DNA of 64,000 nt, taken from contig DAITPU010000001.1 of assembly GCA_036833455.1 (NCBI GenBank), positions 7,549 through 71,548 on the forward strand, written 5' to 3'. Numbering within the stretch: position 1 is the stretch's first letter; each line of letters opens with the position of its first letter. This DNA comes from a bacterium (GTDB lineage Archaea; Nanobdellota; Nanobdellia; Pacearchaeales; GW2011-AR1). Made by a program: the position numbers and the translations under genes. Below the pieces are notes generated by a model. It searched no databases, had not been told where the DNA came from, and saw only the letters and a list, made by a program, of their open reading frames with translations. This document shows, piece after piece, positions 1 through 64,000 of the stretch.

Positions 1-2900
1 TGCCGTCGTAGAATCATTCAAATCAAAAGGTAAATTCAAAACAGCCCAAGAGGTTCCATTCAACCTCCAATCTGTAATATTATAAATTAAATCTTCATCT
101 AAATCTGTTGAATTAGAAATATAAACACTCAAATTTTCAAAAGTAGTATTAGTTCCCGAAGAGGAATTTAAAATAACTATTGGAAAAGTTGGAGCGCTAT
201 TAACTTGTTCACCTAAGATAGTCAAATTAGAACTTAAAACTGAAGTTCCTTCCGAAGAAAAATTAGTTGGAGTTACCATTACTGACCAATTTTCTCCAAC
301 TGAAGTTTCTTGCGAAACAATTGTTTCGATTGATTTATTATTTAATCCAGCTTGATAAATAGCACTAATTTGTTCTGCTGAAAGTGCTTCATCAAATATC
401 ATTACTTCATCTATTGAACCATTAAAATAATTACCTGCTGCATTAAATGTAGCAAAAAGTAAATTATTGGTAGATTTCCCGACAGAAAAACTTTTACTTA
501 AAGAAAAAACATTACTTCCATCTAAATAACCTTCCCACTTACTTCCATTATAAGAATAAACTATATGGTGCCAATTTGTATCTGAAAGAGTTATTCCAGA
601 ACCAGTTCGAGGATTATCTCCTGTATAAACCCCAGAATAAAATTCAACTTGATTATTTACATACTCCCAAATTAAAGAATAAACATTATCTGTTCCAGCA
701 TCATTCCTTTTAGATAAAAGATATCTATTAGTTTGACTTAAATCGCTAGGTTTAATCCAAAGTGAAAAAGCAAAATTATTTGTTAAATTTAAAGTTCCAT
801 TATAAGGAACGGTAATATAATCCCCTCCATCAAAATTGTAACATCCTCCCACTTTACAATTTGAACTCCAAGTTGGTTTTGCAGTTGATGAAGCCAGAGT
901 TCCATTATTTCCATAAGTTGAATAATCTTTTGCCGTCGTAGAATCATTCAAATCAAAGGGCATATTCAAAACTGCCCAAGAGGTTCCATTTAATCTCCAA
1001 TCTGTAATAGTTGCATTCGTATCAGTTGAAGAAATATACGCCGTTAAATTTTCATTAGTAGTATTAGTTCCCGAAGAGGAATTTAGAATTACTGAATTTA
1101 TTATTGGATTTCTTACTAAATCCAAAATAGTCAAATTAGAACTTAAAACTGAAGTTCCTTCTAAACTTAAATCTGTGGGAGTGGATCTAACTGACCAATT
1201 TTCTCCAACTGAAGTTTCTTGCGAAACAATTGTTTCGATTGATTGATTATTTAATCCAGCTTGATAAATAGCACTAATTTGTTCTGCTGAAAGTGCTCTA
1301 TTGAAGATCATAAATTCATCAATTCTTCCTTTAAAATATTTTTCACCATTATTAGCTTGATCTGCCGCTCCTATTTGATGGCTTGTATAGGTTCCAGACC
1401 AATCAAGAGTAATATTTCCGATAGTATTATTTGCTACACGAGAACCATTAAAATAAATTTTCATTTCATTTCCATCATAAGTTACCACAAGATGATGCCA
1501 TTGATTAGTTGAAGGGAGAGAAGCCGGATTCCATGCACAAGAATATCTAGTAGTAGAACTATGTAAATCATAATATATCGTGTTTAAACTTCCCCAACTA
1601 CTTATTGCAATACCTCCATCATAATTGTTGTTAGTAAGATGTTGCCCCCCATAAAAACCAGGATAAGTGTTTTGAGACCAATTTGAAGAATTTATCCACA
1701 TCACAATTGAGTGAGGTCCTGTTTGTCTAGCTGAATCTGGAAGAGTTATTTTATCGTTACTTCCATCAAAACTATAACATCCTCCAACCTTACAATTTGA
1801 AACCCAGGTTGCTCCACTTACAGAACCATTATTACTCAATGTAGAATAATCTTTAGTTACACTAGAATTTTCTAAATCAAAGGGCATATTCATCGCTGCC
1901 CAAGAAGCACCGTTTACTCTCCAATCCGTAATCGTTGAATTTGAATTAGTTGAATTTATATATGCGGTTAAATTCTCATTAGTAGTATTAGTTCCCGAAG
2001 AGGAATTTAGAATTACTGAATTAACAGTAGGGATTCCTACAAAATTTTCATAAGGTAAAACATTTCCTGAATTGTAAAGAGTTTGAATTTCCGATAAACT
2101 TAACTCTCTATTCCAAATTGCCCATTCATCATAATCTATATTTATTACGGCCCCCCCTCCAAGCAAACCAAGATTTGCATTAACTGTAGTTGCACCGCTT
2201 GTAGTCCTATTATAAGCTGAAACTGCATTAACATAAAGTTTTACATGGCTTGAACTATTCATTGTAATAACCACATGATACCATGTGTCTGCAGAAAAAT
2301 TTACTGAAGATGAATATTGAACCCAAGTTCCACTTGGCCTATCAGTAACATAAAAAACATAATTAGCTCCATCCAATTTAGTTCCTACAAAAAAGTTTAG
2401 ATTAGCTGCATTATTTGCATATTGCCCCCAAAATGCTCCTGGATTAGAATTATTACTCCTAACCCAAAAACTATGTGTAAAAGCTGAAGTTCTACTCTGT
2501 AATGCCCCTAAAGCAAGTCCTTGGTCATTAGTATTTCTTCCTCTAATTCTTAAAGCATTATTTTCTTTTCCACTAATCCAACTATATGTAAAAATAGCAG
2601 TTCTATTATCTGAAGCATGACTATCATATGCAGTACTTCCACTTGATTCATCTAACTTCCAATAAGAAACTAATCCGTTAGTTAAATTATATGAAGGATC
2701 AACAGCCAAATCACTAACAACTCTACTCTCGTCGGCAAAACTAAAATTCAAAACAGCGTATCCTGCTATATTCATAAATGAACTAAACTCTCCTGTATCC
2801 AAACAAGAATAATTTTCAACAAAAAATTTCAAAGGCTTAACACTTTCATTTATTTCCGAATATTTTAAAATTTCTTCATTTTCAGTAATAATATACAAAT
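1..2900 (-). repeat. In-frame tandem DNA repeats of about 910-930 bp (at least 3 copies) inside the giant surface-protein gene
   Basis: Exact 27-mer tgccgtcgtagaatcattcaaatcaaa occurs at 1 and 931. The 44-mer ttctccaactgaagtttcttgcgaaacaattgtttcgattgatt occurs at 291 and 1201. tattagttcccgaagaggaattta occurs at about 150, 1062 and 1985. Each unit encodes one LamG-like module. Confidence 0.8.
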
Positions 2901-4644
2901 CATCAATTAAATTTTCCTCTCCACACTTCAAATTTAAAAATTCCATTTCATCTTCAGTTTCTAAATTATCCTTAGGAATTTCTTCAAAAAATGCATTAGG
3001 AGAATAAATTGTTAAATTTCCAACTCCAGTAGTATTAAAATAAACTTTCCAAAGATCTCCATCTTTCAAATATTCTAAAGGATTCAAAACAGTTATAGTA
3101 ATTTCAAAAGTTTGATTAGAAAGATGAGGTGCAATCCACTCAACATAATCATAAAGCCCGTTTCCATTTAAATCATAAAACTCGTAACTCTCAATATATT
3201 TCTCTTCTTCCACCCAATAAATCTTAAATTCTGTTCCTTCTCTAAATTCTAATTCTTTTGAAATTTCTGCAAAAACTAAAACATTTTCATAATGAATATT
3301 TTCCGGTCCAACAATTTTTACAATTTTTCCTTTAGAAGTTTCTTCTTCCAAAGAATAAGGAGCAGGAGTTTCATATTCAATAACAACTAATTCTTTAGTA
3401 TTGTCAAGAACTAACTCCAAAGAGTTCTCTCTTTCCAAAATTTCAAATTCTTCTCCGACAGAAAAACCCGTAAAAACAAAAATCTTAGAAAAGAAATTTT
3501 TAATTCCCTCAAAAAAACCCTCTCCAGATTCAGAAATAGAATATCCCGTTAAAAAACTTCTAGAAGTTTCACCTTTTTCTCTAAACATTTCTTGATTATA
3601 ATCTTCTAACTTGTCTTCTATCTTTTCTGCCTTCGTTCCAGTTTTAATTTCAATTTTTTCAGAGTTAATAGGAATTTCAACTTTAACTTTTGTAGAATTT
3701 ATTTCCTCTAAATTTATTTTTTTAACCCAACGAACAGGTTTTCCTAAAACAATATTTGAATTAAGAGTTTCAATACTTTCATTATTCAGACCAAAAATTT
3801 CTTCTTCCAAAAGAGTTTCATTTAATTCAGATTCATTTAAGTTTTCATCTAATTCAGTTTGATTTAAACTTTCATTAAGTTCGGTTTCATTTAGTTGAAA
3901 TTCTTCTAAAGTTTGATTTACTTCAGTTTGATTTAAATTTTCTTGAAAAGAACTTCCCCCAGAACTAAAATCAAAGTTATTTTCTGTTTCCTCTAAAGGT
4001 TTTTCAGGAATAAACTCTGAATCATTAATTGAAATATTTTCAAGAATCTCAATTTCTCCAGAATCATTTAAAATTTCATCTTCAAATCCACTCTCTTTCA
4101 TTTCTTGGTTATCTTCAGTAATATCTCCTTCTACTTTTTCTTGAGTACTCTCTCCTTCTACTCCTTGAAAAACTTCCTCAGAATCTTCCTCAGAAATTTG
4201 TTCTTCTAAGTCAAGATTAGGGTTTTCATCAGAAACTTCATCTGAAGTAATCTCTTCTTCTACATTCCCTTCTTCTGAATTAGAAAAAGATTCATCTGTT
4301 AAACTCTTACTTCCGGTAGATATCTCCCTTTCAGAAGAAACTCCTTCTGAATCTTCTACCATAAAACCAGTTAAAGAAGAATAACTTTTAGAAATAGAAT
4401 CAAAAATTTTTTCAAATCCCAATTTTTCTTTATCAAAAGAATTTTCTCCGTAAGAAATAAAAGAAAAAACTCCTAAAATCAGGATTACACTACATAAAAA
4501 AATTAAAAAGAAGGGAGTTTTTTTCTTGGGTTTATAATCTTTTAAATATTTAGAAACAATATTCCCCTCTGAATCTCTATAGCTTTCATAATAGTATGGT
4601 CCAAAAACTTTATCTCCTCTTTTAATATACCTTTTATACACCAT
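1..4644 (-). CDS. Giant secreted or surface protein, 3'-partial (more than 1540 aa in window). It has an N-terminal TM anchor, an acidic NETELNE-type low-complexity linker and at least 3 tandem LamG/concanavalin-like jelly-roll modules.
   Basis: Manual reverse-complement translation from ATG at 4644 (MVYKRYIKRGDKVFGPYYYESYRDSEGNIVSKYLKDYKPKKKTPFFLIFLCSVILILGVFSF...) reads without stops to the window start. Repeated modules contain W..HHLVVTYDGNEMKIYFNG...IDEFMIFNRALSAEQISAIYQAG, typical of the Laminin_G_3 / concanavalin-like fold. It is not in the ORF track because it runs off the edge. Confidence 0.75.
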   Translation of the reverse strand, partial: MVYKRYIKRGDKVFGPYYYESYRDSEGNIVSKYLKDYKPKKKTPFFLIFLCSVILILGVFSFISYGENSFDKEKLGFEKIFDSISKSYSSLTGFMVEDSEGVSSEREISTGSKSLTDESFSNSEEGNVEEEITSDEVSDENPNLDLEEQISEEDSEEVFQGVEGESTQEKVEGDITEDNQEMKESGFEDEILNDSGEIEILENISINDSEFIPEKPLEETENNFDFSSGGSSFQENLNQTEVNQTLEEFQLNETELNESLNQTELDENLNESELNETLLEEEIFGLNNESIETLNSNIVLGKPVRWVKKINLEEINSTKVKVEIPINSEKIEIKTGTKAEKIEDKLEDYNQEMFREKGETSRSFLTGYSISESGEGFFEGIKNFFSKIFVFTGFSVGEEFEILERENSLELVLDNTKELVVIEYETPAPYSLEEETSKGKIVKIVGPENIHYENVLVFAEISKELEFREGTEFKIYWVEEEKYIESYEFYDLNGNGLYDYVEWIAPHLSNQTFEITITVLNPLEYLKDGDLWKVYFNTTGVGNLTIYSPNAFFEEIPKDNLETEDEMEFLNLKCGEENLIDDLYIITENEEILKYSEINESVKPLKFFVENYSCLDTGEFSSFMNIAGYAVLNFSFADESRVVSDLAVDPSYNLTNGLVSYWKLDESSGSTAYDSHASDNRTAIFTYSWISGKENNALRIRGRNTNDQGLALGALQSRTSAFTHSFWVRSNNSNPGAFWGQYANNAANLNFFVGTKLDGANYVFYVTDRPSGTWVQYSSSVNFSADTWYHVVITMNSSSHVKLYVNAVSAYNRTTSGATTVNANLGLLGGGAVINIDYDEWAIWNRELSLSEIQTLYNSGNVLPYENFVGIPTVNSVILNSSSGTNTTNENLTAYINSTNSNSTITDWRVNGASWAAMNMPFDLENSSVTKDYSTLSNNGSVSGATWVSNCKVGGCYSFDGSNDKITLPDSARQTGPHSIVMWINSSNWSQNTYPGFYGGQHLTNNNYDGGIAISSWGSLNTIYYDLHSSTTRYSCAWNPASLPSTNQWHHLVVTYDGNEMKIYFNGSRVANNTIGNITLDWSGTYTSHQIGAADQANNGEKYFKGRIDEFMIFNRALSAEQISAIYQAGLNNQSIETIVSQETSVGENWSVRSTPTDLSLEGTSVLSSNLTILDLVRNPIINSVILNSSSGTNTTNENLTAYISSTDTNATITDWRLNGTSWAVLNMPFDLNDSTTAKDYSTYGNNGTLASSTAKPTWSSNCKVGGCYNFDGGDYITVPYNGTLNLTNNFAFSLWIKPSDLSQTNRYLLSKRNDAGTDNVYSLIWEYVNNQVEFYSGVYTGDNPRTGSGITLSDTNWHHIVYSYNGSKWEGYLDGSNVFSLSKSFSVGKSTNNLLFATFNAAGNYFNGSIDEVMIFDEALSAEQISAIYQAGLNNKSIETIVSQETSVGENWSVMVTPTNFSSEGTSVLSSNLTILGEQVNSAPTFPIVILNSSSGTNTTFENLSVYISNSTDLDEDLIYNITDWRLNGTSWAVLNLPFDLNDSTTA

Positions 4645-4719
4645 CTTTTTTCAAATAAATTAAGAAAAATGTATATTTAAACCTTATTCTTGTAGTGTAA
4701 TTACTTTATTGAAGATAAA

Positions 4720-5904
4720 TCACCTTGTAATAATTTCTAAAGAATCCCTATGTTTTAAAAGATAATCTTTGCCTAAGGCCATTTTTGTTTTTGCATTAAT
4801 TGCTTTTATAAAATTTTTACCAAAATCAGTGTGTAAAAAATAAGCAAAATCTAAAGCAGTCGAACCTTTTGGAAGTAAAAAACAATCTGGGAGTATATTC
4901 CCTTTTGAATCTCCCAATTTATTTGCAGAACCCGGAAAAATAGCCAAATAACCTAATAAATCAAAAACAACCCTATTCAAAATTTCCTGGATTCCTGTTC
5001 CAAATTCATACTTCTCTAAAACATCTCCTTTTATTTTATTTAATGCTTCTACTTGTTTTTCTCCTAAATCTTTCAAAACTTTAAACGCTCTTTCACCAGG
5101 AATATAATCTATTAAACCCGCCTTAGATGCTTGTCTAAGTGCAAGTTCAGAATCTGCAGAACAAGGAATAAAAATTAAATGAGGAAATTCTTTAATCACT
5201 CTTTCATAATTTTCTCTTCCAGAGGCAATATCTATTTTATTTGCAGCAACAATCATTGGTTTAGAAATATGCCTTAACTCCGTTGAAAAAACCTTTAATT
5301 GGTTTTCATTCCAATTAGAGCATCTTGGGGGAAGATTTAACTTTGAAAGAACTGCTTTAACTTGTTCTTCATTAACTTTTAAACCCGAAAATTGTCTTGC
5401 AATAGCTTCTGAAAGTTTTTGCCCTTCCATATCTACTTTTCTTGAAAAACCCGGCCAAACTTTCATTAAAATATTGTAATACCAATTAGTCAATTCTTCT
5501 TCTAAAAATTTAACATCTTCTGAAGGATTATGATTTTCAGTAGGTTTTCCTTCTAAATCTGTAGTTCCAGAAATATCTACAATATGTATAAAAGCGTCCG
5601 CTTGTCGAAGATCATCTAAAAATTTATTTCCTAATCCTTTTCCTTCCGAAGCCCCGGGAACTAATCCCGCAACATCCATTAAATCCACTGGAACAAATCT
5701 ATTTGAATTTAAACAAAATCCATGATTAGGATTGCACTTAACTCCAAAATCTTTATCGATGCATTCAACTTTAACATAACCAACACCATGGTTTGCTTTT
5801 ATAGTTGTAAAAGGATAAGAAGCAATTTCAACTTCTGCTAAAGTGGCTGCTTTAAAAAAAGTGCTCTTTCCAACTGAAGGTTTTCCAACTAATCCTAATA
5901 ACAT
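4720..5904 (-). CDS. OBG/HflX-superfamily GTPase (YchF/DRG-like) with a C-terminal TGS domain
   Basis: G1 GKPSVGKST is at the N-terminus and G4 is NKID. There is a large insertion between G3 and G4. The C-terminal TGS-like segment reads GSTALDFAYFLHTDFGKNFIKA. Confidence 0.7.
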   Translation of the reverse strand: MLLGLVGKPSVGKSTFFKAATLAEVEIASYPFTTIKANHGVGYVKVECIDKDFGVKCNPNHGFCLNSNRFVPVDLMDVAGLVPGASEGKGLGNKFLDDLRQADAFIHIVDISGTTDLEGKPTENHNPSEDVKFLEEELTNWYYNILMKVWPGFSRKVDMEGQKLSEAIARQFSGLKVNEEQVKAVLSKLNLPPRCSNWNENQLKVFSTELRHISKPMIVAANKIDIASGRENYERVIKEFPHLIFIPCSADSELALRQASKAGLIDYIPGERAFKVLKDLGEKQVEALNKIKGDVLEKYEFGTGIQEILNRVVFDLLGYLAIFPGSANKLGDSKGNILPDCFLLPKGSTALDFAYFLHTDFGKNFIKAINAKTKMALGKDYLLKHRDSLEIITR

Positions 5905-5941
5905 AAAAACAAAATAAAAACATAATTTAAAACCATTTCTA

Positions 5942-7387
5942 TTAATCTAATTTAGGAATTTCTATAGAATCCCGTGAAATCTTACGGGCAACCGCAGCTT
6001 TTTTGATTTGCTCTTCCTTCTTTTTATTAAAAATTATTATTGGTCTATTGAATTTTGAATAATGTAATTTCCAAATTACATAAAATAAGATTAGAGAGAG
6101 AAGTAAAACGACAATTATCCAAGATAAAAGAGAAACAACTTCTACAGCAAAAGTATCATAACTACTTGCAGTTACATTTCCTGGAGCTAAAATACGAGTA
6201 TAGAAAAGATAATTCCCAATAGGAATATCCTTAGGCACATCTATATAAAAGACCCCATTATGAGTTCTATTTATTGCAAAATCTTCTTTTTTAATAGTAT
6301 ATTCTTTACCCTCAAAATCTACAATTTTATAAATAAACTCTATATCAAAATTTCTAAGTTCTCCCATATTAATCATGCTAACTTGTGCACGAACTCTTCC
6401 TCCGGGATTTATATATTTTTTAATAACTTCTGTTCTTATATCAAATAAAGCTCCTCTATCTTTAACATCCAAAATAATTCTTACTTGTTGTTCAAAATCT
6501 TCAGATTTGAATAAAATGTATCCAACATAAACATCAGCATAAACTCTATTAGAAATATAAATATCTAAATTTAAAGTTACATTTTCTCCTGGATAAACAA
6601 GTACATTTTTAGATTCCGGAAAAACAAAATCACTAACTCCGAAAACATAATTTTGAATTTCAAAAGAACTTGAACCATTATTTACAATAGTTAATTCTTT
6701 TTTAAAATAAGTTCCTTTATCCATCTTAAATGGAATAAAATCTGGGACAAGATAGAATGTTTTTTGTGAAGGAACGACTCCCGGAGGAGAATCCCCTCCA
6801 CCACCGCCCCCTCCTCCTGAAGGAGGAGTTGGAGGAGTTACTGAACAATCTGCAGGACAAGATGCAGCGGTTTCTCCAGGTTCACAAACTCCATTTCCAC
6901 ATACATAAACAGGAGGATCATATATTTCAACTACACTTGAATTAACCCAGTCAGAAAAAGAACTTCCAGAATAAAACTGAACAGAACATTTCCAAGCATT
7001 TCCCGAAGATAAATTTCCATTTCCTAAAACACTTGAAAAAGTACTTCCATTAACATAATTGTTACTAAAATTTTGACTAAAATTAAGAATATCCCATTTA
7101 TACCAACGAACTGAAACATTAACTTTAGTTTTAGAAGAATCAGAAATAAATGCGGAACAACTTAAATCTATATTTGATTTATTTGAACCATCTAAAGAAA
7201 CTAAATTCACATTTAAAGGATCACTTAATTTTGAAATCAAGCCTAAATCAAAAAAAAATCCTTCTATATTTGATCCAGGATTTATTATTAAATTATTATC
7301 TCCTCCTGAATTTATAGAGATTATATCTGCAGAAACAATTGAAAAAAAAATTAAAGAAAATATCCAAAAATAAAGAAATCTTTTCAT
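5942..7387 (-). CDS. Secreted surface protein with signal peptide, Cys motif CGNGVCEPGETAASCPADC, a poly-Gly/Pro linker, CARDB-like beta domains, and a C-terminal TM anchor with a basic tail
   Basis: The N-terminus is hydrophobic. It has GGGGGGGG and a PTPP linker. The C-terminus reads LLSWIIVVLLLSLILFYVIWKL followed by KKKEEQIKK. It forms an operon-like tandem with the two downstream genes. Confidence 0.5.
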   Translation of the reverse strand: MKRFLYFWIFSLIFFSIVSADIISINSGGDNNLIINPGSNIEGFFFDLGLISKLSDPLNVNLVSLDGSNKSNIDLSCSAFISDSSKTKVNVSVRWYKWDILNFSQNFSNNYVNGSTFSSVLGNGNLSSGNAWKCSVQFYSGSSFSDWVNSSVVEIYDPPVYVCGNGVCEPGETAASCPADCSVTPPTPPSGGGGGGGGDSPPGVVPSQKTFYLVPDFIPFKMDKGTYFKKELTIVNNGSSSFEIQNYVFGVSDFVFPESKNVLVYPGENVTLNLDIYISNRVYADVYVGYILFKSEDFEQQVRIILDVKDRGALFDIRTEVIKKYINPGGRVRAQVSMINMGELRNFDIEFIYKIVDFEGKEYTIKKEDFAINRTHNGVFYIDVPKDIPIGNYLFYTRILAPGNVTASSYDTFAVEVVSLLSWIIVVLLLSLILFYVIWKLHYSKFNRPIIIFNKKKEEQIKKAAVARKISRDSIEIPKLD

Positions 7388-7388
7388 T

Positions 7389-10300
7389 TTAACTTATTTT
7401 GATTTTTCCTCCGGAAGCTATATATAAAATTGAATCGATAGGGGGATATCCCATATTTTTTGTGTAAATAGTTGAATTGATCGTACAATTTCCTATTCCA
7501 GAAAAAAATAATTTATTCAAACCTAAATTCGTATTTAATGAAATTATACAAAAGTCCCCCATAGAAATATTCCAATCTCCAGAACCAGAATAAATACAAC
7601 TATCAAAGGAAAGTATTCTTTTTGTAGAACTATTAACCCAAGAAGAATTATAAGTTCCGTCGGAAGCTAAACAACTAAGAATCCAATCTTGACCTGCAGA
7701 AGTATTTTCACTAGATATATTTGCAACATTAACTTCAAAACTTTCAGAATATTCTCCAATATTTCCACTTAGATTTTCAATTCCATCCACATACCATTTA
7801 TAATGGTAGGTTAAATTCTGTTTTTCTATATCTGTCGCGTTACAATACCCTCTAAGAGTATCATTATAGTAAGAAAAAAGAGGTAAAATTAAAGAAGAAA
7901 CGATAAACGGATTTGGAGAATTTATCAAAACAGAATTTGATTGAACTCTATAATTATTATCAAAATCTTCATTAGTGGGAGTAACTCCGGCAATCCAAGT
8001 TTCACCTGGGGAAGTGTGAACATTCTCCAATATATCTAAATCTTTTGCTCCCATCCCGTACCAATATAATCTTTCAATTTCTGAAGGAGTTAAAGTCAAA
8101 TTATAAATTACAAATTCATCTAATTGACCAATAAAATACCCCCATCCTCCTGCATCTCCTCCTAAAGTCAAACTTGAAGAAGGGATTGTTCCCACCCAAC
8201 CAGATTCAACTGCCGAATTTTCTTGAACTCCATCTACATAAAGAGTAAAATTATTTTCTGGTTTATCATAAGTTAAGAGAGCATGATGCCAGTTTGTTAT
8301 TGAAGATCCATTACCATTAACTTGACTTGTATTTACTAAACTTGTTCCTAATAAACTAAATCTATCTGAAATTATAAATCTTATTTTTCCAGAACTAATT
8401 TCAAAATGAAATCCATCATATCCTCCATCATCACAAACTCCTTCCTCACACATTGCAAGAATTGTTCCAGAATCAGAATAGGTATTTATCCAAAAAGATA
8501 AACTAAAACTCTGGGCATACAAATCGAAATCATTCATAGTTGTATTTATGTAATCATTTCCATCAAAACTATAAGCTCCTCCAACCTTTCCTTCCTTAAC
8601 CCAAGTCGCTCCGTGTATACTTCCGTCGTATCCATTAAATCCATAATCCTTAACTGAAGAAGAATCATTCTTGTTAAAAGCGTATTTTATTATCTCAACA
8701 CCTCTTCCAGAGTTATCCCAATCACTAACATAAGAAACAGCATTTTCAGGATAACACTGACCAACTGAAGAACTTGTGTTTCCCGTATAAAAATTTGAAA
8801 TTTTAAGTGCATCAGTAGCAGAAATATTTCCACTATTATCCCAATCTCCGCAACATAAATGAACATTTTCATCATAACAAGATATTATTTCAACAAAAAT
8901 AGCTTGTGCTAAAAAAGAATCTTCACTATCTATCTTTCCATCTCCATTCAAATCTCCTTTCAACTGACCAGGACGACAAACAACTTCACAACTTGAACTA
9001 TCAGCATCTTCCAAATAATCAAAATGTAAAGTTAAATTATCCGTAGTAAAGTTGTAAGAGCTCGTAGTGTTTAAATAAGGAACTAAAGGGAAATAAATTC
9101 CTTTAACAGAACTATTCAACCAAGAAGAATTATCTTCTCCATCATATGCTAAACAACTTAAAATCCAGTTTTCACCTGAAGTTGTTAAAGAGCTAGAGAT
9201 ATTTGCAACATTTATCTCGGCTCCAGAAGCATGACCTCCCGCCGTAACTCCTGAACTATTTAAAACATTATTCTTATACCAAGAATAGTAATAAGTTAGC
9301 GTATCTCCATCGGCATCGGTTGCATTACAATATCCTTTAAGAGTATCAGAAGAATATCTTATCGAAGGTAAAATATTTGATTCAATAATAATTGGAGGTA
9401 CATTGCTTATAGTTAAAACAGAACTATTAACCCAAGAAGAATTTTCTAAAAAATCAGAAGCGAGGCAACTTAAAGTCCAATTCTCTTCTTTTGATGTGAT
9501 TGAACTTGAAACATTTGCAACATTTATTTCAGCTCCCGAAGAATAATTTCCTTCTTTTTTACCAGAAAGATTCAAACTTCCATTTTTATACCAAAGATAA
9601 TAATAGGTTAAATTATTATCCTCTAAATCACTTGCATTACAATATCCTTTAAGAGTATCATTCGTATAAGCTACGGAAGGAAATATTGTAGAATTTTCCA
9701 TCTCTGGAGCATTATTATAAATAAAAGGGTATGTGAGAGGATCCCCTTCATTCCAGATAAGTTCAAACTCTTCAAAATCCATAGAATAATTATCATAAAT
9801 TCCAAAATAATCTATCTTTGAACCATTTAACGAATAATCTTGTTCTGAAATTTCTTGATCTGGATTATTTATTCTTAACCCTATATGGTTTTTATAATTA
9901 GAATAATTTAAGGAATTATTCCCATTGTATTCCTGAGTTTCATTTAAAACATTTTCTTCATTAGCAATAAAAATTTTTCCAACCCCATAATCATCTCCAT
10001 AAGCTTCTCTAGAAAATCCAATTAGATTCCAAGTTCCCAATTGAACAGAATTTGTAGAAGTATAAATTCCGCTTTCCGGACCATCTGGATAAACTGCAGA
10101 TGAATTACCGCTGACTAACCTACCAGAAATAGTTCTATCTGTATTAATCCATAATCCAAAACCTACATTTAAAGAATCTTCTCCCTCTGAATTAAAACCA
10201 TCATCCAAAATCCAAATTTCTTTATCTAAAGATTCTGGAACATAAACCAAAGCTAAGTAACTAAAATGGGTTCCGGACATGACCCAAAAATTTTCTTGAC

Positions 10301-10622
10301 TTCCAAAATCCACATAATTTTCTCCATCAAATTGAATTGCCCCATTTACTAATCCTTCACTCCAAAGACTATCTTTTGTTAATTCTCCATTAAAATCTTC
10401 TTTTATTAAAGCATTAACTTCAATTCCTGAACTTTCATTAAATTCATAAAAAGCAACCAATTTGCTACTAGAATTCAAATAAAGAGCAGGATATGCCGGT
10501 AAATTTCTTTCCTCTCCAAAAATTCCAAAAAAACTTCCTCCATAAGAAGGATTAATTATAAAAAAAAATATTCCCAAGACAGAAATTATTCCTAAAACAA
10601 AAAGTAAAATTTTTTTTTTCAT
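7389..10622 (-). CDS. 1077-aa secreted surface protein with an N-terminal LamG-like domain, three PKD-like repeats, a canonical dockerin, a second LamG-like domain and a fourth PKD-like repeat
   Basis: It has a signal peptide. The dockerin has two Ca-binding loops, DLNGDGKIDSED and DWDNSGNISATD, each followed by a helix. The LamG-like motif is WHHALLTYDKPENNFTLYVDG...LDEFVIYNLTLTPSEIERLY. A roughly 80-aa unit YSSDTLKGYCNATD...NWILSCLA.D is repeated three times, with a fourth copy near the C-terminus. NxS/T sequons are very frequent. Confidence 0.7.
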   Translation of the reverse strand: MKKKILLFVLGIISVLGIFFFIINPSYGGSFFGIFGEERNLPAYPALYLNSSSKLVAFYEFNESSGIEVNALIKEDFNGELTKDSLWSEGLVNGAIQFDGENYVDFGSQENFWVMSGTHFSYLALVYVPESLDKEIWILDDGFNSEGEDSLNVGFGLWINTDRTISGRLVSGNSSAVYPDGPESGIYTSTNSVQLGTWNLIGFSREAYGDDYGVGKIFIANEENVLNETQEYNGNNSLNYSNYKNHIGLRINNPDQEISEQDYSLNGSKIDYFGIYDNYSMDFEEFELIWNEGDPLTYPFIYNNAPEMENSTIFPSVAYTNDTLKGYCNASDLEDNNLTYYYLWYKNGSLNLSGKKEGNYSSGAEINVANVSSSITSKEENWTLSCLASDFLENSSWVNSSVLTISNVPPIIIESNILPSIRYSSDTLKGYCNATDADGDTLTYYYSWYKNNVLNSSGVTAGGHASGAEINVANISSSLTTSGENWILSCLAYDGEDNSSWLNSSVKGIYFPLVPYLNTTSSYNFTTDNLTLHFDYLEDADSSSCEVVCRPGQLKGDLNGDGKIDSEDSFLAQAIFVEIISCYDENVHLCCGDWDNSGNISATDALKISNFYTGNTSSSVGQCYPENAVSYVSDWDNSGRGVEIIKYAFNKNDSSSVKDYGFNGYDGSIHGATWVKEGKVGGAYSFDGNDYINTTMNDFDLYAQSFSLSFWINTYSDSGTILAMCEEGVCDDGGYDGFHFEISSGKIRFIISDRFSLLGTSLVNTSQVNGNGSSITNWHHALLTYDKPENNFTLYVDGVQENSAVESGWVGTIPSSSLTLGGDAGGWGYFIGQLDEFVIYNLTLTPSEIERLYWYGMGAKDLDILENVHTSPGETWIAGVTPTNEDFDNNYRVQSNSVLINSPNPFIVSSLILPLFSYYNDTLRGYCNATDIEKQNLTYHYKWYVDGIENLSGNIGEYSESFEVNVANISSENTSAGQDWILSCLASDGTYNSSWVNSSTKRILSFDSCIYSGSGDWNISMGDFCIISLNTNLGLNKLFFSGIGNCTINSTIYTKNMGYPPIDSILYIASGGKIKIS

Positions 10623-13250
10623 TTAAGCGCTACAAATTGAACCTCCACTGGAAAAGATTATACAATTATCCACCGTTACATTTCCTGAAAGAGTAGATGT
10701 TGAAGTTACTTCAAAAGTTCCATTAACATGAAGGGTTTTAGAAGGTTTGTTGTGATTTATTCCCACTCTTGCATTATCAAACTGACCATAAATCAAAGGA
10801 ATTGAATTCACATTTGCTTGATGAAGAATAAATACATTTGAAGCGGTATTCCCATAGCCTGCTTGATAACCCAAAGCAATTACATTATTTCCTGAATTAG
10901 AATAAAGAGCTTCATCCCCTATAGAAATTGTTTTACTTCCCAAATTATAAGCTCCAGAATAATAACCAAAAGCAACTTGATTATCCCCTTCATTAGAAAG
11001 CCCGGCCCCATATCCAAAAGCGGATTGGTAATCTCCTAAGTTATACCTTCCTGAAGAAATTCCAAATGCACTTTGCCATGATGCTTTATTAGAAGACCCA
11101 GAATAATAACCAAACGCTGTTTGTTCAAAAGAACTTTCATTTCCTGCTGCTGCTCCCCCGAACGTATTCGTATATGAATTAGAAGTTCTCAAAATAGGAA
11201 TTCCTCCTTGCATATAAGAATATCCGTCTGGAATATTCACACTTCCTGCAATAACATCTAATTTATGTGAAGGTGCTCCTCCAATACCTATATTCCCTGA
11301 TGCTCCTTGATAAATTTCAGAATTGTTTAGAGAAGAAGTTCCATTCCATAAAGGAATTCTCATTGAAGTTCCTGCTCCAGAAAGATAAGTAGGAATCGTA
11401 CTTGAATTATAAAATCCGTAAGGATTTACTAAAGGATAGTAATTAGCTAAAGAAGAATTGAAAGCTAAAGTTCCATTGTAAGCTAATGGATCTGATTCAG
11501 AAGTTAAAAAACTTGAAGTATCAATAGACCAATTAGCTATCAATCCTGTTGAATTCCAATCTTTAATTAAACCTGATGAATTATATTGATGATAAGTTGA
11601 ATTATAAGTAGAACTCCAAGATGAATTATACAAACTAAAATTTCCGCTCCAGAATGGATCTGTTTCTGTATAACTTTGTAAATATCTGTCATCACTTTGT
11701 GTTTTGTTATAAAAAGTGTCATTAATCCAAGCATCTTCATAATTTCCAACGGGCAAAGTTGTAGAATTATAATATCCGAATGGGTTGCTTGTTAAATATA
11801 AGCTTCCATTGTAAGCTAATGAATCTGTTTCAGAAGTTAAAACTCCACTTAAACAATTTCCTCCTTCAATACAAATATCTCCCGTAGAATTTATTGATCC
11901 AGACACTCCTAAATTATTTCCAACATAAGCATTTCTACCTAAATATAAATCTCTCCACCTTAAACTAGAATTTCCTAAATCAAACTGATTATGATAACCT
12001 ATTTCTGGAACAAGGGATCCATTAATCTGAAGATTATTTACTGAAATAGAATTTAATGTATAAAAATAACCCGTTTGAGCATATATAGCTCCTCCAATAA
12101 TGCTTAATCCATTTGAAGTCCACCCCCCATTAAAATCAAATTGTCCGAAAACCGAATTATTCAAAGGCATAAAAAAACTAGAATCATAACCATCCAATTT
12201 ATCTGTATCTAAAAAACTATCACTCCAATTAATTATCAACCCTGTTGAGTTCCAATCTTTAATTAAACCTGATGAATTATATTGATGATAAGTTAAATTA
12301 TAAGTAGAACTCCAACTCTCATTATAAGCTGTAAAATTAGAAGCCCATAGTGGGTCTATTTCTGTATAACTTTGTAGGTATCTATCATCACTTTGTGTTT
12401 TATTATAAAAAGTATCATTAATCCAAGCATCGTCGTAACTTCCGACGGGCAAAGTCGTAGAATTATAATATCCATAAGGATTATTTATTGAATAATATAA
12501 ACTATCTGCATAAGTTTTGTTCCATGAAAACAAAGATAAATAATTTGAATAATTAGAAGTCCATAATGGATCTGTTTCTGAAGTTAAAACTCCACTTAAA
12601 CAATTTCCTCCTTCAATACAAATATCTCCTGTTGCATTAATAGTTCCATTTGATAAAATATCTCCTGCCACATGCAATAATCTCTGAGGAGAATTAGTTC
12701 CAATTCCCACATTTCCTGAAGTAAAAAAAAGATTTCCTCCATTCAGCTCCCAATAATTAATTTGACTTAAATTAATTGCAGAAGTATTAATGTCTGTCAA
12801 ATACCTTCCGCTTCCCAAAAAATAAAAAGCACTCAAATTATAAGTTCCAAAATTCAAAGAAGAATCAATTTCTATTCCAGAACTGTTAACATATTTAGAA
12901 CGAAAAGAGTAAGGCGTCCTAGAAATTTTAGTTGAATTTATTAAAGATCCATTACGATAATAACACAAATAATATTGTTGATCATAATTTAAATTAGTAT
13001 TTTGAAGATAGTAAGAAATAATCCCTCTGGAATCGGTAGTTAAAGTTTCAGAATCAGAATAGATAACATTCAAACAATTCGAATCTGTAGTAATATTAAA
13101 AACAAAGTTATATGTTCCAGCTAAAATATTGCCTTCTGAATCAGTTGTCTGAATATTCAAATGAAGTTCATCTAAAATTTCTGCTGAAGAAGTAAAACTA
13201 ATAAGAAAAAAAATCAAAAATAAACCCAGGAAATACCTCTTTGTTACCAT
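10623..13250 (-). CDS. 875-aa secreted, heavily N-glycosylated surface protein with an internal duplication of about 240 aa and C-terminal YadA-head-like repeats
   Basis: It has a signal peptide. The GDICIEGGNCLSGVLTSETD...WINDTFYNKTQSDDRYLQSYTE block occurs twice. SAFGY.AG..N.G.NQVAFGYYSG...VIALGYQAG repeats resemble the left-handed beta-roll head of trimeric adhesins and phage fibres. More than 60 NxS/T sequons are present. Confidence 0.6.
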   Translation of the reverse strand: MVTKRYFLGLFLIFFLISFTSSAEILDELHLNIQTTDSEGNILAGTYNFVFNITTDSNCLNVIYSDSETLTTDSRGIISYYLQNTNLNYDQQYYLCYYRNGSLINSTKISRTPYSFRSKYVNSSGIEIDSSLNFGTYNLSAFYFLGSGRYLTDINTSAINLSQINYWELNGGNLFFTSGNVGIGTNSPQRLLHVAGDILSNGTINATGDICIEGGNCLSGVLTSETDPLWTSNYSNYLSLFSWNKTYADSLYYSINNPYGYYNSTTLPVGSYDDAWINDTFYNKTQSDDRYLQSYTEIDPLWASNFTAYNESWSSTYNLTYHQYNSSGLIKDWNSTGLIINWSDSFLDTDKLDGYDSSFFMPLNNSVFGQFDFNGGWTSNGLSIIGGAIYAQTGYFYTLNSISVNNLQINGSLVPEIGYHNQFDLGNSSLRWRDLYLGRNAYVGNNLGVSGSINSTGDICIEGGNCLSGVLTSETDSLAYNGSLYLTSNPFGYYNSTTLPVGNYEDAWINDTFYNKTQSDDRYLQSYTETDPFWSGNFSLYNSSWSSTYNSTYHQYNSSGLIKDWNSTGLIANWSIDTSSFLTSESDPLAYNGTLAFNSSLANYYPLVNPYGFYNSSTIPTYLSGAGTSMRIPLWNGTSSLNNSEIYQGASGNIGIGGAPSHKLDVIAGSVNIPDGYSYMQGGIPILRTSNSYTNTFGGAAAGNESSFEQTAFGYYSGSSNKASWQSAFGISSGRYNLGDYQSAFGYGAGLSNEGDNQVAFGYYSGAYNLGSKTISIGDEALYSNSGNNVIALGYQAGYGNTASNVFILHQANVNSIPLIYGQFDNARVGINHNKPSKTLHVNGTFEVTSTSTLSGNVTVDNCIIFSSGGSICSA

Positions 13251-13446
13251 CTCTTTTTAACCTTTCATAAACCAAAACTCCTACTTCTATTTTAGAGCTT
13301 TTTAGTATATAAATATTATGTTTACTTACTTTTTACTTACCGACGGAAAAAAGCCATAAAATAAAGAGGCAAATAAATTTAAATAAAAATAATTTTACTT
13401 ACAAAAAATAAAAAAGATTTTTATACTTAACTAACTAATATGTATA

Positions 13447-13773
13447 ATGAAAAGAAGATTAAAAAAACTAAAAAATTCTTTAAAAAAAATTCCCTTCAGA
13501 AATAAAAAGAAATCTAAATTTGAGATATTCTTAAATAAAATAATTTATCTCGTAGGAATACTGGGACCAATAATGACTTTACCTCAAGTTTTGAAAATAT
13601 TCCTAGATAAAAATGCAGCAGGCGTTTCTGCAATATCTTGGGGATTTTATTTCTTATTTTCAGGAATATGGTTAATGTATGGAATAGTAAACAAAGAAAA
13701 ACCCATTATTGTAACTTATTCTTTTTGGGTATTATTTGATCTTTTAGTCTTTATAGGAGCTTTAATCTATTAA
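13447..13773 (+). CDS. SemiSWEET / PQ-loop sugar transporter (3-TM) with a lysine-rich N-terminal extension
   Basis: TLPQVLKIF, WGFYFLFSGIWLMYGIVNKEKPIIV and three predicted TM helices match the SemiSWEET triple-helix bundle (PQ motif, W..YG, PII). Confidence 0.65.
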   Translation: MKRRLKKLKNSLKKIPFRNKKKSKFEIFLNKIIYLVGILGPIMTLPQVLKIFLDKNAAGVSAISWGFYFLFSGIWLMYGIVNKEKPIIVTYSFWVLFDLLVFIGALIY

Positions 13774-13894
13774 TGATCCTGCTGAGATTTGAACTCAGGA
13801 CCTCTGGCTCTCTTAGAAAGCTCCAAGAGATAGCAACCCTAACGAATTACTTTCTTATAAGACCAGCGCTCTAACCAGGCTGAGCTACAGGATC
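13774..13894 (-). tRNA. tRNA-Ile (anticodon UAU) with a 47-48 nt intron 3' of the anticodon; CCA not encoded
   Basis: Manual cloverleaf on the minus strand reads GATCCTG-TA-GCTC-AGCCTGGTTA-GAGC-G-CTGGT-CTTATAA-[intron GAAAG..AAGAG]-GCCAG-AGGTC-CTGAG-TTCAAAT-CTCAG-CAGGATC-A. All stems pair. Confidence 0.7.
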
Positions 13895-13936
13895 AATATA
13901 AAAGAAATAAAAATTAATCCTTATTTAAAATTATCC

Positions 13937-15313
13937 TTATTCTCTAGGTTTAGATTGAGCTAAAAAATAAGCCATGTTAGAATCAACTTCTTTAGACTTT
14001 CTATCTTTTTTATAAGTTCCTTTAGTCCTAGGCAAAGCAAATTTACCTAAAACTCCTACTTTAGAATAGATTATATAAGATAAAATCCTCTTTTCTCCAG
14101 GTTCTAGTCTATCAAATTCCCATTCAAAAATCTTACTTCCTTTGTGGAACCTTTTAGGTATTTCTCCTCCAAAATGATTATATACATCAACTAATGGGGG
14201 TAATCTATCTATAATTTTAACATTTTCTAGATGATCGTTAGCTTCTAAGATGATAGAAACTTTCAATCCAAATTCCCCTCCTTTGGCATTAACAAAATTA
14301 ACTTTTTTCTTAATTAAAAGATCTCTTTTAGAATATTTATCTGTTAAATACCAAACCAAAATTAAAAACAATATAACTGCAAAAGGGAGAAACCAGTTTG
14401 TTTTAGTTTTAACTTCTAATTTTTCCCCAGGATTTAATTCTTGAACCCAAGTATAATAAATCTTAGAACCCTGCCTTTCTACAAAATCCGGTTCAATACT
14501 GAATGTAGTAAAAAGTCTAGAAAAGATATTTTTTTTGGCAGTTATTACTGCTGGCAGGGGAATATTTCCCTCATTACTTTTCTCTTGAATTTGAGTCAAG
14601 ATAAAAAAACCATAATTTTGTTCCCGAGTTGAAATTAAACTTTTTTCTTCAAATTCCAATTTACCTTCAAGCTCTACTTCAGAATCTTTAACTTTTAGAA
14701 GAGCATTTATACTATAAAAACCAGCCCCCAAACTACTAAAATCCTTCTTATTTAGCGAAACTTTAACACTCTTTTTTTCAGAAGGACCTAAATCAAAACT
14801 ACCCGAAGTTTTAAAGAAAGCCGAATTAAATTCAAAATCTAAATCGCTAAAATAAAAGTTAACTTTGTTATAGACATAAATATCTGTATATTTAGATTCT
14901 GGATCAATTTTTCCAGCACTTATTTCAAAAGCATCTTCCAAATCAATTATATTCACAATTAACTCTTCTTTAATTTCTTCACCTTTTGAAGATTGAATGT
15001 AATATTCAAAAAGAACGTATTTTCTCAAATGAAGATCTTCTCTAGGATGCAAATAGAAAGTAACTTCTTTTGTTTCCCCCGATTTTATTTTAAAACTCTC
15101 CATAGGAGTTATTCCTCCTGCAAAAAGAGAATAAATATGAAAATTATCTGTTGGCCCATTGTTAGTAATATTAATTTTAAACGTCGCTGGATCTCCCGTA
15201 CCAAGAACCAAAAATTCATTTGAACTAACTTTCTGAACTTCCAAATCAATAGCAGATACTAAAGGAAATAAAATCAAACTAAAAAATAAAATCCCCAAAA
15301 TCACTTTTTTCAT
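13937..15313 (-). CDS. Membrane protein with a signal peptide, an extracellular CARDB/DUF11-like beta domain, one TM helix and a cytoplasmic domain of about 150 aa
   Basis: The N-terminus is hydrophobic. LVLGTGDPATFKINITNNGPTDNF is present. The TM helix FLPFAVILFLILVWYL is at about residue 305. Confidence 0.4.
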   Translation of the reverse strand: MKKVILGILFFSLILFPLVSAIDLEVQKVSSNEFLVLGTGDPATFKINITNNGPTDNFHIYSLFAGGITPMESFKIKSGETKEVTFYLHPREDLHLRKYVLFEYYIQSSKGEEIKEELIVNIIDLEDAFEISAGKIDPESKYTDIYVYNKVNFYFSDLDFEFNSAFFKTSGSFDLGPSEKKSVKVSLNKKDFSSLGAGFYSINALLKVKDSEVELEGKLEFEEKSLISTREQNYGFFILTQIQEKSNEGNIPLPAVITAKKNIFSRLFTTFSIEPDFVERQGSKIYYTWVQELNPGEKLEVKTKTNWFLPFAVILFLILVWYLTDKYSKRDLLIKKKVNFVNAKGGEFGLKVSIILEANDHLENVKIIDRLPPLVDVYNHFGGEIPKRFHKGSKIFEWEFDRLEPGEKRILSYIIYSKVGVLGKFALPRTKGTYKKDRKSKEVDSNMAYFLAQSKPRE

Positions 15314-15357
15314 AATAAGAAATAAATAAAATTCTATTTAAACATTTCTATATCAAA

Positions 15358-15861
15358 TTATCTTTTACCTGACAAAGATAAAAAGGCCTTTACTTGGGCC
15401 AAGAATTCATCACAATCTCCAGCTAACTTATTTTCCATTTGCTTAACTTGATTAGGAATTATCCATTTCTCATAAATACTTCTCCACAATTTCATTCTTG
15501 CACTTGTCTCAAACTTACCATCATAATCACTAACTAGAGTTCCAGAAACAGCAACTTCAGGATCCCCTTTATTGGTCTTTATTTTTTTTCCATCCTCATT
15601 CAGTTCCACATCTAATAAGGGAATTATTTTAACCTCCACTTTAACCTCAAATTTAAAGTAATCGGTTACCTTTTTAGTCCCTTTCCATTTAAAAGAAATT
15701 TCCTTTGAAGAACCCTTTATCTTCTCTGAATATTCTTCCTCTGCAACATCAAGGTCAAGTTCATTTGTTAACCATTCATATGAAAATTGATAAAACTCTT
15801 TAAAATCAAAAAGTCCGCTATATTTCACCTTACTGGAATAAACTTTATTCTTTCCACTCAT
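15358..15861 (-). CDS. Hypothetical protein. The start is set at the internal Met (MSGKNKVY). The longer ORF to 15948 would remove the thermosome promoter.
   Basis: ORF-track frame. A TATA-like element for the divergent thermosome gene lies at about 15919-15926, so the longer start is unlikely. Confidence 0.35.
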   Translation of the reverse strand: MSGKNKVYSSKVKYSGLFDFKEFYQFSYEWLTNELDLDVAEEEYSEKIKGSSKEISFKWKGTKKVTDYFKFEVKVEVKIIPLLDVELNEDGKKIKTNKGDPEVAVSGTLVSDYDGKFETSARMKLWRSIYEKWIIPNQVKQMENKLAGDCDEFLAQVKAFLSLSGKR

Positions 15862-15918
15862 AGAAATTATATGAATTTTAGTTTTAAATATTCTTCTATT
15901 TATACTCCTAGCAACAAC

Positions 15919-15926
15919 AATCTTTA
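15919..15926 (+). promoter_or_regulatory. Putative archaeal TATA box (TTTAAATA) about 26-33 nt upstream of the thermosome ATG; the transcript is probably leaderless
   Basis: Sequence tctttaaataacttttaagagttttcaaattATG. Confidence 0.3.
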
Positions 15927-15951
15927 AATAACTTTTAAGAGTTTTCAAATT

Positions 15952-17565
15952 ATGGTGAAAAATAATAATATCCTTTCTGAAAATATGGATCGGCTTTTAG
16001 GAAGAGACGCTCAAAGAAATAACATTTTTGCTGCAAGAATGGTGGCTGAAATAGTAAAAACTACTTTGGGCCCAAAAGGTATGGACAAAATGTTGGTTAC
16101 TCCTACAAACGAAATAATAGTTACAAATGATGGGGTGACCATTTTAGAAGAAATGGAAATTGAACATCCGGCAGCAAAAATGATGGTTGAAGTTGCAAGA
16201 ACCCAAGAAAAAGAAGTGGGAGATGGAACAACTACTTCTGTTATGATTGCTGGAAAATTATTAGAAAACGCAGAAAAACTAATTGATAAAAAAATTCATC
16301 CTACAATTATTTCTAAGGGATATCGAATTGCGGAAAGAAAAGCACAAGAAATCCTCCAAGAAATATCTTTAAAAATTTCCCCAGAAGATTTATCCACACT
16401 AAAGAAAATTGCAATGACCGCAATGACTGGAAAAGGTGCAGAAGATGAAAAAGAAAAATTTTCAGAAATTATAGTTAGCGCAATAAAAACAATTCAAAAT
16501 AAAGGAAAAATAAATATAGAAGACATAAAAATAGAAAAAGTCCTGGGCGATGGAATTAAAGACACAGAATTAATTCAAGGAATAGTTTTAGATAAAGAAA
16601 AAACTTCAAAAGATATGCCCTCTTTAATTGGGAAAGCTAAAATACTTTTAATTGATTTTCCCTTGGAAATCCAAACTCCGGAATTACAAACGAGAATTTC
16701 TATTTCAAGTCATTCAGAACTTCAAAAAATCTTAGGTGAAGAAGAAAATTCTATTAAAAAAATGGTTGAAAAAATATCTGAATCCGAAGCAAATGTTATT
16801 TTTTGTCAAAAAGGAATAGATGATTTTGCAAATTACTTGTTAGCTAAGAGAGGGATTTATACTTGTAGAAGAGTTCCAAAATCAGATATGGAAAAAATCT
16901 CAAAAGCAACTGGCGGAAAAATAATTTCAAACTTAAATGAAATAAATTCTTATGAATTGGGAGAAGCTGAAAACGTAGAAGAGATAAAAAGAGGAAAAGA
17001 GATAATGACTTACATAAAAGGATGCAAGAATCCAAAAGCAGTTACAATACTTATTCACGGAGGAACAAAACACATACTTGATGAAATCGAAAGGGCCTTC
17101 CTTGATGGAATAGGAGATATTGTTTCAACAATAGAAACTGGATTAGTTGTTCCAGGAGGAGGTGCAATAGAAATTGAATTAGGGAAAAGATTAAGAGAAT
17201 TTTCAAACACACTTCAAGGAAGAGAAAGATTAGCCGTAGAAGAATTTGCCAATGCTCTTGAATTTATTCCAACAACTTTAGCAGAAAATGCTGGATTGGA
17301 CCCAATAGATATTTTGACTGAATTGAAAGCAAAACATGAATCAGGAGATAAAAATGCCGGATTAAATCTTTTTACAAATAAAGTGGAAAATGTCTTAAAT
17401 GCAAGAATAATTGAACCTTACAAAATTAAATCCCAAGCCCTAAGTTCAGCAACAGATGTTGCAACAATGATTTTAAGAATAGATGATGTTATTGCGGCAA
17501 AACCTGCCAAAAAAGGAATGATTGATTCTGGAAAAGTTCCTGATTACTTTGGGGGATTGAGTTAA
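15952..17565 (+). CDS. ths: Thermosome subunit (group II chaperonin, Cpn60/TCP-1 family)
   Basis: Contains [24 protein letters not shown] and IEPYKIK. The length is 537 aa. Confidence 0.95.
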
Positions 17566-17601
17566 CAAAACACCTTTAAACTAATTCTTCTAAAATAATT
17601 C

Positions 17602-18699
17602 ATGCATTATCATATAATCTTAACCGAAAGATGTAACTTACGTTGCAAATATTGCTATGAAAAATCTATGAAAGAATTCGAAAATGGTTTGGAAAAAAAA
17701 TGGAATTATGATGAAAATGTGCCTTTTGACACAGAAGTTCCAATTGAAAAATTAAAAAATTTCTTAAAATCAGAAGATACTTTAATATTTTACGGAGGAG
17801 AACCCTTAATAAAAATTGATAAAATAAAAGAAATTATAGATAATTTAAATTGTGAATTCGCCATGCAAACAAATGGAATTCTTTTAAATAAACTCCCAAT
17901 AAATTATCTAAATAAAATTAAAAAAATATTAATTTCGCTTGATGGAACTCCAGAAAGAACAAATCATAACAGAGGAAATGGAAAATACGAAATAATTTTA
18001 AAAAATATAAAAGAGATTAGAGAAAAAGGTTACAAAGGAGAAATTGTAGCAAGAATGACTCTTTCATATCCAGACATTTACGAACAAGCACTTCATCTCC
18101 TAAATCAACCAAAAATATTTAATTCTATACATTGGCAAATTGATGCTGGTTTTTACAAATTCGACTTTGATAAAGAAAAATTCACAAACTTTGTTGAAGA
18201 ATATAATGAATCTGTAAACAAACTTTTAAATTATTGGATAAAAGAAATGGAAAGAGGAAAAGTTTTGAAAATTTATCCATTTTTAGGAATATTTGACACG
18301 TTATATTATAATAAAAAATCTTTAATACAATGTGGATCTGGGCATTCAAATTTTACAATAAATACTTCTGGAAAAATTTCTGCATGCCCAATAATAAATT
18401 CGGTAAAAAATTTTTATTGCGGGGATATTTCAAATAAAAAAATAAAAAATTTAATTTTGAATGATAAAGAATGTGAAAAATGTGAATTTTTCAAAATATG
18501 TGGTGGGCGTTGTTTATATTGGCGTAGTGCAAAATTATGGCCTCCAGAAGGAGACAAATTAATATGCGAAACAATCAAAAATTTAATATTAAAAATAAAA
18601 GAAAAAATTCCTGAAATAAAAGATTTAATCGAAAAAAAGATAATCTCTGAAAAAGATTTTGAATTTGAGAGATATTTTGGACCTGAAATTATCCCTTAA
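17602..18699 (+). CDS. Radical SAM enzyme with a C-terminal SPASM/twitch auxiliary Fe-S domain
   Basis: CNLRCKYC is a CxxxCxxC motif at the N-terminus. The C-terminal Cys cluster is CGSGHS...SACP...CEKCEFFKICGGRCLYW. Confidence 0.75.
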   Translation: MHYHIILTERCNLRCKYCYEKSMKEFENGLEKKWNYDENVPFDTEVPIEKLKNFLKSEDTLIFYGGEPLIKIDKIKEIIDNLNCEFAMQTNGILLNKLPINYLNKIKKILISLDGTPERTNHNRGNGKYEIILKNIKEIREKGYKGEIVARMTLSYPDIYEQALHLLNQPKIFNSIHWQIDAGFYKFDFDKEKFTNFVEEYNESVNKLLNYWIKEMERGKVLKIYPFLGIFDTLYYNKKSLIQCGSGHSNFTINTSGKISACPIINSVKNFYCGDISNKKIKNLILNDKECEKCEFFKICGGRCLYWRSAKLWPPEGDKLICETIKNLILKIKEKIPEIKDLIEKKIISEKDFEFERYFGPEIIP

Positions 18700-18707
18700 A
18701 AACATTA

Positions 18708-18857
18708 TTATTTATTTTTCAAACTAATAAAAGTCCTTTCTCTTTGAATTTCTCTAGACTTCTTATTTTCCGCTTTTTGTTCTTGAGACATAGGCTTTTT
18801 CCCATGTTTCTTGTTCATTCCTCTTTGCTTATTTTTCTTTACTCTTTTACTCGCCAT
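18708..18857 (-). CDS. Unannotated small ORF encoding a 49-aa lysine-rich basic protein (MASKRVKKNKQRGMNKKHGKKPMSQEQKAENKKSREIQRERTFISLKNK)
   Basis: Manual translation. It is below the ORF-track length cutoff, has no Cys, and is convergent with the radical SAM gene. Confidence 0.3.
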   Translation of the reverse strand: MASKRVKKNKQRGMNKKHGKKPMSQEQKAENKKSREIQRERTFISLKNK

Positions 18858-18896
18858 CCTAAAATTAGATTTAATTAGTTTATATTGCTTTGTTTT

Positions 18897-19664
18897 TTAT
18901 AAAACTTCATCCTTAAATATTTTATAAAAATTTTCATCTATAATTTTATCTGCTTTTTTTATCGGAACTTTCCATATTTCAGAAATCTTCTTTAAACCCT
19001 CAAAAACAAAAGAAGGCTCATTTTCAATTTCCTTAAACGGAGAGGCATAAGGACTATCAGTCTCAGTCAATATATTTTCTTTAGGAGTTATTTCAAGAAG
19101 CTTTTGAAAATGCTCTGACCTAACTACATTTGCTGGAATTGAAAAGTAAAAACTTGAATTAATTGCCTCTTTCACTAAAGTAAAATTTCCTGAAAAAAAA
19201 TGGAGAATAATTTTTAAATCTTTAAAATCTTGGAGAATTTCTATCACTCTTTTTTCAGCCTTTCTTGTATGAATAATTACGGGTAAATTTAGGTTCCTAG
19301 CCAAATTTAGTTGATTAATAAAAATTTTTTCTTGAATTTCCCGAGAAGGTAATTCCTCTGAAAAATCCAATCCAACCTCTCCAATAGCAGAAATATTTTT
19401 TTTATTTTCTAAGACCCATTTCTCAAAAATAGCATATTTTTCCAAAGAGATATTTTTCTCTGGATAAAGCCCAACTGCAAGCTTAACAAAATGAAATTCT
19501 TGGGAAATCTTTAAATTTTTTTTGCACGAATTTAAATTAACGGAATTAGTTACAATAAATTCAACCCCAATTTTTTTAGCATTATCAATTATTTTTAATA
19601 ACTTTTCTCTTGAATAAAAATCCAAATTGGCGTGAACATCTATCATAAAGGAAAAAGAGAACAA
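18897..19664 (-). CDS. tatD: TatD-family metal-dependent hydrolase/DNase
   Basis: MIDVHANLD, GEVGLDF and IIHTR are the TatD signature His/Asp/Glu motifs. Confidence 0.8.
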   Translation of the reverse strand: MFSFSFMIDVHANLDFYSREKLLKIIDNAKKIGVEFIVTNSVNLNSCKKNLKISQEFHFVKLAVGLYPEKNISLEKYAIFEKWVLENKKNISAIGEVGLDFSEELPSREIQEKIFINQLNLARNLNLPVIIHTRKAEKRVIEILQDFKDLKIILHFFSGNFTLVKEAINSSFYFSIPANVVRSEHFQKLLEITPKENILTETDSPYASPFKEIENEPSFVFEGLKKISEIWKVPIKKADKIIDENFYKIFKDEVL

Positions 19665-19680
19665 GAGTTTTTAGGGTTTT

Positions 19681-20538
19681 CTAAAAAACAGTTGCATATA
19701 CTACTGCAAGAACAATTATTATTGAAGATAATATGTTTCTCCAATCAGGTTTATCTTTTAAAAACTTCCAAGCGAATAAATATACAAAAACAGGTCCAAG
19801 CATAATCATAAGAGTTGTTTCTATAATCCCCAAAGTAGTATATCCGTAATAAATTAAAATTCTAAATCCTACCCATAAAAAAGAAGTCAATAAAATATGT
19901 AAAATAGTTTTATTGTCAACTTCTCCAAATAGTTTAGGTCTAAATAAAATAAAACTAAGCCCAAATATTAAAATACATCTTACAAAATAAAAAGAGAAAG
20001 GAGAATAAATATCCAGTAAAATTCTTGAAACAACTAATTCTGCTGCAAAAAATAAACTTCCTAAAATTGCAAATTTGAAATACTTATTAAATTCCAAATG
20101 ATCTCTTCTAAAATGAGAAAAAATCAAAGCTGCTCCTGCTACAAGTGCAGGAATTATAAATTTTAGATTACGTTCATAAAGACCTTCTCCAAAAATATAA
20201 CTAAAAATAACAGCAAGCATTACTGTAAACAAAGGTTCCATCATTCTTGCAGGCTCCAAACGAGAAATCTTCTCCCATTTCAAAGATTGGAAAATAAACC
20301 AATTTGCAAATAAAGCCAAAACAACTACAACTAATAAAATCAAAATATTTTCTAAAGAATAAGCCAAACTAGAAACATCCCAAAAAAAGAAAGTGAAAGG
20401 AATCATCACGAGAACTATAAACAAAAAGCTATAAGTTTCATAAAATTTAACAGACATATTCTTTCTTTTCAATAAAATTCTTTCAATTAAAGTTCCCCCT
20501 GCCAAAGCAGTAGCACTAAGAATAGGAATCCAAATCAT
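19681..20538 (-). CDS. Polytopic membrane protein, DMT/EamA-like transporter fold (about 10 TM helices)
   Basis: Hydropathy only, with two repeated 4-5 TM halves. Confidence 0.4.
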   Translation of the reverse strand: MIWIPILSATALAGGTLIERILLKRKNMSVKFYETYSFLFIVLVMIPFTFFFWDVSSLAYSLENILILLVVVVLALFANWFIFQSLKWEKISRLEPARMMEPLFTVMLAVIFSYIFGEGLYERNLKFIIPALVAGAALIFSHFRRDHLEFNKYFKFAILGSLFFAAELVVSRILLDIYSPFSFYFVRCILIFGLSFILFRPKLFGEVDNKTILHILLTSFLWVGFRILIYYGYTTLGIIETTLMIMLGPVFVYLFAWKFLKDKPDWRNILSSIIIVLAVVYATVF

Positions 20539-20576
20539 GCATTATAAAAATAATTGAAGTTTAAAAAAATGTTGAA

Positions 20577-20675
20577 TGGGCTCAGTAGGTGAAAAAGTTC
20601 ACGAGCCTTATGTGAAACTCGGAAGTGGGCTTGAGAGTTAGAACCTGCGATCTACTCGGTGTAAATAACATGACG
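20577..20675. other. GC-rich structured element of about 100 nt that does not fold as a tRNA; possible tRNA-Val-derived remnant or small ncRNA
   Basis: GC is well above the local background. Internal hairpins are present (GGCTC...GAGCC, GTGAA-AAAG-TTCAC). It shares gatct[a/t]ctcggtgtaaa (17 of 18 nt) with the anticodon/variable region of the adjacent tRNA-Val, but its T-arm and acceptor cannot pair. Confidence 0.2.
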
Positions 20676-20713
20676 GTTTTTCTTGGTTTTTAGAAAAAAT
20701 AATAAAAATATGA

Positions 20714-20786
20714 ATGGACCCTACCAGAATCGAACTGGTGATCTTCTCGGTGTAAACGAGACGTCGTAACCACTAGACTAAGGGTC
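20714..20786 (-). tRNA. tRNA-Val (anticodon UAC)
   Basis: Minus-strand cloverleaf reads GGACCCT-TA-GTCT..-TCTCG-TTTACAC-CGAGA-AGATC-ACCAG-TTCGATT-CTGGT-AGGGTCC-A. Confidence 0.85.
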
Positions 20787-20885
20787 CGCCAATAAGAAGA
20801 AAACAATCTTCCCTTTTAAAAAACTTTTGAAAAGGCTGTTCTTTAATTATTCTAAGGAATTCAAAAAGAAACAGCAGGTTTTTTA

Positions 20886-20957
20886 TGCGCGAGCCGGGAT
20901 TCGAACCCGGGTCTAAACGTTGGCAACGTCCAATTCTAACCACTGAACTACTCACGC
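20886..20957 (-). tRNA. tRNA-Gly (anticodon GCC)
   Basis: Minus-strand cloverleaf reads GCGTGAG-TA-GTTC-AGTGGTTA-GAAT-T-GGACG-TTGCCAA-CGTTT-AGAC-CCGGG-TTCGAAT-CCCGG-CTCGCGC-A. Confidence 0.85.
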
Positions 20958-21034
20958 TCAAAAATTTAAAAACAACTTAATTAAAAAACCTTATCATAAC
21001 AAACTTTTATAAATAAAACCAAACTATTTCAATT

Positions 21035-22810
21035 ATGAATCCTGAACAAAACATTCCCGGAATGGATCTTAACACAAAATATTCTAAAAATCCTATTCCA
21101 AAACAAGAAGATCCAGAAGAAGCAAAAAAGAAATTTGAGAAAACAAAAAAAGAATTAGAAAAATTAAAAGCCTATATTTTAAAAAAATACAAATTTATTG
21201 AAGCCATAGGGGTTCTTCCCCCCCAAGCAATTCCAAAATTTATTGATGAAGAAGAAGTTCCAAAAGAATCAAAAGATCACGTTCATATTGAATTAATAAT
21301 TCAAGAAGATAAAATAAAAGAAATTCCCAAATTAAAGGAAGATTTAATAAAAGAAATAGAAAAAACTAAGGAAAAAATTTGGTTGCATATCTTTACTCCA
21401 AAAGAAATATGGGAAATTTGTTTTGATCAAAAATTTGAACTTTCGGGTGCAATAAGTATGGCTTATCCTCTTTATGATAAAGGAATTTTAGGAGCTTTAC
21501 GTGTAGCTGAAATTCATAAATCATTGGTACTTCAAAAATTCGATAAATATGTTGTTAGTTACGTAATTGGAGGAAGTTTAGTTAGAGGGGAGGCAGAAAA
21601 AACTTCAGATGTTGATGTGTTTGTTGTTATCAATGATACTGATGTTAAAAGAATGCCTAGAAGAGAACTTCTTGATAGATTAAGAGGAATGATTTACCAA
21701 TATGTTGCAGAAGCAACTCAAATTGCAGGAGTTGAAAATAAATTAGAACCCCAAATATACTTATTAACTGATTTTTGGGATGCAGTAAAAGATGCTCATC
21801 CTGTAATGTTTACTTTTATTAGAGATGGAGTTCCTTTATACGATCGAGGAACTTTTATGCCTTGGAAGGCACTTTTAAGAATGGGTAAACTTAAACCTTC
21901 TCCAGAAGCAATTGATATGTTTATGAGTATGGGGGACGGCGTTATTCCAAGAAGCAAAAAAACACTTCTATCTGAAATATTTACAAATATTTTCTGGGGT
22001 GTCACAACTCCTGCTCAAGCAATGGTTATGCTTAACGGATCTCCCCCTCCAAACGCAAAAAAAGAACTCGTGAGGGATTTCAAAAAACAATTTCTAGAAA
22101 CCAAAATGATTGAAAAAAAATATGTTGATTTCTTAGAAAAAGTTATTCAAACTTGGAGGGATTATGAACACGAAAAAATAAAAGAAATTTCAGGAGCTGA
22201 AATTGATAAACTCTTAAAACAAACTGAAGAATTTTTAAAAAGATTAAAAGAATTAAGAGAACAAATAGAAAAAAAATATCAAGGAGAAACAATAGAAAAA
22301 ATTTATCTGGACGTAATTGATTCTTTAAAAACACTTTTAGGCAAAAAATCCCAAACTAAACTAATAGAAGATTTTGAAGAAGAATATGTTAAAAAAGGTA
22401 AATTTAGCAAACAGCACTTAAGAATTTTAAAATCAATTCTCTCTTCAAGAGAGGATTATAAAAAAGGTAAAATGGACTCTCATAAAGCAGACAGAGCTAG
22501 AAGAGATGCAGATATTTTAATAAAAGATTTGGTTGAATTCAATCAAAGAAAAGAATTGATTCCTTTAGAAAAAGGGAAAATGAAATTGAGATTTAAAAAT
22601 AAAATAATTGAACTGATTCATGCAGATAAAAAGAGTTTTTTTATTGAAGGACAAAAAGTAAAGAAAATAGAAAAAGTTATTGAAGATTCTACATTAGAAG
22701 AATTGGATCAAGCTTTAGGAAAACAAAAAGAAAATGAGGAAGTAGAAATAAATCCAAAAGTTTTTGATATTCTTAGAAAAGCATTTGGAGAATTTGAAAT
22801 TATTTTATAA
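21035..22810 (+). CDS. 591-aa protein with a Pol-beta-superfamily nucleotidyltransferase motif, flanked by K/E-rich helical regions
   Basis: GGSLVRGEAEKTSDVDVFVV matches the hG[GS]x9-13DhD NTase core. No further recognisable domains. Confidence 0.45.
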   Translation: MNPEQNIPGMDLNTKYSKNPIPKQEDPEEAKKKFEKTKKELEKLKAYILKKYKFIEAIGVLPPQAIPKFIDEEEVPKESKDHVHIELIIQEDKIKEIPKLKEDLIKEIEKTKEKIWLHIFTPKEIWEICFDQKFELSGAISMAYPLYDKGILGALRVAEIHKSLVLQKFDKYVVSYVIGGSLVRGEAEKTSDVDVFVVINDTDVKRMPRRELLDRLRGMIYQYVAEATQIAGVENKLEPQIYLLTDFWDAVKDAHPVMFTFIRDGVPLYDRGTFMPWKALLRMGKLKPSPEAIDMFMSMGDGVIPRSKKTLLSEIFTNIFWGVTTPAQAMVMLNGSPPPNAKKELVRDFKKQFLETKMIEKKYVDFLEKVIQTWRDYEHEKIKEISGAEIDKLLKQTEEFLKRLKELREQIEKKYQGETIEKIYLDVIDSLKTLLGKKSQTKLIEDFEEEYVKKGKFSKQHLRILKSILSSREDYKKGKMDSHKADRARRDADILIKDLVEFNQRKELIPLEKGKMKLRFKNKIIELIHADKKSFFIEGQKVKKIEKVIEDSTLEELDQALGKQKENEEVEINPKVFDILRKAFGEFEIIL

Positions 22811-22867
22811 TTCTATCTTAAATTTAAAGAACCCAAATAATAAAAACCAAGAATTCTTTTAAAGTGT

Positions 22868-23968
22868 ATGAAATATTTATTCATACTTGGAAGAAATCCT
22901 GAATTATCCAAACTAGAATTAAAAGAATTTTTTAAAGGAAAAATAAAAAGCTCTGAAGAAAAAGATACCGCTTTAATCTTAGATTTAGAATATTTAGAGA
23001 AAGATTCCTTAAAAAAATTAGGCGGAATAATAAGAATTGGGAAAATTTTATTGGAAACTTCAGAAAAGAATTTAGAGAAGGATTTAGAAAAAATTGAAAT
23101 TTATTCTGAAAAAAGCAATAAACTAACTTATACTTTATGGGAATATTCTTCTTATTCAGAAGAACTAAAAGAATATTTGAAAAATAGACTTAAATCAGAA
23201 AAAATAAAAGCAAATTACAAGGGATTGAACAGAGAAATAAAAATGCAAGAAAATTTCCTAAGAATTCCATCCTCAAAAACTCTGAACAAAGAATACTTTT
23301 TATTTTCTTCAAAAGATAAAGAATACTTCGGAGAAATAACTGAATTTCCTAATTCAGAAGAAATTGAAAAAAGGGATATTGAAAAACCTGTAAGAAGAGA
23401 AGAACTAGCTATTTCTCCCAGGCTTTCAAAAATAATGATAAATTTAGCAAATTTAAAAGAAGGAGAAACTTTGATTGATCCTTTTTGTGGAATCGGCGTT
23501 ATTCTCTCTGAAGCACTTTTACAGAAAATTAAAGTTATAGGAATAGACAAAGATAAAAGCGCAATTCAGGGAGCAGAAAAAAATTTAAAATGGTTTAAGT
23601 TCAAAAAAGATAATTATCTTTTATTTAATTCAGATTCAACAAAAATAAAAATTCCTAAAGGGGATTCAATCGTAACTGAACCTGATTTAGGAGAAACCTT
23701 TAAAAAAATACCTACAAAAGAAAAAGCAAAAAAAATAATTAAAGAATTTGAAGCATTGATTGAAAAAACGATAAATAATTTAAAAGAAAATACTGAAAAT
23801 AGAATAGTTTTCACCTCTCCTTACATAAGAATTGGTAAAAAAAGAATCTCTTGCGATATAGAAAAAATATGCAAAAACACTAGAACTAAACTAATTTTCC
23901 CCGGAATTCCAGAATATAGGGAAAACCAAATTGTTGGAAGAAAAATTTATGTTCTTGAAAAGAATTAA
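22868..23968 (+). CDS. Class I SAM-dependent methyltransferase, probably a Trm11/THUMP-like tRNA or RNA methyltransferase
   Basis: Motif I LIDPFCGIGVILSEA matches the DPFCGSGT type. The D/NPPY motif is non-canonical (IVTEPDLGE). Confidence 0.4.
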   Translation: MKYLFILGRNPELSKLELKEFFKGKIKSSEEKDTALILDLEYLEKDSLKKLGGIIRIGKILLETSEKNLEKDLEKIEIYSEKSNKLTYTLWEYSSYSEELKEYLKNRLKSEKIKANYKGLNREIKMQENFLRIPSSKTLNKEYFLFSSKDKEYFGEITEFPNSEEIEKRDIEKPVRREELAISPRLSKIMINLANLKEGETLIDPFCGIGVILSEALLQKIKVIGIDKDKSAIQGAEKNLKWFKFKKDNYLLFNSDSTKIKIPKGDSIVTEPDLGETFKKIPTKEKAKKIIKEFEALIEKTINNLKENTENRIVFTSPYIRIGKKRISCDIEKICKNTRTKLIFPGIPEYRENQIVGRKIYVLEKN

Positions 23969-23990
23969 TTTCAAGCGAGCAATACATTAC

Positions 23991-24635
23991 TCATTCTTCA
24001 ATCAACTCTACCCGAAAACAAGGATTCCGATTCAACAGCTCCCTGCTAGCACCGAGGTTAAGCCTGCCCCAGCCATCGTAAAGCCCCCCAACTCTTTTGA
24101 TATCTTCTCCTTGGGGTCTTGAATTTACTCTCCATAAACAAGCATCATTTGAATTAACCGAATTAGAAATTTTATTTAAGAAAGGAACATTATTTATTCC
24201 AGTTAAAGAAGCTAAAGTTCTTTTATCTGAAATATCTCTTGCCCAATCATCATTTCCAACAAAATTTCCTTCAAAAAAATATTCATCTGGAGTTCCTTCA
24301 TAATGAATTATTTTATCTTTTCCATTTGCAGAATAATTTATCGCACTAAAAAAATTCGACCATCTACCAATACCTGCTTTCAAAAAATTTAAAAAATCCG
24401 AATCTTTATTTTGCATTCCGGATTTAGCCAATTGAAAAAACATAGGAATTGAAATCAACCTCGGATCGCCTTTCTCCCTTGCTCTTGCATCAAACTCTTG
24501 CATTTGTTCATAATCCATAGGATCTGAAAGATCTTCCATAACTTTCGCTGTGTAAAGTTTTCCGTTTTCTCTTACATGAGGAATTTTGAAAGATGCCGGA
24601 ATAATAACGGCGGGTTGGTATTCTATTCTTGCCAT
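23991..24635 (-). CDS. Hypothetical protein; the 3' part has locally raised GC
   Basis: ORF only. Confidence 0.3.
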   Translation of the reverse strand: MARIEYQPAVIIPASFKIPHVRENGKLYTAKVMEDLSDPMDYEQMQEFDARAREKGDPRLISIPMFFQLAKSGMQNKDSDFLNFLKAGIGRWSNFFSAINYSANGKDKIIHYEGTPDEYFFEGNFVGNDDWARDISDKRTLASLTGINNVPFLNKISNSVNSNDACLWRVNSRPQGEDIKRVGGLYDGWGRLNLGASRELLNRNPCFRVELIEE

Positions 24636-24740
24636 TAAATTCTTTAATTTTGATTCATTTATAAAAATTTATATTCAAAACATAAAGCTTTTTCACGAAA
24701 AGCTTTTTAAACCATTTTCTACTTTAAATTTCGAGTTAAA

Positions 24741-25355
24741 ATGTTTTATCTAACAGAAATAGAAGATTACGTAAGAGTTGAACCAAAACTATTTGGGCTT
24801 CCTACTGAAAAAGCGGTTACAGAACAATTAGTTGAAACTTACAAAGAATATTACGATAAAGAGATTGGACAAGTTATAAGCATTGTTGAAATAAAAGAAG
24901 TTGGTGAAGGAGTTATTATTCCTGGAGATGGGGCTTCATATTATAAATCGACATTCGTACTTCTTGCTTGGAAACCAGAAATGCAAGAATTGGTTTTCGG
25001 AAAAGTAGAAGAAATAACTAATTTCGGAGCATTCATAAATCTAGGAAAAATGAAAGCAATGATTCACGTGTCTCAAACAATGAATGATTTTGTTAGCTTT
25101 AGTGATACTGGTTCTTTATCTGGAAAAAGCTCTGGAAGAAGTTTAAAACAAGGAGATTTATGTTTAGCAAGAGTTGTTGCTATAAGTCACAAGGGTAACG
25201 ATCCAAAAATAGGTTTAACAATGAGACAACCAGGTTTAGGTAAATTAGATTGGATACACGAAGATAAGGTAAAGGCTGAAGCTGAAGCTAAAAAGGCAAC
25301 TAAATCAGCAAAATTAGAAAAACCGGAAGTGAAGAAAGGAGCTAAAAAGAAATAA
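24741..25355 (+). CDS. rpoE: DNA-directed RNA polymerase subunit Rpo7 (E') with a C-terminal K/A/E-rich tail
   Basis: The N-terminus MFYLTEIEDYVRVEPKLFG is followed by an S1 domain (MIHVSQTMNDFVSF). A conserved rpoE-spt4-S24e-S27ae gene order follows. Confidence 0.9.
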   Translation: MFYLTEIEDYVRVEPKLFGLPTEKAVTEQLVETYKEYYDKEIGQVISIVEIKEVGEGVIIPGDGASYYKSTFVLLAWKPEMQELVFGKVEEITNFGAFINLGKMKAMIHVSQTMNDFVSFSDTGSLSGKSSGRSLKQGDLCLARVVAISHKGNDPKIGLTMRQPGLGKLDWIHEDKVKAEAEAKKATKSAKLEKPEVKKGAKKK

Positions 25356-25552
25356 TGGCAAAAACAAAAGAAAAAGCTTGTAAAATATGCAAATCAATAT
25401 ATGAGGAAGGAGATAAATGCCCAAATTGCGAATCAAAAGAATTTACAGAAAATTTTAAAGGAAAGATGGAAGTTATTAATGCTGAAAAATCCCAAATTGC
25501 AAAAAATTTAGGAATAAATAAAAACGGACTTTACGCCATAAAAACAAGATGA
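25355..25552 (+). CDS. spt4: Transcription elongation factor Spt4 (RNAP subunit E'')
   Basis: Zn ribbon CKICKS...CPNCES. The C-terminus NLGINKNGLYAIKTR matches Spt4. It follows rpo7 directly. Confidence 0.85.
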   Translation: MAKTKEKACKICKSIYEEGDKCPNCESKEFTENFKGKMEVINAEKSQIAKNLGINKNGLYAIKTR

Positions 25553-25896
25553 AAGTAAAAGAAAAAAAGGAATTTGAAAATAAATTATTTTCCAGAAAGG
25601 AAATAGAAATAGTTGTTGAAACAGAAAGAGTACCGAGTCAAACAGAAGCTAAAGAATTTATTAAAAAAGAATTTAATACAAACCCTAATTTAATAAGGAT
25701 AAAAAGAATTTTAGGAAAATTTGGATCAAGAGAGTTTACAATATCTGTAGACATATATAATTCTCAAGAAGAATTTAATAGAATAGTGAAAAAAACAAAA
25801 CAAGAATTAGAAAAAGAGAAAAAAGAAGCAGAAGAAAAAAGAAAAATAGAAGAAGCTGAAAAATCAAAACAGATAGAAAAAGAGGAAAAAGAATAA
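25549..25896 (+). CDS. rps24e: 30S ribosomal protein S24e with a K/E-rich C-terminal extension
   Basis: RKEIEIVVE....NPNLIRIKRILGKFGS matches the S24e core. Operon position supports the call. Confidence 0.8.
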   Translation: MKVKEKKEFENKLFSRKEIEIVVETERVPSQTEAKEFIKKEFNTNPNLIRIKRILGKFGSREFTISVDIYNSQEEFNRIVKKTKQELEKEKKEAEEKRKIEEAEKSKQIEKEEKE

Positions 25897-26106
25897 ATGG
25901 CAAAGAAAAAAATAGTAAAAAAAGGCAAAAAACCTCATAAAAACAAACCAACTAGTAAAAAGTACACAAAATATACCCTAGAAGGCACTAAAGTGACAAA
26001 AAAAAGAGAGTGCCCAAGATGTGGTCCTGGGGTATTTTTAATGATTACAAAAAGCAGACTTTATTGTGGAAAGTGCCATTATACTGAATTTACAGGTCAG
26101 AAATAG
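25897..26106 (+). CDS. rps27ae: 30S ribosomal protein S27ae
   Basis: Lys-rich N-terminus and a C4 zinc ribbon CPRCGPGVFLMITKSRLYCGKCHYTEF. Confidence 0.85.
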   Translation: MAKKKIVKKGKKPHKNKPTSKKYTKYTLEGTKVTKKRECPRCGPGVFLMITKSRLYCGKCHYTEFTGQK

Positions 26107-26355
26107 GCTAAAATTTCTTAAAAAAACAATTATTTCTAAGTAATAAAAGAAATTACCACTTTTTCCTAAAAACCCATGTCATTTTTAAAGAGTAACATGA
26201 ACGAAAGCTTTAAATAGTTTAAATTACTGGCTTAATTATCACCTCTTTTTACCCAGGAGAGGACGCGTGCTATCTATTTATACTTGGTACGAAGAATCTC
26301 CTAGGTTTTTCTAATTAAACTTTATTTTTATAAACCTTAACAACCTTGATAAATA

Positions 26356-27183
26356 ATGGAAGAGGTAGAAAAAATAAGCCAAGAACAAATAGAAACAATT
26401 CTTTTTAACAGAGAAATTGGTTGGCAAGAAATAATTTATGACTTAATAAACACTGAACAATTAGATCCCTGGGACATAAATATTACTATTTTAACACAAG
26501 GATTCTTATCCAAAATACAAGAATATGAAGAAATGGATTTTTTTGTATCCAGTAAAGTTTTATTTGCAGCTTCTTTGCTATTAAGAATAAAATCAGAACT
26601 AATCTTAAGTAAATTCATGAGATCCATTGATGAAATACTCTTTGGAAAGCCCGAGCCAAAAAAAAGCGTATTAGAAAGAATAGAACTTGAAGGAGAAATT
26701 CCCTTTTTAATTCCCAAAAGTCCTATGCCTAGATTTAGAAAAGTCACTTTAAATGAACTTATTGAATCCTTAGATAAAGCAATTAAAACTGAAAATAGAA
26801 GAATAAAAAAAGAAATAGTAAATAGAAACGCCTTAAGAGAAACAGGAATTTCATTACCTACAAAAAAATACAATATTAATGATAGAATTAATGGATTTCA
26901 TACTAAAATAGAAAGTCATTTCAAAAACAATTCAAACGAAGAAAGAGTTTCTTATACTACTTTAACTGGAGAAGAAAGAGAAAATAAAATTCTTTCTTTC
27001 TTTCCTGCACTACAACTAGAAACTAATGGAAAGATTTGGCTTGAACAAGAAACACATTTTGAAGAAATATATGTTTGGTTAAAACATATTTTTTTAAAAA
27101 AGAATCCAAACCCTTACCAAGATTTAATTTTAGGTGAATGGAGTATTGAACATATAGAGGAAGGAGAAGTATTAACTGAATAA
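26356..27183 (+). CDS. scpA: ScpA-like kleisin (segregation and condensation protein A)
   Basis: LDPWDINITILTQGFLSKIQEYEEMDFFVSSKVLFAASLLLRIKSELIL aligns with the ScpA N-terminal winged-helix region. Confidence 0.6.
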   Translation: MEEVEKISQEQIETILFNREIGWQEIIYDLINTEQLDPWDINITILTQGFLSKIQEYEEMDFFVSSKVLFAASLLLRIKSELILSKFMRSIDEILFGKPEPKKSVLERIELEGEIPFLIPKSPMPRFRKVTLNELIESLDKAIKTENRRIKKEIVNRNALRETGISLPTKKYNINDRINGFHTKIESHFKNNSNEERVSYTTLTGEERENKILSFFPALQLETNGKIWLEQETHFEEIYVWLKHIFLKKNPNPYQDLILGEWSIEHIEEGEVLTE

Positions 27184-27186
27184 GTT

Positions 27187-27495
27187 TTATTGTATCTTTT
27201 CCCCAAGTCCCGTCTTTTCATCTAAACAATATTCAAGAGTTTTTACTACGGCTAAATCTTCTTTACTAATAATTCCTCTTCTACTCCATTCTGAATATTT
27301 TCCAAAGGAGTCAAATAATTCAATTTTTCTTTTAATATAATCTGGTCTATTTTCTTCCAAAATTTCTCCTGTATCTCGGTTTCTATTAATTGAAAAAGAA
27401 GATTCCATAATTAAATCCAAAACAATTTTCCTATATTTTTCATAAAGTATCCTATATGCTCTTTCTTTAAATCCCTCAAAAGTATTTTCTTTCAT
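27187..27495 (-). CDS. Hypothetical protein (102 aa)
   Basis: ORF only. Confidence 0.3.
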   Translation of the reverse strand: MKENTFEGFKERAYRILYEKYRKIVLDLIMESSFSINRNRDTGEILEENRPDYIKRKIELFDSFGKYSEWSRRGIISKEDLAVVKTLEYCLDEKTGLGEKIQ

Positions 27496-27555
27496 ACAAA
27501 TAAAGAAAATAATTACTTCTTAAAGATTTATATACTAAAAAAGAGAAATATCCTT

Positions 27556-28227
27556 ATGAAATTAGGAGTTTTATTTTCAGGAGGAAAGGATTCAGTTTAT
27601 GCAACTCACCTTGCAAAAAAAGAAGGCCATGAAATAGTTTGCCTAATTTCAATATTTTCTGAAAATAAGGAATCTTATATGTTCCACACTCCATCAATTG
27701 AAAAAACGAAAAAACAAGCCAAAGTTATGGAAATTCCTTTGTTAATTCAAAAAACTAAGGGAGAAAAAGAAATTGAATTAAAGGATCTTGAAAAAGCAAT
27801 AAAAAAAGCAAAAGAAAAATACTCAATTGAAGGAATAATAACCGGCGCAATTCAATCCGTTTATCAAGCTTCAAGAATACAAAAAATATGTAAAAACTTA
27901 AAACTAAAATGTGTAAATCCTCTTTGGCAAAAAGATGAATTAAAATATTTAAACGAGCTCATAAAAGAAAAATTTGAAATAACAATTGTAGGTGTTTTTG
28001 CTTATCCTTTAGATGAATCTTGGATTGGAAAAAAAATAGATGAAAAATTTGTAGATGAAATAAAAAAATTAAATGAAAAATATAAAATCCACGTAGCTGG
28101 AGAAGGAGGTGAATTTGAAACCTTTGTTTTAAATTGCCCTCTCTATAAAAAGCCCCTAAAAATAGTTAATAAAAAAATATTCAAAGAAGGAGAAAATTCT
28201 TTTAGAGCTGAAATAGACGTAATTTAG
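27556..28227 (+). CDS. PP-loop ATP pyrophosphatase of the MJ0570/Dph6 family (diphthine-ammonia ligase-like)
   Basis: N-terminal SGGKDS PP-loop. The length of about 220 aa fits the archaeal stand-alone domain. Confidence 0.6.
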   Translation: MKLGVLFSGGKDSVYATHLAKKEGHEIVCLISIFSENKESYMFHTPSIEKTKKQAKVMEIPLLIQKTKGEKEIELKDLEKAIKKAKEKYSIEGIITGAIQSVYQASRIQKICKNLKLKCVNPLWQKDELKYLNELIKEKFEITIVGVFAYPLDESWIGKKIDEKFVDEIKKLNEKYKIHVAGEGGEFETFVLNCPLYKKPLKIVNKKIFKEGENSFRAEIDVI

Positions 28228-28315
28228 CCAAAAATCAATGTTTCTTTTATAAACTTAGTGTTATCTTTAAAAAGGGAAAAAGCACACTTTTAAACTAAAA
28301 ATCAAATGTATATTA

Positions 28316-28576
28316 ATGAACTCAAAAAGTTTAGATTCCTTAATCAAAAGAGCTCTAAAATGTGATTGGAAATTTAAAAGAAAAAAAGACTCTGAATTTC
28401 CTTACTTAATTGCTCCTTCAGGAAAAATTTATTCTTCCGAAGAAAATAGAAAAGAAATTGTAACTGAATTTGATTATCAAACAAAAGAAGAAACAGAAAT
28501 AGCCGAAAGAATATTCTTCCTTTTAAGAAAAAATCCGGATTATATTAAGAGATATTCTAGATATATTGCAGCTTAA
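28316..28576 (+). CDS. Hypothetical protein (86 aa)
   Basis: ORF only. Confidence 0.25.
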   Translation: MNSKSLDSLIKRALKCDWKFKRKKDSEFPYLIAPSGKIYSSEENRKEIVTEFDYQTKEETEIAERIFFLLRKNPDYIKRYSRYIAA

Positions 28577-28584
28577 ATTTTAAA

Positions 28585-29703
28585 TTATTTTAATAAAATT
28601 TCTTTTCCGGTTTGTAAATCTTTTATGATGAATTTTTTCTTTTCTATTTCTTTTTTACCAACAAAGATTATTTTTCTTATCCCATATGAATTCGCATATT
28701 CCATTGCCTTGTTTATTTTTCCAAAATAAACATTTACATTTTTTCCTTGAGAACGTAATTTCTTAGCTATTTCAATTGATTTTTTATCTTCATCTAAACT
28801 TACAACAAGAATCTTATCTATATCAATAATAATATTAGTAACAGCCATAATTCTTTCAATAGAAAAAGAAATTCCTACTGAATCTACTCCTCCAACTTTA
28901 TAAGTTCCTCCTCCGCAGATAGTCTCCTTTATATCTGATTTTATTTCAAAAACATTTCCAGTATAATAACTTAGACCTCTTGCCAAAGAAGGTTGAAATA
29001 TAACTTCAAAACCATAGTATTTTGCAAATTTCTTTAATTCCTGTATTTCTTTGTAAGCAGGATATCTAGCAAAATAATTTTCTGGTTTCTTCATAATCTC
29101 AAGAATTCCTTCTGCATTGTATTTTTTTAAATTATCTTTAATCTCTTTCAGAGATAATTTATCTAACTTATCTATTTGACGAATTACTTCTAGTTTATCT
29201 TTTACTTCAAGCTCTTCTAAAATTTGATTTAATAATTCTCGGTTATTTACATAAATAATTGAATTGACCTTTAAAGCCTTTAATACATCATTAACTGCTG
29301 AAAGAATTTCTGCTTGATCCTCTATGCCTGCTCCAACTGTATCTATATCACATTGGGTAAATTGCCTAAACCTATTTGAACTTATAGGCTCATCTCTAAA
29401 AACTGGCCCGATTTGAAAACGTCTAAAAGGCAATTTCTGATTTTTAGCTATTCTTTTTAATTGAAATGTGAATTCGTAACGAAGAGCAAGCTCTCTGTTT
29501 CCCCTATCTTTTAATTTAAAAATTTCCGAAATAACATCATCTCCAGAATTTTCCCCTTTAACAAAATTTTCATATTCAATTATAGGAGTATCTGCTTCTT
29601 GAAAATTATAACGTTCAAATGTTTGCTTCGCTACTTCTCGTATAAAAGCCGCTTTCTCTGCTTCCTTCCCTAATTTATCTTTAAATCCTTTTACAGTTTC
29701 CAT
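28585..29703 (-). CDS. hisS: Histidyl-tRNA synthetase (compact, 372 aa)
   Basis: Motif 2 FRRFQIGPVFRDE...RFRQFTQCDIDTVG, motif 3 ICGGGTYKVGG...SIERI, and a C-terminal anticodon-binding alpha/beta domain. Confidence 0.85.
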   Translation of the reverse strand: METVKGFKDKLGKEAEKAAFIREVAKQTFERYNFQEADTPIIEYENFVKGENSGDDVISEIFKLKDRGNRELALRYEFTFQLKRIAKNQKLPFRRFQIGPVFRDEPISSNRFRQFTQCDIDTVGAGIEDQAEILSAVNDVLKALKVNSIIYVNNRELLNQILEELEVKDKLEVIRQIDKLDKLSLKEIKDNLKKYNAEGILEIMKKPENYFARYPAYKEIQELKKFAKYYGFEVIFQPSLARGLSYYTGNVFEIKSDIKETICGGGTYKVGGVDSVGISFSIERIMAVTNIIIDIDKILVVSLDEDKKSIEIAKKLRSQGKNVNVYFGKINKAMEYANSYGIRKIIFVGKKEIEKKKFIIKDLQTGKEILLK

Positions 29704-29744
29704 AGCTAACTAAAGATTAAGAGAGTTATAAAGTTTTTCAGAAA

Positions 29745-29817
29745 AGCGGAAGGAGGGAGTCGAACCCTCTTCTCACGGACCACAACCGTACGTCATAACC
29801 GTTAGACCACAACCGCC
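29745..29817 (-). tRNA. tRNA-His (anticodon GUG) with a genomically encoded G-1
   Basis: Cloverleaf reads G(-1)-GCGGTTG-TG-GTCT-AACGGTTA-TGAC-G-TACGG-TTGTGGT-CCGTG-AGAA-GAGGG-TTCGACT-CCCTC-CTTCCGC-U. The acceptor stem has two U.U mismatches (5-68, 6-67). Confidence 0.6.
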
Positions 29818-29908
29818 GTAATACATAGAATTAATTCTTTTTTCTGGTTTTTATAGGTTTTGATTAAGAGTAGAACCTTTTTTTGGTCTTCAAGTAGATT
29901 ATTTTTAT

Positions 29909-31165
29909 TTAATTTTTTTCCTCAATTAAATTAATCGCCCAATTAACAAAATCTTCATCTTTTTCAAAAGTAATTAACTCATTTTCATTAAACAAAGCAT
30001 ACATTCTTCTTTCATTTGGATTCAATCCATACCAGTCAAAATAATCATTTCTCATTTTTCTTATTGCAATCTTATTGTCTTGCATTACCCCAGAATCATT
30101 TATATTTTTTATTTCTAAGGCTGTAGAAAACTTAGTTCTACCTTGATCATAAATTGCAAAATGATTATTTTTATAACAAAGAATACTCAAATGAGTTGGC
30201 CACAAAATGTTATAACAATTAACAGAATTATTATACTCTCTCATTAAAGATAATGTTGTAATTGCCCAATCTTCACAATCCCCCATTTTTATCCTTAATA
30301 CTTCTGCAGGCGTTTGCCAATATTCTGATTTTTTAAATCTATTTTGATCAGAAATATAAGAAATTCTCATGTAATTTGCAATTACATCTAAATCTTCCCA
30401 TGTGTTATTTTTAAAATATTTTTTTAAATTATCCTCCAAATAAGATCTTGTTTCTTCTGGACGAACAAAATCTTGTATTTCAACATAATATTTTGGCCAA
30501 CGAGGATCTAAATCCATATCAAATTCCAATGTTTCATTATTATCAAAAAAATATTTTAGATCATGTATTGACCAATATTCTGCAAAAGGGAGATTTGCAT
30601 CTTTTTCAAAACAAAAATCTGTCCTTCCAAAAATATGAATCGTAGAATTTATCTTAAATTTTTGATTATACTCTTTTTCTGTTAAAAGAAAAGCCCCTTC
30701 TTGAGTGTCTCCTATAAAAAAATCATCAACATAAACTTTTCCGTTTAATTTGCAATTTGTTTTATTATCGTAAAAAAGAAAATTCATTGTTTTGATTTTT
30801 AACTGTTCTTCATAGACAATAAAATCTTGCTCCCCTTTATTAAGTAAATCTTGAGAAAAATCATAAGTAAAATTAAAAAAATTATCTTCATAAAATACTC
30901 TAAATTCAAATAAAACAACATTCGACAAATCTTCAACTAAAATAGTTATTTTACCTTCCTCGGTTACCCCCAAAGAAATATTGTTAATAAATAATTCTCC
31001 ATTCAATTTTTCCCCCGTCTCTTCTACATAAAAATTAAATGTAAAATTAGTATAGTCAGAAGGATAAATAAGGATAAATAAAAATAAAAAAATAAAAATA
31101 CTCCCCCCAAAAATTAGTATTTTTCTACACTGACCTTTATCTATTTTTGGACCTTTTTTTTTCAT
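29909..31165 (-). CDS. Membrane-anchored transglutaminase-like cysteine protease-fold protein
   Basis: N-terminal TM helix. The catalytic-core motif GDCEDWA (G.C..FA type) is followed by His and Asp candidates. Confidence 0.5.
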   Translation of the reverse strand: MKKKGPKIDKGQCRKILIFGGSIFIFLFLFILIYPSDYTNFTFNFYVEETGEKLNGELFINNISLGVTEEGKITILVEDLSNVVLFEFRVFYEDNFFNFTYDFSQDLLNKGEQDFIVYEEQLKIKTMNFLFYDNKTNCKLNGKVYVDDFFIGDTQEGAFLLTEKEYNQKFKINSTIHIFGRTDFCFEKDANLPFAEYWSIHDLKYFFDNNETLEFDMDLDPRWPKYYVEIQDFVRPEETRSYLEDNLKKYFKNNTWEDLDVIANYMRISYISDQNRFKKSEYWQTPAEVLRIKMGDCEDWAITTLSLMREYNNSVNCYNILWPTHLSILCYKNNHFAIYDQGRTKFSTALEIKNINDSGVMQDNKIAIRKMRNDYFDWYGLNPNERRMYALFNENELITFEKDEDFVNWAINLIEEKN

Positions 31166-31206
31166 TTTTTATATTATTGAATTAATTTCAAAATTTATAA
31201 ACATGT

Positions 31207-31842
31207 TCACTCAAAAGAGAATTCCATAAAGTAAGGAACTTTTTCAACCTTATCTAAAAACGCACGCATATTTTTTCCTGAACCTTCAAAAACATAATGA
31301 AGAGTTAAAATTTCCTCTTTTTTATTTACCTTTTTATGAAGAAGCCTACGTTTCTTAATTTTAAATTCCTTAAATAAATCGTCCAATTTCTTTTCTTTAT
31401 CTAAACCTTTAATTTTTATTTCCAATCTTTTTTGATAAGAAATTAGCCATCCTTTTTCTAAGAATCGATTAGTCAAGATAGTTAACCAAATCATTCCATA
31501 CAAGATCAGCGCAATTTTTATACTTCCCACACCAACAACCAATCCTAAAATAGCAAAAAGCCAAATTCCGGCTGCAGTTGTAAATCCGAAAATTTTATCC
31601 GTAGTTTTTATCAAAGCTCCAGCACCCAAAAAACCAATACCAGTTACTATCGCTGCCAAAAGCGGAATTGGATTGTCATATCCCAGTCCTATCGCAGTCA
31701 AAGTTAACCCGCAAGAACCAACTGCAACAAAAATAAAGGTTCCAAACCCAACCGGTTTATGAGAAAATTGTCTCTCAAGCCCAAATGCAAAAGATAAAAT
31801 AAAAACTAAAATAAGCCTAAAAAAAACAACTTCAAATTCCAT
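31207..31842 (-). CDS. mgtC: MgtC/SapB-family membrane protein
   Basis: GLERQ...GSCGLTL...TTAAGIWLFAILGLVVGVG matches the MgtC N-terminal membrane domain. Confidence 0.75.
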   Translation of the reverse strand: MEFEVVFFRLILVFILSFAFGLERQFSHKPVGFGTFIFVAVGSCGLTLTAIGLGYDNPIPLLAAIVTGIGFLGAGALIKTTDKIFGFTTAAGIWLFAILGLVVGVGSIKIALILYGMIWLTILTNRFLEKGWLISYQKRLEIKIKGLDKEKKLDDLFKEFKIKKRRLLHKKVNKKEEILTLHYVFEGSGKNMRAFLDKVEKVPYFMEFSFE

Positions 31843-31877
31843 CTTAAAATAAATCTTTTCTCCTATTTAAATTAATC

Positions 31878-32243
31878 TCAATTTCTTTTCCAAATCTTAA
31901 TTAAAAAAGCGACCAAAACTAAAATTACTCCAAATATGAAATAACTATAACCTCCAGAAAGTAAAGGAAAAATTCTAGCTAAAATTTCGGCAAGACCAAC
32001 TATCAACATAACAATTCCAGAGAAGAGAAGAATTCCAAATGCAATAGATTTTACAATTGTTTTTCTAACTTCTTTAACTTCAGTTCTTATAATTTCGATT
32101 AAAGAATTTTTAAATTTAGTTCCAAGAAATTCTTCCTTTAAAAAAGAAGATACTTTGGCCCCATCTAAAGATTCGTAAATCTTCTTCCCTTCCTCCTTTA
32201 AAGTACTAAAAAACCCCTTCTTTTTACCCTTTTTAGACGCCAT
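31878..32243 (-). CDS. Small membrane protein (121 aa, 2 TM)
   Basis: Hydropathy. Confidence 0.35.
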   Translation of the reverse strand: MASKKGKKKGFFSTLKEEGKKIYESLDGAKVSSFLKEEFLGTKFKNSLIEIIRTEVKEVRKTIVKSIAFGILLFSGIVMLIVGLAEILARIFPLLSGGYSYFIFGVILVLVAFLIKIWKRN

Positions 32244-32248
32244 GAATA

Positions 32249-32497
32249 TTATCTCCTCTTATTTGAACCTTTATTTTTTTGAAACCAAATTAAATAAATT
32301 ATTGGAAGAATTCCTGCAGTATTAAAAATGAACAAACATACAAACCATCCAAGCTGATTTCCCTTTCCCGCTTTCCAAAGTGCGATTCCCTTCCAAATAG
32401 CTTCCCAAATAATAAGAATTACCAAGACAGAATAAAATAAAGTTAAATCAATCATAAATAATATAATATTTTTGTATTTAAATAACTTACCAATCAC
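32249..32497 (-). CDS. Small membrane protein (82 aa, 2 TM)
   Basis: Hydropathy. Confidence 0.35.
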   Translation of the reverse strand: MIGKLFKYKNIILFMIDLTLFYSVLVILIIWEAIWKGIALWKAGKGNQLGWFVCLFIFNTAGILPIIYLIWFQKNKGSNKRR

Positions 32498-32554
32498 TTC
32501 AATTTCATTTGAACTCTTCGCATCATTTAAATATTAGTTTTTACAACAAATAGA

Positions 32555-33142
32555 ATGGTAGAAGAAAAATTTATGTTAATCTCTATGGACGACGAAAAAA
32601 TAAAATACATTGCAGAAATTTTAGGAAATAAAACTTGTAAAAAAATATTAGATTACCTTTCTGAAAATAATGAAGCAAGTCAGCAAGATTTATCTGAAAA
32701 ACTCAAAATTCCATTAAACACTATAGAATATAATATCAAAAAGTTGATAAAAGCAGAATTAATTCAAAAAAGAAAAAATTTCTTTTGGAGTAAAAAAGGA
32801 AAAAAAATAATCCTATATGAAATTTCTAAAAAATCAATAATTATCTCTCCCAAAAATTCAAATATAAAAAAGAAAATAAATTCAATATTACCAGGAATTT
32901 TTTTAGTTGGTTCATTAAGTTTCTTAATCTGGACTTATGAAAAAATAAAATTTTCCTTAGATCAAACTAGAAATTTAGCATCTGAATCCTTTGAAATAGA
33001 AAGTTTAAAATTAGCATCTACTCCTCAAGATATAATACAAAATTCATTAAATCAATCTCCTCCAACTTTATGGACTTGGTTTTTAGCAGGAGGATTAATT
33101 GCATTATTAATTATTTCTATATTAAATTGGAGAAAGTTATAA
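32555..33142 (+). CDS. ArsR-like winged-helix transcription regulator fused to C-terminal TM helices (membrane-tethered)
   Basis: ILDYLSENNEASQQDLSEKLKIPLNTIEYNIKKLIKAELI is the HTH. Two C-terminal hydrophobic helices follow. Confidence 0.5.
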   Translation: MVEEKFMLISMDDEKIKYIAEILGNKTCKKILDYLSENNEASQQDLSEKLKIPLNTIEYNIKKLIKAELIQKRKNFFWSKKGKKIILYEISKKSIIISPKNSNIKKKINSILPGIFLVGSLSFLIWTYEKIKFSLDQTRNLASESFEIESLKLASTPQDIIQNSLNQSPPTLWTWFLAGGLIALLIISILNWRKL

Positions 33143-33143
33143 A

Positions 33144-33149
33144 GGAGGT
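33144..33149 (+). promoter_or_regulatory. Shine-Dalgarno-like AGGAGG 8 nt upstream of the SIMPL gene start
   Basis: aaAGGAGGttattcaaATG. Confidence 0.4.
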
Positions 33150-33156
33150 TATTCAA

Positions 33157-33903
33157 ATGAAAAATCAAAATAAAACAATTATAAGCACAGCAATTATTTC
33201 AGGAGTGATATTAGTTATTGCAATAACTGCTTTGATAATGTTTAAACCAGTTAATTCAAACCAAAGTATAACTGTTCAAGGAATCGCAGAAGTTAAAGCT
33301 ATGCCAGATTTAATTGTAGTCTATTATAACATTGAAACAAAGGGAGATAATCTTTCTCAAGCAAAAGAGGAAAACATTGAAATTTACAATAAACTTCTTT
33401 CTGAATTAGTTATTGGAGGATTTGATCCTAAAGATTTACTAACTGAAAGTTTCAACGTATATCCTGATTACATTTGGGATGAAGGAATAAGAAAAGATAA
33501 CGGATACAAGGCAACCCATTATCTTAAGATAAACATTCCTTCTGAAGAATTGGATAAATTAGATATAGCAATTGATTCAGCAGTAATTTCAAATACTTCA
33601 ATAAACTACATTAATTTTGAACTAACTCAAGAATCTCAAAACAAATATAAATCTGAAGCAATAAAATTGGCAAGTAAAGATGCGCAAGTAAAAGCAAAAT
33701 CTTTAGCAGAAGGATTTGATAAGGATTTAGGAAAATTAGTTAATGTATATGTAGATAATTTTGGGTATTCTCCTTGGAACGCTTATTCTTCAGTTGGAAT
33801 GGACTCAAAAGAAGAAGTAGTTAGGTCAATTTCAATGGCTAAAATTAATCCTTCAGAAAAAGCAATATCTGCTTCAGTTTCTGCAACTTTCAAACTGAAA
33901 TAA
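33157..33903 (+). CDS. SIMPL/DUF541-family secreted protein (26 kDa periplasmic immunogenic protein-like). The start is moved to the internal ATG preceded by an RBS.
   Basis: Signal/TM at the N-terminus (MKNQNKTIISTAIISGVILVIAI). ITVQGIAEVKAMPDLIVVYYNIETKGDNLSQAKEEN matches the SIMPL core. The ORF-track start at 33070 overlaps the upstream gene out of frame. Confidence 0.65.
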   Translation: MKNQNKTIISTAIISGVILVIAITALIMFKPVNSNQSITVQGIAEVKAMPDLIVVYYNIETKGDNLSQAKEENIEIYNKLLSELVIGGFDPKDLLTESFNVYPDYIWDEGIRKDNGYKATHYLKINIPSEELDKLDIAIDSAVISNTSINYINFELTQESQNKYKSEAIKLASKDAQVKAKSLAEGFDKDLGKLVNVYVDNFGYSPWNAYSSVGMDSKEEVVRSISMAKINPSEKAISASVSATFKLK

Positions 33904-33967
33904 GATTCTAAATTTTATTTTTTATTTTTTTATATTAAAAAAGAAAAGGGCCATTCGGCCCCCACTA

Positions 33968-34113
33968 TCCATCCACCCAGATTCGAACTGGGAACCTCTC
34001 GGGCACTGCTATGCCTTTTAGTTCTTGACTTTTAGGGTTTCATCGTATATCTTACTAGACACTCCGCCTTAGGATATCTACAGCCAAGCGCTCTGCCATT
34101 GAGCTATGGATGG
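33968..34113 (-). tRNA. tRNA-Tyr (anticodon GUA) with the archaeal/eukaryal C1-G72 pair and an intron of about 74 nt
   Basis: Cloverleaf reads CCATCCA-TA-GCTC-AATGGCA-GAGC-G-CTTGG-CTGTAGA-[intron]-CCGAG-AGGTT-CCCAG-TTCGAAT-CTGGG-TGGATGG-A. Confidence 0.7.
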
Positions 34114-34386
34114 TTACAAAAAATTTACGACATATTCATTTTTAAAAGTTCTTATTGTTCATATATTGAAAAATAGATGCAGTGAAAAAAACCATTTATA
34201 AATTTTGCCCTCGAAAATAACATACAAAAATTAACAGAAGACTTTATATACTAAAATTTTATAAAAAAAATATAAAAAACGAGGTGCAAGATTAAACTTG
34301 CAAAATATAAAAATGTATGACGAAGAAGATAGAATAGAGATGTTGGAAGATACACTCGAGGAAGACATTGATGAACTTGGATTAGA

Positions 34387-35355
34387 TTAATTTTTTATTT
34401 TTTTAAGGAGTACTTGATTATTATCCAAAGAAAGTTCTTGCTTAGAACTTTCAACAACAATCAAAAGCTCCTCTATTTTTATTTTAGGTACCCAAATCTT
34501 TTCATAACTAACTGATAAACCGTTCCCTATTTTTATATCTTCGAATTCAGAAGATTTTATTTCGCTTGATCCAGAAAAAATACTCAATTTCCAATTTCCA
34601 GATTCAGAAAGCCCTTGATTTTTAATAGAAATGTTTATATCAAGATATTTTCCATAAAGTTCAGCACTAACTTCACTTATCTCTAAATCTGGTAAACTTG
34701 GAGAATAATAAAGCTCGTTTATTTTCAAAGGAATTTCATCTCCTATTTCTTGATTGCATTTGACTACTGGATACATAATATTTTTAGGATTATCTGAATG
34801 ATTAAAGCCTAAAACATGAAGAAGCTCATGCATTTCAACTAAAGGAAAACCACACTCAACAGATCTTAAAAGCAAAACCTCTCCTTTCAAAATAACATTA
34901 AAATTTTTTAAAGGAAGGATTTTAACTGGCCCACCCTCTCCTGCAATAAACATACTATCTTCGCTAAATTTAGATTTCTCCTCACAAAAAATACTAATTT
35001 CTTCTTCTTCTTCAACCGAATAGAATTCTAAAATAGTAGAATTTTCTAAAATTTTAAAAGCACGCTCCATATTATTTTTCTTGCTTAATATACAATCTTC
35101 AGAAATTCTATACGAAATTTCTTTAGAGGGAAACCTCATATTTGGATAAAATTGCATTTCAGAAGAAACATTTCCTAAATTAAAGCTTGGATCGCTATTT
35201 AAACTAAACTCTACCTCTTGAAAGGGAATAAACCAATAGGCCATTAATAAGATAAGGAAAAAGGTTATAATTCCTAAAGTAATCTCTTTTTTCATATACT
35301 GCATTAGTAAAATAATTATATAAACTTTCTTAAAACCCGTAACTATTAAAAACAA
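34387..35355 (-). CDS. Secreted or membrane-anchored zinc metalloprotease of the metzincin clan
   Basis: HELLHVLGFNHSD is an HExxHxxGxxH motif, followed by a Met-turn (IMYP). N-terminal TM/signal. Confidence 0.75.
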   Translation of the reverse strand: MFLIVTGFKKVYIIILLMQYMKKEITLGIITFFLILLMAYWFIPFQEVEFSLNSDPSFNLGNVSSEMQFYPNMRFPSKEISYRISEDCILSKKNNMERAFKILENSTILEFYSVEEEEEISIFCEEKSKFSEDSMFIAGEGGPVKILPLKNFNVILKGEVLLLRSVECGFPLVEMHELLHVLGFNHSDNPKNIMYPVVKCNQEIGDEIPLKINELYYSPSLPDLEISEVSAELYGKYLDINISIKNQGLSESGNWKLSIFSGSSEIKSSEFEDIKIGNGLSVSYEKIWVPKIKIEELLIVVESSKQELSLDNNQVLLKKIKN

Positions 35356-35380
35356 AGGAAGTTTTTTCCTCTTTATTAAA

Positions 35381-37162
35381 ATGGAAAAAATACAAATAAA
35401 AGAATCGTTTTCTAATGAAGATTTAAACTTCTTTGAGAAATTAGAAAAAAAACAATTTGAACATTCTAATTTACTTAATCTAAAAATAAAAGCAGAAGAA
35501 ATTTCAGGAGATAATGAAATAAATGAATTACTATGTTATGAAAAAATAAGCAAAAATTTATCTTTAAAATTGAATTACCAAATAGAAGGAGCAATAAAAA
35601 TTTTAAGAGATTTTGGGGGTTCTGCCCTTTTAGCAGACGAAGTTGGATTGGGAAAAACAATTACTTCTGGATTAGTCTTAAAAGAAAGTATAGAGAGAGG
35701 ATTTGTAAAAAAAGCACTAATAATCACGCCGCCATCCTTAGTTACTCAATGGTTAAATGAATTAAAAGATAAATTCGATTTGGATTTTAAAATAATTGAA
35801 AAAGAAAAAGATTGGGAAAACACTCATTTTGCAATTGCTTCTATAGATAGAATAAAAACATACGAAAATAAAACTAAAAATTTTAAACATAAAAAAGCAC
35901 ATGAAATAGATTGGGATATTTTAATGGTTGATGAAGCCCATAAACTTAAAGAAAAGAATACTGTTCGATGGAAATTTGTAGATAAACTTCAAAAAAAAAG
36001 ATTTATTCTTTTAACTGCAACACCCTTTCAAAACGACTTATTTGAACTCTACAATTTGCTTCATTTATTAAAAAAAGGCCACCTTGGGACAATAAAAGAA
36101 TTCCGAAAAAAATTTTTACAAAATGGAAATAAAAGACACCCTTTAAATTCAAAAGAATTAAAAAATAAATTAGAAGAAGTCATGATTAGAAGAAGACGTG
36201 CTGAAACCGGAATAATTTACAAAAAAAGAATTCCAAAAATAGTTCAAATTTCTCAAACTGAAGAAGAAAGAAAAATATATGAAAAAATGAGTGAATTACT
36301 AAAAGAAAAATATTTTTCTATAAATGGATCTGAAATAAACGGAAGATTAATTATTTTTTCACTTCTTCCAAAAATGACTAGTTCTTTAGCCTCTGCAATA
36401 GAATCTTTAGAAAAAATTTCTAAAAATGAAAAATACCACCAAAATACAAGAGAATTTGCAAAAGAAATTTTAGAAGATTGCAAACAAATAAAAATAGATT
36501 CTAAAATGAAAAAATTAAAAGAGATCATAGAAAAAAAATTAAAAAGTAATCCTTCCGAAAAAATTCTAATCTATACTAAGCATCCTAAAACAGTTAAATA
36601 CATGACTGAAAATTTAAAACCATATAATTTAATTATAACCGAATTTACAGGAGGGCTTTCAAGAGAAGAAAAGCATGAAAAAATTAAAGAATTCAGAAAA
36701 AAATCTCAAATAATGATCTGCACCGACGCTGGAGCCGAAGGACTTAATTTGCAATTTTGTAAAACATTAATTAATTATGACCTTCCTTGGAATCCTATGT
36801 CTGTAGAACAAAGAATTGGTAGATTGGACCGAATTGGTCAAAAAAACGATATTGAAATTTACTCTTTAGCAATAAAAGACACCATGGAAGAATACGTTGT
36901 AGATTTAATTATAAATAAAATGTGTTGTGTTGGGTTAGTCATTGGAGAACTCCCCATAATATTATTTAATATGGGATTAGATTCAGAAGGAACCACAGGA
37001 AGAAATAAAGTAGAGGAATATCTTCTTAATACTTTTTTGAAATCAAAAAATAATTTAGAAATTTTTGCAAAAGGGATTAAAGAAATAGAAAGAGTTATTG
37101 AAGACGGAATGAAAGAATATGAAAAATCAAAATTATCTAATTCAGAATTTTTAGACAAATAG
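35381..37162 (+). CDS. SNF2/SWI2-family ATP-dependent helicase (helicase core only)
   Basis: Motif I LLADEVGLGKT, motif II VDEAH, TAT(P) motif LLTATPFQN, helicase-C motif QRIGRLDRIGQ. Confidence 0.8.
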   Translation: MEKIQIKESFSNEDLNFFEKLEKKQFEHSNLLNLKIKAEEISGDNEINELLCYEKISKNLSLKLNYQIEGAIKILRDFGGSALLADEVGLGKTITSGLVLKESIERGFVKKALIITPPSLVTQWLNELKDKFDLDFKIIEKEKDWENTHFAIASIDRIKTYENKTKNFKHKKAHEIDWDILMVDEAHKLKEKNTVRWKFVDKLQKKRFILLTATPFQNDLFELYNLLHLLKKGHLGTIKEFRKKFLQNGNKRHPLNSKELKNKLEEVMIRRRRAETGIIYKKRIPKIVQISQTEEERKIYEKMSELLKEKYFSINGSEINGRLIIFSLLPKMTSSLASAIESLEKISKNEKYHQNTREFAKEILEDCKQIKIDSKMKKLKEIIEKKLKSNPSEKILIYTKHPKTVKYMTENLKPYNLIITEFTGGLSREEKHEKIKEFRKKSQIMICTDAGAEGLNLQFCKTLINYDLPWNPMSVEQRIGRLDRIGQKNDIEIYSLAIKDTMEEYVVDLIINKMCCVGLVIGELPIILFNMGLDSEGTTGRNKVEEYLLNTFLKSKNNLEIFAKGIKEIERVIEDGMKEYEKSKLSNSEFLDK

Positions 37163-37200
37163 TCATTAGAAACAAGTATAACAATCTTTATAAAAAATAT

Positions 37201-38178
37201 GTGATTATGCAAAATATGACAACTGAAATTTGGACTGAAAAATATAGGCCTACAAAATTTAACGAAATAGCTGGACAAGAACAAATAGTTAAAAGAATAG
37301 AGGCTCTTACAAATTCCCTTAACATCCCTCATTTATTATTTGCTGGGCCTGCTGGAACAGGAAAATCCACTTTAGCCTTAATTGTAGTAAGAGAGTTATT
37401 TGGAGAAAATTGGAAAGAAAACTACCTTGAATTAAATGCATCTGATGAAAGAGGGATAAATACAGTAAGAGAAAAAGTAAAAGATTTTGCAAGAACAAAA
37501 TCCTTGGGAAGTGCTCCTTTCAAAATAATTTTTTTAGATGAAGCGGATGCTTTAACTCCTGAAGCTCAGCAGGCTTTAAGACGAACTATGGAAAATTATG
37601 CAAAAACATGTAGATTTATTTTATCTTGCAATTATTCCTCAAAAATAATTGATCCGATTCAATCCCGATGCGCCACTTTTAGGTTTAAACTTTTAGAAAA
37701 AAAAGACGTTACAAAAGTCATTAAAAAAATAGCGGAAAAAGAAAAAATAGAAATTGATGACCCCTCAATAGAATCAATATATGAGGGAAGTGAAGGAGAT
37801 TGTAGAAAATCTATAAACTTGTTACAATCCACAGCTTCGATATCTCCTAGAATAACTAAAGATTTAATCACGACTGTACTATCTGAAGCAAAACCAAAAG
37901 ACATTAAAGTTATTTTAGATTACGCTTTATCTGGAGATTTTCAAGGAGCAAAAGATAAATTGCTGGATGTTATGTTAAAAGAATCTGTATCTGGACAAGA
38001 TGTTATAAAAACTATTCAAAAAGAACTTTGGAATCTTCCAATAGAACCAGATATTAAAGTAAGACTAACTGAAAAAACAGGAGAAATCGAATTTAGAATA
38101 GTTGAAGGTTCTGATCCATTTATTCAATTGCAATCTCTTCTAGCAAGTTTTGTCTTAGCTGGAATGGGAAAGGAGTAA
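37201..38178 (+). CDS. rfcS: Replication factor C small subunit
   Basis: WTEKYRPTKFNEIAGQE, AGPAGTGKST, DEADALT, SRC motif. Confidence 0.92.
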   Translation: MIMQNMTTEIWTEKYRPTKFNEIAGQEQIVKRIEALTNSLNIPHLLFAGPAGTGKSTLALIVVRELFGENWKENYLELNASDERGINTVREKVKDFARTKSLGSAPFKIIFLDEADALTPEAQQALRRTMENYAKTCRFILSCNYSSKIIDPIQSRCATFRFKLLEKKDVTKVIKKIAEKEKIEIDDPSIESIYEGSEGDCRKSINLLQSTASISPRITKDLITTVLSEAKPKDIKVILDYALSGDFQGAKDKLLDVMLKESVSGQDVIKTIQKELWNLPIEPDIKVRLTEKTGEIEFRIVEGSDPFIQLQSLLASFVLAGMGKE

Positions 38179-38179
38179 A

Positions 38180-39358
38180 ATGATACAATGGACAGAAAAA
38201 TACCGGCCACAAAAAATTTCTGAAATAAGAGGTCAAGAGGAATCAATAAAAAAAATATTAATTTTTTTAAAAAATTTTCCAAATAAAAAAAAATCTATTG
38301 TTATTAATGGACCTCCGGGAGTTGGAAAAACTAGCATAGTTCATGCCCTAAAAAAAGAAACAAAGTCTGAGATATTTGAGATAAATTCCTCAGATTTAAG
38401 AAATAAAGAAAAGCTAATGGAAACTCTAAATCCGGCAACTAAACAACAATCTCTTTTTCATAAAAATAAAATAATCCTAGTCGATGAAGTTGACGGAATA
38501 TCTGCTGTAGATAAAGGAGGACTAACTACTTTAATAAGCCTAATAAAAGAAACAGACCATCCCATAATTTGCACATCTAACGATTTATGGTCAAAAAAAC
38601 TAAGCGATCTAAGAAAAGTTTCTGAAATAGTTGAATTAAAACCTATCAGTCCATCAACTCAAAAAAATTTTCTAAATGAAATACTTGAAAAAGAAAAAAT
38701 ATTTTTTCCAGAAAAAACCTTAAATCAAATAGTGATAAATTCAAAAGGTGATATGCGAGCAGCAATAAATGATTTACAAACTGCAAGCTCCATGGAAAAA
38801 CCAGAAGAATTTATTATTGAACAAAGAAAACTAAAAACGGACATATTTAATTCTTTAAGGGAAATATTTCAGGATAAAGCTTCAATAGAAATGTTAGGCA
38901 CTTTTGATAAAATAGATATGCCTATAGATGAGATAATTCTCTGGGTGGAAGAAAATATTCCAAAAGTTTATTCTGGAGTTGAACTAAAAAATGCGTATGA
39001 AAAACTTGCAAGAGTTGACCTCTTTAAAGGAAGGATTTACAAACAACAATATTGGAGATTTTTAGTTTACGAAAATTTCTTTTTAAGTTATGGAATATCT
39101 CAGGCAAAAGGAGATGTGGAAAAGAAAGGATTTTACAAATATGGAAAACCAGAAAGAATCTTAAAAATATGGTTAAATAATCAAAGAAATGCAAAGAAAA
39201 AAACAATAGCAGAAAAATATGCAAAAGAAACACACAAATCAATTAAATTAACAATGAAAGACTGGAGAATAATAAGTAAGATAATAAAATCAAATCCTTC
39301 AATACAAAAACAACTTAAGTTAGATTCTGATGAAATTATTTATTTGAATAAATATTAA
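38180..39358 (+). CDS. rfcL: Replication factor C large subunit (compact, 392 aa)
   Basis: WTEKYRPQKISEIRGQE, NGPPGVGKTS, VDEVDGIS. Starts 2 nt after rfcS. Confidence 0.85.
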   Translation: MIQWTEKYRPQKISEIRGQEESIKKILIFLKNFPNKKKSIVINGPPGVGKTSIVHALKKETKSEIFEINSSDLRNKEKLMETLNPATKQQSLFHKNKIILVDEVDGISAVDKGGLTTLISLIKETDHPIICTSNDLWSKKLSDLRKVSEIVELKPISPSTQKNFLNEILEKEKIFFPEKTLNQIVINSKGDMRAAINDLQTASSMEKPEEFIIEQRKLKTDIFNSLREIFQDKASIEMLGTFDKIDMPIDEIILWVEENIPKVYSGVELKNAYEKLARVDLFKGRIYKQQYWRFLVYENFFLSYGISQAKGDVEKKGFYKYGKPERILKIWLNNQRNAKKKTIAEKYAKETHKSIKLTMKDWRIISKIIKSNPSIQKQLKLDSDEIIYLNKY

Positions 39359-40465
39359 TTAGTAGTTATATATTATAGTTAAATTATAATCACTATCTTT
39401 AACACTTGCATGAGGGACTAGAATATACCCTTCGATTAATTCTATTTCTTCTTCATAAAAATTAATCCCCTTTTTATGAAAAATTTCGTCGTAAGAATTT
39501 CCTTTTAACAATTGTTCATAGTCTTCAATTGATTTCAATAAAAGTATATCCATTTTTTCACTAGAGTTGAATATAATCTTCGCATTTACAGGAGAACTAA
39601 ACCCTAATCCTTCTGAATAAAGCTCATAAGGAATATAATAATCTCTTCTTAGTTCATCTGAAAAAAAAGATTCTAATCTTCCAAAAAGACCAACCACATA
39701 ACAAACAATTCCTTCTTCATTTTCTTCACAAGAAACCCCTATTCCCAAACTTTCCCAATAAATTGGTTTTCCTGAATCCAAAATTGTAGAACGATGACTC
39801 GGGCTCTTAATCCATCCCTCCACAACATCAGAAACAAACTCTTCTTCTTGATAAAAATATGTTTGAGAAAGAACCTCTGAAAAAGACAAGTAAAAAATAT
39901 CTTTTTTTTGCAACCTTTCTCCTGGACCATAACCTTCATAAGGCTCATGAGCAAATAATTCTGTAATAATCATCTCTTCAGCATAATCTTGTGCAACTTT
40001 ATCTAAAAGAATATTCCTTCTAACTTCTTGAATTTGGTATTCATCTCTTTTTTTATTAATTAAATTAAAGATTTTATCTCTTAAGATAGTTTCATTAATT
40101 TGAGAAAGATCTAATTGAGAATAAGTTATATCTTCATTAGTTATGATAAAAGAGATATAGTAAGATAAATAATCCTCCTCTATCATATCAAAATAAATGG
40201 TATATTCCTTGCCTTCTTTATCAATCCCAACAAAAGCCAATTCTCCAGGGCCAATCTTATTTTCAGAAATTTTAATTAATCCATTATTTGTAGTTCCAAT
40301 AAATTCTTTCTCAAAATAAACAAACCCATCAATAGTAGAATTATCCTCTAGATAAAACTCTAGGGAATACTTGGCTGGAAAAATTAAAATTGCCAAAATT
40401 AATAAAAATGCCAAAATAAAAACCCCTCCAAGAAACATCAGAATATTCTGGAATTGTTTTTTCAT
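39359..40465 (-). CDS. Membrane-anchored CAP/SCP/YkwD-like domain protein
   Basis: N-terminal TM. GWIKSPSHRSTILDSGKPIYWESLGIGV resembles the W.NSPGHR.NIL...VGVG CAP signature. Confidence 0.45.
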   Translation of the reverse strand: MKKQFQNILMFLGGVFILAFLLILAILIFPAKYSLEFYLEDNSTIDGFVYFEKEFIGTTNNGLIKISENKIGPGELAFVGIDKEGKEYTIYFDMIEEDYLSYYISFIITNEDITYSQLDLSQINETILRDKIFNLINKKRDEYQIQEVRRNILLDKVAQDYAEEMIITELFAHEPYEGYGPGERLQKKDIFYLSFSEVLSQTYFYQEEEFVSDVVEGWIKSPSHRSTILDSGKPIYWESLGIGVSCEENEEGIVCYVVGLFGRLESFFSDELRRDYYIPYELYSEGLGFSSPVNAKIIFNSSEKMDILLLKSIEDYEQLLKGNSYDEIFHKKGINFYEEEIELIEGYILVPHASVKDSDYNLTIIYNY

Positions 40466-40512
40466 TATAGGCTAGGAAAACAAAATATCTATATAAAATT
40501 AACTAATAAAAC

Positions 40513-41565
40513 CTAACAATTACCTGCAGCTGTTGCGCCTGCTGAAGATAAAGCTTCTGCACATAATTCTGGTGCGTTATTGAAAGCACTACAAACTGAA
40601 CTCTTGAAAGCTTCAGCATTTCTTGCAGCATTAACTATAACTCCATTTATTACAAGTGTTGGCGAACCTTGAACTCCCAATGCTTGAGCTCTAGCCTTAT
40701 CTGCGTCGAACAAAGCTTGACCTTGAGTTTGAACACAACTTAAAACTGCGTCTGAATCTATTCCTAATGATTTCATAACTCTCACAGATTCTGTTTTATC
40801 ACAATCAATATCTCTTGTAGCTCCACAAGTTGGATAAATTTCATCTACAAACAAAGTAGCATAATCCCAATACTTATCAGGGGAAACAACTTGAATACAC
40901 TCTTGAATCATATTTTGTTGCTTTTCATAAGCTCCGTGCCCATCGTGATACATTACAGCTTTAAAGTTTGCGCTACCTTTTAACAAATTAGCAACTTCAG
41001 CTAATGGACTCTGAGCAGTAACACCGTAAGGACAATAAGCCCAAAGGAATAATTCAATTTCAGGTTTATCTGATTTTGGAACATCTGTACTCACAGGATT
41101 ATTATTAGAAGGACTAACTCCATTTTGATTAAAATCACTTAAATCATAAAATCCGCTAAATAAACTATTTCCATTTTTGGTAATATAAACAGGAATCACA
41201 TTACCTTCAATAACTAAAGAAACTTCATACAAATCTTTTGAATGACTTTTAATTCCTTGAACCTCATTATCATAACCTAATTGTGAAGCAACATAAGCGG
41301 AAGCAATATTTCCAACTTTATTTTTAGAAACTCCAGAAAAAACAATAAAAAGCCCAGCAACAATTATAAAAGCAATTAAAACAAAACTAGTAACTTTCCA
41401 AACATCAAGTTTTTTTTTCTTATGTGCAATTTTATGTTCTTCAGCCCTTTTTTTATCTTCACTCATTTCCTTTCTAAATAAAAAGCTTTTATAAAACTTT
41501 CCAAAAAATTCAAAAATAAAAGATTTTTTGCATTTTAATAAATAAGAAAAATTAAAAACACGCAA
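40513..41565 (-). CDS. Membrane-anchored DsbA-like thioredoxin-fold protein with a single-Cys CPYG active-site variant. GC is elevated relative to neighbours.
   Basis: N-terminal K-rich region plus TM. LFLWAYCPYGV with ...GSPTLVINGVI matches the DsbA-like fold. Locally about 40% GC versus a genome background of about 28-30%. Confidence 0.5.
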   Translation of the reverse strand: MRVFNFSYLLKCKKSFIFEFFGKFYKSFLFRKEMSEDKKRAEEHKIAHKKKKLDVWKVTSFVLIAFIIVAGLFIVFSGVSKNKVGNIASAYVASQLGYDNEVQGIKSHSKDLYEVSLVIEGNVIPVYITKNGNSLFSGFYDLSDFNQNGVSPSNNNPVSTDVPKSDKPEIELFLWAYCPYGVTAQSPLAEVANLLKGSANFKAVMYHDGHGAYEKQQNMIQECIQVVSPDKYWDYATLFVDEIYPTCGATRDIDCDKTESVRVMKSLGIDSDAVLSCVQTQGQALFDADKARAQALGVQGSPTLVINGVIVNAARNAEAFKSSVCSAFNNAPELCAEALSSAGATAAGNC

Positions 41566-41579
41566 TTCTTAGAACTAAC

Positions 41580-42893
41580 ATGGCTTATGACATAATAATT
41601 GGTAGAAATGAGAGTGATAAAAAATTTTTCAAGGAAAAAGGACTTATTAATGTAGGAAAAGGTTACGTTAAAATGGGTCAATATACTTCTTTATCGAATA
41701 ATATTTTTATTGATGTTGCAAGAAGCCACGTAATTTTAATTGCCGGAAAAAGAGGATCTGGAAAATCTTACACAATGGGAGTATTAACAGAAGAAATGTC
41801 CAATCTTCCTAAAGAAGTTAGTTCAAACATAGGCTCTCTTATATTCGACACGATGGGAATATATTGGACAATGAAATATGAAAATGAAAAAGATAAAGAT
41901 TTGCTTCATGAATGGAATTTAAAACCAAAAAAACTTCCCGTTAAAATTTTTGTTCCTTTCGGACATTATGACTCTTTTTTAGAAAAAAAAATTCCGGTTG
42001 ACCTTCCTTTTGCCTTAAGTGTTTCAGAATTAAGTGCAGAAGATTGGATAATAACTTTCGGACTTGAACTAATCAACCCTGTTTCTGTTTTAATAGATCG
42101 AACACTTAATAATTTAAAAAATGAAAAAGAAAATTTTGACATTGAAGAAATAATTTCTGAATTAGAAAAAGATAAGAAAAGCGAAAAAGAGATAATAAAT
42201 GCGGCGGTAGGATTATTTCAAACTGCTAATAACTGGGGAATTTTTGCAAAAAAGAAAATACCTCCTACAAAAATAAGAGATTTGATTGAAGGTGGAAAAA
42301 CAAGCGTACTAGATTTAAGTGTATACAATTCAATAGGAGCTTTTAATGTAAGAGCATTAGTAATTAGTTTAATTTCAAGAAAACTTTTTAACGAAAGAAT
42401 GTCCGCAAGAAAAATAGAAGAGATTAAAGACCTTGAAAGAAGAATGGATTATTTTAAAGAAGGTGAAGAAAAAGAAACTCCTTTAATTTGGTTATTTATA
42501 GATGAAGCGCATGAATTTTTACCTAAAGATGAAAAAGTGATTTCAACTGATGCTTTAGTTCAAATTTTGAGAGAAGGTAGGCAACCAGGAATATCTGTGG
42601 TTTTAGCAACTCAACAACCCGGAAAAATTCATACTGATGTTATAACTCAATCGGACATCGTAATTTCTCATCGTGTTACTTCCAAGCAAGATATTGAAGC
42701 TCTTAACCACATGATGCAGAGTTACCTAACAAATACAATTCAAGGCTATATGAACGATCTTCCTGGATTAAAGGGATCGGCTATAATTTTAGATGATAAT
42801 TCTGAAAGAATTTACCCTATGAGAATAAGACCTAGATTTACTTGGCATGGAGGACAAGCCCCAACAGCGGTAGATATTAAAAAAGAGTTATAA
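41580..42893 (+). CDS. HerA/FtsK-superfamily P-loop ATPase (DUF87-like) without a HAS-barrel
   Basis: Walker A IAGKRGSGKSYTMGVL at about residue 55. Walker B LIWLFIDEAHEFL. Downstream ATQQPG and SHRVTS. Confidence 0.5.
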   Translation: MAYDIIIGRNESDKKFFKEKGLINVGKGYVKMGQYTSLSNNIFIDVARSHVILIAGKRGSGKSYTMGVLTEEMSNLPKEVSSNIGSLIFDTMGIYWTMKYENEKDKDLLHEWNLKPKKLPVKIFVPFGHYDSFLEKKIPVDLPFALSVSELSAEDWIITFGLELINPVSVLIDRTLNNLKNEKENFDIEEIISELEKDKKSEKEIINAAVGLFQTANNWGIFAKKKIPPTKIRDLIEGGKTSVLDLSVYNSIGAFNVRALVISLISRKLFNERMSARKIEEIKDLERRMDYFKEGEEKETPLIWLFIDEAHEFLPKDEKVISTDALVQILREGRQPGISVVLATQQPGKIHTDVITQSDIVISHRVTSKQDIEALNHMMQSYLTNTIQGYMNDLPGLKGSAIILDDNSERIYPMRIRPRFTWHGGQAPTAVDIKKEL

Positions 42894-42938
42894 CTACAAA
42901 ATAGGAACATTTTTAAAATATAAAAAACTAAAATTATA

Positions 42939-43169
42939 ATGATTGCAAATTATCAAAGTATTCAAGAATTATATGGATTAGAAAGAACTCCAAAAAGGGG
43001 ATATCTTATTGAAACAAGCGGATCTGAATATGGAATCTCTGATTTATATCGTTTAATGGATTTACAACCCCCAATAAAAAAAAGAAATACAAAAAGATTA
43101 ACAAGAATAAAACCTTCCTTAGAAGAAATTGAACTAGATTTCAAAGAATTACTTAATCTTCAACAATAA
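42939..43169 (+). CDS. Hypothetical small protein (76 aa)
   Basis: ORF only. The 3' end overlaps the convergent methyltransferase by 17 nt. Confidence 0.25.
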   Translation: MIANYQSIQELYGLERTPKRGYLIETSGSEYGISDLYRLMDLQPPIKKRNTKRLTRIKPSLEEIELDFKELLNLQQ

Positions 43170-43941
43170 AATCTATTCTTATCCTAAATTTAAACGGACC
43201 AATTTCTCCGGCTTTTTTTACATTTAAAATTTTAATTTTTTTCTTTACCTTAAAAGCAATTTCCTTAACCATTTGAATTTTAGAATCAATTTCATCTTCT
43301 TTACAAAAATCATAATAGTAAACTCTGGTTTTTTTCTTAGTTAAAGGAAAAATATTCTCAAGAAAAGTATTTTTTAATTGAGGTCTTGCCATAACAATCA
43401 CGTCAAAAACTTTTTTTTCCTTAACTAATTTTAGAGCAACACGTTTTATATCTCCGGGAACAAGCTCAACTTTCTCTTGGACTTTATTTCTCTTAATATT
43501 AATTTCCCCATATTCGTTTGCTTTCCTATTGATTTCATTAGAATAAACTTTTTCTACTTTTGAATTTTTTGCAATTACAATTGAAAACGGAGACACTCCT
43601 GCAAAACAAACAAAAACTTTTTCTCCTTTCTTCATTAAACTTGAAATCTCTTTTCTTTCATTAGAAAGTCTAGGAGAAAAATAAGTTTCATCTATGTTAA
43701 ACCTAAATTCACATCCATTTTCTCTGTATAAAACTTCTTTAGTCTTATCTCCTAAAATCCAAGAAGTTTTTTGCTTTCTTAATCTCCCCTTAAATTTTTC
43801 TGATTTTTCCAAAACAGTACGAACACCTTTATTTAGTTTTAAAATTTCCTTTGCAAAATTCTTTTTATCTTTGATTTTAAAATCCAAAGGAAAATTAACG
43901 ACCGCTATATTTCCGTAAATAGTATAGGCCTTCTGTTTCAT
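43153..43941 (-). CDS. Trm5/Taw2-family (Met-10+ like) tRNA methyltransferase or aminocarboxypropyltransferase
   Basis: VNFPLDFKIKDK, FRFNIDETYFSPRLSNERKEI, VFVCFAGVSPFSIV (cf. DMFAGIGPF). The length of 262 aa fits Taw2 better than Trm5. Confidence 0.6.
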   Translation of the reverse strand: MKQKAYTIYGNIAVVNFPLDFKIKDKKNFAKEILKLNKGVRTVLEKSEKFKGRLRKQKTSWILGDKTKEVLYRENGCEFRFNIDETYFSPRLSNERKEISSLMKKGEKVFVCFAGVSPFSIVIAKNSKVEKVYSNEINRKANEYGEINIKRNKVQEKVELVPGDIKRVALKLVKEKKVFDVIVMARPQLKNTFLENIFPLTKKKTRVYYYDFCKEDEIDSKIQMVKEIAFKVKKKIKILNVKKAGEIGPFKFRIRIDFIVED

Positions 43942-44011
43942 AAATTTAAATCATAAATTAAATATATAAAAGATTCTATAATTTTAAAAACACAAAAAAC
44001 TTAATAATTTA

Positions 44012-44962
44012 ATGAAAAGAGGTCTTGTAATTGTCGCTTCAATATTTTCTTTAGCTTTTGCAAGCGCTTATATAAGGTACGACCAATATTCAAACAACCT
44101 CTATTATGGGGGATATGGAAGATTTTCTCCTATGGGTTTATTTGATAGCCTAAATATTGATTTAATTGCTTTAGCAATGGCCTTCTTAATGGTGTTTGCT
44201 ATGTGTATGTTTTCACTAAAAAAATTCTTCAAAAGTGACAGAACTACTGCAGCTATTCTCTCGATAGGAATTTCTTTCTTTGTTATTTATGGTTTAGTCC
44301 GTTCAAACTTCAGCGTCGGAACCGTTTTCTTTAGTTTGGGTATAAGTGAAAATGCTTTTTACACAATGCTTCCTTGGATAGTTATTGGGTTGATGATCTT
44401 AATCTTTTTACTATTTGGATTTTGCGCTCTTCTTGCAATTACTGGAGGAGTTTTCTTTGCAGTAGGATTTTTTAAACTAGTTTACCAATGGGAATTATCT
44501 GTGGTCCTAGGAATAATTTTCTTAATCCTAGATTTTTTCTGCTTGAAAAAAGAAAGAACCAGAATTGGTCCTGATATGTTTAAAGATCACCAATGGAAAA
44601 TATGTCCTATAATCTTTATCGCAGGAATCATAATAATCACACTGGGAATTTATGGTACAAACACCATGTTGATAATTATTGGGACTGTTCTAGTTTTAAT
44701 CTGGATATTCTTTTGCTTATTAAAAAAAAGTGCCTCTCCTGGAACCTCTATAATAAGTCCAAGGAAAACAAGAATTAGATCAGATAGTGAATTACAAAAT
44801 AAATATGATTTTTATTCACAAAAAATAAGGGATATTCAAAGAAAAAATAAAGGGAAAATACCCGCAATTGGAACTCCTGATGGAAAATTAAGACATCGTT
44901 ACATCCAGGCAATGAAGGCAATAGAAAATATAGCAAAAAATCAAGGATATAGATTAAAATAA
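44012..44962 (+). CDS. Polytopic membrane protein, function unknown
   Basis: Hydropathy shows 7-8 TM helices. Confidence 0.35.
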   Translation: MKRGLVIVASIFSLAFASAYIRYDQYSNNLYYGGYGRFSPMGLFDSLNIDLIALAMAFLMVFAMCMFSLKKFFKSDRTTAAILSIGISFFVIYGLVRSNFSVGTVFFSLGISENAFYTMLPWIVIGLMILIFLLFGFCALLAITGGVFFAVGFFKLVYQWELSVVLGIIFLILDFFCLKKERTRIGPDMFKDHQWKICPIIFIAGIIIITLGIYGTNTMLIIIGTVLVLIWIFFCLLKKSASPGTSIISPRKTRIRSDSELQNKYDFYSQKIRDIQRKNKGKIPAIGTPDGKLRHRYIQAMKAIENIAKNQGYRLK

Positions 44963-44965
44963 AAA

Positions 44966-45400
44966 TCACTTTTTCTTTAATCTCTTTTCTAATCCTTTCC
45001 AAGTTTCAACTGAATCTTTAATCGGATCAGTCTTATTATTTAAATAGCCCTGAACTGCATCTTTACCTGCAACATAAGCCATAGAACCATCAAAAAATAA
45101 AGGGATTACATATTCTAAATGCCCATTTCCAATTTGAACTAAATCTGCTGCCGCTTGAATTCCATAGAAAAGAGTACCGGCTGATTTAACACTTCTATTT
45201 AATTTTCCTCCAGCTTTACTCAAAAAATCTACTGCTGTAAAAATCATTGGCCCCCACATATGACCAATTCCCCCTACGCTAGAGCTAAAATCTTTTATTT
45301 TAGAACCAACTTCTCCCAAATAATTAGAAGAAGCATTTATCAAAGATTTAGCTGCAAAATTTGTTCCATAAATAATATAATTCAAATTTTTATCTTCCAT
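44966..45400 (-). CDS. Hypothetical protein (144 aa)
   Basis: ORF only. Confidence 0.3.
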   Translation of the reverse strand: MEDKNLNYIIYGTNFAAKSLINASSNYLGEVGSKIKDFSSSVGGIGHMWGPMIFTAVDFLSKAGGKLNRSVKSAGTLFYGIQAAADLVQIGNGHLEYVIPLFFDGSMAYVAGKDAVQGYLNNKTDPIKDSVETWKGLEKRLKKK

Positions 45401-45463
45401 AAAAAATTGAAGAAAGAATACTTTATAAGTTTTACTATATGTTATTACAAAATAATGACTACA

Positions 45464-46501
45464 CTATATCCAACTTCCTAAACCTTTTTGCTGTTTTGCT
45501 TTCCTAATTCCTTCCAACCTTTCAAGTTGCTTATCAACTCTTTCTTTATTAAAACCGTGCCTCTCAACTAAAATTTCTCTAACTTTTTCAAAATCAAAAG
45601 AAGGAATTTCAACTTCAACATCTTTAACGTTAGGAGTTTTAATTAAATTAAAAATTTCTTTCCAATCAAAATAATCTTCTTCATTTAATTCTTCTATTTT
45701 TTCTTTTATTGAACTAAAAATTTCTTCGGGTTTCTCATACTTCCTCACAATTTCCAAAGCTTTTTTTTGTCCTATTCTGGGAATTCCCTTAGGGTTATAA
45801 TCTGTTCCAACCATAATACCTAAACAAATAAATTGATCTAAATTAATTTTTAATTCTTTTAAAACAGAATCAATTTCAATAATTTCTGGTAAAACTTCAA
45901 CATAACCCGAAACAGTTTTCTTTTTTCTTGAAATAGTTAAATTCCTAATTAAAACAGGGGAACCAAAAAGCAAACTATCATAATCTTGACTTACACAAGC
46001 ATACACTTTTTTTTGAGCACACATGTAAGATGCTTGTGCTTCTCCTTCTCCAGGGGCATTGACAACTTGAACTCCCAAAGCTTGCAAGAGTTCCTTGCTT
46101 TCTTCAATCATTTCATCATTTAATCTTATAAGCTGAGAACTATATTTTTTCATTCCTTCTGTATCTTCACTTGCTTTTGCTTCTTCATATTTTTCCTTCA
46201 TAATTTCCCTAAGATTTTGTCTCTTTTCATGTGTTTTCTTCTTTAATTTAGGGGCTTCCCCATCAAAAACATAGATCAATTTAACCCCCTCTGAAAGTAA
46301 AGCAACACTTCTATAAAAAATTCCAGAAAGATGAGAAGTTATATTTCCCTCTTCGTCTAGTAGCGGACTTCCATCATATTGCCTAATAGTTGAAATAAAT
46401 TGATAAAGAGTGTTAAATGCATCTACTGAAAGTGTTTTTCCTTTAAGTTTAGAAATTTCAATTTCTTTTCTAGAAACAATCTCTCTAATGTTCAATCCCA
46501 T
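45464..46501 (-). CDS. fen: Flap endonuclease 1
   Basis: MGLNIREIVSRKEIEISKLKGKTLSVDAFNTLYQF, GEGEAQASYM, and a C-terminal PIP-like tail. Confidence 0.92.
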   Translation of the reverse strand: MGLNIREIVSRKEIEISKLKGKTLSVDAFNTLYQFISTIRQYDGSPLLDEEGNITSHLSGIFYRSVALLSEGVKLIYVFDGEAPKLKKKTHEKRQNLREIMKEKYEEAKASEDTEGMKKYSSQLIRLNDEMIEESKELLQALGVQVVNAPGEGEAQASYMCAQKKVYACVSQDYDSLLFGSPVLIRNLTISRKKKTVSGYVEVLPEIIEIDSVLKELKINLDQFICLGIMVGTDYNPKGIPRIGQKKALEIVRKYEKPEEIFSSIKEKIEELNEEDYFDWKEIFNLIKTPNVKDVEVEIPSFDFEKVREILVERHGFNKERVDKQLERLEGIRKAKQQKGLGSWI

Positions 46502-46523
46502 AAATTAAAATATAAAATAGAAA

Positions 46524-47027
46524 TTAAATACTTAACCCTTTTCTACCATGATACTCTCTTAAAAAATTTCCATAAATTTCTTGACCTCTTTCGTATCTCT
46601 GCATAAAAGCAGCCCTTATCTGTCTCATATTGTGAGCAGTATGCATATCATCAAGATTCATTTTCATACCTTCGGCAATGTTTAGTCTGTAAATTCCTTT
46701 TTCTTTTAAAAATTCGGCTAAATCAAGAGTAAGGTTATTTCCTCCCAATCCTTTCTTTTTAGCATCTAAATAAAAAATAACTAAATTTTTTTGAGGATCC
46801 TTTAAAGAATTTATCTTTGCCCAAATTTCGGGAGGCAACTCTTTTGATCTCCTTTTAACAACCTCTGCCAAAGAAATTCCTCTTCCTCCGTCTTTATCTT
46901 CATCAGGATCATAACTCAGAAATTCTCTCGCTAGAACTTTATTAGATAGTTGAGTGTAATATTTTTCCCATTCTGGTACGCCTTTCATATATTCATTCTC
47001 TTCCATGTTACTACTAACAAATAACAT
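46524..47027 (-). CDS. Hypothetical protein (167 aa)
   Basis: ORF only. Confidence 0.3.
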   Translation of the reverse strand: MLFVSSNMEENEYMKGVPEWEKYYTQLSNKVLAREFLSYDPDEDKDGGRGISLAEVVKRRSKELPPEIWAKINSLKDPQKNLVIFYLDAKKKGLGGNNLTLDLAEFLKEKGIYRLNIAEGMKMNLDDMHTAHNMRQIRAAFMQRYERGQEIYGNFLREYHGRKGLSI

Positions 47028-47221
47028 TATTTAAATCTTTTGGTTTTTCTCAAATCCTCAAAAGCATAACCTATGCTAGCTCCCAAAGCTATTCCAGATC
47101 CAATTCCAATTGCAAGCCAAACTGCAAGGTCTCCTTGAATCATCCCTACAAACACCCCCACAAGAGATCCAATTGCAAAACCCAAAAAAATTCCAAAAGA
47201 AAGTGCATTAACTTTTTTCAT
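47027..47221 (-). CDS. Small Gly-zipper membrane protein (64 aa)
   Basis: GxxxG repeats in two TM helices. Confidence 0.3.
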   Translation of the reverse strand: MKKVNALSFGIFLGFAIGSLVGVFVGMIQGDLAVWLAIGIGSGIALGASIGYAFEDLRKTKRFK

Positions 47222-47287
47222 AAGGTAATTTAAAATTTAAAGTATATAAAACTTTATTGACAGATTAAAATTACTCTAAGATCTAAA

Positions 47288-49024
47288 TTACTCTAAAACA
47301 GCCTTTATTCTCCTAACTCCAGAAGAAGAACTTTCTTCTTTTTTTATCTTAAATTTTCCCAATACTTTTATATTTTCCACATGAGGGCCAGTACAAATTT
47401 CCTTCGAAATTTTTCCAATAGTATACACAGAAACCTTATCTCCGTATTTTGTTTCAAAAACTCCTTCTGCTCCGTATTTTCTGGCTTCTGACAAAGACAT
47501 TTCTTCACGCTTTACTGGCAATTCTTTTCTAATATTTGAATTAACTTCTTCTTCAATTTTTTTTATTTCTTCATCTGTTAATTTCCTATCAAAATTAAAA
47601 TCCAATCTTAACCTTTCTGGAGTTATATTTGAACCCTTCTGATGAATTGAAGAATCATTTAAAATTTTCTTTAAAGCTGCTAAAAGAAGATGCGAAGCGG
47701 TATGCAATTTAGTTGTCTTTTCAGAATCATCTTGTAATCCAGATTTAAATTTTCCAACAGAAGCTGTTCTTGAAAGTTCTTGGTGTTTTTCTAACTCTTT
47801 TTCAAAATCAGAAATATTCACTCTTATATTTTTTTCTTTTGCTAATTCTTCTGTTATTTCTATTGGGAACCCATAAGATTGAAATAAAAGAAAAGTATTT
47901 TTTCCAGAAATTTCTTTTTTATCTTTAATTATTTTTTTGAATACATTCAATCCTCTTTCTAAAGTTAAATTAAACTTTTTTTCTTCCTGTTCCAATTCTT
48001 GTAAGATTTTATCTTTATTTTCTTCTAAATGTTTGTAATCCTTGTAAATTTCAAATACGGGATATGCCACTTTTTTAGTAAAATCTTCAAGTCCAATTAA
48101 TTTTCCATAACGGATAGCTCTACGAATTAACCTTCGTAAAATATATCCTTGTTCAGTATTACTTGGTCTAATTCCATCTGCAATTATAAAAATTGAAGCT
48201 TTGATGTGGTCTGCAATTATCCTCATTTCCCTCTTATTTTCAGAATATGATTTATTTGATAATTTTTCAATCTCCTTGATTATTGGTTTCCAAACTTCAG
48301 TAAGATAATTATCGTCAAATCCTTGAAGGATTGCAATTGTTCTTTCAACTCCTCCTCCAAAATCAATATTTTTTTGCTTAGCTTTTAGATAACCTTCCTT
48401 ATTTTTTACATATTCCATTAAAACATCGTTTCCTAATTCAACCCAATTTTTTTCATCTTTTGGATCAAAAATTTCTGGAGCAGGAGTATTTAATTTCCAG
48501 TAAAAAATCTCCGTATTTGGCCCACAAGGTCCTGTTTGTCCTGCAGGTCCCCACCAATTTTCTTCAAGCAAGACTATTCTTTTTTCTGGAATACCTAAAT
48601 TTTTCCAAATTTCAATAGATTCTAAATCTCTTGGAGAATTTTTATTGCCCTTAAAACAAGTAACTGCCAACTTATTAAGCGGAATTTTCAGAGTTTTCGT
48701 AAAAAATTCGAAAGTTAATTTTATGGCTTCAGATTTCCAATAATCCCCCAATGACCAATTACCCAACATTTCAAAAAAAGTGTGATGATATGCATCTCCT
48801 ACCTCCTCTATATCGACAGTTCTTATGCACTTCTGAACATTAACTAATCTCTTTCCTGATGGATGATTCTGCCCCAATAAATACGGAACAATTGGTTGCA
48901 TTCCTGCGATTATAAATAAGACCGTTGGATCATTTTCAGGAATTAAACTATAGTTAGGAATTTCCTCATGGCCTTTTGATTTAAAAAAATCTATGTACTT
49001 TTTTATTAATTCTTTTCTTTTCAT
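47288..49024 (-). CDS. alaS: Alanyl-tRNA synthetase, unusually short (578 aa, catalytic plus editing motifs, no extended C-terminal domain)
   Basis: HTFFEMLGNWSLGDYWK and NDPTVLFIIAGMQ are catalytic-core motifs. TASHLL (HxxxH) and CTGPHV (CxxxH) are editing motifs. Confidence 0.8.
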   Translation of the reverse strand: MKRKELIKKYIDFFKSKGHEEIPNYSLIPENDPTVLFIIAGMQPIVPYLLGQNHPSGKRLVNVQKCIRTVDIEEVGDAYHHTFFEMLGNWSLGDYWKSEAIKLTFEFFTKTLKIPLNKLAVTCFKGNKNSPRDLESIEIWKNLGIPEKRIVLLEENWWGPAGQTGPCGPNTEIFYWKLNTPAPEIFDPKDEKNWVELGNDVLMEYVKNKEGYLKAKQKNIDFGGGVERTIAILQGFDDNYLTEVWKPIIKEIEKLSNKSYSENKREMRIIADHIKASIFIIADGIRPSNTEQGYILRRLIRRAIRYGKLIGLEDFTKKVAYPVFEIYKDYKHLEENKDKILQELEQEEKKFNLTLERGLNVFKKIIKDKKEISGKNTFLLFQSYGFPIEITEELAKEKNIRVNISDFEKELEKHQELSRTASVGKFKSGLQDDSEKTTKLHTASHLLLAALKKILNDSSIHQKGSNITPERLRLDFNFDRKLTDEEIKKIEEEVNSNIRKELPVKREEMSLSEARKYGAEGVFETKYGDKVSVYTIGKISKEICTGPHVENIKVLGKFKIKKEESSSSGVRRIKAVLE

Positions 49025-49153
49025 TCTAAATCTAATATAAAATAAGAAACTAATATAAAAAGTTATTCCTTGCTGTTTAATTTAAAAAACATTTTATAAG
49101 TATTAATTTTATAAAGAAAATAAACTATATATAATAAACCTAATAAATTAAAA

Positions 49154-51610
49154 ATGGAAACTGAATTTATTCCCTTAGATTACCATCCTTTTGATTTTCA
49201 AGAAAAAAATTTTATTCAAATTTTTGGAAGAGATCAAAACGGAAAAAAAATATGCATAATTGATTCTTGCGATATTTTTTTTTGGGCAATTTTAAAGGAA
49301 AATTTGAATGAAGAAGAAATTGGTTCTTTAATTGAAAAAATTAAAAATATAAAATTTGAAGAAAAAGAAATAAAAATTGAAAATATAGAAATAAAGAAAA
49401 AAAACTTTTTAGGTAAAGAAGTAAATGCACTAAAAATTTACACTTCAAATTATAAAAATTTACAAAAAATTTCAGAAAGAATAGACTCAAAATTAATACA
49501 AAAAAAGAGAGGATACGATTTAGGTTTAATAACTCATTATATTATTGAAAAGAAAATAGAACCTCTACAATGGTATAAAATAAAAGGGGAAGTTCTAAAT
49601 AACTCCTCTGAATTTGGGGGAATTGATAATTCCTTAAATGTAACTTTTGTAATTCATTTAGAATCATTTAAAAAAATAATTGAAAAAAAATTTAATCCTA
49701 AAATTTTAGCTTACGATATTGAAACTGACGCATTAGAAATTGGAAAGGGGGAAATTTTAATGATTTCTTTATATGGAGAAAAATTTCAAAAAGTTATAAC
49801 TTGGAAAAAACAAAAAACCAACAAAAAATATGTTGAATTTGTTAAAGATGAGGGAGAACTTTTAGAAAAATTTTCAGAACATATTTCCAAGCAAAACCCA
49901 GATTTTTTAGTGGGATATAATTCAGACTTATTTGACCTACCCTATCTAAAAGAAAGAGCTAAAAAATTAAAAGTTCAACTTTCTTTAGGGGTTGACTTTT
50001 CTGAGCCAAAATTATCTGGGGGTATGAATCCTTCTGGAAGAATAAAAGGAATTGTCCATGTTGATTTATTAAAATTTATAAGGACAACTTATTCTCAATA
50101 TATGCAATCTGAAACCCTTTCTTTAAACGAAGTGTCAAAGGAATTTTTAGGAGAGAATAAAAAAGATTTCAAAATTATTCACTCTTCAAAATTAACAAAA
50201 GAAGATTGGGAAAAATATTATGAGTACAACTTACAAGATTCTAAATTGGCCTTGAATTTATTTAAAAAATTTTGGCCAGATTTATTTGAATTTTCGAAGA
50301 TAATAAAAGAACCTGCATTTGAAATTTCTAGAAATGGCCTTTCAAAACAAATAGAAGGATACATCTTACATAATCTTGAAAAATACAATGAAATTCCAGA
50401 AAGAAAACCTTCTCAAGAAGAAATTACCGAAAGAAGAAATTATGGAAGTGTCGAAGGTGCATTTGTATATGAACCAAAACCCGGAATTTATGAAAACATC
50501 GTGATGTTTGACTTCACTTCAATGCATACATCAATTATAATTACCCACAACATTTCAAAAGAAAATTTAACTAAAGAAAAGAAAAACTCTCATCCTTCTC
50601 CGGAAATAGAAATAGGAGGGAAAAAAAACATATTTTATTTCAAAAAAGACAAAAGTTTTTTTCCAGAATTATTAAGAGAGATATTTGAAAAAAGAAAACA
50701 ATACAAAGAAGAATATAAAAAAAATCCCGATAGAATAACTTTAGCAAGAAGTAACGCTTTCAAGTTGCTTTCTGCGTCTGCACACGGATACATTGCTTTT
50801 TTTGGTGCCAGATATAATTCTCGTGAAGCTTCTTCTTCTATTCTTGCTTTTGTAAGAAAATACAACAAAGAAATAATTTCAAAAATAAAAAATGCTGGTT
50901 ATAATGTTATTTACGGGGATACAGATTCCGTAGCTTTTGAAAGAGGACAAGGATCAAAAAAAGATATAATGGATCTTCTAGAAAAATTAAACAAAGAATT
51001 ACCTGGAGTTATGCATTTAGAATTAGAAGATTTTTTTAAAAGAGGTATATGGGTAACAACTCGTTCTGGAAAAACTGGTGCGAAAAAAAAATATGCCCTT
51101 ATCGACGAAAATAATCGGTTAAAAATAAGGGGTTTCGAAACGGTAAGAAGGGATTGGTGTAAGCTTTCAAGAGAAACACAAGACAAAGTATTAAGATTAA
51201 TTCTTGAAGAAGGAAATGAAAAAAAGGCATTAGAATATACAAAAAAAATTATTGAAAAAATAAAAAAAAGAAATGTAAAAAAAGAAGATTTGATAATTAA
51301 AACTCAATTAAAAAAAGAGATTTCGGAATACAAATCAATATCTCCTCACGTCATTGCTGCAAAAAAAATGAAAGAAAGACAAATTCCTATTTCTGAAGGA
51401 GGTTTAATAGAATATTATATTTCAGATGAAAAAGGAAAATTAGTAAGAGAAAAGGTAAAACTTCCAGATGAAAAAGGAAATTATGATATAGATTACTACT
51501 TAGAAAAACAGATAATTCCCTCTGTAGAAAACATTTTTCATATTTTTAACATAAATTCAGAAGAATTAATAAAAGGACAAAAACAAGAAGATTTAAAGAA
51601 ATGGTTTTAA
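49154..51610 (+). CDS. polB: Family B DNA polymerase
   Basis: Exo I LAYDIETD, Exo II YNSDLFDLPYL, Pol motif C VIYGDTDSVAF, and KKKYA. No intein. Confidence 0.93.
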   Translation: METEFIPLDYHPFDFQEKNFIQIFGRDQNGKKICIIDSCDIFFWAILKENLNEEEIGSLIEKIKNIKFEEKEIKIENIEIKKKNFLGKEVNALKIYTSNYKNLQKISERIDSKLIQKKRGYDLGLITHYIIEKKIEPLQWYKIKGEVLNNSSEFGGIDNSLNVTFVIHLESFKKIIEKKFNPKILAYDIETDALEIGKGEILMISLYGEKFQKVITWKKQKTNKKYVEFVKDEGELLEKFSEHISKQNPDFLVGYNSDLFDLPYLKERAKKLKVQLSLGVDFSEPKLSGGMNPSGRIKGIVHVDLLKFIRTTYSQYMQSETLSLNEVSKEFLGENKKDFKIIHSSKLTKEDWEKYYEYNLQDSKLALNLFKKFWPDLFEFSKIIKEPAFEISRNGLSKQIEGYILHNLEKYNEIPERKPSQEEITERRNYGSVEGAFVYEPKPGIYENIVMFDFTSMHTSIIITHNISKENLTKEKKNSHPSPEIEIGGKKNIFYFKKDKSFFPELLREIFEKRKQYKEEYKKNPDRITLARSNAFKLLSASAHGYIAFFGARYNSREASSSILAFVRKYNKEIISKIKNAGYNVIYGDTDSVAFERGQGSKKDIMDLLEKLNKELPGVMHLELEDFFKRGIWVTTRSGKTGAKKKYALIDENNRLKIRGFETVRRDWCKLSRETQDKVLRLILEEGNEKKALEYTKKIIEKIKKRNVKKEDLIIKTQLKKEISEYKSISPHVIAAKKMKERQIPISEGGLIEYYISDEKGKLVREKVKLPDEKGNYDIDYYLEKQIIPSVENIFHIFNINSEELIKGQKQEDLKKWF

Positions 51611-51611
51611 G

Positions 51612-52493
51612 ATGGAAAAACAAAAAATAGTTCAAGCAGGAGAAATTGCAAAAAAAGCAAAAATATACGCAAAAAATATAATCAAAAAAGACATGCCTCT
51701 TTTAGAAATTGCAAATTTAATTGAAGACAAAATCATAGAATTAGGGGGATTTCCCGCATTTCCTGTAAATCTTTCAATAAATGAAATTGCAGCACATTAC
51801 ACTCCTTCTTACGACGATAAAAATTTAGCAAAAGGTTTACTAAAGGTGGATTTAGGGGTGCATATAGATGGATGGATAGCAGATACTGCATTTACCCTAG
51901 ATTTGGAAAATTCTGAAGAGAATAAAAAATTAATTGAAGCTTCAAAAAAAGCATTAGAAATAGTTGAAAAAAATATTTCCAAAGAGATGCATCTATCAAA
52001 AATAGGAAAATTGGTTTCAGAAACAATAAAAAGTTTAGGATTTAATCCAATTTCTAATTTATCTGGACACTCTTTAGGAGAATATGATTTGCACGAAGGA
52101 ATTTCAATTCCAAATATCGATAATGGATCAAATAAAAAAATAGGAAAAGGCGCATTTGCAATAGAACCTTTTGCTACAAGCGGGATTGGAAGAGTTCACG
52201 ATGGAAAACCTTCTGGAATTTATATTTTAGTAAGCAACAAAAATATTAGAAGCCCCTTAGCAAGGGAAATTTTAAACGTAATTGAAGACAATTTTCAAAC
52301 ACTTCCTTTTGCTTCAAGATGGTTAATTGATGAATTTGGAAATAAAGCGCTTTTAGGATTAAAACAATTAGAACAAAATGGAAATCTTCACCAATTTAAC
52401 CAGTTAATTGAATCCTCGGGAGCAAAAGTATCTCAAGCAGAAAATACTTTTTTAATAGAAGAAGATAAAGTTATCATAACTACAAAGGATTAA
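51612..52493 (+). CDS. map: Methionine aminopeptidase type 2 (archaeal)
   Basis: AHYTP, DLGVHIDGWIADTAFT, GHSL..Y.LHEG. Confidence 0.88.
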   Translation: MEKQKIVQAGEIAKKAKIYAKNIIKKDMPLLEIANLIEDKIIELGGFPAFPVNLSINEIAAHYTPSYDDKNLAKGLLKVDLGVHIDGWIADTAFTLDLENSEENKKLIEASKKALEIVEKNISKEMHLSKIGKLVSETIKSLGFNPISNLSGHSLGEYDLHEGISIPNIDNGSNKKIGKGAFAIEPFATSGIGRVHDGKPSGIYILVSNKNIRSPLAREILNVIEDNFQTLPFASRWLIDEFGNKALLGLKQLEQNGNLHQFNQLIESSGAKVSQAENTFLIEEDKVIITTKD

Positions 52494-53023
52494 AATTCAA
52501 ATTCAGAAAATCTTTCGTCTTCAAAATTAAAAATAGGTATACTTTGACTTTTCTTAGAATTAGGAATATCCAAAAAACTCCAATGATACGGATCTACAAA
52601 ATAAGTTTGATTTTCTTCCGGCACCCAAACTGAATTAGATAAAAAAGGATCATAAATACAAACTCCCTTTTTTTTAGCCAGTTCAAGTTGACTTTTCCTA
52701 GATTCCATCGCAAGATCAAACTCCTCTCCAAATAAATTATCTAAAGATTTAGAACCTAAATCCCTCATAAGTAAAACAGGCATCTTTTTAAAATTCTTAA
52801 AATTAAATAAATCAGAAAGACCTTCATATTTAGGTAACTTTAATCCTCTAGAAATGGCTTCAATAGCCTTGAGATATTCTATTGATAGCATCCTTTTTGA
52901 AGAATCATAATCAAAACCAGGAATTATTTTTCCGGCTAATCCTTGCCCAAAAGAATAAACTTTCCCTAAATTTCCCTTTCCCCTAATTCGAGTTAAAAAA
53001 TTAACATAAAATTTTTTTTGCAT
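52490..53023 (-). CDS. Hypothetical protein, paralog of 53058..53600 (177 aa); Gly-rich loop near the N-terminus
   Basis: YSFGQGLAGKIIPG, ELAKKKGVCIYD and FVDPYHWSF align with the neighbour's YSIGNGLVGKCLKG, EKAKSLGFIPSLD and FLNDFRYW. Confidence 0.4.
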   Translation of the reverse strand: MQKKFYVNFLTRIRGKGNLGKVYSFGQGLAGKIIPGFDYDSSKRMLSIEYLKAIEAISRGLKLPKYEGLSDLFNFKNFKKMPVLLMRDLGSKSLDNLFGEEFDLAMESRKSQLELAKKKGVCIYDPFLSNSVWVPEENQTYFVDPYHWSFLDIPNSKKSQSIPIFNFEDERFSEFEF

Positions 53024-53057
53024 GAATAGAAATTATAACCTGCATTTAAATATTTTT

Positions 53058-53600
53058 TTAAAAAATCATCGGTTTTGGAGGTATTAAACCTAGTTTTTCA
53101 TTTTTCCAATACCTAAAATCATTAAGAAAAACCTTATTTCTCTTAAAAGAAGGATCTATTTTACCATAAATTACATTAGCAAATTCTCCCGAATCAAGAG
53201 AAGGTATAAAACCTAAACTTTTTGCTTTTTCAATTTCCAAACGTGAATCTTCTTCTATTTTCCTTATATCTTTTAAACTCCAATAAAAAGGTTCCAAACT
53301 AAAAATTTTCTGCATAACAAAAGTAGGAAAAAATTCCCCTGTATTTCTCTCCCTAATTAAAAAAACCCCATATGGTTGAGGAACCGAAATTCTTTCTTTA
53401 AATGATTCTTGCGAAACTTTATCTTCATACTTTAAAATCTCTTCAACAGAATCCCCTTTTAACAAAAAATCTTCTCCTTTCAAACACTTTCCAACTAACC
53501 CATTTCCAATTGAATAAATATTTGATTCCATTCCTGAAGAAGAAAGTGGTCTATCATAATGAAACCATAATTTTTCCGGATTAAATTTTAACTTTGCCAT
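53058..53600 (-). CDS. Hypothetical protein, paralog of 52490..53023 (180 aa)
   Basis: See the paralog alignment above. It lies directly downstream of cdc48. Confidence 0.4.
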   Translation of the reverse strand: MAKLKFNPEKLWFHYDRPLSSSGMESNIYSIGNGLVGKCLKGEDFLLKGDSVEEILKYEDKVSQESFKERISVPQPYGVFLIRERNTGEFFPTFVMQKIFSLEPFYWSLKDIRKIEEDSRLEIEKAKSLGFIPSLDSGEFANVIYGKIDPSFKRNKVFLNDFRYWKNEKLGLIPPKPMIF

Positions 53601-53629
53601 AAAAAAATAAAAAAACTCTATTTAAAAAG

Positions 53630-55954
53630 TTATCCCAAATAGCTTCCATTATCTGTAGGAAGTGCAGATTTTGCTTTATTCAAGAAATTTTCTTCGATCT
53701 TTTTATAAAAAGAAATTGATTGTTTAGTAACGCTGGGGCTAACTTTCTTCATCGCTTCTTCAAAATGTTTCTTCTTCACTTCTTTGGATTCTATATCTTC
53801 CCTTAGAGAAACCATTGCCGCTTCACGAACAAGGGCTTCTAAATCCGCACCAGTATATCCCTCTGTTTCTTTCGCAATTAAATCCAAATCAACTCCCTTT
53901 CCTAACGGCATATTTTTTGTGTGAATATTAAGAATATTTTTTCTACCTTCTTCAGTTGGAGCATTCACAAGTAAAATTTTATCAAATCTTCCAGGACGAA
54001 GTAAAGCTGTATCCAACATATCTGGTCTATTTGTTGCAGCTAAAACAAGAACATCATTCATTTGTTCCAATCCATCCATTTCTGCAAGCATTTGATTTAA
54101 AACTCTCTCGGTAACTTTTTGACCATAATCTACTCCTCTTTTTCCGGCTAAAGAATCTATCTCATCAAAGAAAACAATACAAGGAGAAACCTGTCTTGCT
54201 TTTTCAAAAATCTTCCTAACTCCTTCTTCTGATTTTCCAACCCACATGGATAATAAAGAAGGTCCTTTTATTTGAATGAAATTCGCTTCTGCCTCTTTCG
54301 CAACCGCTTTAGCTAACAAAGTTTTACCTGTTCCAGGGGGTCCATACAACAAAATTCCTCTCGAAGGCCTTATTCCCATTCTCTTAAAACTTTCAGGAAA
54401 TTTCATGGGCCATTCAACAGCTTCTTGTAAATCTTGTTTTATTTTATCTAATCCTCCTATATCGCTCCAACCAATATTAGGAGTTTCAACTAAAACTTCC
54501 CTCATTGCAGAAGGCCTAACTGTCTTTAAAGCATCTAAGAAATCTTCTTGTCTTACTACTAATTTTTCCAAAATCTCAGGAGAAATTTTATCATCATCAA
54601 TTTTAATCTTGTTCAAATTTTTTCTTAGTACATTCATGGCCGCTTCCTTTGTTAAAGATTCTAAATCTGCACCAACAAACCCATGAGTTAAACTAGCTAT
54701 TTTTTCCAAATCCACTCCCTTTACCAAAGGCATCCCTCTTGTATGGATTTTCAAAATAGCCAATCTTCCTTTTTTATCTGGAACCCCAATTTCAATTTCT
54801 CTATCGAATCTTCCAGGTCTACGCAAAGCAGGATCAATAGAATTTACTCTATTAGTTGCTCCAATAACTATTACTTTTCCTCTTGCATTCAGTCCATCCA
54901 TCATAGTTAACAATTGGGAAACAACTCTTCTTTCAACTTCTCCTTGAACATCCTCTCTTTTAGGAGCAATAGCGTCAATCTCATCTATAAAAATTATTGC
55001 AGGAGCATTTTTTTCCGCCTCCTCAAAAATTGTTCTAATTTTCTTTTCAGATTCTCCATAAAATTTACTCATTATTTCTGGCCCATTTAACAAAATAAAA
55101 TGTGAATCTGTTTCTGTTGCAACTGCTTTCGCTAACAAAGTTTTACCTGTTCCAGGAGGGCCATGCAACAAAACTCCTTTAGGAGGACTAACTCCTAATT
55201 TGTTAAAGATTTCTGGATGTTTCATAGGAATTTCAACCATTTCTCTAATTTTTTTAATTTCTTCGCTCAATCCTCCAATATCTTCATAATTAATTGTAGG
55301 AATTTTTGAACCAATATCTTCAACTGCTTTTGAATTCAAAATTATTTCAGTATTTTCTGTTATAACAACCGGACCATTTGGATTAGCTGAAACAACTGAA
55401 AATTTTATTTGAGAAATTCCTCCTCCCAAATTTCCAAAACCCATTCCTCCAAAAAGATTCTCTAAATTTCCAAAAATATCCCCAAAATCTCCAAAGTCCT
55501 CACTCATTAAATCTTTCCTTCTTTGAACTCCTCCAAAAACCACCAAATCTCCTTTAATTACTGCTCTTCCTAATAACCCTCTTTTCAAACTTTCAGAATC
55601 TCCTTGAACCATAATTCCTTTCTGAGCTGGAGCAATAGTAATTTTTTTTGCTTCTTTAACTTGAGCTCTTTTGACTTCAACTTCTTCTCCTATTGAAACA
55701 CCTGCATTTCTTCTAAGAATTCCATCCATCCTAATAATTCCCTCTCCAACGTCGGCAGGATAAGACCTATCGGCAATAACAACTGTTTCTCTTGAACCTT
55801 TGATAGAAATAAACTCTCCTCTCTTAACATTAAGCTCTTTCATCAAATCCAAATCAATCCTAGCAATTCCCTTATATGCATCATCCTGTAAAGCTTCGCT
55901 AACTTTCAACTTAACTGACTCTTTGTTATTTTTTTCTTTTTTATTCATCTTCAT
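53630..55954 (-). CDS. cdc48: Cdc48/VCP-like AAA+ ATPase (N domain plus D1 and D2)
   Basis: Two [15 protein letters not shown] Walker A motifs, two DEID Walker B motifs, and an SRH arginine finger in each domain. Confidence 0.93.
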
Positions 55955-56432
55955 TTTCCTCGATTATCTGTTTTTTATTTCTCTCTGGATGGGCCGAATC
56001 AGAAAATTCCCGAGTATGAATTACCGGCTTATTGTTTTTAACAACTTTAATTTCCCTTGCTTTAATAACTCTTGCATTTGAATTTGTATTTTCAGGTGTA
56101 TTGAACATTAAACTTAATCTTCCTGTATTTTCAAACGAAAGACGAACCATGTCGTTTATCATTCTTTCTTGTTCTTTCATAAAATCTACAATCTCTCTCG
56201 GAATTGAAACGGCATAAGAATTTCCAACCATCCTCATTTTAACAGAATATTCTTTTTGTTTAAGCCTCATATAATTCTCATATTCAACTTTATCAACAGG
56301 ATGCAAAGCCAAAGAACCGCAATTTTTACATTTTTTTGCTCTAAGGTTAAAACCATTCTTAGAAATAAGCAAAGGTTCCATTTTTCTATTGCACTTGTTA
56401 CAAAAAGTATTACAATCAAATATATCTGCCAT
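55941..56432 (-). CDS. Zn-ribbon plus SpoVT/AbrB-like swapped-hairpin DNA-binding protein, overlapping the cdc48 start by 14 nt
   Basis: CNTFCNKC...CKNCGS is a C4 ribbon. MVGNSYAVSIPREIVDFMK is an AbrB/MazE-type looped-hinge motif. Acidic C-terminal tail. Confidence 0.5.
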   Translation of the reverse strand: MADIFDCNTFCNKCNRKMEPLLISKNGFNLRAKKCKNCGSLALHPVDKVEYENYMRLKQKEYSVKMRMVGNSYAVSIPREIVDFMKEQERMINDMVRLSFENTGRLSLMFNTPENTNSNARVIKAREIKVVKNNKPVIHTREFSDSAHPERNKKQIIEENEDE

Positions 56433-56658
56433 GTGTATACATAAAAATATACACTATTTAAATCTTACGATTTTAAGCATGAAAAAAATATAAAAACCCC
56501 CAAATTCAATTAGTTAAATGAAAAATAATAAAAGAGGCAATTTTTTTGAAAGGCACATTTATCCTTTACTTTTAATTACAATTTCTGCTATCCTTGTTTC
56601 GTATGTTTTCGCAGCGGAATTTGCAAAAATCTACCTCGAAACAATTAGATAAACACTC

Positions 56659-59600
56659 TTAAATGGAAGAACACAGTTGACCTGCATAACCTGTGTTTGG
56701 ATAACCTACAAAATATCTCATTACTAAAAGAGAATCTGCAGAATTTATTGTTCCATCTCTATTAACATCCAAACAACAAATATTATTTGGAGTTGGAATA
56801 AGTTGAACAAAAACTTTGCTTATTAAAAGTGCATCTGCAGAATTTATTGCTCCATCTGCATTAGCATCTCCTATTAAAGATGAAGAAAAGCATTGTACTT
56901 CTGGGGAAAGTAAAGGATTATTTTTTTCATATTTTCCTGTATGTTGTAAATCATGCATAAACATTGGCCAATCTATCCTTGATTCATTATATAAAACACT
57001 TAAATTCCAAGCATAAATTTTAGTTTTGGGGTAGGAAGCTCCAAGAACTAAATCTAAAAAATCATCTTTATCTAAATCACTAACAATTAATCTATCTGAA
57101 GTTCCAAAAAAATAACCCGAAATTGGAGATTGAATAAAAGAACCAAATCTATCATATATTCCTAAACTAGGTCCAGAAACTATGATTTCTCTATAGTGGT
57201 CTCCATTTATATCTGCTATGATTGGGGAAGAATAACTAAAATCTCCTGTTTGAATTAAAGATTTATTAAAAATTAAATTCCCTTCATAATCAAAAGAATA
57301 AAGTATAAAATAAGGCTGTTGAATCTGTGAAACTAATGTTATTACTTCTAATTTTCCATCTCCACCTAAATCTCCTACTGAAGGACCTGAAGTAATTCCT
57401 CTGATATTTTCTTCAAAAGTATATGGCCACCCTGAAAAAATTGTTCCATTATAATTCCAAACATACAATTTAGAAAAATTTGGATCTGAAAAAATTCTCA
57501 AATCCCCCATAATAATCTCTAATTTTCCATCTCCATCTAAATCTCCTATTGCGGGAGAATTTAAAAAAGCATTTTCCGAATATTGAGGCCATCCATTAGC
57601 AATAGTCCCATTATGATGCCAAACATAAATAATACCATTATAATTTTCAAAAGAAGATGAATAATAGGGGAACCCCATTACAATTTCTGAATTTCCATCT
57701 CCATCTAAATCTCCTATTGCAGGATAGGAAATCTTATCCCACTGCATCATGAAATTTGGTTCTCCTATTTCTTGCGGCCATCCCGAAAGAGAATTACCAT
57801 AAATATCAAAAATATACACTACCTTATCGGTAGTTATAACAAAATCTCTTTTTCCATCATTATTAATATCAGCTAAGGATAAAGAAGAACTAAATTCTTC
57901 AGAATAAATACCAGAAAAATCCCAATAGTTAACAAGAGTTCCGTTATAACTAATAGCATAAATATAAATTCTGCCTAGTCCACTTATCAAAACTAAAACT
58001 TCTTCAATATTATCCCCGTTAATATCTTCTGAAGTCAATAATAAAGGACCATTACCCAAACTAGTATTTATCAAAAATGGCCAACCAGAAAGTGTTTCTC
58101 CTTCATAATTCAACAAATTTATTTGTTGATTTAATGAAGATCCGAAATAAGAATTAAAAAGTATTTCTTTATATCCATCTCTATTTAAATCTACAACAAC
58201 TGGCCAAATTTCACTTCTAATATTTGAATTTCCTTGAAATTCGACTTTTCTAGGCCATCCCTCTTTTAAGGTTAAATCTAAATAAATAGGAAAAGATATA
58301 GAAAAAGAATCAAAAAAACTACTAAAACTGAAAATCAAAAGATAATATCCTTGGTTGAAACCAGAAGTATTCCAAACTGCAAAAGAATCATTCAAAATAT
58401 TTATACCTTGATAAGAATGAGGGGTTGATCCAAAATAAGAAATATTCGAAAGATTATAATACGGATTTAAAATATTCCACTTAAGATTAATTTGATCTCC
58501 AATTCTATAAATTTCTGAAAAATCTGGATTAAGAATTTCTACGTTCTTTATTTTGAAAAATCCAAAATCTTTACTTTGAATAGAATTATTTCCATAAACA
58601 GATAATTTAAGATTATAAATTCCTTCTTTTAAAACATTGGGATCAAAATTAGAGCATAAAACACCTTCATCAACAACATTATTTCCAGAACATATTAAAT
58701 TCCAAGTATTGCTATCAGAAGAATAAAAAACAGAATAAGAATAAAAATCATCTCCTTTTGCACTACCCAAAATATTCATTTGGCCTGATGGAAGATAATC
58801 TATTTCATTTAAAGAAGCTATCAAAGGTTTACTAAAATTTAAAGAAGAACGAACATTTATTCTTCCTTGGCCTTGATCTTTAATTCCAGCTCCATTTAAA
58901 TTCTGTGCAGAATTTTTTAAAACCATTTTAATTTCTTCTGGAGACCAATCTGGATGAGCTTGCTTGATTAAAGCTACTGCTCCTGCAACATGGGGAGTAG
59001 CCATACTTGTTCCGGGAATTGAAGTGTGTTGATTATCAATACATTCTCTATCGCTCCAAGCATCATTCCATTGAGCTGCACAAATTCCTTGAGAACTAAA
59101 AAATCCATCTCCAGGAGCAACAACATCTGGTTTAGATAAGGACTTTATTTTTCCTTGAGCATCTTCCCAAAGAACCGGCCCTCTAGAAGAAAAGGACGCC
59201 ATTAAATCATTCTTATCCGAAGCACCTACACTAATTGCTTTTCTGGAAGTAGCAGGAGAACCTATAGGTCCATTCCAAAGTCCATCATTTCCTACAGCAA
59301 TTACTGCAATTACTCCTGCACTTACAACGTTATCTATAGCTTGACTAACAGGATCATCTGGATTTCCTTGACCTCCCAAACTCAAACTTATAATATCCAC
59401 ATAATCATTTTCATCTTCCAAGGGTATTCCATTGTTATTCAAATCTACTGATCTTTCAATAGCAGAAATAACATCGGAAAAATCTCCCCCTCCTGCCGAA
59501 CTTAAAACTTTAAAACCATATAATTTTGCATCTGGAGCAACACCTTTTAAAATTCCCTTTCCTGCGGCAATAGAAGCACAATGAGTTCCATGCCCATTAT

Positions 59601-60591
59601 CATCCATTGGATCAAAATCATTATTAACAAAATCATAACCTCCTAAAACTTTTTCACACTTGCCTTTTAAAAAACTAGAAGAAGTACATGATCCTAAATC
59701 AGGATGAGTATAATCAATCCCCGTATCAATAATTGCAATTTTTATTCCTTCTCCAGTTAAATTTAAAGAAGAATTATTTGGATCTGAAATTTGCCAAACC
59801 AAATCTGCTTCAACCAAAGAAACAGAATCCATTAAAAAGGCTTTTACTCTATAATTTGGAGTGACTCTTTTAATTCCAGGCATACTTTCAATTTTTTCTT
59901 TTTCTTCTTTTGTTAATTTACCAACACTAACTCCACTAAAAGAAAAATAAAATTCTTCAGAAATAATTTCTCTACTTATAGATTCCTCTTCTAATTTTGC
60001 CTTAAAATTTTCACTTGTTTGTTGTAAAATTTCTCTTTGTTTTTCAAGTTTTACACTTGCCTCTTCTTCCAAGATTTCAGAATCTTTAGAAAAAGTTTTT
60101 AAAATAAATTTAGAAACTCCTTTAGTTTGAGCTTCAGTTTCCTTTTTATAACTTACCTCTTCTTCAAGATCTGATTTTAAAACCAATAAAGGTTTCTCTT
60201 CAAATTCAACAATATATCCTTCGTATTCCCCAATATTTTCTCCCTTATTTATAGGAAAATTCTCATTTTCTCTATCAGATAAAAGAAAATCATTTTGCCC
60301 CAAAAACATATTATCCCTACTTCTATACTGAAAAGAATTAAAATCATTTTCAAAAATATTTGTTTCTTGTTCCTCAAAAAAATTATTATTTGTTAACTTA
60401 TCTTCAACTGAAATTTTTTCTTCATTTTGTTTTTCAAGAGTTTTTGCATTTTTTGCTAAACATTCAAAAAAACTTCCCTTACAATCTTCATCAACTGCTC
60501 TTCCAGTAAAAGAAACCCCAGATAAAAAAATCCCTCCAAAAAAAATTAAAATTAAGAAAAAAGAAGAATAAAGATAAATTTGTCTTTTCAT
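56659..60591 (-). CDS. 1310-aa secreted subtilisin-like (S8) serine protease with a pro-region, FG-GAP/beta-propeller repeats and a C-terminal dockerin
   Basis: Catalytic triad contexts DTGIDYTHPDL, HGTHCASIAAG and GTSMATPHVAGA. Seven or more D.[DN].DG...[ED] FG-GAP loops (DLNRDGYKEILF, ADINNDGKRDFVI, IGDLDGDGNSEIVMG and others). Dockerin: GDANADGAINSADALLISK ... LDVNRDGTINSADSLLVMR. Confidence 0.85.
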   Translation of the reverse strand: MKRQIYLYSSFFLILIFFGGIFLSGVSFTGRAVDEDCKGSFFECLAKNAKTLEKQNEEKISVEDKLTNNNFFEEQETNIFENDFNSFQYRSRDNMFLGQNDFLLSDRENENFPINKGENIGEYEGYIVEFEEKPLLVLKSDLEEEVSYKKETEAQTKGVSKFILKTFSKDSEILEEEASVKLEKQREILQQTSENFKAKLEEESISREIISEEFYFSFSGVSVGKLTKEEKEKIESMPGIKRVTPNYRVKAFLMDSVSLVEADLVWQISDPNNSSLNLTGEGIKIAIIDTGIDYTHPDLGSCTSSSFLKGKCEKVLGGYDFVNNDFDPMDDNGHGTHCASIAAGKGILKGVAPDAKLYGFKVLSSAGGGDFSDVISAIERSVDLNNNGIPLEDENDYVDIISLSLGGQGNPDDPVSQAIDNVVSAGVIAVIAVGNDGLWNGPIGSPATSRKAISVGASDKNDLMASFSSRGPVLWEDAQGKIKSLSKPDVVAPGDGFFSSQGICAAQWNDAWSDRECIDNQHTSIPGTSMATPHVAGAVALIKQAHPDWSPEEIKMVLKNSAQNLNGAGIKDQGQGRINVRSSLNFSKPLIASLNEIDYLPSGQMNILGSAKGDDFYSYSVFYSSDSNTWNLICSGNNVVDEGVLCSNFDPNVLKEGIYNLKLSVYGNNSIQSKDFGFFKIKNVEILNPDFSEIYRIGDQINLKWNILNPYYNLSNISYFGSTPHSYQGINILNDSFAVWNTSGFNQGYYLLIFSFSSFFDSFSISFPIYLDLTLKEGWPRKVEFQGNSNIRSEIWPVVVDLNRDGYKEILFNSYFGSSLNQQINLLNYEGETLSGWPFLINTSLGNGPLLLTSEDINGDNIEEVLVLISGLGRIYIYAISYNGTLVNYWDFSGIYSEEFSSSLSLADINNDGKRDFVITTDKVVYIFDIYGNSLSGWPQEIGEPNFMMQWDKISYPAIGDLDGDGNSEIVMGFPYYSSSFENYNGIIYVWHHNGTIANGWPQYSENAFLNSPAIGDLDGDGKLEIIMGDLRIFSDPNFSKLYVWNYNGTIFSGWPYTFEENIRGITSGPSVGDLGGDGKLEVITLVSQIQQPYFILYSFDYEGNLIFNKSLIQTGDFSYSSPIIADINGDHYREIIVSGPSLGIYDRFGSFIQSPISGYFFGTSDRLIVSDLDKDDFLDLVLGASYPKTKIYAWNLSVLYNESRIDWPMFMHDLQHTGKYEKNNPLLSPEVQCFSSSLIGDANADGAINSADALLISKVFVQLIPTPNNICCLDVNRDGTINSADSLLVMRYFVGYPNTGYAGQLCSSI

Positions 60592-60679
60592 TTAATCACC
60601 TAAATAAAAAAAGAGGGAGAATATTTAAAACTTATTACTAATTCCCAAATCTTAAAAACCCCTTCTCCTTTATGAAATC

Positions 60680-61330
60680 ATGAAAAAAAGAGTTGCTGAT
60701 ATAAAAGATAAAAACAAATTTAAGCAATTTCTAAAAAGATTTTGGTTCATTGTATGGAAAGATGAATCTATCAGAGGTTGGATTTTCTCCCTTATTTTTT
60801 TATTTGTAGTTATAAAATTAATTTTTTTTCCCCTGCTCTCCTTAACAACCGGAACAAGTTTGCCTTTGGTTATTGTTGAATCTTGCTCTATGTATCATGA
60901 AGGAAACCTTTTATCAAACTTCGACACTTGGTGGAAAACTCAGGACATGAAATATTTCAAATTTAAATTGACTAAAGAAAATTGGGAAACATTTCCCATG
61001 AAAAAAGGATTCAATAAGGGAGACATCCTATTCATAACTGGTGTTAAACCAGAAAAAATAAAGGTAGGAGACATAATAATTTTTGAAGCTAATTACCGGA
61101 ATCCAATTATCCATAGAGTTATTGAAATAAACCAAAATGGAGAAAGATATACTTTTTCCACGATAGGAGATAATAATGGAGGCCAATTATCTATAGAAAA
61201 AGAAATATCTGAAGATCAAATAGTAGGAAAAGCCCAAGTAAAGTTAGCTCCTTATCTAGGTTGGATTAAATTAATTTTCTTTGAACACCTAAAACCCGAA
61301 TATGAAAGAGGTTTTTGCAAAAAATCCTGA
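60680..61330 (+). CDS. Signal peptidase I (archaeal/Sec11 type, S26B)
   Basis: TM anchor. VIVESCSMYHEG contains the Ser nucleophile box. Also IIHRV and GDNNGGQ. Confidence 0.7.
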   Translation: MKKRVADIKDKNKFKQFLKRFWFIVWKDESIRGWIFSLIFLFVVIKLIFFPLLSLTTGTSLPLVIVESCSMYHEGNLLSNFDTWWKTQDMKYFKFKLTKENWETFPMKKGFNKGDILFITGVKPEKIKVGDIIIFEANYRNPIIHRVIEINQNGERYTFSTIGDNNGGQLSIEKEISEDQIVGKAQVKLAPYLGWIKLIFFEHLKPEYERGFCKKS

Positions 61331-61377
61331 ATTTCTAAATCCATAAAATATATAAAAGAGATTAATCTAAAAATAGG

Positions 61378-61686
61378 ATGGAATTTTGCCCAAAATGTGG
61401 TTCGGTTCTAATGCTTAAAGTTAAGAATAGTTCTTGCCCAAGATGCGGTTATACTAAGAAAGGGAAGCTAGAAATGTCCACGAAAGAGAAGATAAATGAA
61501 AAAAAAGAAATCCCGGTTATAAAGAAAGACATGGGTTCAACAGCTCCCGTAGTTAATGAAAAATGTTCTGAATGCGGGCACGAAAAAGCTTATTTCTGGA
61601 CTGTTCAAACAAGAGCATCAGATGAATCTGAAACAAAATTCTACAAATGTGTTAAGTGCGGTAGAACAAAAAGAGATTACAATTAA
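61378..61686 (+). CDS. tfs: Transcription factor S (TFIIS-type cleavage factor, RpoM paralog)
   Basis: N-terminal ribbon CPKCGS...CPRCGY. C-terminal TFIIS ribbon CSECGH...QTRASDE...CVKCG with the acidic hairpin. Confidence 0.88.
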   Translation: MEFCPKCGSVLMLKVKNSSCPRCGYTKKGKLEMSTKEKINEKKEIPVIKKDMGSTAPVVNEKCSECGHEKAYFWTVQTRASDESETKFYKCVKCGRTKRDYN

Positions 61687-61742
61687 TTCTTAAAAAATGG
61701 CCAAAAGAAAAGTATTAAAAAGAATTACCGAATTAAATATTT

Positions 61743-62228
61743 ATGTTTGGAGATTCACTTTTTAATCGCTGCATAAATCTGATAAAAATTTGGAAACCGA
61801 AACAGAGATATAATGAAGAATTAAACTATCGTGACGATTTAAGAGATTTTTTATTTGTGGAACTAAATAAACAAAATTTCTTTTCTTTTGGACAATCCGA
61901 AAAAATAAATGTAAAAATAGAATCAAGCCGTTCTCTTTGCGATATTGCAATTGGAAGAGCAATTGGGATAGAATTAAAATTCAGTAAAAACGGAAAGATA
62001 AAAAAAGCAGAAATAGATAGATTATATGGTCAAATTGCCGGACACAAAAAAGAATATTCTCAAGGAATAATTCTTGTTTTAGTGGGAGATGTGGATGACT
62101 ATTCAGAAGCGGAAATTAGAGATAAATTAAAGGAATTAAATAGTTCTTTTAATGTTAATAGTTTAGGATTAAACAGATTTTATTTGGGTTTAGTCAATAA
62201 ATCTAATAAAAAACAAAACGTATCTTAA
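61743..62228 (+). CDS. Hypothetical protein (161 aa) with a possible PD-(D/E)xK-like motif
   Basis: CDIAIG...IGIELKF is a D..(n)..ExK pattern only. Confidence 0.25.
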   Translation: MFGDSLFNRCINLIKIWKPKQRYNEELNYRDDLRDFLFVELNKQNFFSFGQSEKINVKIESSRSLCDIAIGRAIGIELKFSKNGKIKKAEIDRLYGQIAGHKKEYSQGIILVLVGDVDDYSEAEIRDKLKELNSSFNVNSLGLNRFYLGLVNKSNKKQNVS

Positions 62229-62281
62229 AACCAAGAATTCTCTTTCAGAAGAATCTTCTTCATTTATCTTTTTCATTTGAA

Positions 62282-62356
62282 TGGCCCCGACGGGAGTTGA
62301 ACCCGCGACACCTGGATTAAGAGTCCAGTGCTCTAACCAGACTGAGCTACGGAGCC
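62282..62356 (-). tRNA. tRNA-Lys (anticodon CUU)
   Basis: Cloverleaf reads GGCTCCG-TA-GCTC-AGTCTGGTTA-GAGC-A-CTGGA-CTCTTAA-TCCAG-GTGTC-GCGGG-TTCAACT-CCCGT-CGGGGCC-A. Confidence 0.88.
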
Positions 62357-62460
62357 ATATGAAAATTAGTTTATATCTATTTAAAAAAGTTTAGAAATTT
62401 TCTAAATTATAAAAACTTCTAGAGTTTTCCATTCAGAGTTCGGTAGCGATCACCTCTACC

Positions 62461-62727
62461 TCACTTTACAAGAGACTGTATGTTTTCTATTGCATTCGCA
62501 ACTTCTTGACCTTTCTTTGTAAGTTTGATTAATTTTATTCTTCCTTTTTTATCAAACTCAACAAGGTTTAAAGCCTCTAAAGTCTGCAGTATTTTTACTG
62601 CATGGCTATAAGTGCAGTCCACTTCTTTAGCCAAAACACTACCATACCTCATCCGCGAATTCTTCTTCAAAGAAACCAACATCAAAGCGGGTTTTCTTCG
62701 GAAGAAGACATCAAAATTGTCTTCCAT
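62461..62727 (-). CDS. Small winged-helix transcription regulator (88 aa)
   Basis: RYGSVLAKEVDCTYSHAVKILQTLEALNLVEF is an HTH plus wing. Confidence 0.5.
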   Translation of the reverse strand: MEDNFDVFFRRKPALMLVSLKKNSRMRYGSVLAKEVDCTYSHAVKILQTLEALNLVEFDKKGRIKLIKLTKKGQEVANAIENIQSLVK

Positions 62728-62863
62728 TGGATTTGATATGTGTTATTTAATGTATATGTTATGAACATTGTTTCTTTTTAAATATTTTGAAAACCTCATG
62801 TTCAAATAACTGGTGACAAAAAAAGAACAAAAAACTTATTAACGTTCTTCTCTAACAAAAAAT

Positions 62864-63454
62864 ATGAAAATTCTTGCAATTTCAGACATACATGGTGATA
62901 CGGGATTAGTAAAAAAGATAGAAAAGATAGCCAAAAAAGAAAAAGTAGATTTAATAATTGTAGCGGGAGATCACACTTGGTTTAGTCAAAAAGAAGAAAA
63001 GTTAGTAAGCCCAATTGCAAAAAAACCCACATTAATGATTCACGGAAATCACGAAACTGAATCTTTAATAAAGAAATGGGAACAAATGTATCCTCGATTA
63101 AAAAATTTACATGCAAAACATTTTGAAAAAGAAGGCATAGGTTTTTTTGGATCGGGAACTACAGATTGGGGAGTAAAAAAAGATTCCGAAGCAGTATTTA
63201 AAGAATTAGAAAAAGCCCATAAACCAATAAAACATTTAGAGAAAAAAATAATGGTTTCACACTGCCCTCCTGAAGGAAGCGCTATAGAACTTTTAGGTTT
63301 TCCTGGATCCTATGGAGTTAGAAAAGCCATAAAAAAATTTAAACCAACCGTAGTAATCTGCGGCCATATTCACGAAGGTGCGGGTATTTTAGAAGAAATA
63401 GACGGAGCAAAAGTTATGAATGTTTCAAGAACTCCAACAATTTTTGAAATTTAA
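62864..63454 (+). CDS. Calcineurin-like metallophosphoesterase
   Basis: DIHGD, GDH, GNHE and GHIHEG motifs. Confidence 0.8.
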   Translation: MKILAISDIHGDTGLVKKIEKIAKKEKVDLIIVAGDHTWFSQKEEKLVSPIAKKPTLMIHGNHETESLIKKWEQMYPRLKNLHAKHFEKEGIGFFGSGTTDWGVKKDSEAVFKELEKAHKPIKHLEKKIMVSHCPPEGSAIELLGFPGSYGVRKAIKKFKPTVVICGHIHEGAGILEEIDGAKVMNVSRTPTIFEI

Positions 63455-63518
63455 TCTTAACTAGATAAGGACACTCAACGGCAATAAACCTTAAAAACCA
63501 ATTTTCTTTTAGAAAAAT

Positions 63519-64000
63519 ATGAACATATCAAGAACCTTTTTAATAAAAGAAAAAGAAAAAATATTTCAATCTCCCTTTGAAATCAATCAATTAAAAAAAG
63601 ATATAAAGACTTACGGAAAAGAGATAACTCAAATTTATCTTCCTTTGGAATTATTGAAAAATTTTGAAGAGCTCTTAAATTTTAAGATAAACTTCAAACC
63701 CTCTGAAATAAAATTAAAAAAAGAAGACAAAAAATATTACCTAATAATAAAGAATAATTCATTAACCAGAACAAATAAGATAAAAAAATTAATCTCAAAA
63801 GACATATTTTTAGAATTTGAAAAATTAGGCTTAAGGAATTTAAATAAGATTCGAATGAAAAAAATATATGAAGAAAAGATGATTTTCATTGATTACTATC
63901 CAAAAAAATCCCTAATCTTGGGGGAATTCCAATTTAAAAATAAACTTGAAGCAAAAAAATTTTCTTGGAAAGGAAAAGAAATAACTAATGATAAAAATTA
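63519..64000 (+). CDS. Hypothetical protein, 3'-partial (runs off the window)
   Basis: Manual translation from ATG at 63519 (MNISRTFLIKEKEKIFQSPFEINQLKK...) stays open to the window end. Confidence 0.35.
   Translation, partial: MNISRTFLIKEKEKIFQSPFEINQLKKDIKTYGKEITQIYLPLELLKNFEELLNFKINFKPSEIKLKKEDKKYYLIIKNNSLTRTNKIKKLISKDIFLEFEKLGLRNLNKIRMKKIYEEKMIFIDYYPKKSLILGEFQFKNKLEAKKFSWKGKEITNDKN

Follow-up and report, generated by a model that had tools for sequence, protein, structure and literature searches.

At one end of the window, the whole 64,000-nucleotide stretch of DNA that was analysed, lie four genes for surface proteins, all called on the minus strand: a giant protein that runs off the window edge and proteins of 481, 1077 and 875 residues (p481, p1077 and p875; Table 1). 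The first-pass annotation had described four consecutive genes in one block, the giant being partial and longer than 1540 residues. Strand and sizes hold (1548 residues of the giant lie in the window), but the gene of an Obg-like GTPase stands between the giant and the p481/p1077/p875 trio (5942..13250, minus strand). This GTPase, which has no sequons, is a housekeeping protein and not a surface protein, and it is the conserved anchor of the locus, with orthologues 68-81% identical in 80 DPANN loci. Its relatives come almost entirely from Pacearchaeota, Woesearchaeota and Nanoarchaeota MAGs, which agrees with the DPANN-like origin suspected at first and points to a Pacearchaeota-like archaeon. 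Two tRNA matches in the window far exceed tRNA length, which suggests introns. Window GC is about 29%; a foreign composition of the block was rejected, because its GC of 0.28-0.32 is that of the remaining window. TATA-like strings can be seen by eye upstream of p875, the GTPase gene and the giant and, in a genome of 71% A+T, were given no weight. A DGR target was considered and rejected, since repeat mismatches in 1-13.3 kb are of mixed type and not adenine-specific.

Table 1. Features of the surface-protein locus (positions in the window; residues are those of the protein named).
Feature	Position	Strand	Basis or remark
Giant, N-terminal 1548 aa	1..4644	(-)	ORF open at window edge
Giant LamG 3, residues ~1229-1432	349..960	(-)	Laminin_G_2 at 1329-1414; TafC LamG part 1229-1432
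Giant LamG 2, residues 960-1124	1273..1767	(-)	Best Laminin_G_3 stretch, profile 1-151 of 151
Giant LamG 1, approximate limits	2095..2682	(-)	Laminin_G_3 stretch; limits from motif LVSYWKLDES...LYNSG
Giant single TM / signal-anchor	4444..4515	(-)	Hydrophobic stretch PFFLIFLCSVILILGVFSFISYG
Giant cytoplasmic N-terminal tail, 43 aa	4516..4644	(-)	Motif MVYKRYIKRGxKxFGPYYYES
Obg-like GTPase (YchF/YGR210 type), 394 aa	4720..5904	(-)	Pfam YGR210-like_G4 E=8e-30, MMR_HSR1, TGS
p481, membrane-anchored surface protein	5942..7387	(-)	ORF; AF2 model
p481 C-terminal TM anchor	6053..6130	(-)	Model helix 420-472; hydrophobic stretch LLSWIIVVLLLSLILFYVIW
p481 conserved tandem beta-sandwiches, residues 210-415	6143..6760	(-)	pLDDT >90; family alignment
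p481 module A, small Ig-like, residues 58-140	6968..7216	(-)	Common to giant and p1077
p1077, secreted multi-module lectin-type protein	7389..10622	(-)	ORF; profile searches; repeats
p1077 third module A copy	7623-7955	(-)	Internal repeats, 49-65% identity
p1077 LamG, residues 687-849	8076..8564	(-)	Laminin_G_3 E=4.5e-22, 79.3 bits
p1077 internal dockerin, residues ~555-625	8748..8960	(-)	Ca-loop motifs DLNGDGKIDSED and DWDNSGNISATD
p1077 tandem module A x2, residues 300-510	9093..9725	(-)	Internal repeats, 49-65% identity
p875, secreted fibre-type protein	10623..13250	(-)	ORF; model; family search
p875 C-terminal beta-solenoid, residues ~690-830	10761..11183	(-)	AFGY repeats, 16-residue period
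p875 duplicated fibre modules, residues 190-350 and 439-585	11496..12683	(-)	Self-comparison, 62-78% identical
p875-family N-terminal domain, Ig-like sandwich, residues 25-140	12831..13178	(-)	pLDDT 93-97
SemiSWEET-like 3-TM protein, 108 aa	13447..13773	(+)	NCBIfam SemiSWEET_3 E=2.8e-15
tRNA-Ser(GCU), probably intron-containing	13774..13894	(-)	Distal border of variable slot

All four surface proteins carry a hydrophobic signal or anchor towards the N-terminus, as read from their sequences, and p481 also ends in a TM helix, so their description as signal- or TM-anchored stands. The high sequon density noted earlier is also borne out, at about twice the expectation from composition-shuffled sequences: 61 sequons against 29.9+/-4.3 in the giant, 46 against 18.3+/-3.7 in p1077, 42 against 20.6+/-3.8 in p875 and 11 against 4.6+/-2.0 in p481 (z ~5.6-7.5 for three of the four). 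Per 100 residues this amounts to 3.9-4.8 in the giant, p1077 and p875 and to 2.3 in p481, compared with 0-2.2 in the other window ORFs. Given this twofold excess, we infer that the four proteins are probably densely N-glycosylated. Their modules (LamG, discoidin, a BNR/sortilin-like propeller, Ig-like sandwiches, a dockerin and a beta-solenoid fibre) support their assignment as extracellular binding-type proteins, and domain profile searches detected in none of them a catalytic domain, glycoside hydrolases included.

The full giant, 3165 residues long, is found on a 100%-identical source contig (L002:11261-20758). The motif of its predicted cytoplasmic tail also begins four giant/LamG-like ORFs of related loci (L014, L048, L051 and L070). 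In the window, three LamG domains are joined by Ig-like linkers; past the edge follow two more LamG domains, an F5/8-type-C discoidin domain (F5_F8_type_C), Ig-like repeats, a BNR/sortilin-like propeller and an Fn3-like C-terminus, the Sortilin-Vps10/BNR and Ig/fn3 matches being weak. Laminin_G_3, whose curated cut-off is 27.6 bits, matches the window part with E=5e-65 (218.7 bits, three stretches) and the full protein with E=7e-100 (331.8 bits, five stretches); with the match in p1077, this confirms the LamG modules annotated at first, none being found in p481 or p875. LamG domains also tip TafC, a subunit of haloarchaeal Tat-fimbriae in which the LamG-like domain faces outward as the presumed adhesive end (PMC11821415). 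The NCBIfam TafC model does match the LamG parts of the giant (residues 1229-1432, E=1.5e-27, 96.7 bits, far under the 410-bit cut-off) and of p1077 (26.7 bits against the same cut-off), but it aligns only over profile positions ~150-362, its LamG part, and both proteins are without a TafA-like donor-strand domain and a Tat signal. Judged by these profiles, neither is a member of the TafC family. The small neighbour genes of relatives were considered as TasA/Taf-like fimbrial subunits and rejected, having no NCBIfam or Pfam support (best DUF4402, E=0.026).

From its signal onwards, p1077 consists of a first LamG-like domain, two copies of a small Ig-like module with a Cys pair (module A), a dockerin, a second LamG domain, a further module A and a Cys-containing C-terminal domain. 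The dockerin, the one annotated among the four proteins, is upheld: Dockerin_1 scores 22.9 bits on the whole protein, exactly the cut-off, and 28 bits (E=2.6e-6, two stretches) on the isolated segment. It shares 35% identity with the dockerin, clear at 43.7 bits, of p1310, an S8 protease (subtilase)/FG-GAP protein also encoded in the window, and both show the duplicated Ca-binding loop-helix motif known from dockerin-cohesin assemblies and archaeal non-cellulosomal dockerins. Unlike in dockerin-cohesin assemblies, the p1077 dockerin is internal and not C-terminal, and neither a cohesin nor a glycoside hydrolase was found in the window. We found nothing specific in the literature on dockerin/cohesin or YadA/tail-fibre modules in DPANN.

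In p481, a signal peptide is followed by module A, a CGNGVCEPGE...C knot, a Pro/Gly linker, two beta-sandwich domains, the TM helix and a basic tail. Its AF2 model has a mean pLDDT of 80, exceeding 90 in the sandwich domains, and Foldseek matches it to tandem Ig/Fn3-like sandwiches such as RbmA, ASH domains and complement MG domains; across the family (64 homologues, some with DUF4215) residues 210-415 are best conserved. By protein comparison, module A connects three of the four proteins. The giant and p1077 share it together with LamG; the p481 copy is 43% identical over 104 residues to giant residues 2815-2917 and 27-32% identical to the p1077 copies. As p875 has no module in common with the other three, the claim that domain families recur across all four proteins holds for the giant, p1077 and p481 and fails for p875. 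The earlier label of module A, 'PKD-like', finds no support either: PKD has no match at E<=1 for isolated module-A copies or any whole protein, and the sole match, of 'ig' to the giant copy, is at 19.8 bits, below cut-off. Modelled as a six-strand sandwich (pLDDT ~80), module A appears to be an unclassified Ig-like sandwich. The labels CARDB and YadA_head had to be dropped in the same way, as their HMMs match none of the four proteins at permissive E-values or in isolated segments.

The fourth protein, p875, combines a signal peptide, a conserved N-terminal domain, duplicated fibre modules and a C-terminal beta-solenoid of 16-residue repeats, so that its C-terminus is a soluble-type repeat region. 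Searches of its sequence against Pfam, NCBIfam, PHROG and PDB gave no match (PDB noise only, E ~0.9). In its model, 440 of the 875 residues have pLDDT <50, and Foldseek with the whole model gives weak, generic Ig-like matches to the N-domain only (E ~1e-2). The fibre modules carry the motifs GDICIEGGNCLS and ETDPLW...SWSSTYN and correspond to an 86% DNA repeat (11529-11777 / 12225-12473), and the solenoid, as modelled, resembles adhesin heads and tailspikes. A family search returned 255 matches. For the N-domain there are 445 cluster representatives at E<=1e-3, 113 of them at E<=1e-30; among the matches listed, it is placed at residues ~10-185, right after the signal, in nearly all of 150, and is 42-71% identical across the listed representatives in carriers of 130-5130 residues. 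HMMs confirm in such relatives a YadA_head (107.7 bits) with a dockerin (P0004, which also carries the fibre modules of p875), YadA_stalk (P0020, P0035), Peptidase_S74 (P0019, P0047) and the Chlorovirus glycoprotein repeat; a tail collar comes from precomputed annotation only. p875 belongs to an unnamed fibre family in which a conserved N-terminal domain is combined with variable fibre modules. Obligately trimeric modules in relatives (YadA head/stalk, endosialidase chaperone, tail collar) make it probable that the protein forms a homotrimeric fibre; these relatives have only the N-domain and some fibre modules in common with p875. Compared with the trimeric autotransporter adhesins of Gram-negative bacteria (YadA, UspA1, EibD, BoaA), p875 itself has no YadA head, stalk or anchor HMM match (nor one to S74 or collar) and no C-terminal beta-barrel translocator, archaea being without an outer membrane; its conserved end is N-terminal and not C-terminal, and its repeat period is 16 residues.

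How variable the locus is can be read from 80 related loci with GTPase orthologues, 66 of them informative for p481. The p875-p1077-p481 block occupies a slot bounded by tRNA-Ser and the GTPase gene, and this slot is variable. In many other related loci tRNA-Ser abuts the GTPase gene directly upstream; in L015 the block is missing and thermosome-p168-p458 adjoin the GTPase gene, and in L022 and L069 the same genes lie near it, with one unrelated ORF between and again without the block. p1077, p875 and the giant are absent from the corresponding slot in most relatives. To call p481 accessory would be too simple, since its C-terminal two thirds represent a conserved family that lies immediately upstream of the GTPase gene in at least 18 of the 66 informative loci. 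The p481 family also recurs beside p875-like genes, all three being linked in L090 (p875-like, p481-like, GTPase); in L088 a p875-like gene is linked to those of a 2851-residue S74 fibre and a LamG protein. The slot also varies between strains, since strain L003 has a divergent allele limited to p481-p1077-p875, with DNA divergence of 3.5-5.9% in the block against 0.2-0.6% in the flanks and dS of 0.13-0.17 against 0.002-0.03. In this comparison dN/dS is 0.09-0.23, which argues that the block genes are functional and, being far under 1, does not point to diversifying selection; in p481, all 10 amino-acid differences fall within residues 335-461. The synteny comparison with related DPANN therefore bears out a block variable between species and strains, and the view of an accessory region is right for the slot contents and the L003 allele but not for the C-terminal two thirds of p481. 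The gene reported as a SemiSWEET directly after the block is indeed there, inside the slot, but it is transcribed divergently from p875, and its SemiSWEET_3 match of 56.3 bits is under the 100-bit cut-off; its size and hydrophobic pattern fit, and Pfam gives no match at E<=0.01. With homologues in only 3 of the 80 loci and adjacency on the opposite strand only, the proposed surface and nutrient-uptake theme is not sustained.

Taken together, we consider it moderately likely that the surface-protein genes at the tRNA-Ser/GTPase position, a set that changes with strain and species, encode a glycan-binding adhesion coat. Of its parts, p481 is held in the membrane by its C-terminal helix and displays two conserved beta-sandwiches and one exchangeable Ig-like module; p1077 and the giant are strings of carbohydrate-binding-type modules spaced by small Ig-like domains. 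The p875 N-domain could dock the fibre to a conserved cell partner, its variable distal part binding targets, and the p1077 dockerin might tether that protein to a cohesin-like partner. Jointly, the proteins would keep the archaeon attached to a host cell or a surface, and specificity could be altered by recombination in the slot that swaps modules, alleles or whole genes. Attachment to a host is suggested by the domain types and by the literature on other DPANN (PMC7443923, PMC5498576). In Ca. Nanohalobium constans LC1Nh and Ca. Mancarchaeum acidiphilum Mia14, large secreted LamG/ConA-like, PKD-containing proteins with many N-glycosylation sites are strain-specific, lie on genomic islands and have been proposed as attachment factors (PMC7443923, PMC5498576). 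The proteins described here are likewise large, secreted or anchored, LamG-bearing, sequon-rich and encoded on a variable island, the conserved part of p481 being the exception to its variability. They differ in several respects: (i), their phylum-level lineage is Pacearchaeota-like and has no cultivated member; (ii), they show no PKD HMM match and have extra discoidin, BNR-like propeller and dockerin modules; (iii), they are linked to the p875 fibre family and to the conserved, anchored p481 at the tRNA-Ser/GTPase slot.

Alternatively, these could be structural proteins of the envelope or coat, associated with an S-layer or forming a glycocalyx, that provide integrity and shielding, their variability being an escape from viruses or grazers in the style of 'metagenomic islands' and not a matter of host binding. 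We judge this unlikely, bearing in mind that it and the adhesion coat are not mutually exclusive. The conserved C-terminal domains and TM anchor of p481, syntenic with the GTPase gene, speak for it, and this conserved part might just as readily be a structural component of the envelope; archaeal envelope glycoproteins typically have dense sequons, the replacement of alleles under purifying selection is in keeping with surface-antigen-type islands, and a conserved signal- and TM-bearing protein, p458, adjoins the thermosome gene in relatives. However, modules of the LamG, discoidin, BNR-propeller, dockerin and fibre/solenoid types serve for binding and do not form lattices, and the absence of p1077, p875 and the giant from the slot in most relatives means that they are not essential envelope parts.

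Less probable still is a cellulosome-like harvest of polysaccharides or particles, with LamG and discoidin acting as CBMs that keep the cell on polymers, dockerin proteins (p1310 included) assembled on a scaffold and sugars taken up via SemiSWEET. Such a role would suit the two dockerin proteins of the window, the place of LamG within the concanavalin-A lectin/glucanase superfamily and the SemiSWEET-like gene adjoining the block; yet none of the four proteins has a glycoside hydrolase or other catalytic domain, there is no cohesin among the window proteins scanned, and the SemiSWEET gene is sub-cut-off, on the opposite strand and not conserved with the block. It is highly improbable that the p875-p1077-p481 cassette is the remnant of a virus or mobile element at tRNA-Ser, with p875 as a viral tail fibre or receptor-binding protein. 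The block does adjoin a tRNA gene and is absent there in relatives, and p875 relatives bear phage-type modules (Peptidase_S74 and the Chlorovirus glycoprotein repeat; tail collar by annotation only). Phage tail fibres and tailspikes also pair a conserved N-terminal attachment domain with exchangeable distal receptor-binding modules. Against this, members of the p875 family are chromosomal and have Sec-type signal peptides, p875, p481 and p1077 have no PHROG match, and the p875 peptide patterns match nothing in 2.9 million viral contigs, in a scan that is sensitive to close relatives only. Moreover, 1-15 kb are free of viral genes, such as those for an integrase, a capsid or a terminase, block GC equals that of the remaining window, and 1-13.7 kb hold no att-like partial copy of tRNA-Ser, only chance-level matches.

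DPANN archaea are considered to live bound to other cells, and to our knowledge neither hosts nor attachment molecules are known for the Pacearchaeota and Woesearchaeota, which are very abundant and uncultivated. A role of glycosylated, island-encoded LamG surface proteins as DPANN attachment factors has already been put forward in the literature, and the locus typifies a kind of DPANN surface/attachment locus that has been described before and is not a new system. The gain is incremental: a well-dissected example and a fibre N-domain family without a name, with 445 cluster representatives. Beyond the adhesion coat, we suggest, only tentatively, that p875 could stand for a family of modular archaeal surface fibres, probably trimeric and so far undescribed, whose strongly conserved N-domain of ~115 residues, for which there is no Pfam model, would plug into a conserved DPANN base (perhaps the p481 family), and whose distal parts would consist of interchangeable cassettes, bacterial YadA head/stalk and phage endosialidase-chaperone/collar modules among them, the tRNA-Ser/GTPase slot being a dedicated cassette-exchange site that re-targets attachment. 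If true, exchange at this slot would be a cellular counterpart of phage tail-fibre swapping. The lectin-type giants, the dockerin protein, the conserved anchored protein and the fibre family with its conserved base domain are candidates for binding and localisation work, and the variable slot, whose contents differ by species and strain, could mark host range in metagenomes.

Window 1-13250 is a real surface-protein locus, a conclusion that we regard as well supported, and ORF listing and translation confirm the gene sizes that the first-pass annotation had read from the sequence. That annotation described four consecutive surface genes; the minus-strand run in fact has five genes, with a 394-aa Obg-like GTPase, devoid of sequons, sitting inside it. 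The genes p875, p1077 and p481 (named by length in aa; hereafter the block) are separated by only 0-1 nt, with gaps of 37 nt before the GTPase and 75 nt before the gene of the giant protein. The ENA contig ERZ724101 NODE_9, 100% identical to the window across their overlap, starts at window 17565 and extends toward position 1; on this contig the full giant is one gene of 3165 aa. Window 17566-64000 (46 kb) lies beyond the contig's end, so the window must stem from a different assembly of this organism. Judging from sequence, the DPANN assignment of the organism holds: GTPase orthologues (68-81% identity) come almost exclusively from MAGs named Pacearchaeota, Woesearchaeota or Nanoarchaeota, and window GC is ~29%. 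One contig (DATJPO010000024.1) labelled 'Candidatus Omnitrophota bacterium' bears a 69%-identical archaeal GTPase copy; its bacterial name probably reflects faulty binning or mislabelling.

Features of the surface-protein locus and other features of the window
Feature	Position	Strand	Description
giant, N-terminal part	window edge to ATG at 4644	-	open frame, 1548 aa in window
giant, N-terminal motif	4516-4644	-	MVYKRYIKRGxKxFGPYYYES(Y/F)RD, cytoplasmic; a TM segment follows
Obg-like GTPase	4720-5904	-	394 aa; YGR210-like_G4 (E=8e-30), MMR_HSR1, TGS
p481	5942-7387	-	ORF listing, translation
p1077	7389-10622	-	ORF listing, translation
p875	10623-13250	-	ORF listing, translation
tRNA-Ser	13774-13894	-	121-nt match
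p458	13937-15313	-	signal peptide, weak DUF11-like start, TM near C-terminal third
transglutaminase/LapG-like protein	29909-31165	-	418 aa; N-terminal hydrophobic segment; 2.2 sequons per 100 aa
tRNA	33968-34113	-	146-nt match
matrixin-type metalloprotease	34387-35355	-	CARDB domain; N-terminal hydrophobic segment
CAP/SCP-domain protein	39359-40465	-	N-terminal hydrophobic segment
p1310	56659-60591	-	1310 aa, large secreted; I9 propeptide, subtilase S8, FG-GAP repeats, C-terminal dockerin

The interval between tRNA-Ser and the GTPase, 7.9 kb in the window and filled by a SemiSWEET-like gene, p875, p1077 and p481, acts as a recurrent insertion and exchange slot for surface-protein genes, without an integrase or att repeat. 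Gene content was compared across 80 GTPase-anchored loci (L-numbers). Many of the more distant genomes have tRNA-Ser immediately upstream of the GTPase; the block is absent from L015, where thermosome-p168-p458 adjoin the GTPase, and from L022 and L069, where one unrelated ORF intervenes. In the slot of the closest relatives, the gene just upstream of the GTPase is a p481-family member (at least 18 of 66 informative loci); three small secreted proteins missing from the window are encoded there too, and in some cases a p875-like gene or a LamG protein of 2103 aa is present. Only 2 of 72 loci have a giant-like gene immediately after the GTPase. In other genomes the same kinds of gene recur together, in the order p875-like, p481-like, GTPase in L090 and p875-like, 2851-aa S74 fibre, LamG protein with module A (described below) in L088. 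The contents of the slot thus change between loci, whereas two thirds of p481, the C-terminal part, are conserved in relatives. The accessory character proposed at first pass is supported, with variability in both genes and alleles and p481 as a partly conserved exception. Allelic turnover is seen against L003, a contig of the same species from another sample: DNA divergence is 0.19% (dS 0.002) in the N-terminal part of the giant and 0.59% (dS 0.03) in the GTPase, versus 3.5% (dS 0.13) in p481, 5.1% (dS 0.13) in p1077 and 5.9% (dS 0.17) in the C-terminal part of p875. Together with dN/dS of 0.09-0.23 for the last three, this pattern marks a divergent allele that was exchanged by recombination and is kept under purifying selection, rather than decaying genes or strong positive selection.

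A mobile or viral origin of the block was also tested and is unsupported: no integrase, viral gene or att-like tRNA fragment was found near it, its GC content equals that of the genome, and zero matches came from PHROG and from a viral-contig scan that detects close relatives only. The repeats show no DGR pattern, their mismatches not being adenine-specific. Both over-long tRNA matches (n=2) much exceed tRNA length, which at sequence level suggests introns in each; ARAGORN calls tRNA-Ser as 93 nt and misses the other. The relatives' three small genes (L011:1046-2957, L045:6319-8293, L007:260-2098) lie on the upstream side of the p481-like gene. The products of two are secreted, very sequon-rich proteins of ~195 aa (...TGxATEGSTTSNVS...WRFWLDIPAAQPSGDYNN...C); the third product, of ~200 aa, has a signal peptide and, at its C-terminus, a TM anchor. 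None has a family match (best DUF4402, E=0.026); one possibility is that they build a surface filament or coat for which the p481 family is the anchor.

Laminin_G_3 matches the giant strongly, at E=5e-65 and in three stretches for the window part; there are five stretches in the full protein, which also has an F5/8-type-C discoidin domain and weaker matches to a sortilin/BNR-like propeller and Ig/Fn3-like parts. Its N-terminal motif starts four giant/LamG-like ORFs of related DPANN loci as well (L014:1998-, L048:11443-, L051:13877-, L070:11639-) and could represent a conserved signal for sorting, or a handle on the cytoplasmic side. Within the giant gene, long DNA repeats that are 79-100% identical (window 1-2022; L002:13883-19698, on NODE_9), among them an exact one of 196 bp linking window positions 814-1009 with the part outside the window, suggest gene conversion or a recent duplication inside the gene; they are themselves a possible source of assembly error. 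In p1077, Laminin_G_3 is strong (E=4.5e-22); the score of its dockerin just equals the Pfam cut-off when the whole protein is scanned and reaches 28 bits (E=2.6e-6, two stretches) for the isolated segment, with two DxDxDG-type loops and 35% identity to the dockerin of the secreted p1310, which is unambiguous at 43.7 bits and for which no cohesin partner was found among the window proteins scanned. LamG, dockerin and a high sequon density, all proposed at first pass, are thus confirmed, sequons being ~2-fold over the composition-shuffled expectation in all four surface proteins (z 5.6-7.5 for three). The PKD and YadA labels found no such backing, as PKD, CARDB and YadA profiles gave zero matches to the four. 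The unit called 'PKD-like' is module A, ~100 aa with a Cys pair, present three times in p1077 (49-65% mutual identity) and once each in p481 and the giant (43% identical to each other). Modules are therefore shared by these three proteins, and p875 has nothing in common with them.

The AlphaFold model of p481 (59-sequence alignment, mean pLDDT 80) runs from a signal helix through module A (a small beta-sandwich, pLDDT ~80), a CGNGVCEPGE...C knot that is DUF4215-like in relatives, a Pro/Gly linker and two sandwiches (pLDDT >90) to a long C-terminal TM helix. Foldseek matched tandem Ig/Fn3-type sandwiches, including RbmA (TM 0.51-0.56 on target), ASH, integrin and complement MG domains; these folds are of the extracellular scaffold type, without a specific function.

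p875 itself has zero sequence matches in Pfam, NCBIfam, PHROG and PDB, and yet belongs to a large family: a word-indexed search gave 255 matches, and its N-terminal domain (residues 25-140) retrieved 445 cluster representatives at E<=1e-3, 113 of them at E<=1e-30. In nearly all matches listed this domain directly follows the N-terminal signal (42-71% identity, carriers of 130-5130 aa); the remainder of the proteins is variable. Rescans confirmed five YadA_head repeats and a dockerin in P0004, YadA_stalk in P0020 and P0035, an endosialidase chaperone in P0019 and P0047, and a Chlorovirus glycoprotein repeat in P0014, all relatives of p875; a tail-collar domain comes from precomputed annotation only. 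What p875 has in common with P0004 is the N-domain and 'GDICIxGGNCLS / ETxPLW...SWSSTYN' fibre modules, not the YadA head. Overall, 'adhesin-like' is fair for its fold class and family; p875 is no YadA-family member. Its model is confident only at the N-domain (pLDDT 93-97; generic Ig-like Foldseek matches only) and at residues ~700-800 (86-95), with 440 residues at pLDDT <50, as is common for trimeric fibres modelled as monomers.

Extracellular proteins are generally abundant in the window. Among them p458, with 0.2 sequons per 100 aa and a conserved place beside the thermosome gene in L015, L022 and L069, is a candidate conserved envelope protein contrasting with the variable block.

How the locus functions can be approached by analogy. 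Its proteins carry export signals, p481 a membrane anchor, and they combine lectin-type, dockerin, Ig-like and beta-solenoid modules with sequon excess, module sharing and turnover of genes and alleles. The attachment factors proposed for cultivated DPANN are LamG/PKD proteins that are secreted, N-glycosylated, strain-specific and encoded on genomic islands (PMC7443923, PMC5498576), and because of this analogy we favour host attachment. The surface proteins would be heavily N-glycosylated, p875 would be trimeric, docking might occur via its conserved N-domain and via the dockerin, and glycans of another cell could be bound. Models of haloarchaeal Tat-fimbriae likewise place a LamG domain at the outward-facing end (PMC11821415); of the TafC model only the LamG part matches window proteins, far below cut-off. 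Two other readings partly overlap with attachment. The proteins might form a structural glycoprotein coat whose variation is virus-driven, or serve polymer binding and nutrient capture; the SemiSWEET-like gene that had been linked to nutrient uptake is indeed adjacent, but adjacency is the whole of that link, as the gene is encoded on the other strand, falls short of the family cut-off score and finds homologues in just 3 of 80 related loci. The locus belongs to an already described kind and is therefore a further member of it. Its most poorly charted element is the fibre family of p875, which recurs near p481-family genes and the GTPase and whose conserved N-domain lacks a Pfam model.

Follow-up and report, generated by a model that had tools for sequence, protein, structure and literature searches.

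The start of the window, by which we mean the whole 64,000-nucleotide stretch of DNA that was analysed, holds the 5′ part of a giant surface-protein gene that encodes a tandem array of repeat units with a mosaic pattern of divergence: scaffold segments that share exact DNA tracts alternate with LamG cores that do not match each other at the DNA level. The explanation that best fits the data as a whole, to which we assign a probability of roughly 0.6, is a membrane-anchored giant adhesin built as an array of composite modules, in which the LamG heads would be old and the scaffolds that carry them would have been subject to gene conversion.

Gene context and layout of the encoded protein

The original prediction described a partial giant LamG gene that runs off the window. 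This is borne out by a frame that stays open without a stop from the ATG to base 1; the gene is large, partial and LamG-bearing, and its strand is now fixed as minus (Table 1). The N-terminus, MVYKRYIKRGDKVFGPYYYESYRD, aligns with the extreme N-terminus of homologues P0001–P0007 (1944–2644 amino acids). The C-terminal part, a third or more of the protein in addition to the 1548 residues seen, lies beyond the window edge, and an exact 50-nt search of genome and metagenome contig collections with the first bases of the window returned neither a continuation of the gene nor a strain variant.

The gene belongs to a Pacearchaeota-like DPANN archaeon. The window contains archaeal genes for thermosome, RFC, PolB, CDC48 and FEN1, and its Rfam tRNA matches, which are far longer than the model, were counted as archaeal context. 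An Obg-like GTPase gene lies upstream of the LamG gene, an arrangement that recurs in two syntenic loci (L001 and L004), and synteny is shared with the Pacearchaeota assembly GCA_016201665.1. The best homologues are Pacearchaeota proteins of about 2000–2650 amino acids that have the N-terminus and the LamG modules in common with the window protein; the closest is 31% identical in the collections searched, where no nearer relative or strain sequence was found. Orthologues of 2.3–2.6 kaa combine LamG, a β-helix and a conserved C-terminal domain. Those at species level carry one or two composite modules, compared with at least three in the window gene. Pacearchaeota orthologues typically have an MVYKRY..GPYYY motif at the N-terminal signal-anchor, as does the window gene.

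Table 1. Features of the gene and of a neighbouring open reading frame (positions in the window).
Feature	Position	Strand	Residues	Remarks
Giant surface-protein gene, 5′ part	1–4644	minus	1548 codons	ATG at 4644; no stop to base 1
Single transmembrane segment	4447–4515	minus	~44–66	Kyte–Doolittle; follows basic 43-residue N-terminal tail
Acidic spacer	3745–4446	minus		30% D+E; rich in NxS/T sequons
27-nt (9-residue) tandem repeat	3816–3893	minus		Inside acidic spacer
LamG0 (plain LamG)	2014–2697	minus	~650–877	Pfam Laminin_G_3 stretch; without scaffold halves
Repeat unit 1	1090–2013	minus	878–1185 (308)	Scaffold N-half, LamG, scaffold C-half, short linker
Repeat unit 2	175–1089	minus	1186–1490 (305)	Built like unit 1
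Repeat unit 3, start	1–174	minus	1491–1548	Scaffold N-half only; truncated by window edge
LamG core of unit 1 (divergent)	1333–1743	minus	968–1104	No blastn match to unit 2
LamG core of unit 2 (divergent)	424–810	minus	1279–1407	No blastn match to unit 1
Unit 1/unit 2 junction cassette	931–1341	minus		Last LamG strands, unit 1 C-half, linker, unit 2 N-half; 80% identical to 1–432 (unit 2/unit 3 junction), with exact tracts of 27, 29, 35, 52 and 55 nt
N-side cassette of unit 1	1762–2045	minus		Scaffold N-half and first LamG strands; 76% identical to 826–1121, with the 47-nt exact tract at 1976/1052
Contiguous scaffold domains	ORF 7389–10622		315–406, 423–495, 926–1000	Spliced-scaffold HMM

The transmembrane segment is the sole 19-residue stretch with a mean Kyte–Doolittle hydropathy above 1.6, and the likely topology places the N-terminal tail inside and the remainder outside the cell. 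The part of the protein seen has 61 NxS/T sequons, or 3.9 per 100 residues compared with 1.9 expected from composition, a density which suggests that it is probably heavily N-glycosylated. Pfam Laminin_G_3 (PF13385) matches three stretches (218.7 bits, cut-off 27.6; E = 5e-65). One of these, LamG0, is only weakly matched by the unit HMM (residues 716–860), and the spliced-scaffold HMM described below finds nothing upstream of residue 874 in the window protein. The AlphaFold2 model of unit 1 is all-β and of moderate confidence (pLDDT 65, pTM 0.75). Foldseek matches it with a probability of 1.00 to the clostridial neurotoxin HCN, to domain 4 of AbnA and to the lectin domain of a trans-sialidase, and unit 1 as modelled carries the ConA-like jelly-roll β-sandwich of LamG domains. 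A sub-threshold NCBIfam match to TafC (96.7 bits, cut-off 410) was set aside.

Repeat anatomy and the composite module

The maximal exact direct repeats in positions 1–3000 lie at 1/931 (27 nt, clipped by the window edge), 142/1057 (29 nt), 142/1981 (29 nt), 218/1127 (35 nt), 281/1190 (55 nt), 337/1246 (52 nt) and 1052/1976 (47 nt). Their spacings of 909, 915, 924, 930 and 1839 nt are all divisible by 3, and their lengths are far above what shuffling the codons of this 3 kb produces (n = 200; longest repeat 12.7 nt on average and 17 nt at most). The in-frame exact repeats that had been reported from the letters are therefore real, although the longest reaches 55 nt and not 44 nt as given there. 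Among the pairs listed at that time 1/931 is correct, while 291/1201 and 1062/1985 are each off by one base (291/1200 and 1062/1986) and, as written, would imply out-of-frame spacings of 910 and 923. Tandem Repeats Finder was limited to periods of up to 500 nt, so that it reports short-period arrays and is blind to the period of about 920 nt.

Similarity between the units extends beyond the exact tracts, with one stretch of 108 nt that contains a single mismatch. Using blastn, 1–432 aligns with 931–1341 (80%), 826–1121 with 1762–2045 (76%) and 9–178 with 1863–2017 (70%), and the DNA alignment covers about 55% of each period at 76–80% identity. The LamG cores, about 400 nt per unit, have no blastn match. 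Compared as whole proteins, units 1 and 2 are 55% (MAFFT) or 51% (tblastn) identical, and the description of these repeats as near-identical copies of 910–930 bp does not hold.

Each period contains one LamG, as had been proposed, but a second small β domain, present on both flanks of the LamG, accounts for about 100 of its approximately 305 residues. An HMM of the spliced N- and C-halves matches the halves separately around every LamG, and it also matches uninterrupted domains of 75–92 residues in the neighbouring ORF. These contiguous domains align across the splice point with an insertion of only 4–6 residues and with both Trp residues invariant. Because the two halves match the contiguous copies in the neighbouring gene from end to end, we infer that the LamG jelly-roll is inserted into a β scaffold domain of about 95 residues. 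A Pfam scan of the spliced scaffolds and of one contiguous scaffold domain gave no credible family. Defining the module as a head nested in a scaffold would let studies of expression and binding use the right domain boundaries, and would account for a DNA repeat spacing of one module without recent copies.

Mosaic divergence and its origin

At the amino-acid level the N-scaffolds of units 1 and 2 are 71% identical, the cores 27% and the C-scaffolds 81%, the corresponding ranges between proteins being 17–57%, 10–32% and 17–56%. The dS values for the same three segments are 0.62, 1.20 and 0.36, and scaffold dS is uneven across unit pairs (0.36–1.09). The transitions are sharp and are located within the first and last LamG strands. 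The cores, with 27–28% identity and several indels, are no closer to each other than are cores from different species (10–32%), and their codon identity at identical residues is that of chance (18 of 33, with 20.1 expected). Codon usage is biased, such that a chance codon identity of about 0.55 is expected. Against this background the C-scaffold (49 of 59, with 32.5 expected) and the N-scaffold of units 2 and 3 (37 of 43, with 24.5 expected) both show an excess that none of 20 000 simulations reached.

The same holds for the scaffold test that was applied across proteins, in which the window gene has 68 of 86 codons identical (47.9 expected; 0 of 20 000 simulations), whereas four relatives are at chance (28/51, 27/42, 16/31 and 32/61; P = 0.06–0.77). 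The modules of P0001 and P0003 lack DNA-level self-similarity, and the scaffolds of P0002 have 71–74% DNA identity yet a codon identity at chance. As P0002 illustrates, part of the scaffold DNA similarity is protein-level constraint. Of the 48 informative sites within the N-half, those on the 5′ side group unit 2 with unit 1 and those on the 3′ side group it with unit 3, a switch of nearest relative with a maximum χ2 of 13.9 (permutation P = 0.002). The synonymous excess together with this switch points to local gene conversion between old repeats in the scaffold tracts.

This history differs from that first proposed, in which whole LamG modules of about 920 bp had been duplicated very recently and remain near-identical. 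The exact in-frame tracts of 27–55 nt at one-unit spacing, and scaffold synonymous sites that are alike far beyond chance, are what such copying would leave. However, the central 400 nt or so of each unit have no DNA match, and the cores, with their indels, saturated synonymous sites and chance-level codon identity, differ as much as they do between species. Protein selection has no means of removing synonymous similarity from the centre of a recently copied segment. Recent whole-module copying is contradicted, and we consider it highly improbable. Targeted hypermutation of the cores of recently duplicated modules, for instance by a diversity-generating retroelement (DGR), would concentrate variation in the ligand-binding domain of a surface protein, as is seen here, and DGRs have been reported to be common in DPANN archaea. 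Nevertheless, Pfam finds no reverse transcriptase in the 40 scanned of the 48 window ORFs of at least 120 residues, the window has no template-like repeat or second copy of the cores, and the core differences comprise many indels and all base types over about 135 residues. A DGR variable protein was rejected on these grounds, and the explanation is extremely unlikely.

A reverse order of events gives the same mosaic as conversion: the scaffolds would go back to a tandem duplication of fairly recent date, after which recombination would have replaced the LamG cores, with the scaffold tracts as homology arms. The sharp transitions inside the first and last LamG strands and the many different heads on uniform scaffolds across the family agree with such swapping. 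No donor cassette is present in the 64 kb window, however, as judged by blastn and tblastn with the units; the sole other composite module there, in the neighbouring ORF, is 31% identical and gives a single DNA match of 55 nt at 80%. The scaffolds are also patchy in dS rather than uniformly young, and those of relatives lack the synonymous signal despite equally diverse heads, which makes head replacement rather unlikely. Purifying selection on scaffold residues combined with AT-biased codon usage would need no recombination, and it agrees with the family-wide occurrence of conserved scaffolds and variable cores at the protein level and with the high chance codon identity. It is also unlikely, and slightly more so, since the codon excess is confined to the window gene while the four comparably constrained relatives lack it, the nearest relative of unit 2 changes along the N-half, and a stretch of 108 nt differs by one base only.

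The array, or the number and order of its units, could also stem from mis-assembly of repeated or strain-variant reads. The first 27 nt of the window are an exact copy of 931–957, which would fit a contig break if base 1 is a contig end. On the other hand, reads of 100 nt or more span every tract, the frame stays open over all 1548 codons, every unit scores well as a complete module, and many independent assemblies likewise contain this module in tandem arrays. Collapse at the LamG repeats in particular is unlikely because the exact tracts of at most 55 nt are below ordinary read length and the units are 20–50% different; as an origin of the array as a whole, faulty assembly is very unlikely. 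For genome scanning these results carry a caution: short, exact, in-frame periodic repeats do not have to signal fresh duplication or assembly trouble; they may instead trace the conserved linkers that connect old, divergent domains.

In the reading that we favour, conversion between old repeats, the window region would encode the extracellular part of a membrane-anchored giant surface protein with at least three tandem composite modules, each with a LamG/ConA-like head inserted in a loop of the scaffold domain. The chained scaffolds would build a stalk from which distinct LamG heads project, one per scaffold. The modules would be old duplicates, the heads of which have diverged to saturation, presumably towards different ligand specificities. 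The likeness of the scaffolds would have two sources, namely protein-level constraint throughout the family and, in the window gene, short-patch gene conversion between neighbouring units, which would leave the exact in-frame tracts of 27–55 nt.

Change in copy number driven by the repeats is plausible because exact tracts of 47–55 nt lie at in-frame spacings and because syntenic orthologues have two modules and the window gene at least three. A bolder proposal, which we regard as a long shot, is that the scaffold tracts are a built-in recombination substrate, with unequal exchange at 909, 915 or 924 nt adding, deleting and reshuffling LamG heads in frame. If so, Woese- and Pacearchaeota would vary lectin heads on a constant stalk and could thereby switch or broaden their host range; adhesin variation in bacteria would then have an archaeal counterpart of cassette type, made from split-domain units like those so far described in bacterial RTX adhesins.

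The family and comparison with known surface proteins

DPANN archaea rely on physical contact with host cells. LamG-rich, sequon-rich surface proteins have been proposed to mediate this attachment (PMC7443923, PMC5498576, PMC10266531). The proteins described there and in PMC7414124 for Nanohaloarchaeota, the Micrarchaeota 'ARMAN' Mia14 and Undinarchaeota are, like the window protein, large and secreted or membrane-bound, with one to several LamG domains and many N-glycosylation sequons. In both cases, too, the sequences are organism-specific, the genes cluster with others for surface proteins, and the predicted role is attachment to a host. The window protein combines a DPANN genome context, a single N-terminal transmembrane segment and about twice the expected number of sequons. 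In their available portions these accounts are confined to domain content and do not mention a nested module or a mosaic. The window protein is at most 31% identical to any named protein, and its attachment role is carried over from other lineages. On the basis of domain content and this literature, the most probable function of the window protein is that of a multivalent lectin-type adhesin for cell–cell (host) contact.

A possible architectural parallel is provided by the RTX adhesins AhLap and FrhA (PMC12077191, PMC10865825), in which a lectin or carbohydrate-binding domain splits an Ig-like β domain. There the ligand domain buds sideways off the stalk axis, and the window module may by analogy do the same. 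The window protein differs in being archaeal, in having an N-terminal transmembrane segment as its anchor and in carrying its putative split units in tandem instead of once near the tip. Searches of the 1548 residues seen against Pfam and NCBIfam found no RTX family, and that part lacks RTX repeats as well as a retention domain and a type I secretion signal; no sequence relationship between the window protein and the RTX split-domain adhesins was found. Periscope proteins resemble the window protein in being surface proteins whose domains are repeated in long tandem arrays, with tracts of DNA identity through which intragenic recombination and length variation could arise (PMC8201768). They are defined by repeats of more than 50 residues with at least 80% identity (PMC8201768), which the whole units at 51–55% (cores 27%) do not reach; scaffold sub-segments taken alone are at 71–81%. 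An assignment to the SPEARE/giant nanohaloarchaeal proteins (>5000 residues, Ig-like arrays and a VirB4/TraG-like ATPase domain) was likewise rejected: the 1548 residues seen contain no ATPase or protease family, and the orthologues measure 2.3–2.6 kaa.

The window gene is a typical representative of a widespread family rather than the product of a fresh duplication. A profile of the composite module retrieves 32 630 cluster representatives at E ≤ 1e-30, and giant proteins of Woese- and Nanoarchaeota contain 8–20 copies in which the scaffold is conserved and the head variable, for example MBI4146721.1 (Woesearchaeota, 6100 residues, 12 units) and MFC1685908.1 (Nanoarchaeota, 4525 residues, 8 units). 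These and other LamG-array giants of Woese-, Pace- and Nanoarchaeota share the full-length module (profile positions ~6–330 of 340) and have the motifs VILNS..G..NENLT, ITDWR.NGTS.AVLNMPF, LSA.QI..LY and ETIVS.E..VG.NWSV.VTPND in common with the window gene. Their profile of conserved scaffold and variable core is also the same, and in the relatives β-helix repeats then follow. The window gene is distinguished by fewer units in the part seen (at least three), by its signal-anchor with the MVYKRY..GPYYY motif and, relative to its orthologues, by a stronger synonymous-site signal between adjacent units. What emerges is a very large family in which a uniform stalk of small β domains would display, one after another, LamG lectin heads that differ greatly. 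The Woesearchaeota protein P0058 (6100 residues) has 12 tandem units with amino-acid identities of 0.73 and 0.60 in the scaffolds and 0.23 in the core, and an exact tract of 105 nt links two adjacent ones.

Layout of the giant gene and its modules

The giant gene is a single minus-strand ORF that begins with an ATG at base 4644 and runs for 1548 codons to base 1 without a stop, so that it extends beyond the window, as had been proposed. The start codon is confirmed by the homologous proteins P0001–P0007, which open with the same motif, MVYKRY..G.K.GPYYY.(S/T)YRD. Within the basic tail, the motif MVYKRYI..G.K.GPYYYESYRD..G is conserved in every giant Pacearchaeota homologue (P0001–P0007), always at the extreme N-terminus. 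This N-terminal basic motif (aa 1–43) corresponds to no Pfam family, and we ask whether it could be a targeting or anchoring signal. The protein contains 61 NxS/T sequons, twice the composition-based expectation. The tandem repeat in the acidic spacer (27 nt or 9 aa, 2.9 copies, 80% identity) encodes repeated N-glycosylation sequons (…NQTELNESLNQTELDENLNESELNETL…).

Features of the giant gene, exact direct repeats (maximal, within window 1–3000) and features elsewhere in the window
Feature	Protein position (aa)	Window position	Strand	Remarks
Basic tail	1–43	4516–4644	minus	Directly before the single TM segment
Hydrophobic (TM) segment	~44–66		minus	The only one in 1548 aa
Acidic sequon-rich spacer			minus	After the TM segment; contains the 27-nt tandem repeat at 3816–3893
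~350-aa region			minus	Between spacer and LamG stretches; conserved in homologues, no Pfam match
Laminin_G_3, three stretches			minus	Pfam E 5e-65
Plain LamG	~650–877		minus	Upstream of the repeat units
Unit 1	878–1185	1090–2013	minus
Unit 2	1186–1490	175–1089	minus
Unit 3	1491 onward	1–174	minus	Cut by window edge
Exact repeat		1/931		27 nt; cut by window edge
Exact repeats		142/1057, 142/1981		29 nt
Exact repeat		218/1127		35 nt
Exact repeat		281/1190		55 nt
Exact repeat		337/1246		52 nt
Exact repeat		1052/1976		47 nt
Obg-like GTPase gene		4720–5904		Precedes the giant gene
Three adjoining genes		5942–13250	minus	Secreted sequon-rich proteins of 481, 1077 and 875 aa
tRNA match		13774–13894	minus	121 nt
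tRNA match		33968–34113	minus	146 nt; wholly missed by ARAGORN
Alanyl-tRNA synthetase ORF		47288–49024	minus	578 aa
Subtilase (S8) protein		56659–60591	minus	1310 aa, secreted; I9 inhibitor propeptide, FG-GAP repeats, C-terminal dockerin

The unit boundaries are set by ILNSSSGTNTT, which recurs at aa 878, 1186 and 1491. Codon-by-codon comparison reveals that each unit is a mosaic: some 90 conserved residues on the N-side (ILNSSSGTNTT.ENL..YI...ITDWR.NG.SWA.LNMPFDL...KDYS...SNCKVGGCY.FDG), a highly divergent LamG interior of about 135 residues with indels, about 75 conserved residues on the C-side (IDE.MIF..ALSAEQISAIYQAGLNN.SIETIVSQETSVGENWSV..TPT....EGTSVLSSNLTIL) and a short variable linker. 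AlphaFold2, supplied with 12 homologous modules, predicts an all-beta fold for unit 1 (pLDDT 65, pTM 0.75), and this model matches the ConA-like lectin jelly rolls of clostridial neurotoxin HCN, AbnA domain 4 and the trans-sialidase lectin domain. Together with the three Laminin_G_3 stretches, this fold match supports the original identification of the repeats as LamG modules.

A scaffold HMM was made by splicing the non-LamG N-side (∼55 aa) and C-side (∼42 aa) segments. It finds two separate halves around each LamG domain of the window protein and of P0001–P0006, P0008 and P0024, and contiguous domains of 75–92 aa in the neighbouring ORF 7389–10622 (aa 315–406, 423–495 and 926–1000). In the alignment the contiguous copies match the spliced halves end to end, with an insertion of 4–6 residues at the splice point alone, and both tryptophans are invariant. 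On the simplest reading, LamG would thus sit inserted in a loop of a small beta domain, for which no Pfam model was found. Such a module would share its design with bacterial RTX adhesins, in which an Ig-like domain is 'split' by a ligand-binding domain that projects from it (PMC12077191, PMC10865825).

Ages of scaffolds and heads

The spacings of all exact repeats are divisible by 3, and in codon-shuffled controls exact repeats never exceed 17 nt. With tracts of up to 55 nt, the repeats are therefore real, in frame and far above chance. The original prediction of such repeats at a spacing of about 910–930 bp holds, except that the coordinates of its second and third pairs need a one-base correction. 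It had also called the 910–930-bp repeats near-identical, which they are not: blastn aligns only parts of them (1–432 with 931–1341 at 80%, 826–1121 with 1762–2045 at 76% and 9–178 with 1863–2017 at 70%), and the ∼400 nt in the middle of the units (424–810; 1333–1743) have no counterpart at the DNA level. One stretch of 108 nt differs between units by a single mismatch.

Between units 1 and 2 the amino-acid identity is 71% in the N-scaffold, 27% in the core and 81% in the C-scaffold, compared with 17–57%, 10–32% and 17–56%, respectively, between modules of different proteins. The corresponding Nei–Gojobori dS values are 0.62, 1.20 (saturated) and 0.36. The heads of units 1 and 2 are thus as unlike as heads of different species. 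In a test unaffected by constraint on the protein, codon identity at columns with an identical amino acid was then compared with the expectation from codon usage within the gene. The core is at chance (18/33; 20.1 expected). The C-scaffold (49/59; 32.5 expected) and the N-scaffold of units 2 and 3 (37/43; 24.5 expected) score higher than any of 20,000 simulations in each case. Scaffold pairs of four relatives, serving as control, are at chance (28/51, 27/42, 16/31 and 32/61). P0001 and P0003 are not self-similar at the DNA level, and in P0002 the scaffold DNA is 71–74% alike, with exact runs between its two modules of at most 17 nt. Along the N-half, the nearest relative of unit 2 changes from unit 1 on the 5′ side to unit 3 on the 3′ side (maximum chi-square 13.9, permutation P = 0.002, over the 174-nt N-half, which is the part present in all three units).

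Taken together, the identities, dS values, codon test with its control and the switch in unit 2 argue against recent whole-module duplication and against pure selection. Very recent duplication of whole modules, as originally suggested, is highly improbable given cores that are 27% identical, saturated at synonymous sites and at chance in codon identity. That selection on the protein alone accounts for the likeness of the scaffolds is unlikely, as the window scaffolds show an overall codon excess (68/86; 47.9 expected) where the four relatives are at chance. The reverse history, in which the scaffolds are young and the heads were replaced, is slightly less improbable than selection alone but still doubtful, the 64-kb window holding no donor cassette. 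The sequence comparisons instead indicate recombination between repeat units, probably as short-patch gene conversion of scaffolds between neighbours.

Collapse or artificial duplication in the assembly is unlikely because the exact tracts do not exceed 55 nt and the units are 20–50% divergent; the reading frame is unbroken and all units are complete modules. The window starts inside a conserved tract; should the contig end at base 1 as well, the repeat may be where assembly halted.

The module family and a possible mode of action

At E ≤ 1e-30 a composite-module profile matches 32,630 cluster representatives, and the best-scoring of these are giant proteins with 8–20 matching stretches. P0067 (MFC1685908.1, Nanoarchaeota; 4525 aa) has eight matching stretches, not all contiguous, and P0058 (MBI4146721.1, Woesearchaeota, GCA_016203305.1, L005 2001–20303; 6100 aa) has 12 tandem units. 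The latter shows the same mosaic as the window gene on a larger scale: the scaffolds have amino-acid identities of 0.73 and 0.60 and the cores of 0.23, the core is at chance in codon identity with a small excess in the scaffolds, and an exact tract of 105 nt joins two adjacent units. The mosaic is thus a family trait, and the window gene is a modest member of this family.

LamG-rich, sequon-rich surface proteins are known from DPANN lineages, where a role in host attachment is proposed (PMC7443923, PMC5498576, PMC10266531, PMC7414124). No mention of the nested module or the mosaic was found in the limited part of the DPANN LamG literature that was searched, and their description is of some practical value.

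The giant protein is membrane-anchored and sequon-rich. It has three or more scaffold-plus-LamG modules, in which the heads are divergent and the scaffolds partly homogenised. The scaffolds would build a stalk from which the LamG heads stick out, and each head could recognise its own glycan or protein ligand on the partner cell, resulting in multivalent adhesion. Scaffold uniformity would be kept by selection and, in the window gene, by conversion between neighbours. The exact tracts of 47–55 nt and the 108-nt one-mismatch stretch could support unequal exchange, with gain or loss of whole modules in frame.

Genomic neighbourhood

The best database matches of the giant protein are Candidatus Pacearchaeota proteins of 2000–2650 aa with at most 31% identity. 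An Obg-like GTPase gene also precedes the giant genes of L001 (P0003) and L004 (P0002, GCA_016201665.1), which are therefore positional orthologues. These carry two composite modules and other relatives one or two, compared with at least three plus the plain LamG in the window gene; module number thus differs at the species level. In L001, L002 and L004 the giant gene is followed directly by the same three genes, conserved but unannotated (∼200, ∼220 and ∼640 aa), with a PhageMetallopep-domain gene a few genes beyond; in the window locus this side lies off the window.

The giant gene and the three adjoining genes form a surface-protein cluster. ORF 7389–10622 has one composite LamG module (aa ∼627–907), the three contiguous scaffold-domain copies and a borderline dockerin match. 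Elsewhere, the window has the gene content of an ordinary archaeal chromosome (thermosome, RFC, PolB, CDC48, FEN1, Rpb7, TFE and aminoacyl-tRNA synthetases), with no reverse transcriptase among 40 ORFs scanned. The alanyl-tRNA synthetase ORF is below the typical AlaRS length, with the core and second additional domain present, and could reflect gene splitting or a reduced form of the enzyme in DPANN. The two Rfam tRNA matches are far longer than the 71-nt model and are probably intron-containing archaeal tRNAs.

Follow-up and report, generated by a model that had tools for sequence, protein, structure and literature searches.

The cellulosomal dockerins of Clostridium thermocellum Xyn10B (type I; PDB 1OHZ_B and 2CCL_B), 2Y3N_B and 4FL4 share with the module described here two 12-residue loops about 36 residues apart, together with their helices. 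Outside the cellulosome, the dockerins of Archaeoglobus fulgidus and of ANME archaea are likewise carried by archaeal extracellular proteins with no role in cellulose breakdown (PMC9012536). Specific binding is reported for cohesin-dockerin pairs of archaea (PMC9012536, citing Haimovitz 2008, and references there). The A. fulgidus and ANME genomes encode cohesins, in ANME even as scaffoldin-like multi-cohesin proteins, whereas none was found in the ~105 kb searched here. As far as the literature was searched, there is no report of a four-cysteine (4-Cys) frame, such as that of the present module, for the A. fulgidus or ANME dockerins. In the PDB, our subfamily profile matched best (E 4e-12) to 8X39/8X3A, a tandem dockerin borne by a serine protease; the second dockerin of our window is also borne by a protease. 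Cysteines are absent from the CC positions of 8X39/8X3A, unlike those of the 4-Cys modules. A further likeness, drawn by description only, is to SEML1_0315 of Southlakia epibionticum (Saccharibacteria), an essential dockerin-domain envelope protein speculated to act in host-surface targeting (PMC10633639). There too, the dockerin sits on the surface of an ultra-small organism that depends on a host; this organism is bacterial, and no partner is known there either.

The module examined here is encoded within the gene of a 1077-aa surface protein, located from the list of open reading frames at 7389..10622 (-) of the window, that is, the whole 64,000-nucleotide stretch of archaeal DNA that was analysed. 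The protein is comprised of an N-terminal hydrophobic segment, a weakly LamG-like N-domain, two tandem Ig-like repeats (9093..9722 (-)) and the dockerin, followed directly by a Laminin_G_3 domain (concanavalin-like lectin, aa 687-849; 8076..8564 (-); Pfam E 4.5e-22), a third Ig-like repeat (7608..7937 (-)) and a Cys-containing C-terminal tail. The Ig-like repeats, identified by self-alignment, are about 100-105 aa long and contain one Cys pair apiece. The first-pass annotation had described a LamG/PKD surface protein. The LamG part of that description holds on the Laminin_G_3 match; the PKD part is unsupported: a Pfam search of aa 301-545 and aa 881-1077 gave no PKD match (PF00801, PF18911) at E<=10. 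Remote homologues contain Ig_2/Ig_3, and PKD in a few. The sequence contains 46 N-x-S/T sequons, and hydrophobicity analysis showed no membrane anchor at the C-terminus. At the N-terminus, the hydrophobic stretch of ~19 residues may act permanently as a signal-anchor, and docking would then be unnecessary for the retention of the protein. A full-length homology search identified no dockerin-bearing orthologue, with matches confined to the Ig-like repeats and LamG, and the sole other copy found was a strain variant with 94% identity. For the public copies, Laminin_G_3 is the one domain given by the precomputed annotation.

The complete dockerin module, delimited by the 4-Cys HMM, Pfam Dockerin_1 and the PDB dockerin matches, spans aa 547-623 (77 residues; 8754..8984 (-)) and is broader than the interval 8800-8960 initially assigned to it. 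Its layout is VVC-RPGQLKG-(loop 1)-helix-linker-CC-G-(loop 2)-helix-...GQC. The first predicted Ca-binding loop, DLNGDGKIDSED (aa 557-568; 8919..8954 (-)), was placed by alignment to loop 1 of 2Y3N_B, 2CCL_B and 1OHZ_B, and presents D-N-D-D-D at positions 1, 3, 5, 9 and 12, with G6 and I8. The second, DWDNSGNISATD (aa 593-604; 8811..8846 (-)), falls within the best Dockerin_1 stretch (aa 592-618) and presents D1, D3, S5, G6, I8, S9 and D12. Counted from their first residues, the loops are separated by 36 positions, with a linker of 14 residues. Both segments of ~22 residues fit the dockerin pattern of a 12-residue loop and then a helix, with a short linker between them; the helices were assigned from the alignment, in which the amphipathic stretch after each loop corresponds to the F-hand helices of solved dockerins. 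Applied to all six translated frames of the 64 kb window, a loose Ca-loop regular expression returned four matches, which were the paired loops of two proteins, against a chance expectation of 0.005-0.012 matches (shuffled DNA or pooled ORF residues; ~0.005 per protein). When the 1077-aa protein was shuffled 5000 times, at least two loop matches were obtained in 0/5000 cases. The first-pass observation of two 12-residue loops, each followed by a helix, within 8800-8960 is therefore upheld by the sequence, the regular-expression statistics and the alignment to solved dockerins. A third DWDNSG (aa 634-639; 8706-8723) was rejected as a further Ca loop because the hydrophobic residue at position 8 (I8 in the two loops) and the acid at position 12 are absent. 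This motif sits just before the LamG domain.

In the full 1077-aa protein, Pfam Dockerin_1 (PF00404) matched with 22.9 bits (E 1e-4), a score equal to its gathering cut-off of 22.9, and on the isolated aa 535-653 it reached 29.3 bits (E 1e-6) in two stretches, so that the search proposed at first pass as a check on the assignment returned the expected family. The best EF-hand models on the isolated segment scored 12.8 bits (EF-hand_5) and 9.2 bits (EF-hand_1), and TSP_3 gave no Pfam match at E<=10. Nine of the ten best matches of the single sequence in the PDB (phmmer; E 1.6e-4 and weaker) were dockerins or dockerin-bearing glycosidases, the class of the tenth, 8zvk, not being evident from its name, and the best of these alignments span both loop segments. 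The subfamily profile matched solved dockerins over their full length at E 4e-12 to 1e-9, compared with ~3e-3 for EF-hand proteins; for the cellulosomal dockerins, the full-length alignment gave E 6e-4 when the single sequence was used and 1e-9 when the profile was. Furthermore, an HMM of 37 related modules, built without the window's own sequences, matched aa 547-623 with 60.3 bits, over positions 1-73 of the 75 in the profile. When a 112-aa segment was used in a word-indexed homology search, one candidate and no match were returned. The AF2 prediction of the module, made from an alignment of two sequences, was an unusable strand model (pLDDT 46.9), and the fold is thus inferred from sequence homology alone. 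Judged by these scores, aa 547-623 is a dockerin-family module, and the generic EF-hand and thrombospondin-type-3 readings are rejected.

The module had been called a canonical type-I dockerin at first pass. Membership of the dockerin family is retained on the Dockerin_1, PDB and HMM matches; "canonical type I" claims too much for a module that is divergent, internal and of the 4-Cys kind. In contrast to the cellulosomal dockerins, its carrier is not a glycoside hydrolase, no scaffoldin or cohesin was found nearby, and its position is internal, not C-terminal. Aligned residue by residue with the solved dockerins, it has four invariant and two extra cysteines that are absent there. Its recognition positions read S-E/Q-A and A-T/S-N, with asymmetric halves, compared with S-T/K-R in the clostridial dockerins. 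The possibility of a cellulosome component was rejected: modules of this type are carried here by the LamG/Ig protein, which is adhesin-like, by an S8 protease and by a beta-propeller protein, and neither a glycoside hydrolase nor a scaffoldin was found in the region. The module is best classed as an ordinary non-cellulosomal dockerin.

The four invariant cysteines define a subfamily with the frame C-x(6)-GD ... CC-x-D ... G-x-C, matched here by C549, C590, C591 and C623. Cys549 (8976..8978 (-)) lies seven residues before the GD of loop 1, the vicinal pair Cys590-Cys591 (8850..8855 (-)) two residues before loop 2, and Cys623 (8754..8756 (-)) after the last helix, in G-x-C; each occupies an invariant alignment column. 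A search for dockerins gave 4752 hits. The vicinal CC was identified by exhaustive search in 37 modules. In one genome scan, covering GTDB species representatives (a set to which the window's own genome does not belong), the CC-bearing matches, often internal, were restricted to DPANN and CPR, apart from one unclassified bacterium. All of the subfamily proteins tested (26/26) passed Dockerin_1. The DPANN relatives have Dockerin_1 scores of 26-39 bits. The closest relative, MCX6819523.1 (Ca. Aenigmarchaeota), is named "dockerin type I domain-containing protein" by NCBI; annotation as a dockerin is routine, and relatives are already labelled dockerin-domain proteins in public databases. Modules of the MCX6819523.1 type in DPANN/CPR share the C-x6-GD...CC-x-D...G-x-C frame and the internal placement in large surface proteins, and the DPANN/CPR proteins with 4-Cys dockerins combine them with CARDB, Kazal, SLH, NHL, FG-GAP or S8 domains. 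Relative to these other modules, loop 2 here reads DWDNSG, where theirs read DxNxDG, and there are a 3-residue linker insertion and two extra cysteines. The alignment thus places the module of the 1077-aa protein in the 4-Cys subfamily, at its divergent end. The four invariant cysteines presumably form two disulfides. A membrane protein with a DsbA/thioredoxin-like domain (40513..41565 (-); Thioredoxin_4 E 3.8e-6, DSBA E 1.9e-5) might oxidise the many cysteines exposed outside the cell, and may by extension serve the dockerin.

A second 4-Cys dockerin, detected by Pfam (Dockerin_1 43.7 bits, E 3e-11) and the 4-Cys HMM (81 bits), forms the C-terminal module (56668..56898 (-)) of a 1310-aa Inhibitor_I9 / Peptidase_S8 / FG-GAP protease (56659..60591 (-)), and has the C...CC...C frame in common with the module of the 1077-aa protein. 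A third occupies the C-terminus of a beta-propeller protein on contig NODE_25 of ERZ724101. This contig equals the window in GC, correlates with it at 0.996 in tetranucleotide composition, and is a probable sister contig of the same genome. A C-terminal membrane anchor is absent from the LamG protein, the subtilase and the beta-propeller protein alike. Between strains, 76/79 residues of the S8 dockerin are kept, while ~65-90% of the preceding 630 residues are changed, which indicates that the module is constrained. The strain variant of the 1077-aa protein (94% identity) differs from it at seven positions of the module, all of them on the two helices (positions 13, 14, 17, 18, 22 and 15, 18 of the segments), and the loops and cysteines are identical. 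The residues at the recognition positions of this module differ from those of the S8 dockerin, and a common partner is therefore not implied.

To identify a cohesin partner, the secreted and membrane proteins of ~105 kb in total (the window together with its flanks, about 15 kb, and 21 kb from NODE_25, the probable sister contig) were analysed, and no Pfam match to Cohesin (PF00963) was obtained. In nine further loci of DPANN/CPR, no cohesin adjoined the genes with 4-Cys dockerins, and Cohesin was absent from the 25 families listed for 26 subfamily proteins. As the precomputed Pfam tags on public contigs were incomplete (a protein with 14 NHL repeats was tagged "-"), the absence of cohesins was not based on them. 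The abutting downstream gene (5942..7387 (-)), one of two small secreted proteins proposed at first pass as candidates for a cohesin beta-sandwich, encodes 481 aa with a C-terminal TM anchor and extracellular Ig-type domains. Its model gave PapD/ASH/MSP-like tandem Ig as the confident domains, with low confidence for the N-terminal 140 residues, and the protein was discounted as a cohesin. Its family is kept beside a YchF-like GTPase gene where the upstream genes differ, which argues against a dedicated dockerin partner. The other candidate (13937..15313) has DUF11 as its sole Pfam match. The 875-aa fibre-like protein (10623..13250) gave no informative match, and NCBIfam added nothing for the operon proteins. 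The genes for the 875-aa, 1077-aa and 481-aa proteins abut on one strand (13250 to 5942).

We infer that the 1077-aa protein may dock onto a scaffold. In the mechanism proposed, two F-hand Ca2+-binding loop-helix segments would form a 77-residue unit braced by the four subfamily-invariant cysteines. The unit lies after the first two Ig-like repeats and before the second LamG lectin domain of its carrier, an adhesin-like, secreted protein with many potential N-glycosylation sites from a DPANN archaeon (Nanoarchaeota/Pacearchaeota-like). Its Ca2+-dependent, high-affinity binding to a beta-sandwich (cohesin-type) partner would hold the LamG protein on a cell surface. We put the probability of this reading as a whole, a genuine dockerin module engaged in Ca2+-dependent docking to a cohesin-type partner, at roughly 60%, and docking is the most likely function of the module. 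As the subtilase and, probably, the beta-propeller protein end in the same type of module, we suggest that adhesins and proteases are displayed by a small non-cellulosomal system. A dockerin that acts independently of cohesin, either as a rigid spacer between domains, stabilised by Ca2+ and disulfides, or by direct binding of glycans or proteins on the host surface in episymbiosis, is a rather doubtful but serious competitor. No cohesin was found in the ~105 kb of this genome or beside the related genes; the position of the module, internal here as well as internal or N-terminal among many relatives in DPANN, is atypical for docking modules, and the four invariant cysteines suggest selection for stability. 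In the literature, a role as adhesins is no more than a speculation for the dockerins that ultra-small bacteria possess (PMC10066038, PMC10633639). To our knowledge, many non-cellulosomal dockerins have no known partner. However, helix faces that vary between strains on a fixed scaffold suit a recognition surface better than a spacer, and the module is common to three otherwise unrelated secreted proteins without C-terminal anchors. Moreover, the ~105 kb searched for cohesins is part of the genome, and Pfam can miss divergent cohesins.

Docking could also involve a neighbour through a fold other than cohesin (10623..13250 or 5942..7387), giving a three-protein surface appendage. The abutment of the three genes and the anchored, Ig-type 481-aa protein would suit this arrangement, but we consider it improbable, given the PapD/MSP-like character of the confident domains of that protein, the variable genes upstream of its family, the uninformative 875-aa protein and the low-confidence modelling of the N-terminal 140 residues. 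Least probable of all is that the segment is no dockerin but a generic EF-hand or thrombospondin-type-3-like Ca loop pair, or a chance motif. Its full-length Dockerin_1 score lies exactly at the threshold, the public copies are annotated with Laminin_G_3 only, and the identity rests on sequence, given the AF2 result from two sequences. Nevertheless, the gap between the Dockerin_1 and EF-hand_5 scores, the absence of TSP_3, the preference of the profile for solved dockerins over EF-hand proteins, the end-to-end subfamily HMM match of 60 bits and the low chance rate of loops leave this reading close to refuted. More speculatively, and in our view unlikely, the 4-Cys dockerin could be a distinct lineage of DPANN/CPR episymbionts, disulfide-stapled for an extracellular existence and independent of classical cohesins, with a partner of unrecognised fold or direct binding to the host envelope. 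The strain-variable helix faces would then be a determinant of host specificity, and the LamG adhesin, subtilase and propeller protein would be factors for host attachment and attack, aimed by the module.

No solved structure of a cysteine-stapled dockerin was present among the PDB matches, and such a module may have a use as a tag that is small, stabilised by oxidation and switchable by Ca. Little is known of host attachment in DPANN archaea, and their big, variable surface proteins are prime suspects. If a lectin-like adhesin, a subtilase and a propeller protein do bear one docking module, this would point to a common receptor on the archaeon or its host, and the module, if shared, would be a practical bait for that receptor.

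Both Ca-binding loops that the first-pass annotation had read in the 1077-aa protein (ORF 7389..10622, minus strand) were located in its translation, at aa 557-568 (loop 1; window 8919-8954, minus strand) and aa 593-604 (loop 2; window 8811-8846, minus strand). With all six frames of the entire window translated, a permissive Ca-loop regular expression matched four times, with 0.005-0.012 matches expected from shuffled sequence, and two or more loops arose in 0 of 5000 shuffles of the 1077-aa protein. As all four matches were paired loops, one pair in each of two proteins, the observation is real and not due to chance. The 'DWDNSG' stretch (aa 634-639), immediately N-terminal to the LamG domain, lacked the Ca-ligand pattern.

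The Pfam Dockerin_1 model matched the whole 1077-aa protein with 22.9 bits (E 1e-4), exactly the gathering cut-off, and aa 535-653 alone with 29.3 bits (E 1e-6) in two stretches. On this segment the best EF-hand model reached 12.8 bits, and the Pfam thrombospondin-type-3 model gave no match. Nine of the ten best phmmer matches in the PDB were dockerins or dockerin-bearing glycosidases, and the best alignments spanned both loops and helices (2Y3N_B, E 1.6e-4; 2CCL_B and 1OHZ_B, E 6-8e-4). We infer the dockerin fold of the module from sequence homology; AlphaFold2 on a two-sequence alignment gave no usable model (pLDDT 46.9). The public precomputed annotation lists Laminin_G_3 only, which fits the borderline full-length score. 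The module is thus a dockerin at the family level by Dockerin_1 and PDB matches, while the 'canonical type I' part of its earlier designation was unsupported.

A stronger Dockerin_1 match (43.7 bits, E 3e-11) was present at the C-terminus of the S8 protein, a 1310-aa Inhibitor_I9/Peptidase_S8/FG-GAP subtilase (56659..60591, minus strand). Pairwise alignment of the two modules revealed a common frame, C-x6-GD(loop 1) … CC-x-D(loop 2) … G-x-C. With both modules as query, exhaustive HMMER searching collected 4752 proteins at E ≤ 1e-3; the same four cysteines recurred in 37 modules among the best 148 of these, and Dockerin_1 was passed by all 26 proteins carrying them. A profile of the 37 modules, with the window sequences left out (4-Cys HMM), gave 60.3 bits in an end-to-end match to aa 547-623 of the 1077-aa protein, so that the module proper spans window 8754..8984 (minus strand). 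The subfamily profile matched solved dockerins over the full length (E 4e-12 to 1e-9), and the two PDB dockerins whose alignments were compared position by position had no cysteine where the CC stands. All four cysteines are fully conserved in the subfamily alignment. The 1077-aa module has six in total, C545 and C582 being extra, and presumably forms two or three disulfides. At 40513..41565 (minus strand) the window encodes a membrane protein of DsbA/thioredoxin-like type.

In one scan of GTDB species representatives, CC-bearing modules (40-92 bits against the 4-Cys HMM) were found only in six DPANN groups (Aenigmatarchaeota, Micrarchaeota, Nanoarchaeota, Pacearchaeota, Woesearchaeota and Diapherotrites), one CPR bacterium and one unclassified bacterium, whereas ordinary dockerins of Firmicutes, Bacteroidales, Planctomycetes and others scored 15-40 bits and lacked CC. 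Sampling was biased, as CC was part of one search pattern out of two; the taxonomic limitation of the matches is still informative. In these relatives the module frequently lies inside the protein or at its N-terminus; the carriers are large and surface-located, and their other domains are CARDB, Kazal, SLH, S-layer, cysteine-protease, NHL or FG-GAP. These DPANN/CPR relatives scored 26-39 bits with Dockerin_1, so a borderline score such as that of the 1077-aa module is usual in the subfamily. In NCBI, MCX6819523.1 (Ca. Aenigmarchaeota), the closest relative, already bears the name 'dockerin type I domain-containing protein'. At a Ca. Aenigmatarchaeota locus (L008 7123..15397, from DAOUYM010000004.1), the gene next after that of a 4-Cys dockerin/CARDB protein encodes an Inhibitor_I9/Peptidase_S8/FG-GAP protease of the same architecture as the S8 protein, here in a different DPANN lineage.

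The 1077-aa carrier opens at its N-terminus with a hydrophobic segment of ~19 residues (either signal peptide or signal-anchor) and continues with an N-domain that is weakly LamG-like (BLAST E 1e-3 against the second LamG) and a pair of Ig-like repeats. The dockerin follows, then Laminin_G_3 (Pfam E 4.5e-22), one more Ig-like repeat and a tail that contains Cys. The protein has 46 N-x-S/T sequons and no C-terminal anchor. The PKD content originally ascribed to it found no PKD match even at E ≤ 10. Upstream in the same gene string, an 875-aa secreted protein (10623..13250, minus strand) has 42 N-x-S/T sequons, long internal duplications (GDICIEGGNCLSGVLTSETD is present twice) and only faint, phage-fibre-like matches; the equivalent place in a related Nanoarchaeota locus is occupied by a tail-fibre-type Peptidase_S74 protein. 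A 481-aa membrane protein (5942..7387, minus strand) contains two Ig domains of PapD/MSP-like type, together with the Cys motif CGNGVCE and a linker rich in G. The family to which it belongs occurs widely among Nanoarchaeota and Pacearchaeota. The gene of the 481-aa protein adjoins that of a YchF/OLA1-like GTPase (4720..5904, minus strand), a position kept in another genome.

The window is archaeal (CDC48, family-B polymerase, GC 0.29), with a thermosome gene identified by sequence, outside the Pfam run. Two oversized tRNA matches (13774..13894, 121 nt; 33968..34113, 146 nt; both minus strand) probably contain introns, consistent with an archaeal genome, and relatives of window proteins are named Nanoarchaeota, Pacearchaeota and Woesearchaeota. 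The 1077-aa protein is also present on NODE_9 (233 kb) of ENA ERZ724101 and in related runs. NODE_25 of that assembly is probably from the same genome as the window (GC 0.291 versus 0.293 for the window; tetranucleotide correlation 0.996, versus 0.87-0.97 for other DPANN loci); coverage was 10.7x, versus 9.2x for NODE_9. NODE_25 encodes a third dockerin protein (L043 10001..11359; 452 aa), which has beta-propeller repeats and ends in a 4-Cys dockerin sharing 73% identity with that of the S8 protein. Nearby, a 995-aa secreted protein (L043 4654..7641) has 14 NHL repeats and no Pfam match in its precomputed annotation. An ORF cut by the window start (1..4644, minus strand, continuing in L004 11261..20758) encodes a 3165-aa giant surface protein with a cytoplasmic N-tail, TM anchor, five Laminin_G_3 and one F5/8-type-C (discoidin) domain, and no dockerin. 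Further secreted or membrane proteins (40513..41565, 34387..35355, 39359..40465 and 29909..31165, all minus strand) include DsbA/thioredoxin-like, CARDB-bearing matrixin-like metalloprotease, CAP-domain and transglutaminase-like kinds. The extracellular toolkit is rich for so small a genome.

Between two strains (window 56659..60591 and L006 4284..8312), aa 1-600 of the S8 protein are identical, aa 600-1230 (FG-GAP repeat region) differ by about 65-90%, and the dockerin has 3 of 79 residues changed (segment-1 positions 11 and 18; loop-2 position 7); the pattern resembles a hypervariable cassette flanked by two constant ends. Seven differences separate the module of the 1077-aa protein from that of a variant 94% identical to it; each falls on one of the two helices, and loops and cysteines are unchanged. 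Cellulosomal dockerins reportedly recognise cohesin at positions 10, 11, 17 and 18. Taken with these positions, the strain changes, though small in number, fit a scaffold that is kept constant and carries an adjustable binding face.

The most likely mechanism, at a probability of roughly 0.6, is that the module would dock Ca-dependently to a cohesin-type partner encoded elsewhere. Archaeal cohesin-dockerin pairs are described as binding specifically, and non-cellulosomal roles are still not known (PMC9012536). A C-terminal anchor is absent from all three dockerin proteins (1077-aa, S8 and 452-aa). The main alternative, a cohesin-independent structural or host-binding role, is less likely. Pfam found no cohesin (PF00963) among the scanned secreted and membrane proteins of the window, and none was found in the 3165-aa giant, the set of small uncharacterised right-flank proteins scanned or seven uncharacterised proteins from 21 kb of NODE_25. 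The other DPANN/CPR loci that were scanned likewise had no cohesin next to their 4-Cys dockerin genes. Dockerins of ultra-small bacteria have been proposed as adhesins by speculation only, and one dockerin protein of a Saccharibacterium is essential (PMC10066038, PMC10633639). As first proposed, the 1077-aa protein may be docked onto a scaffold, which remains an inference.

The 1077-aa module joins a kind of protein that is already annotated automatically. The mild addition is a presumably Cys-stapled subfamily that the scan found almost only in DPANN and CPR, and the repeated use of the 4-Cys dockerin in one small genome is the other mildly interesting one.
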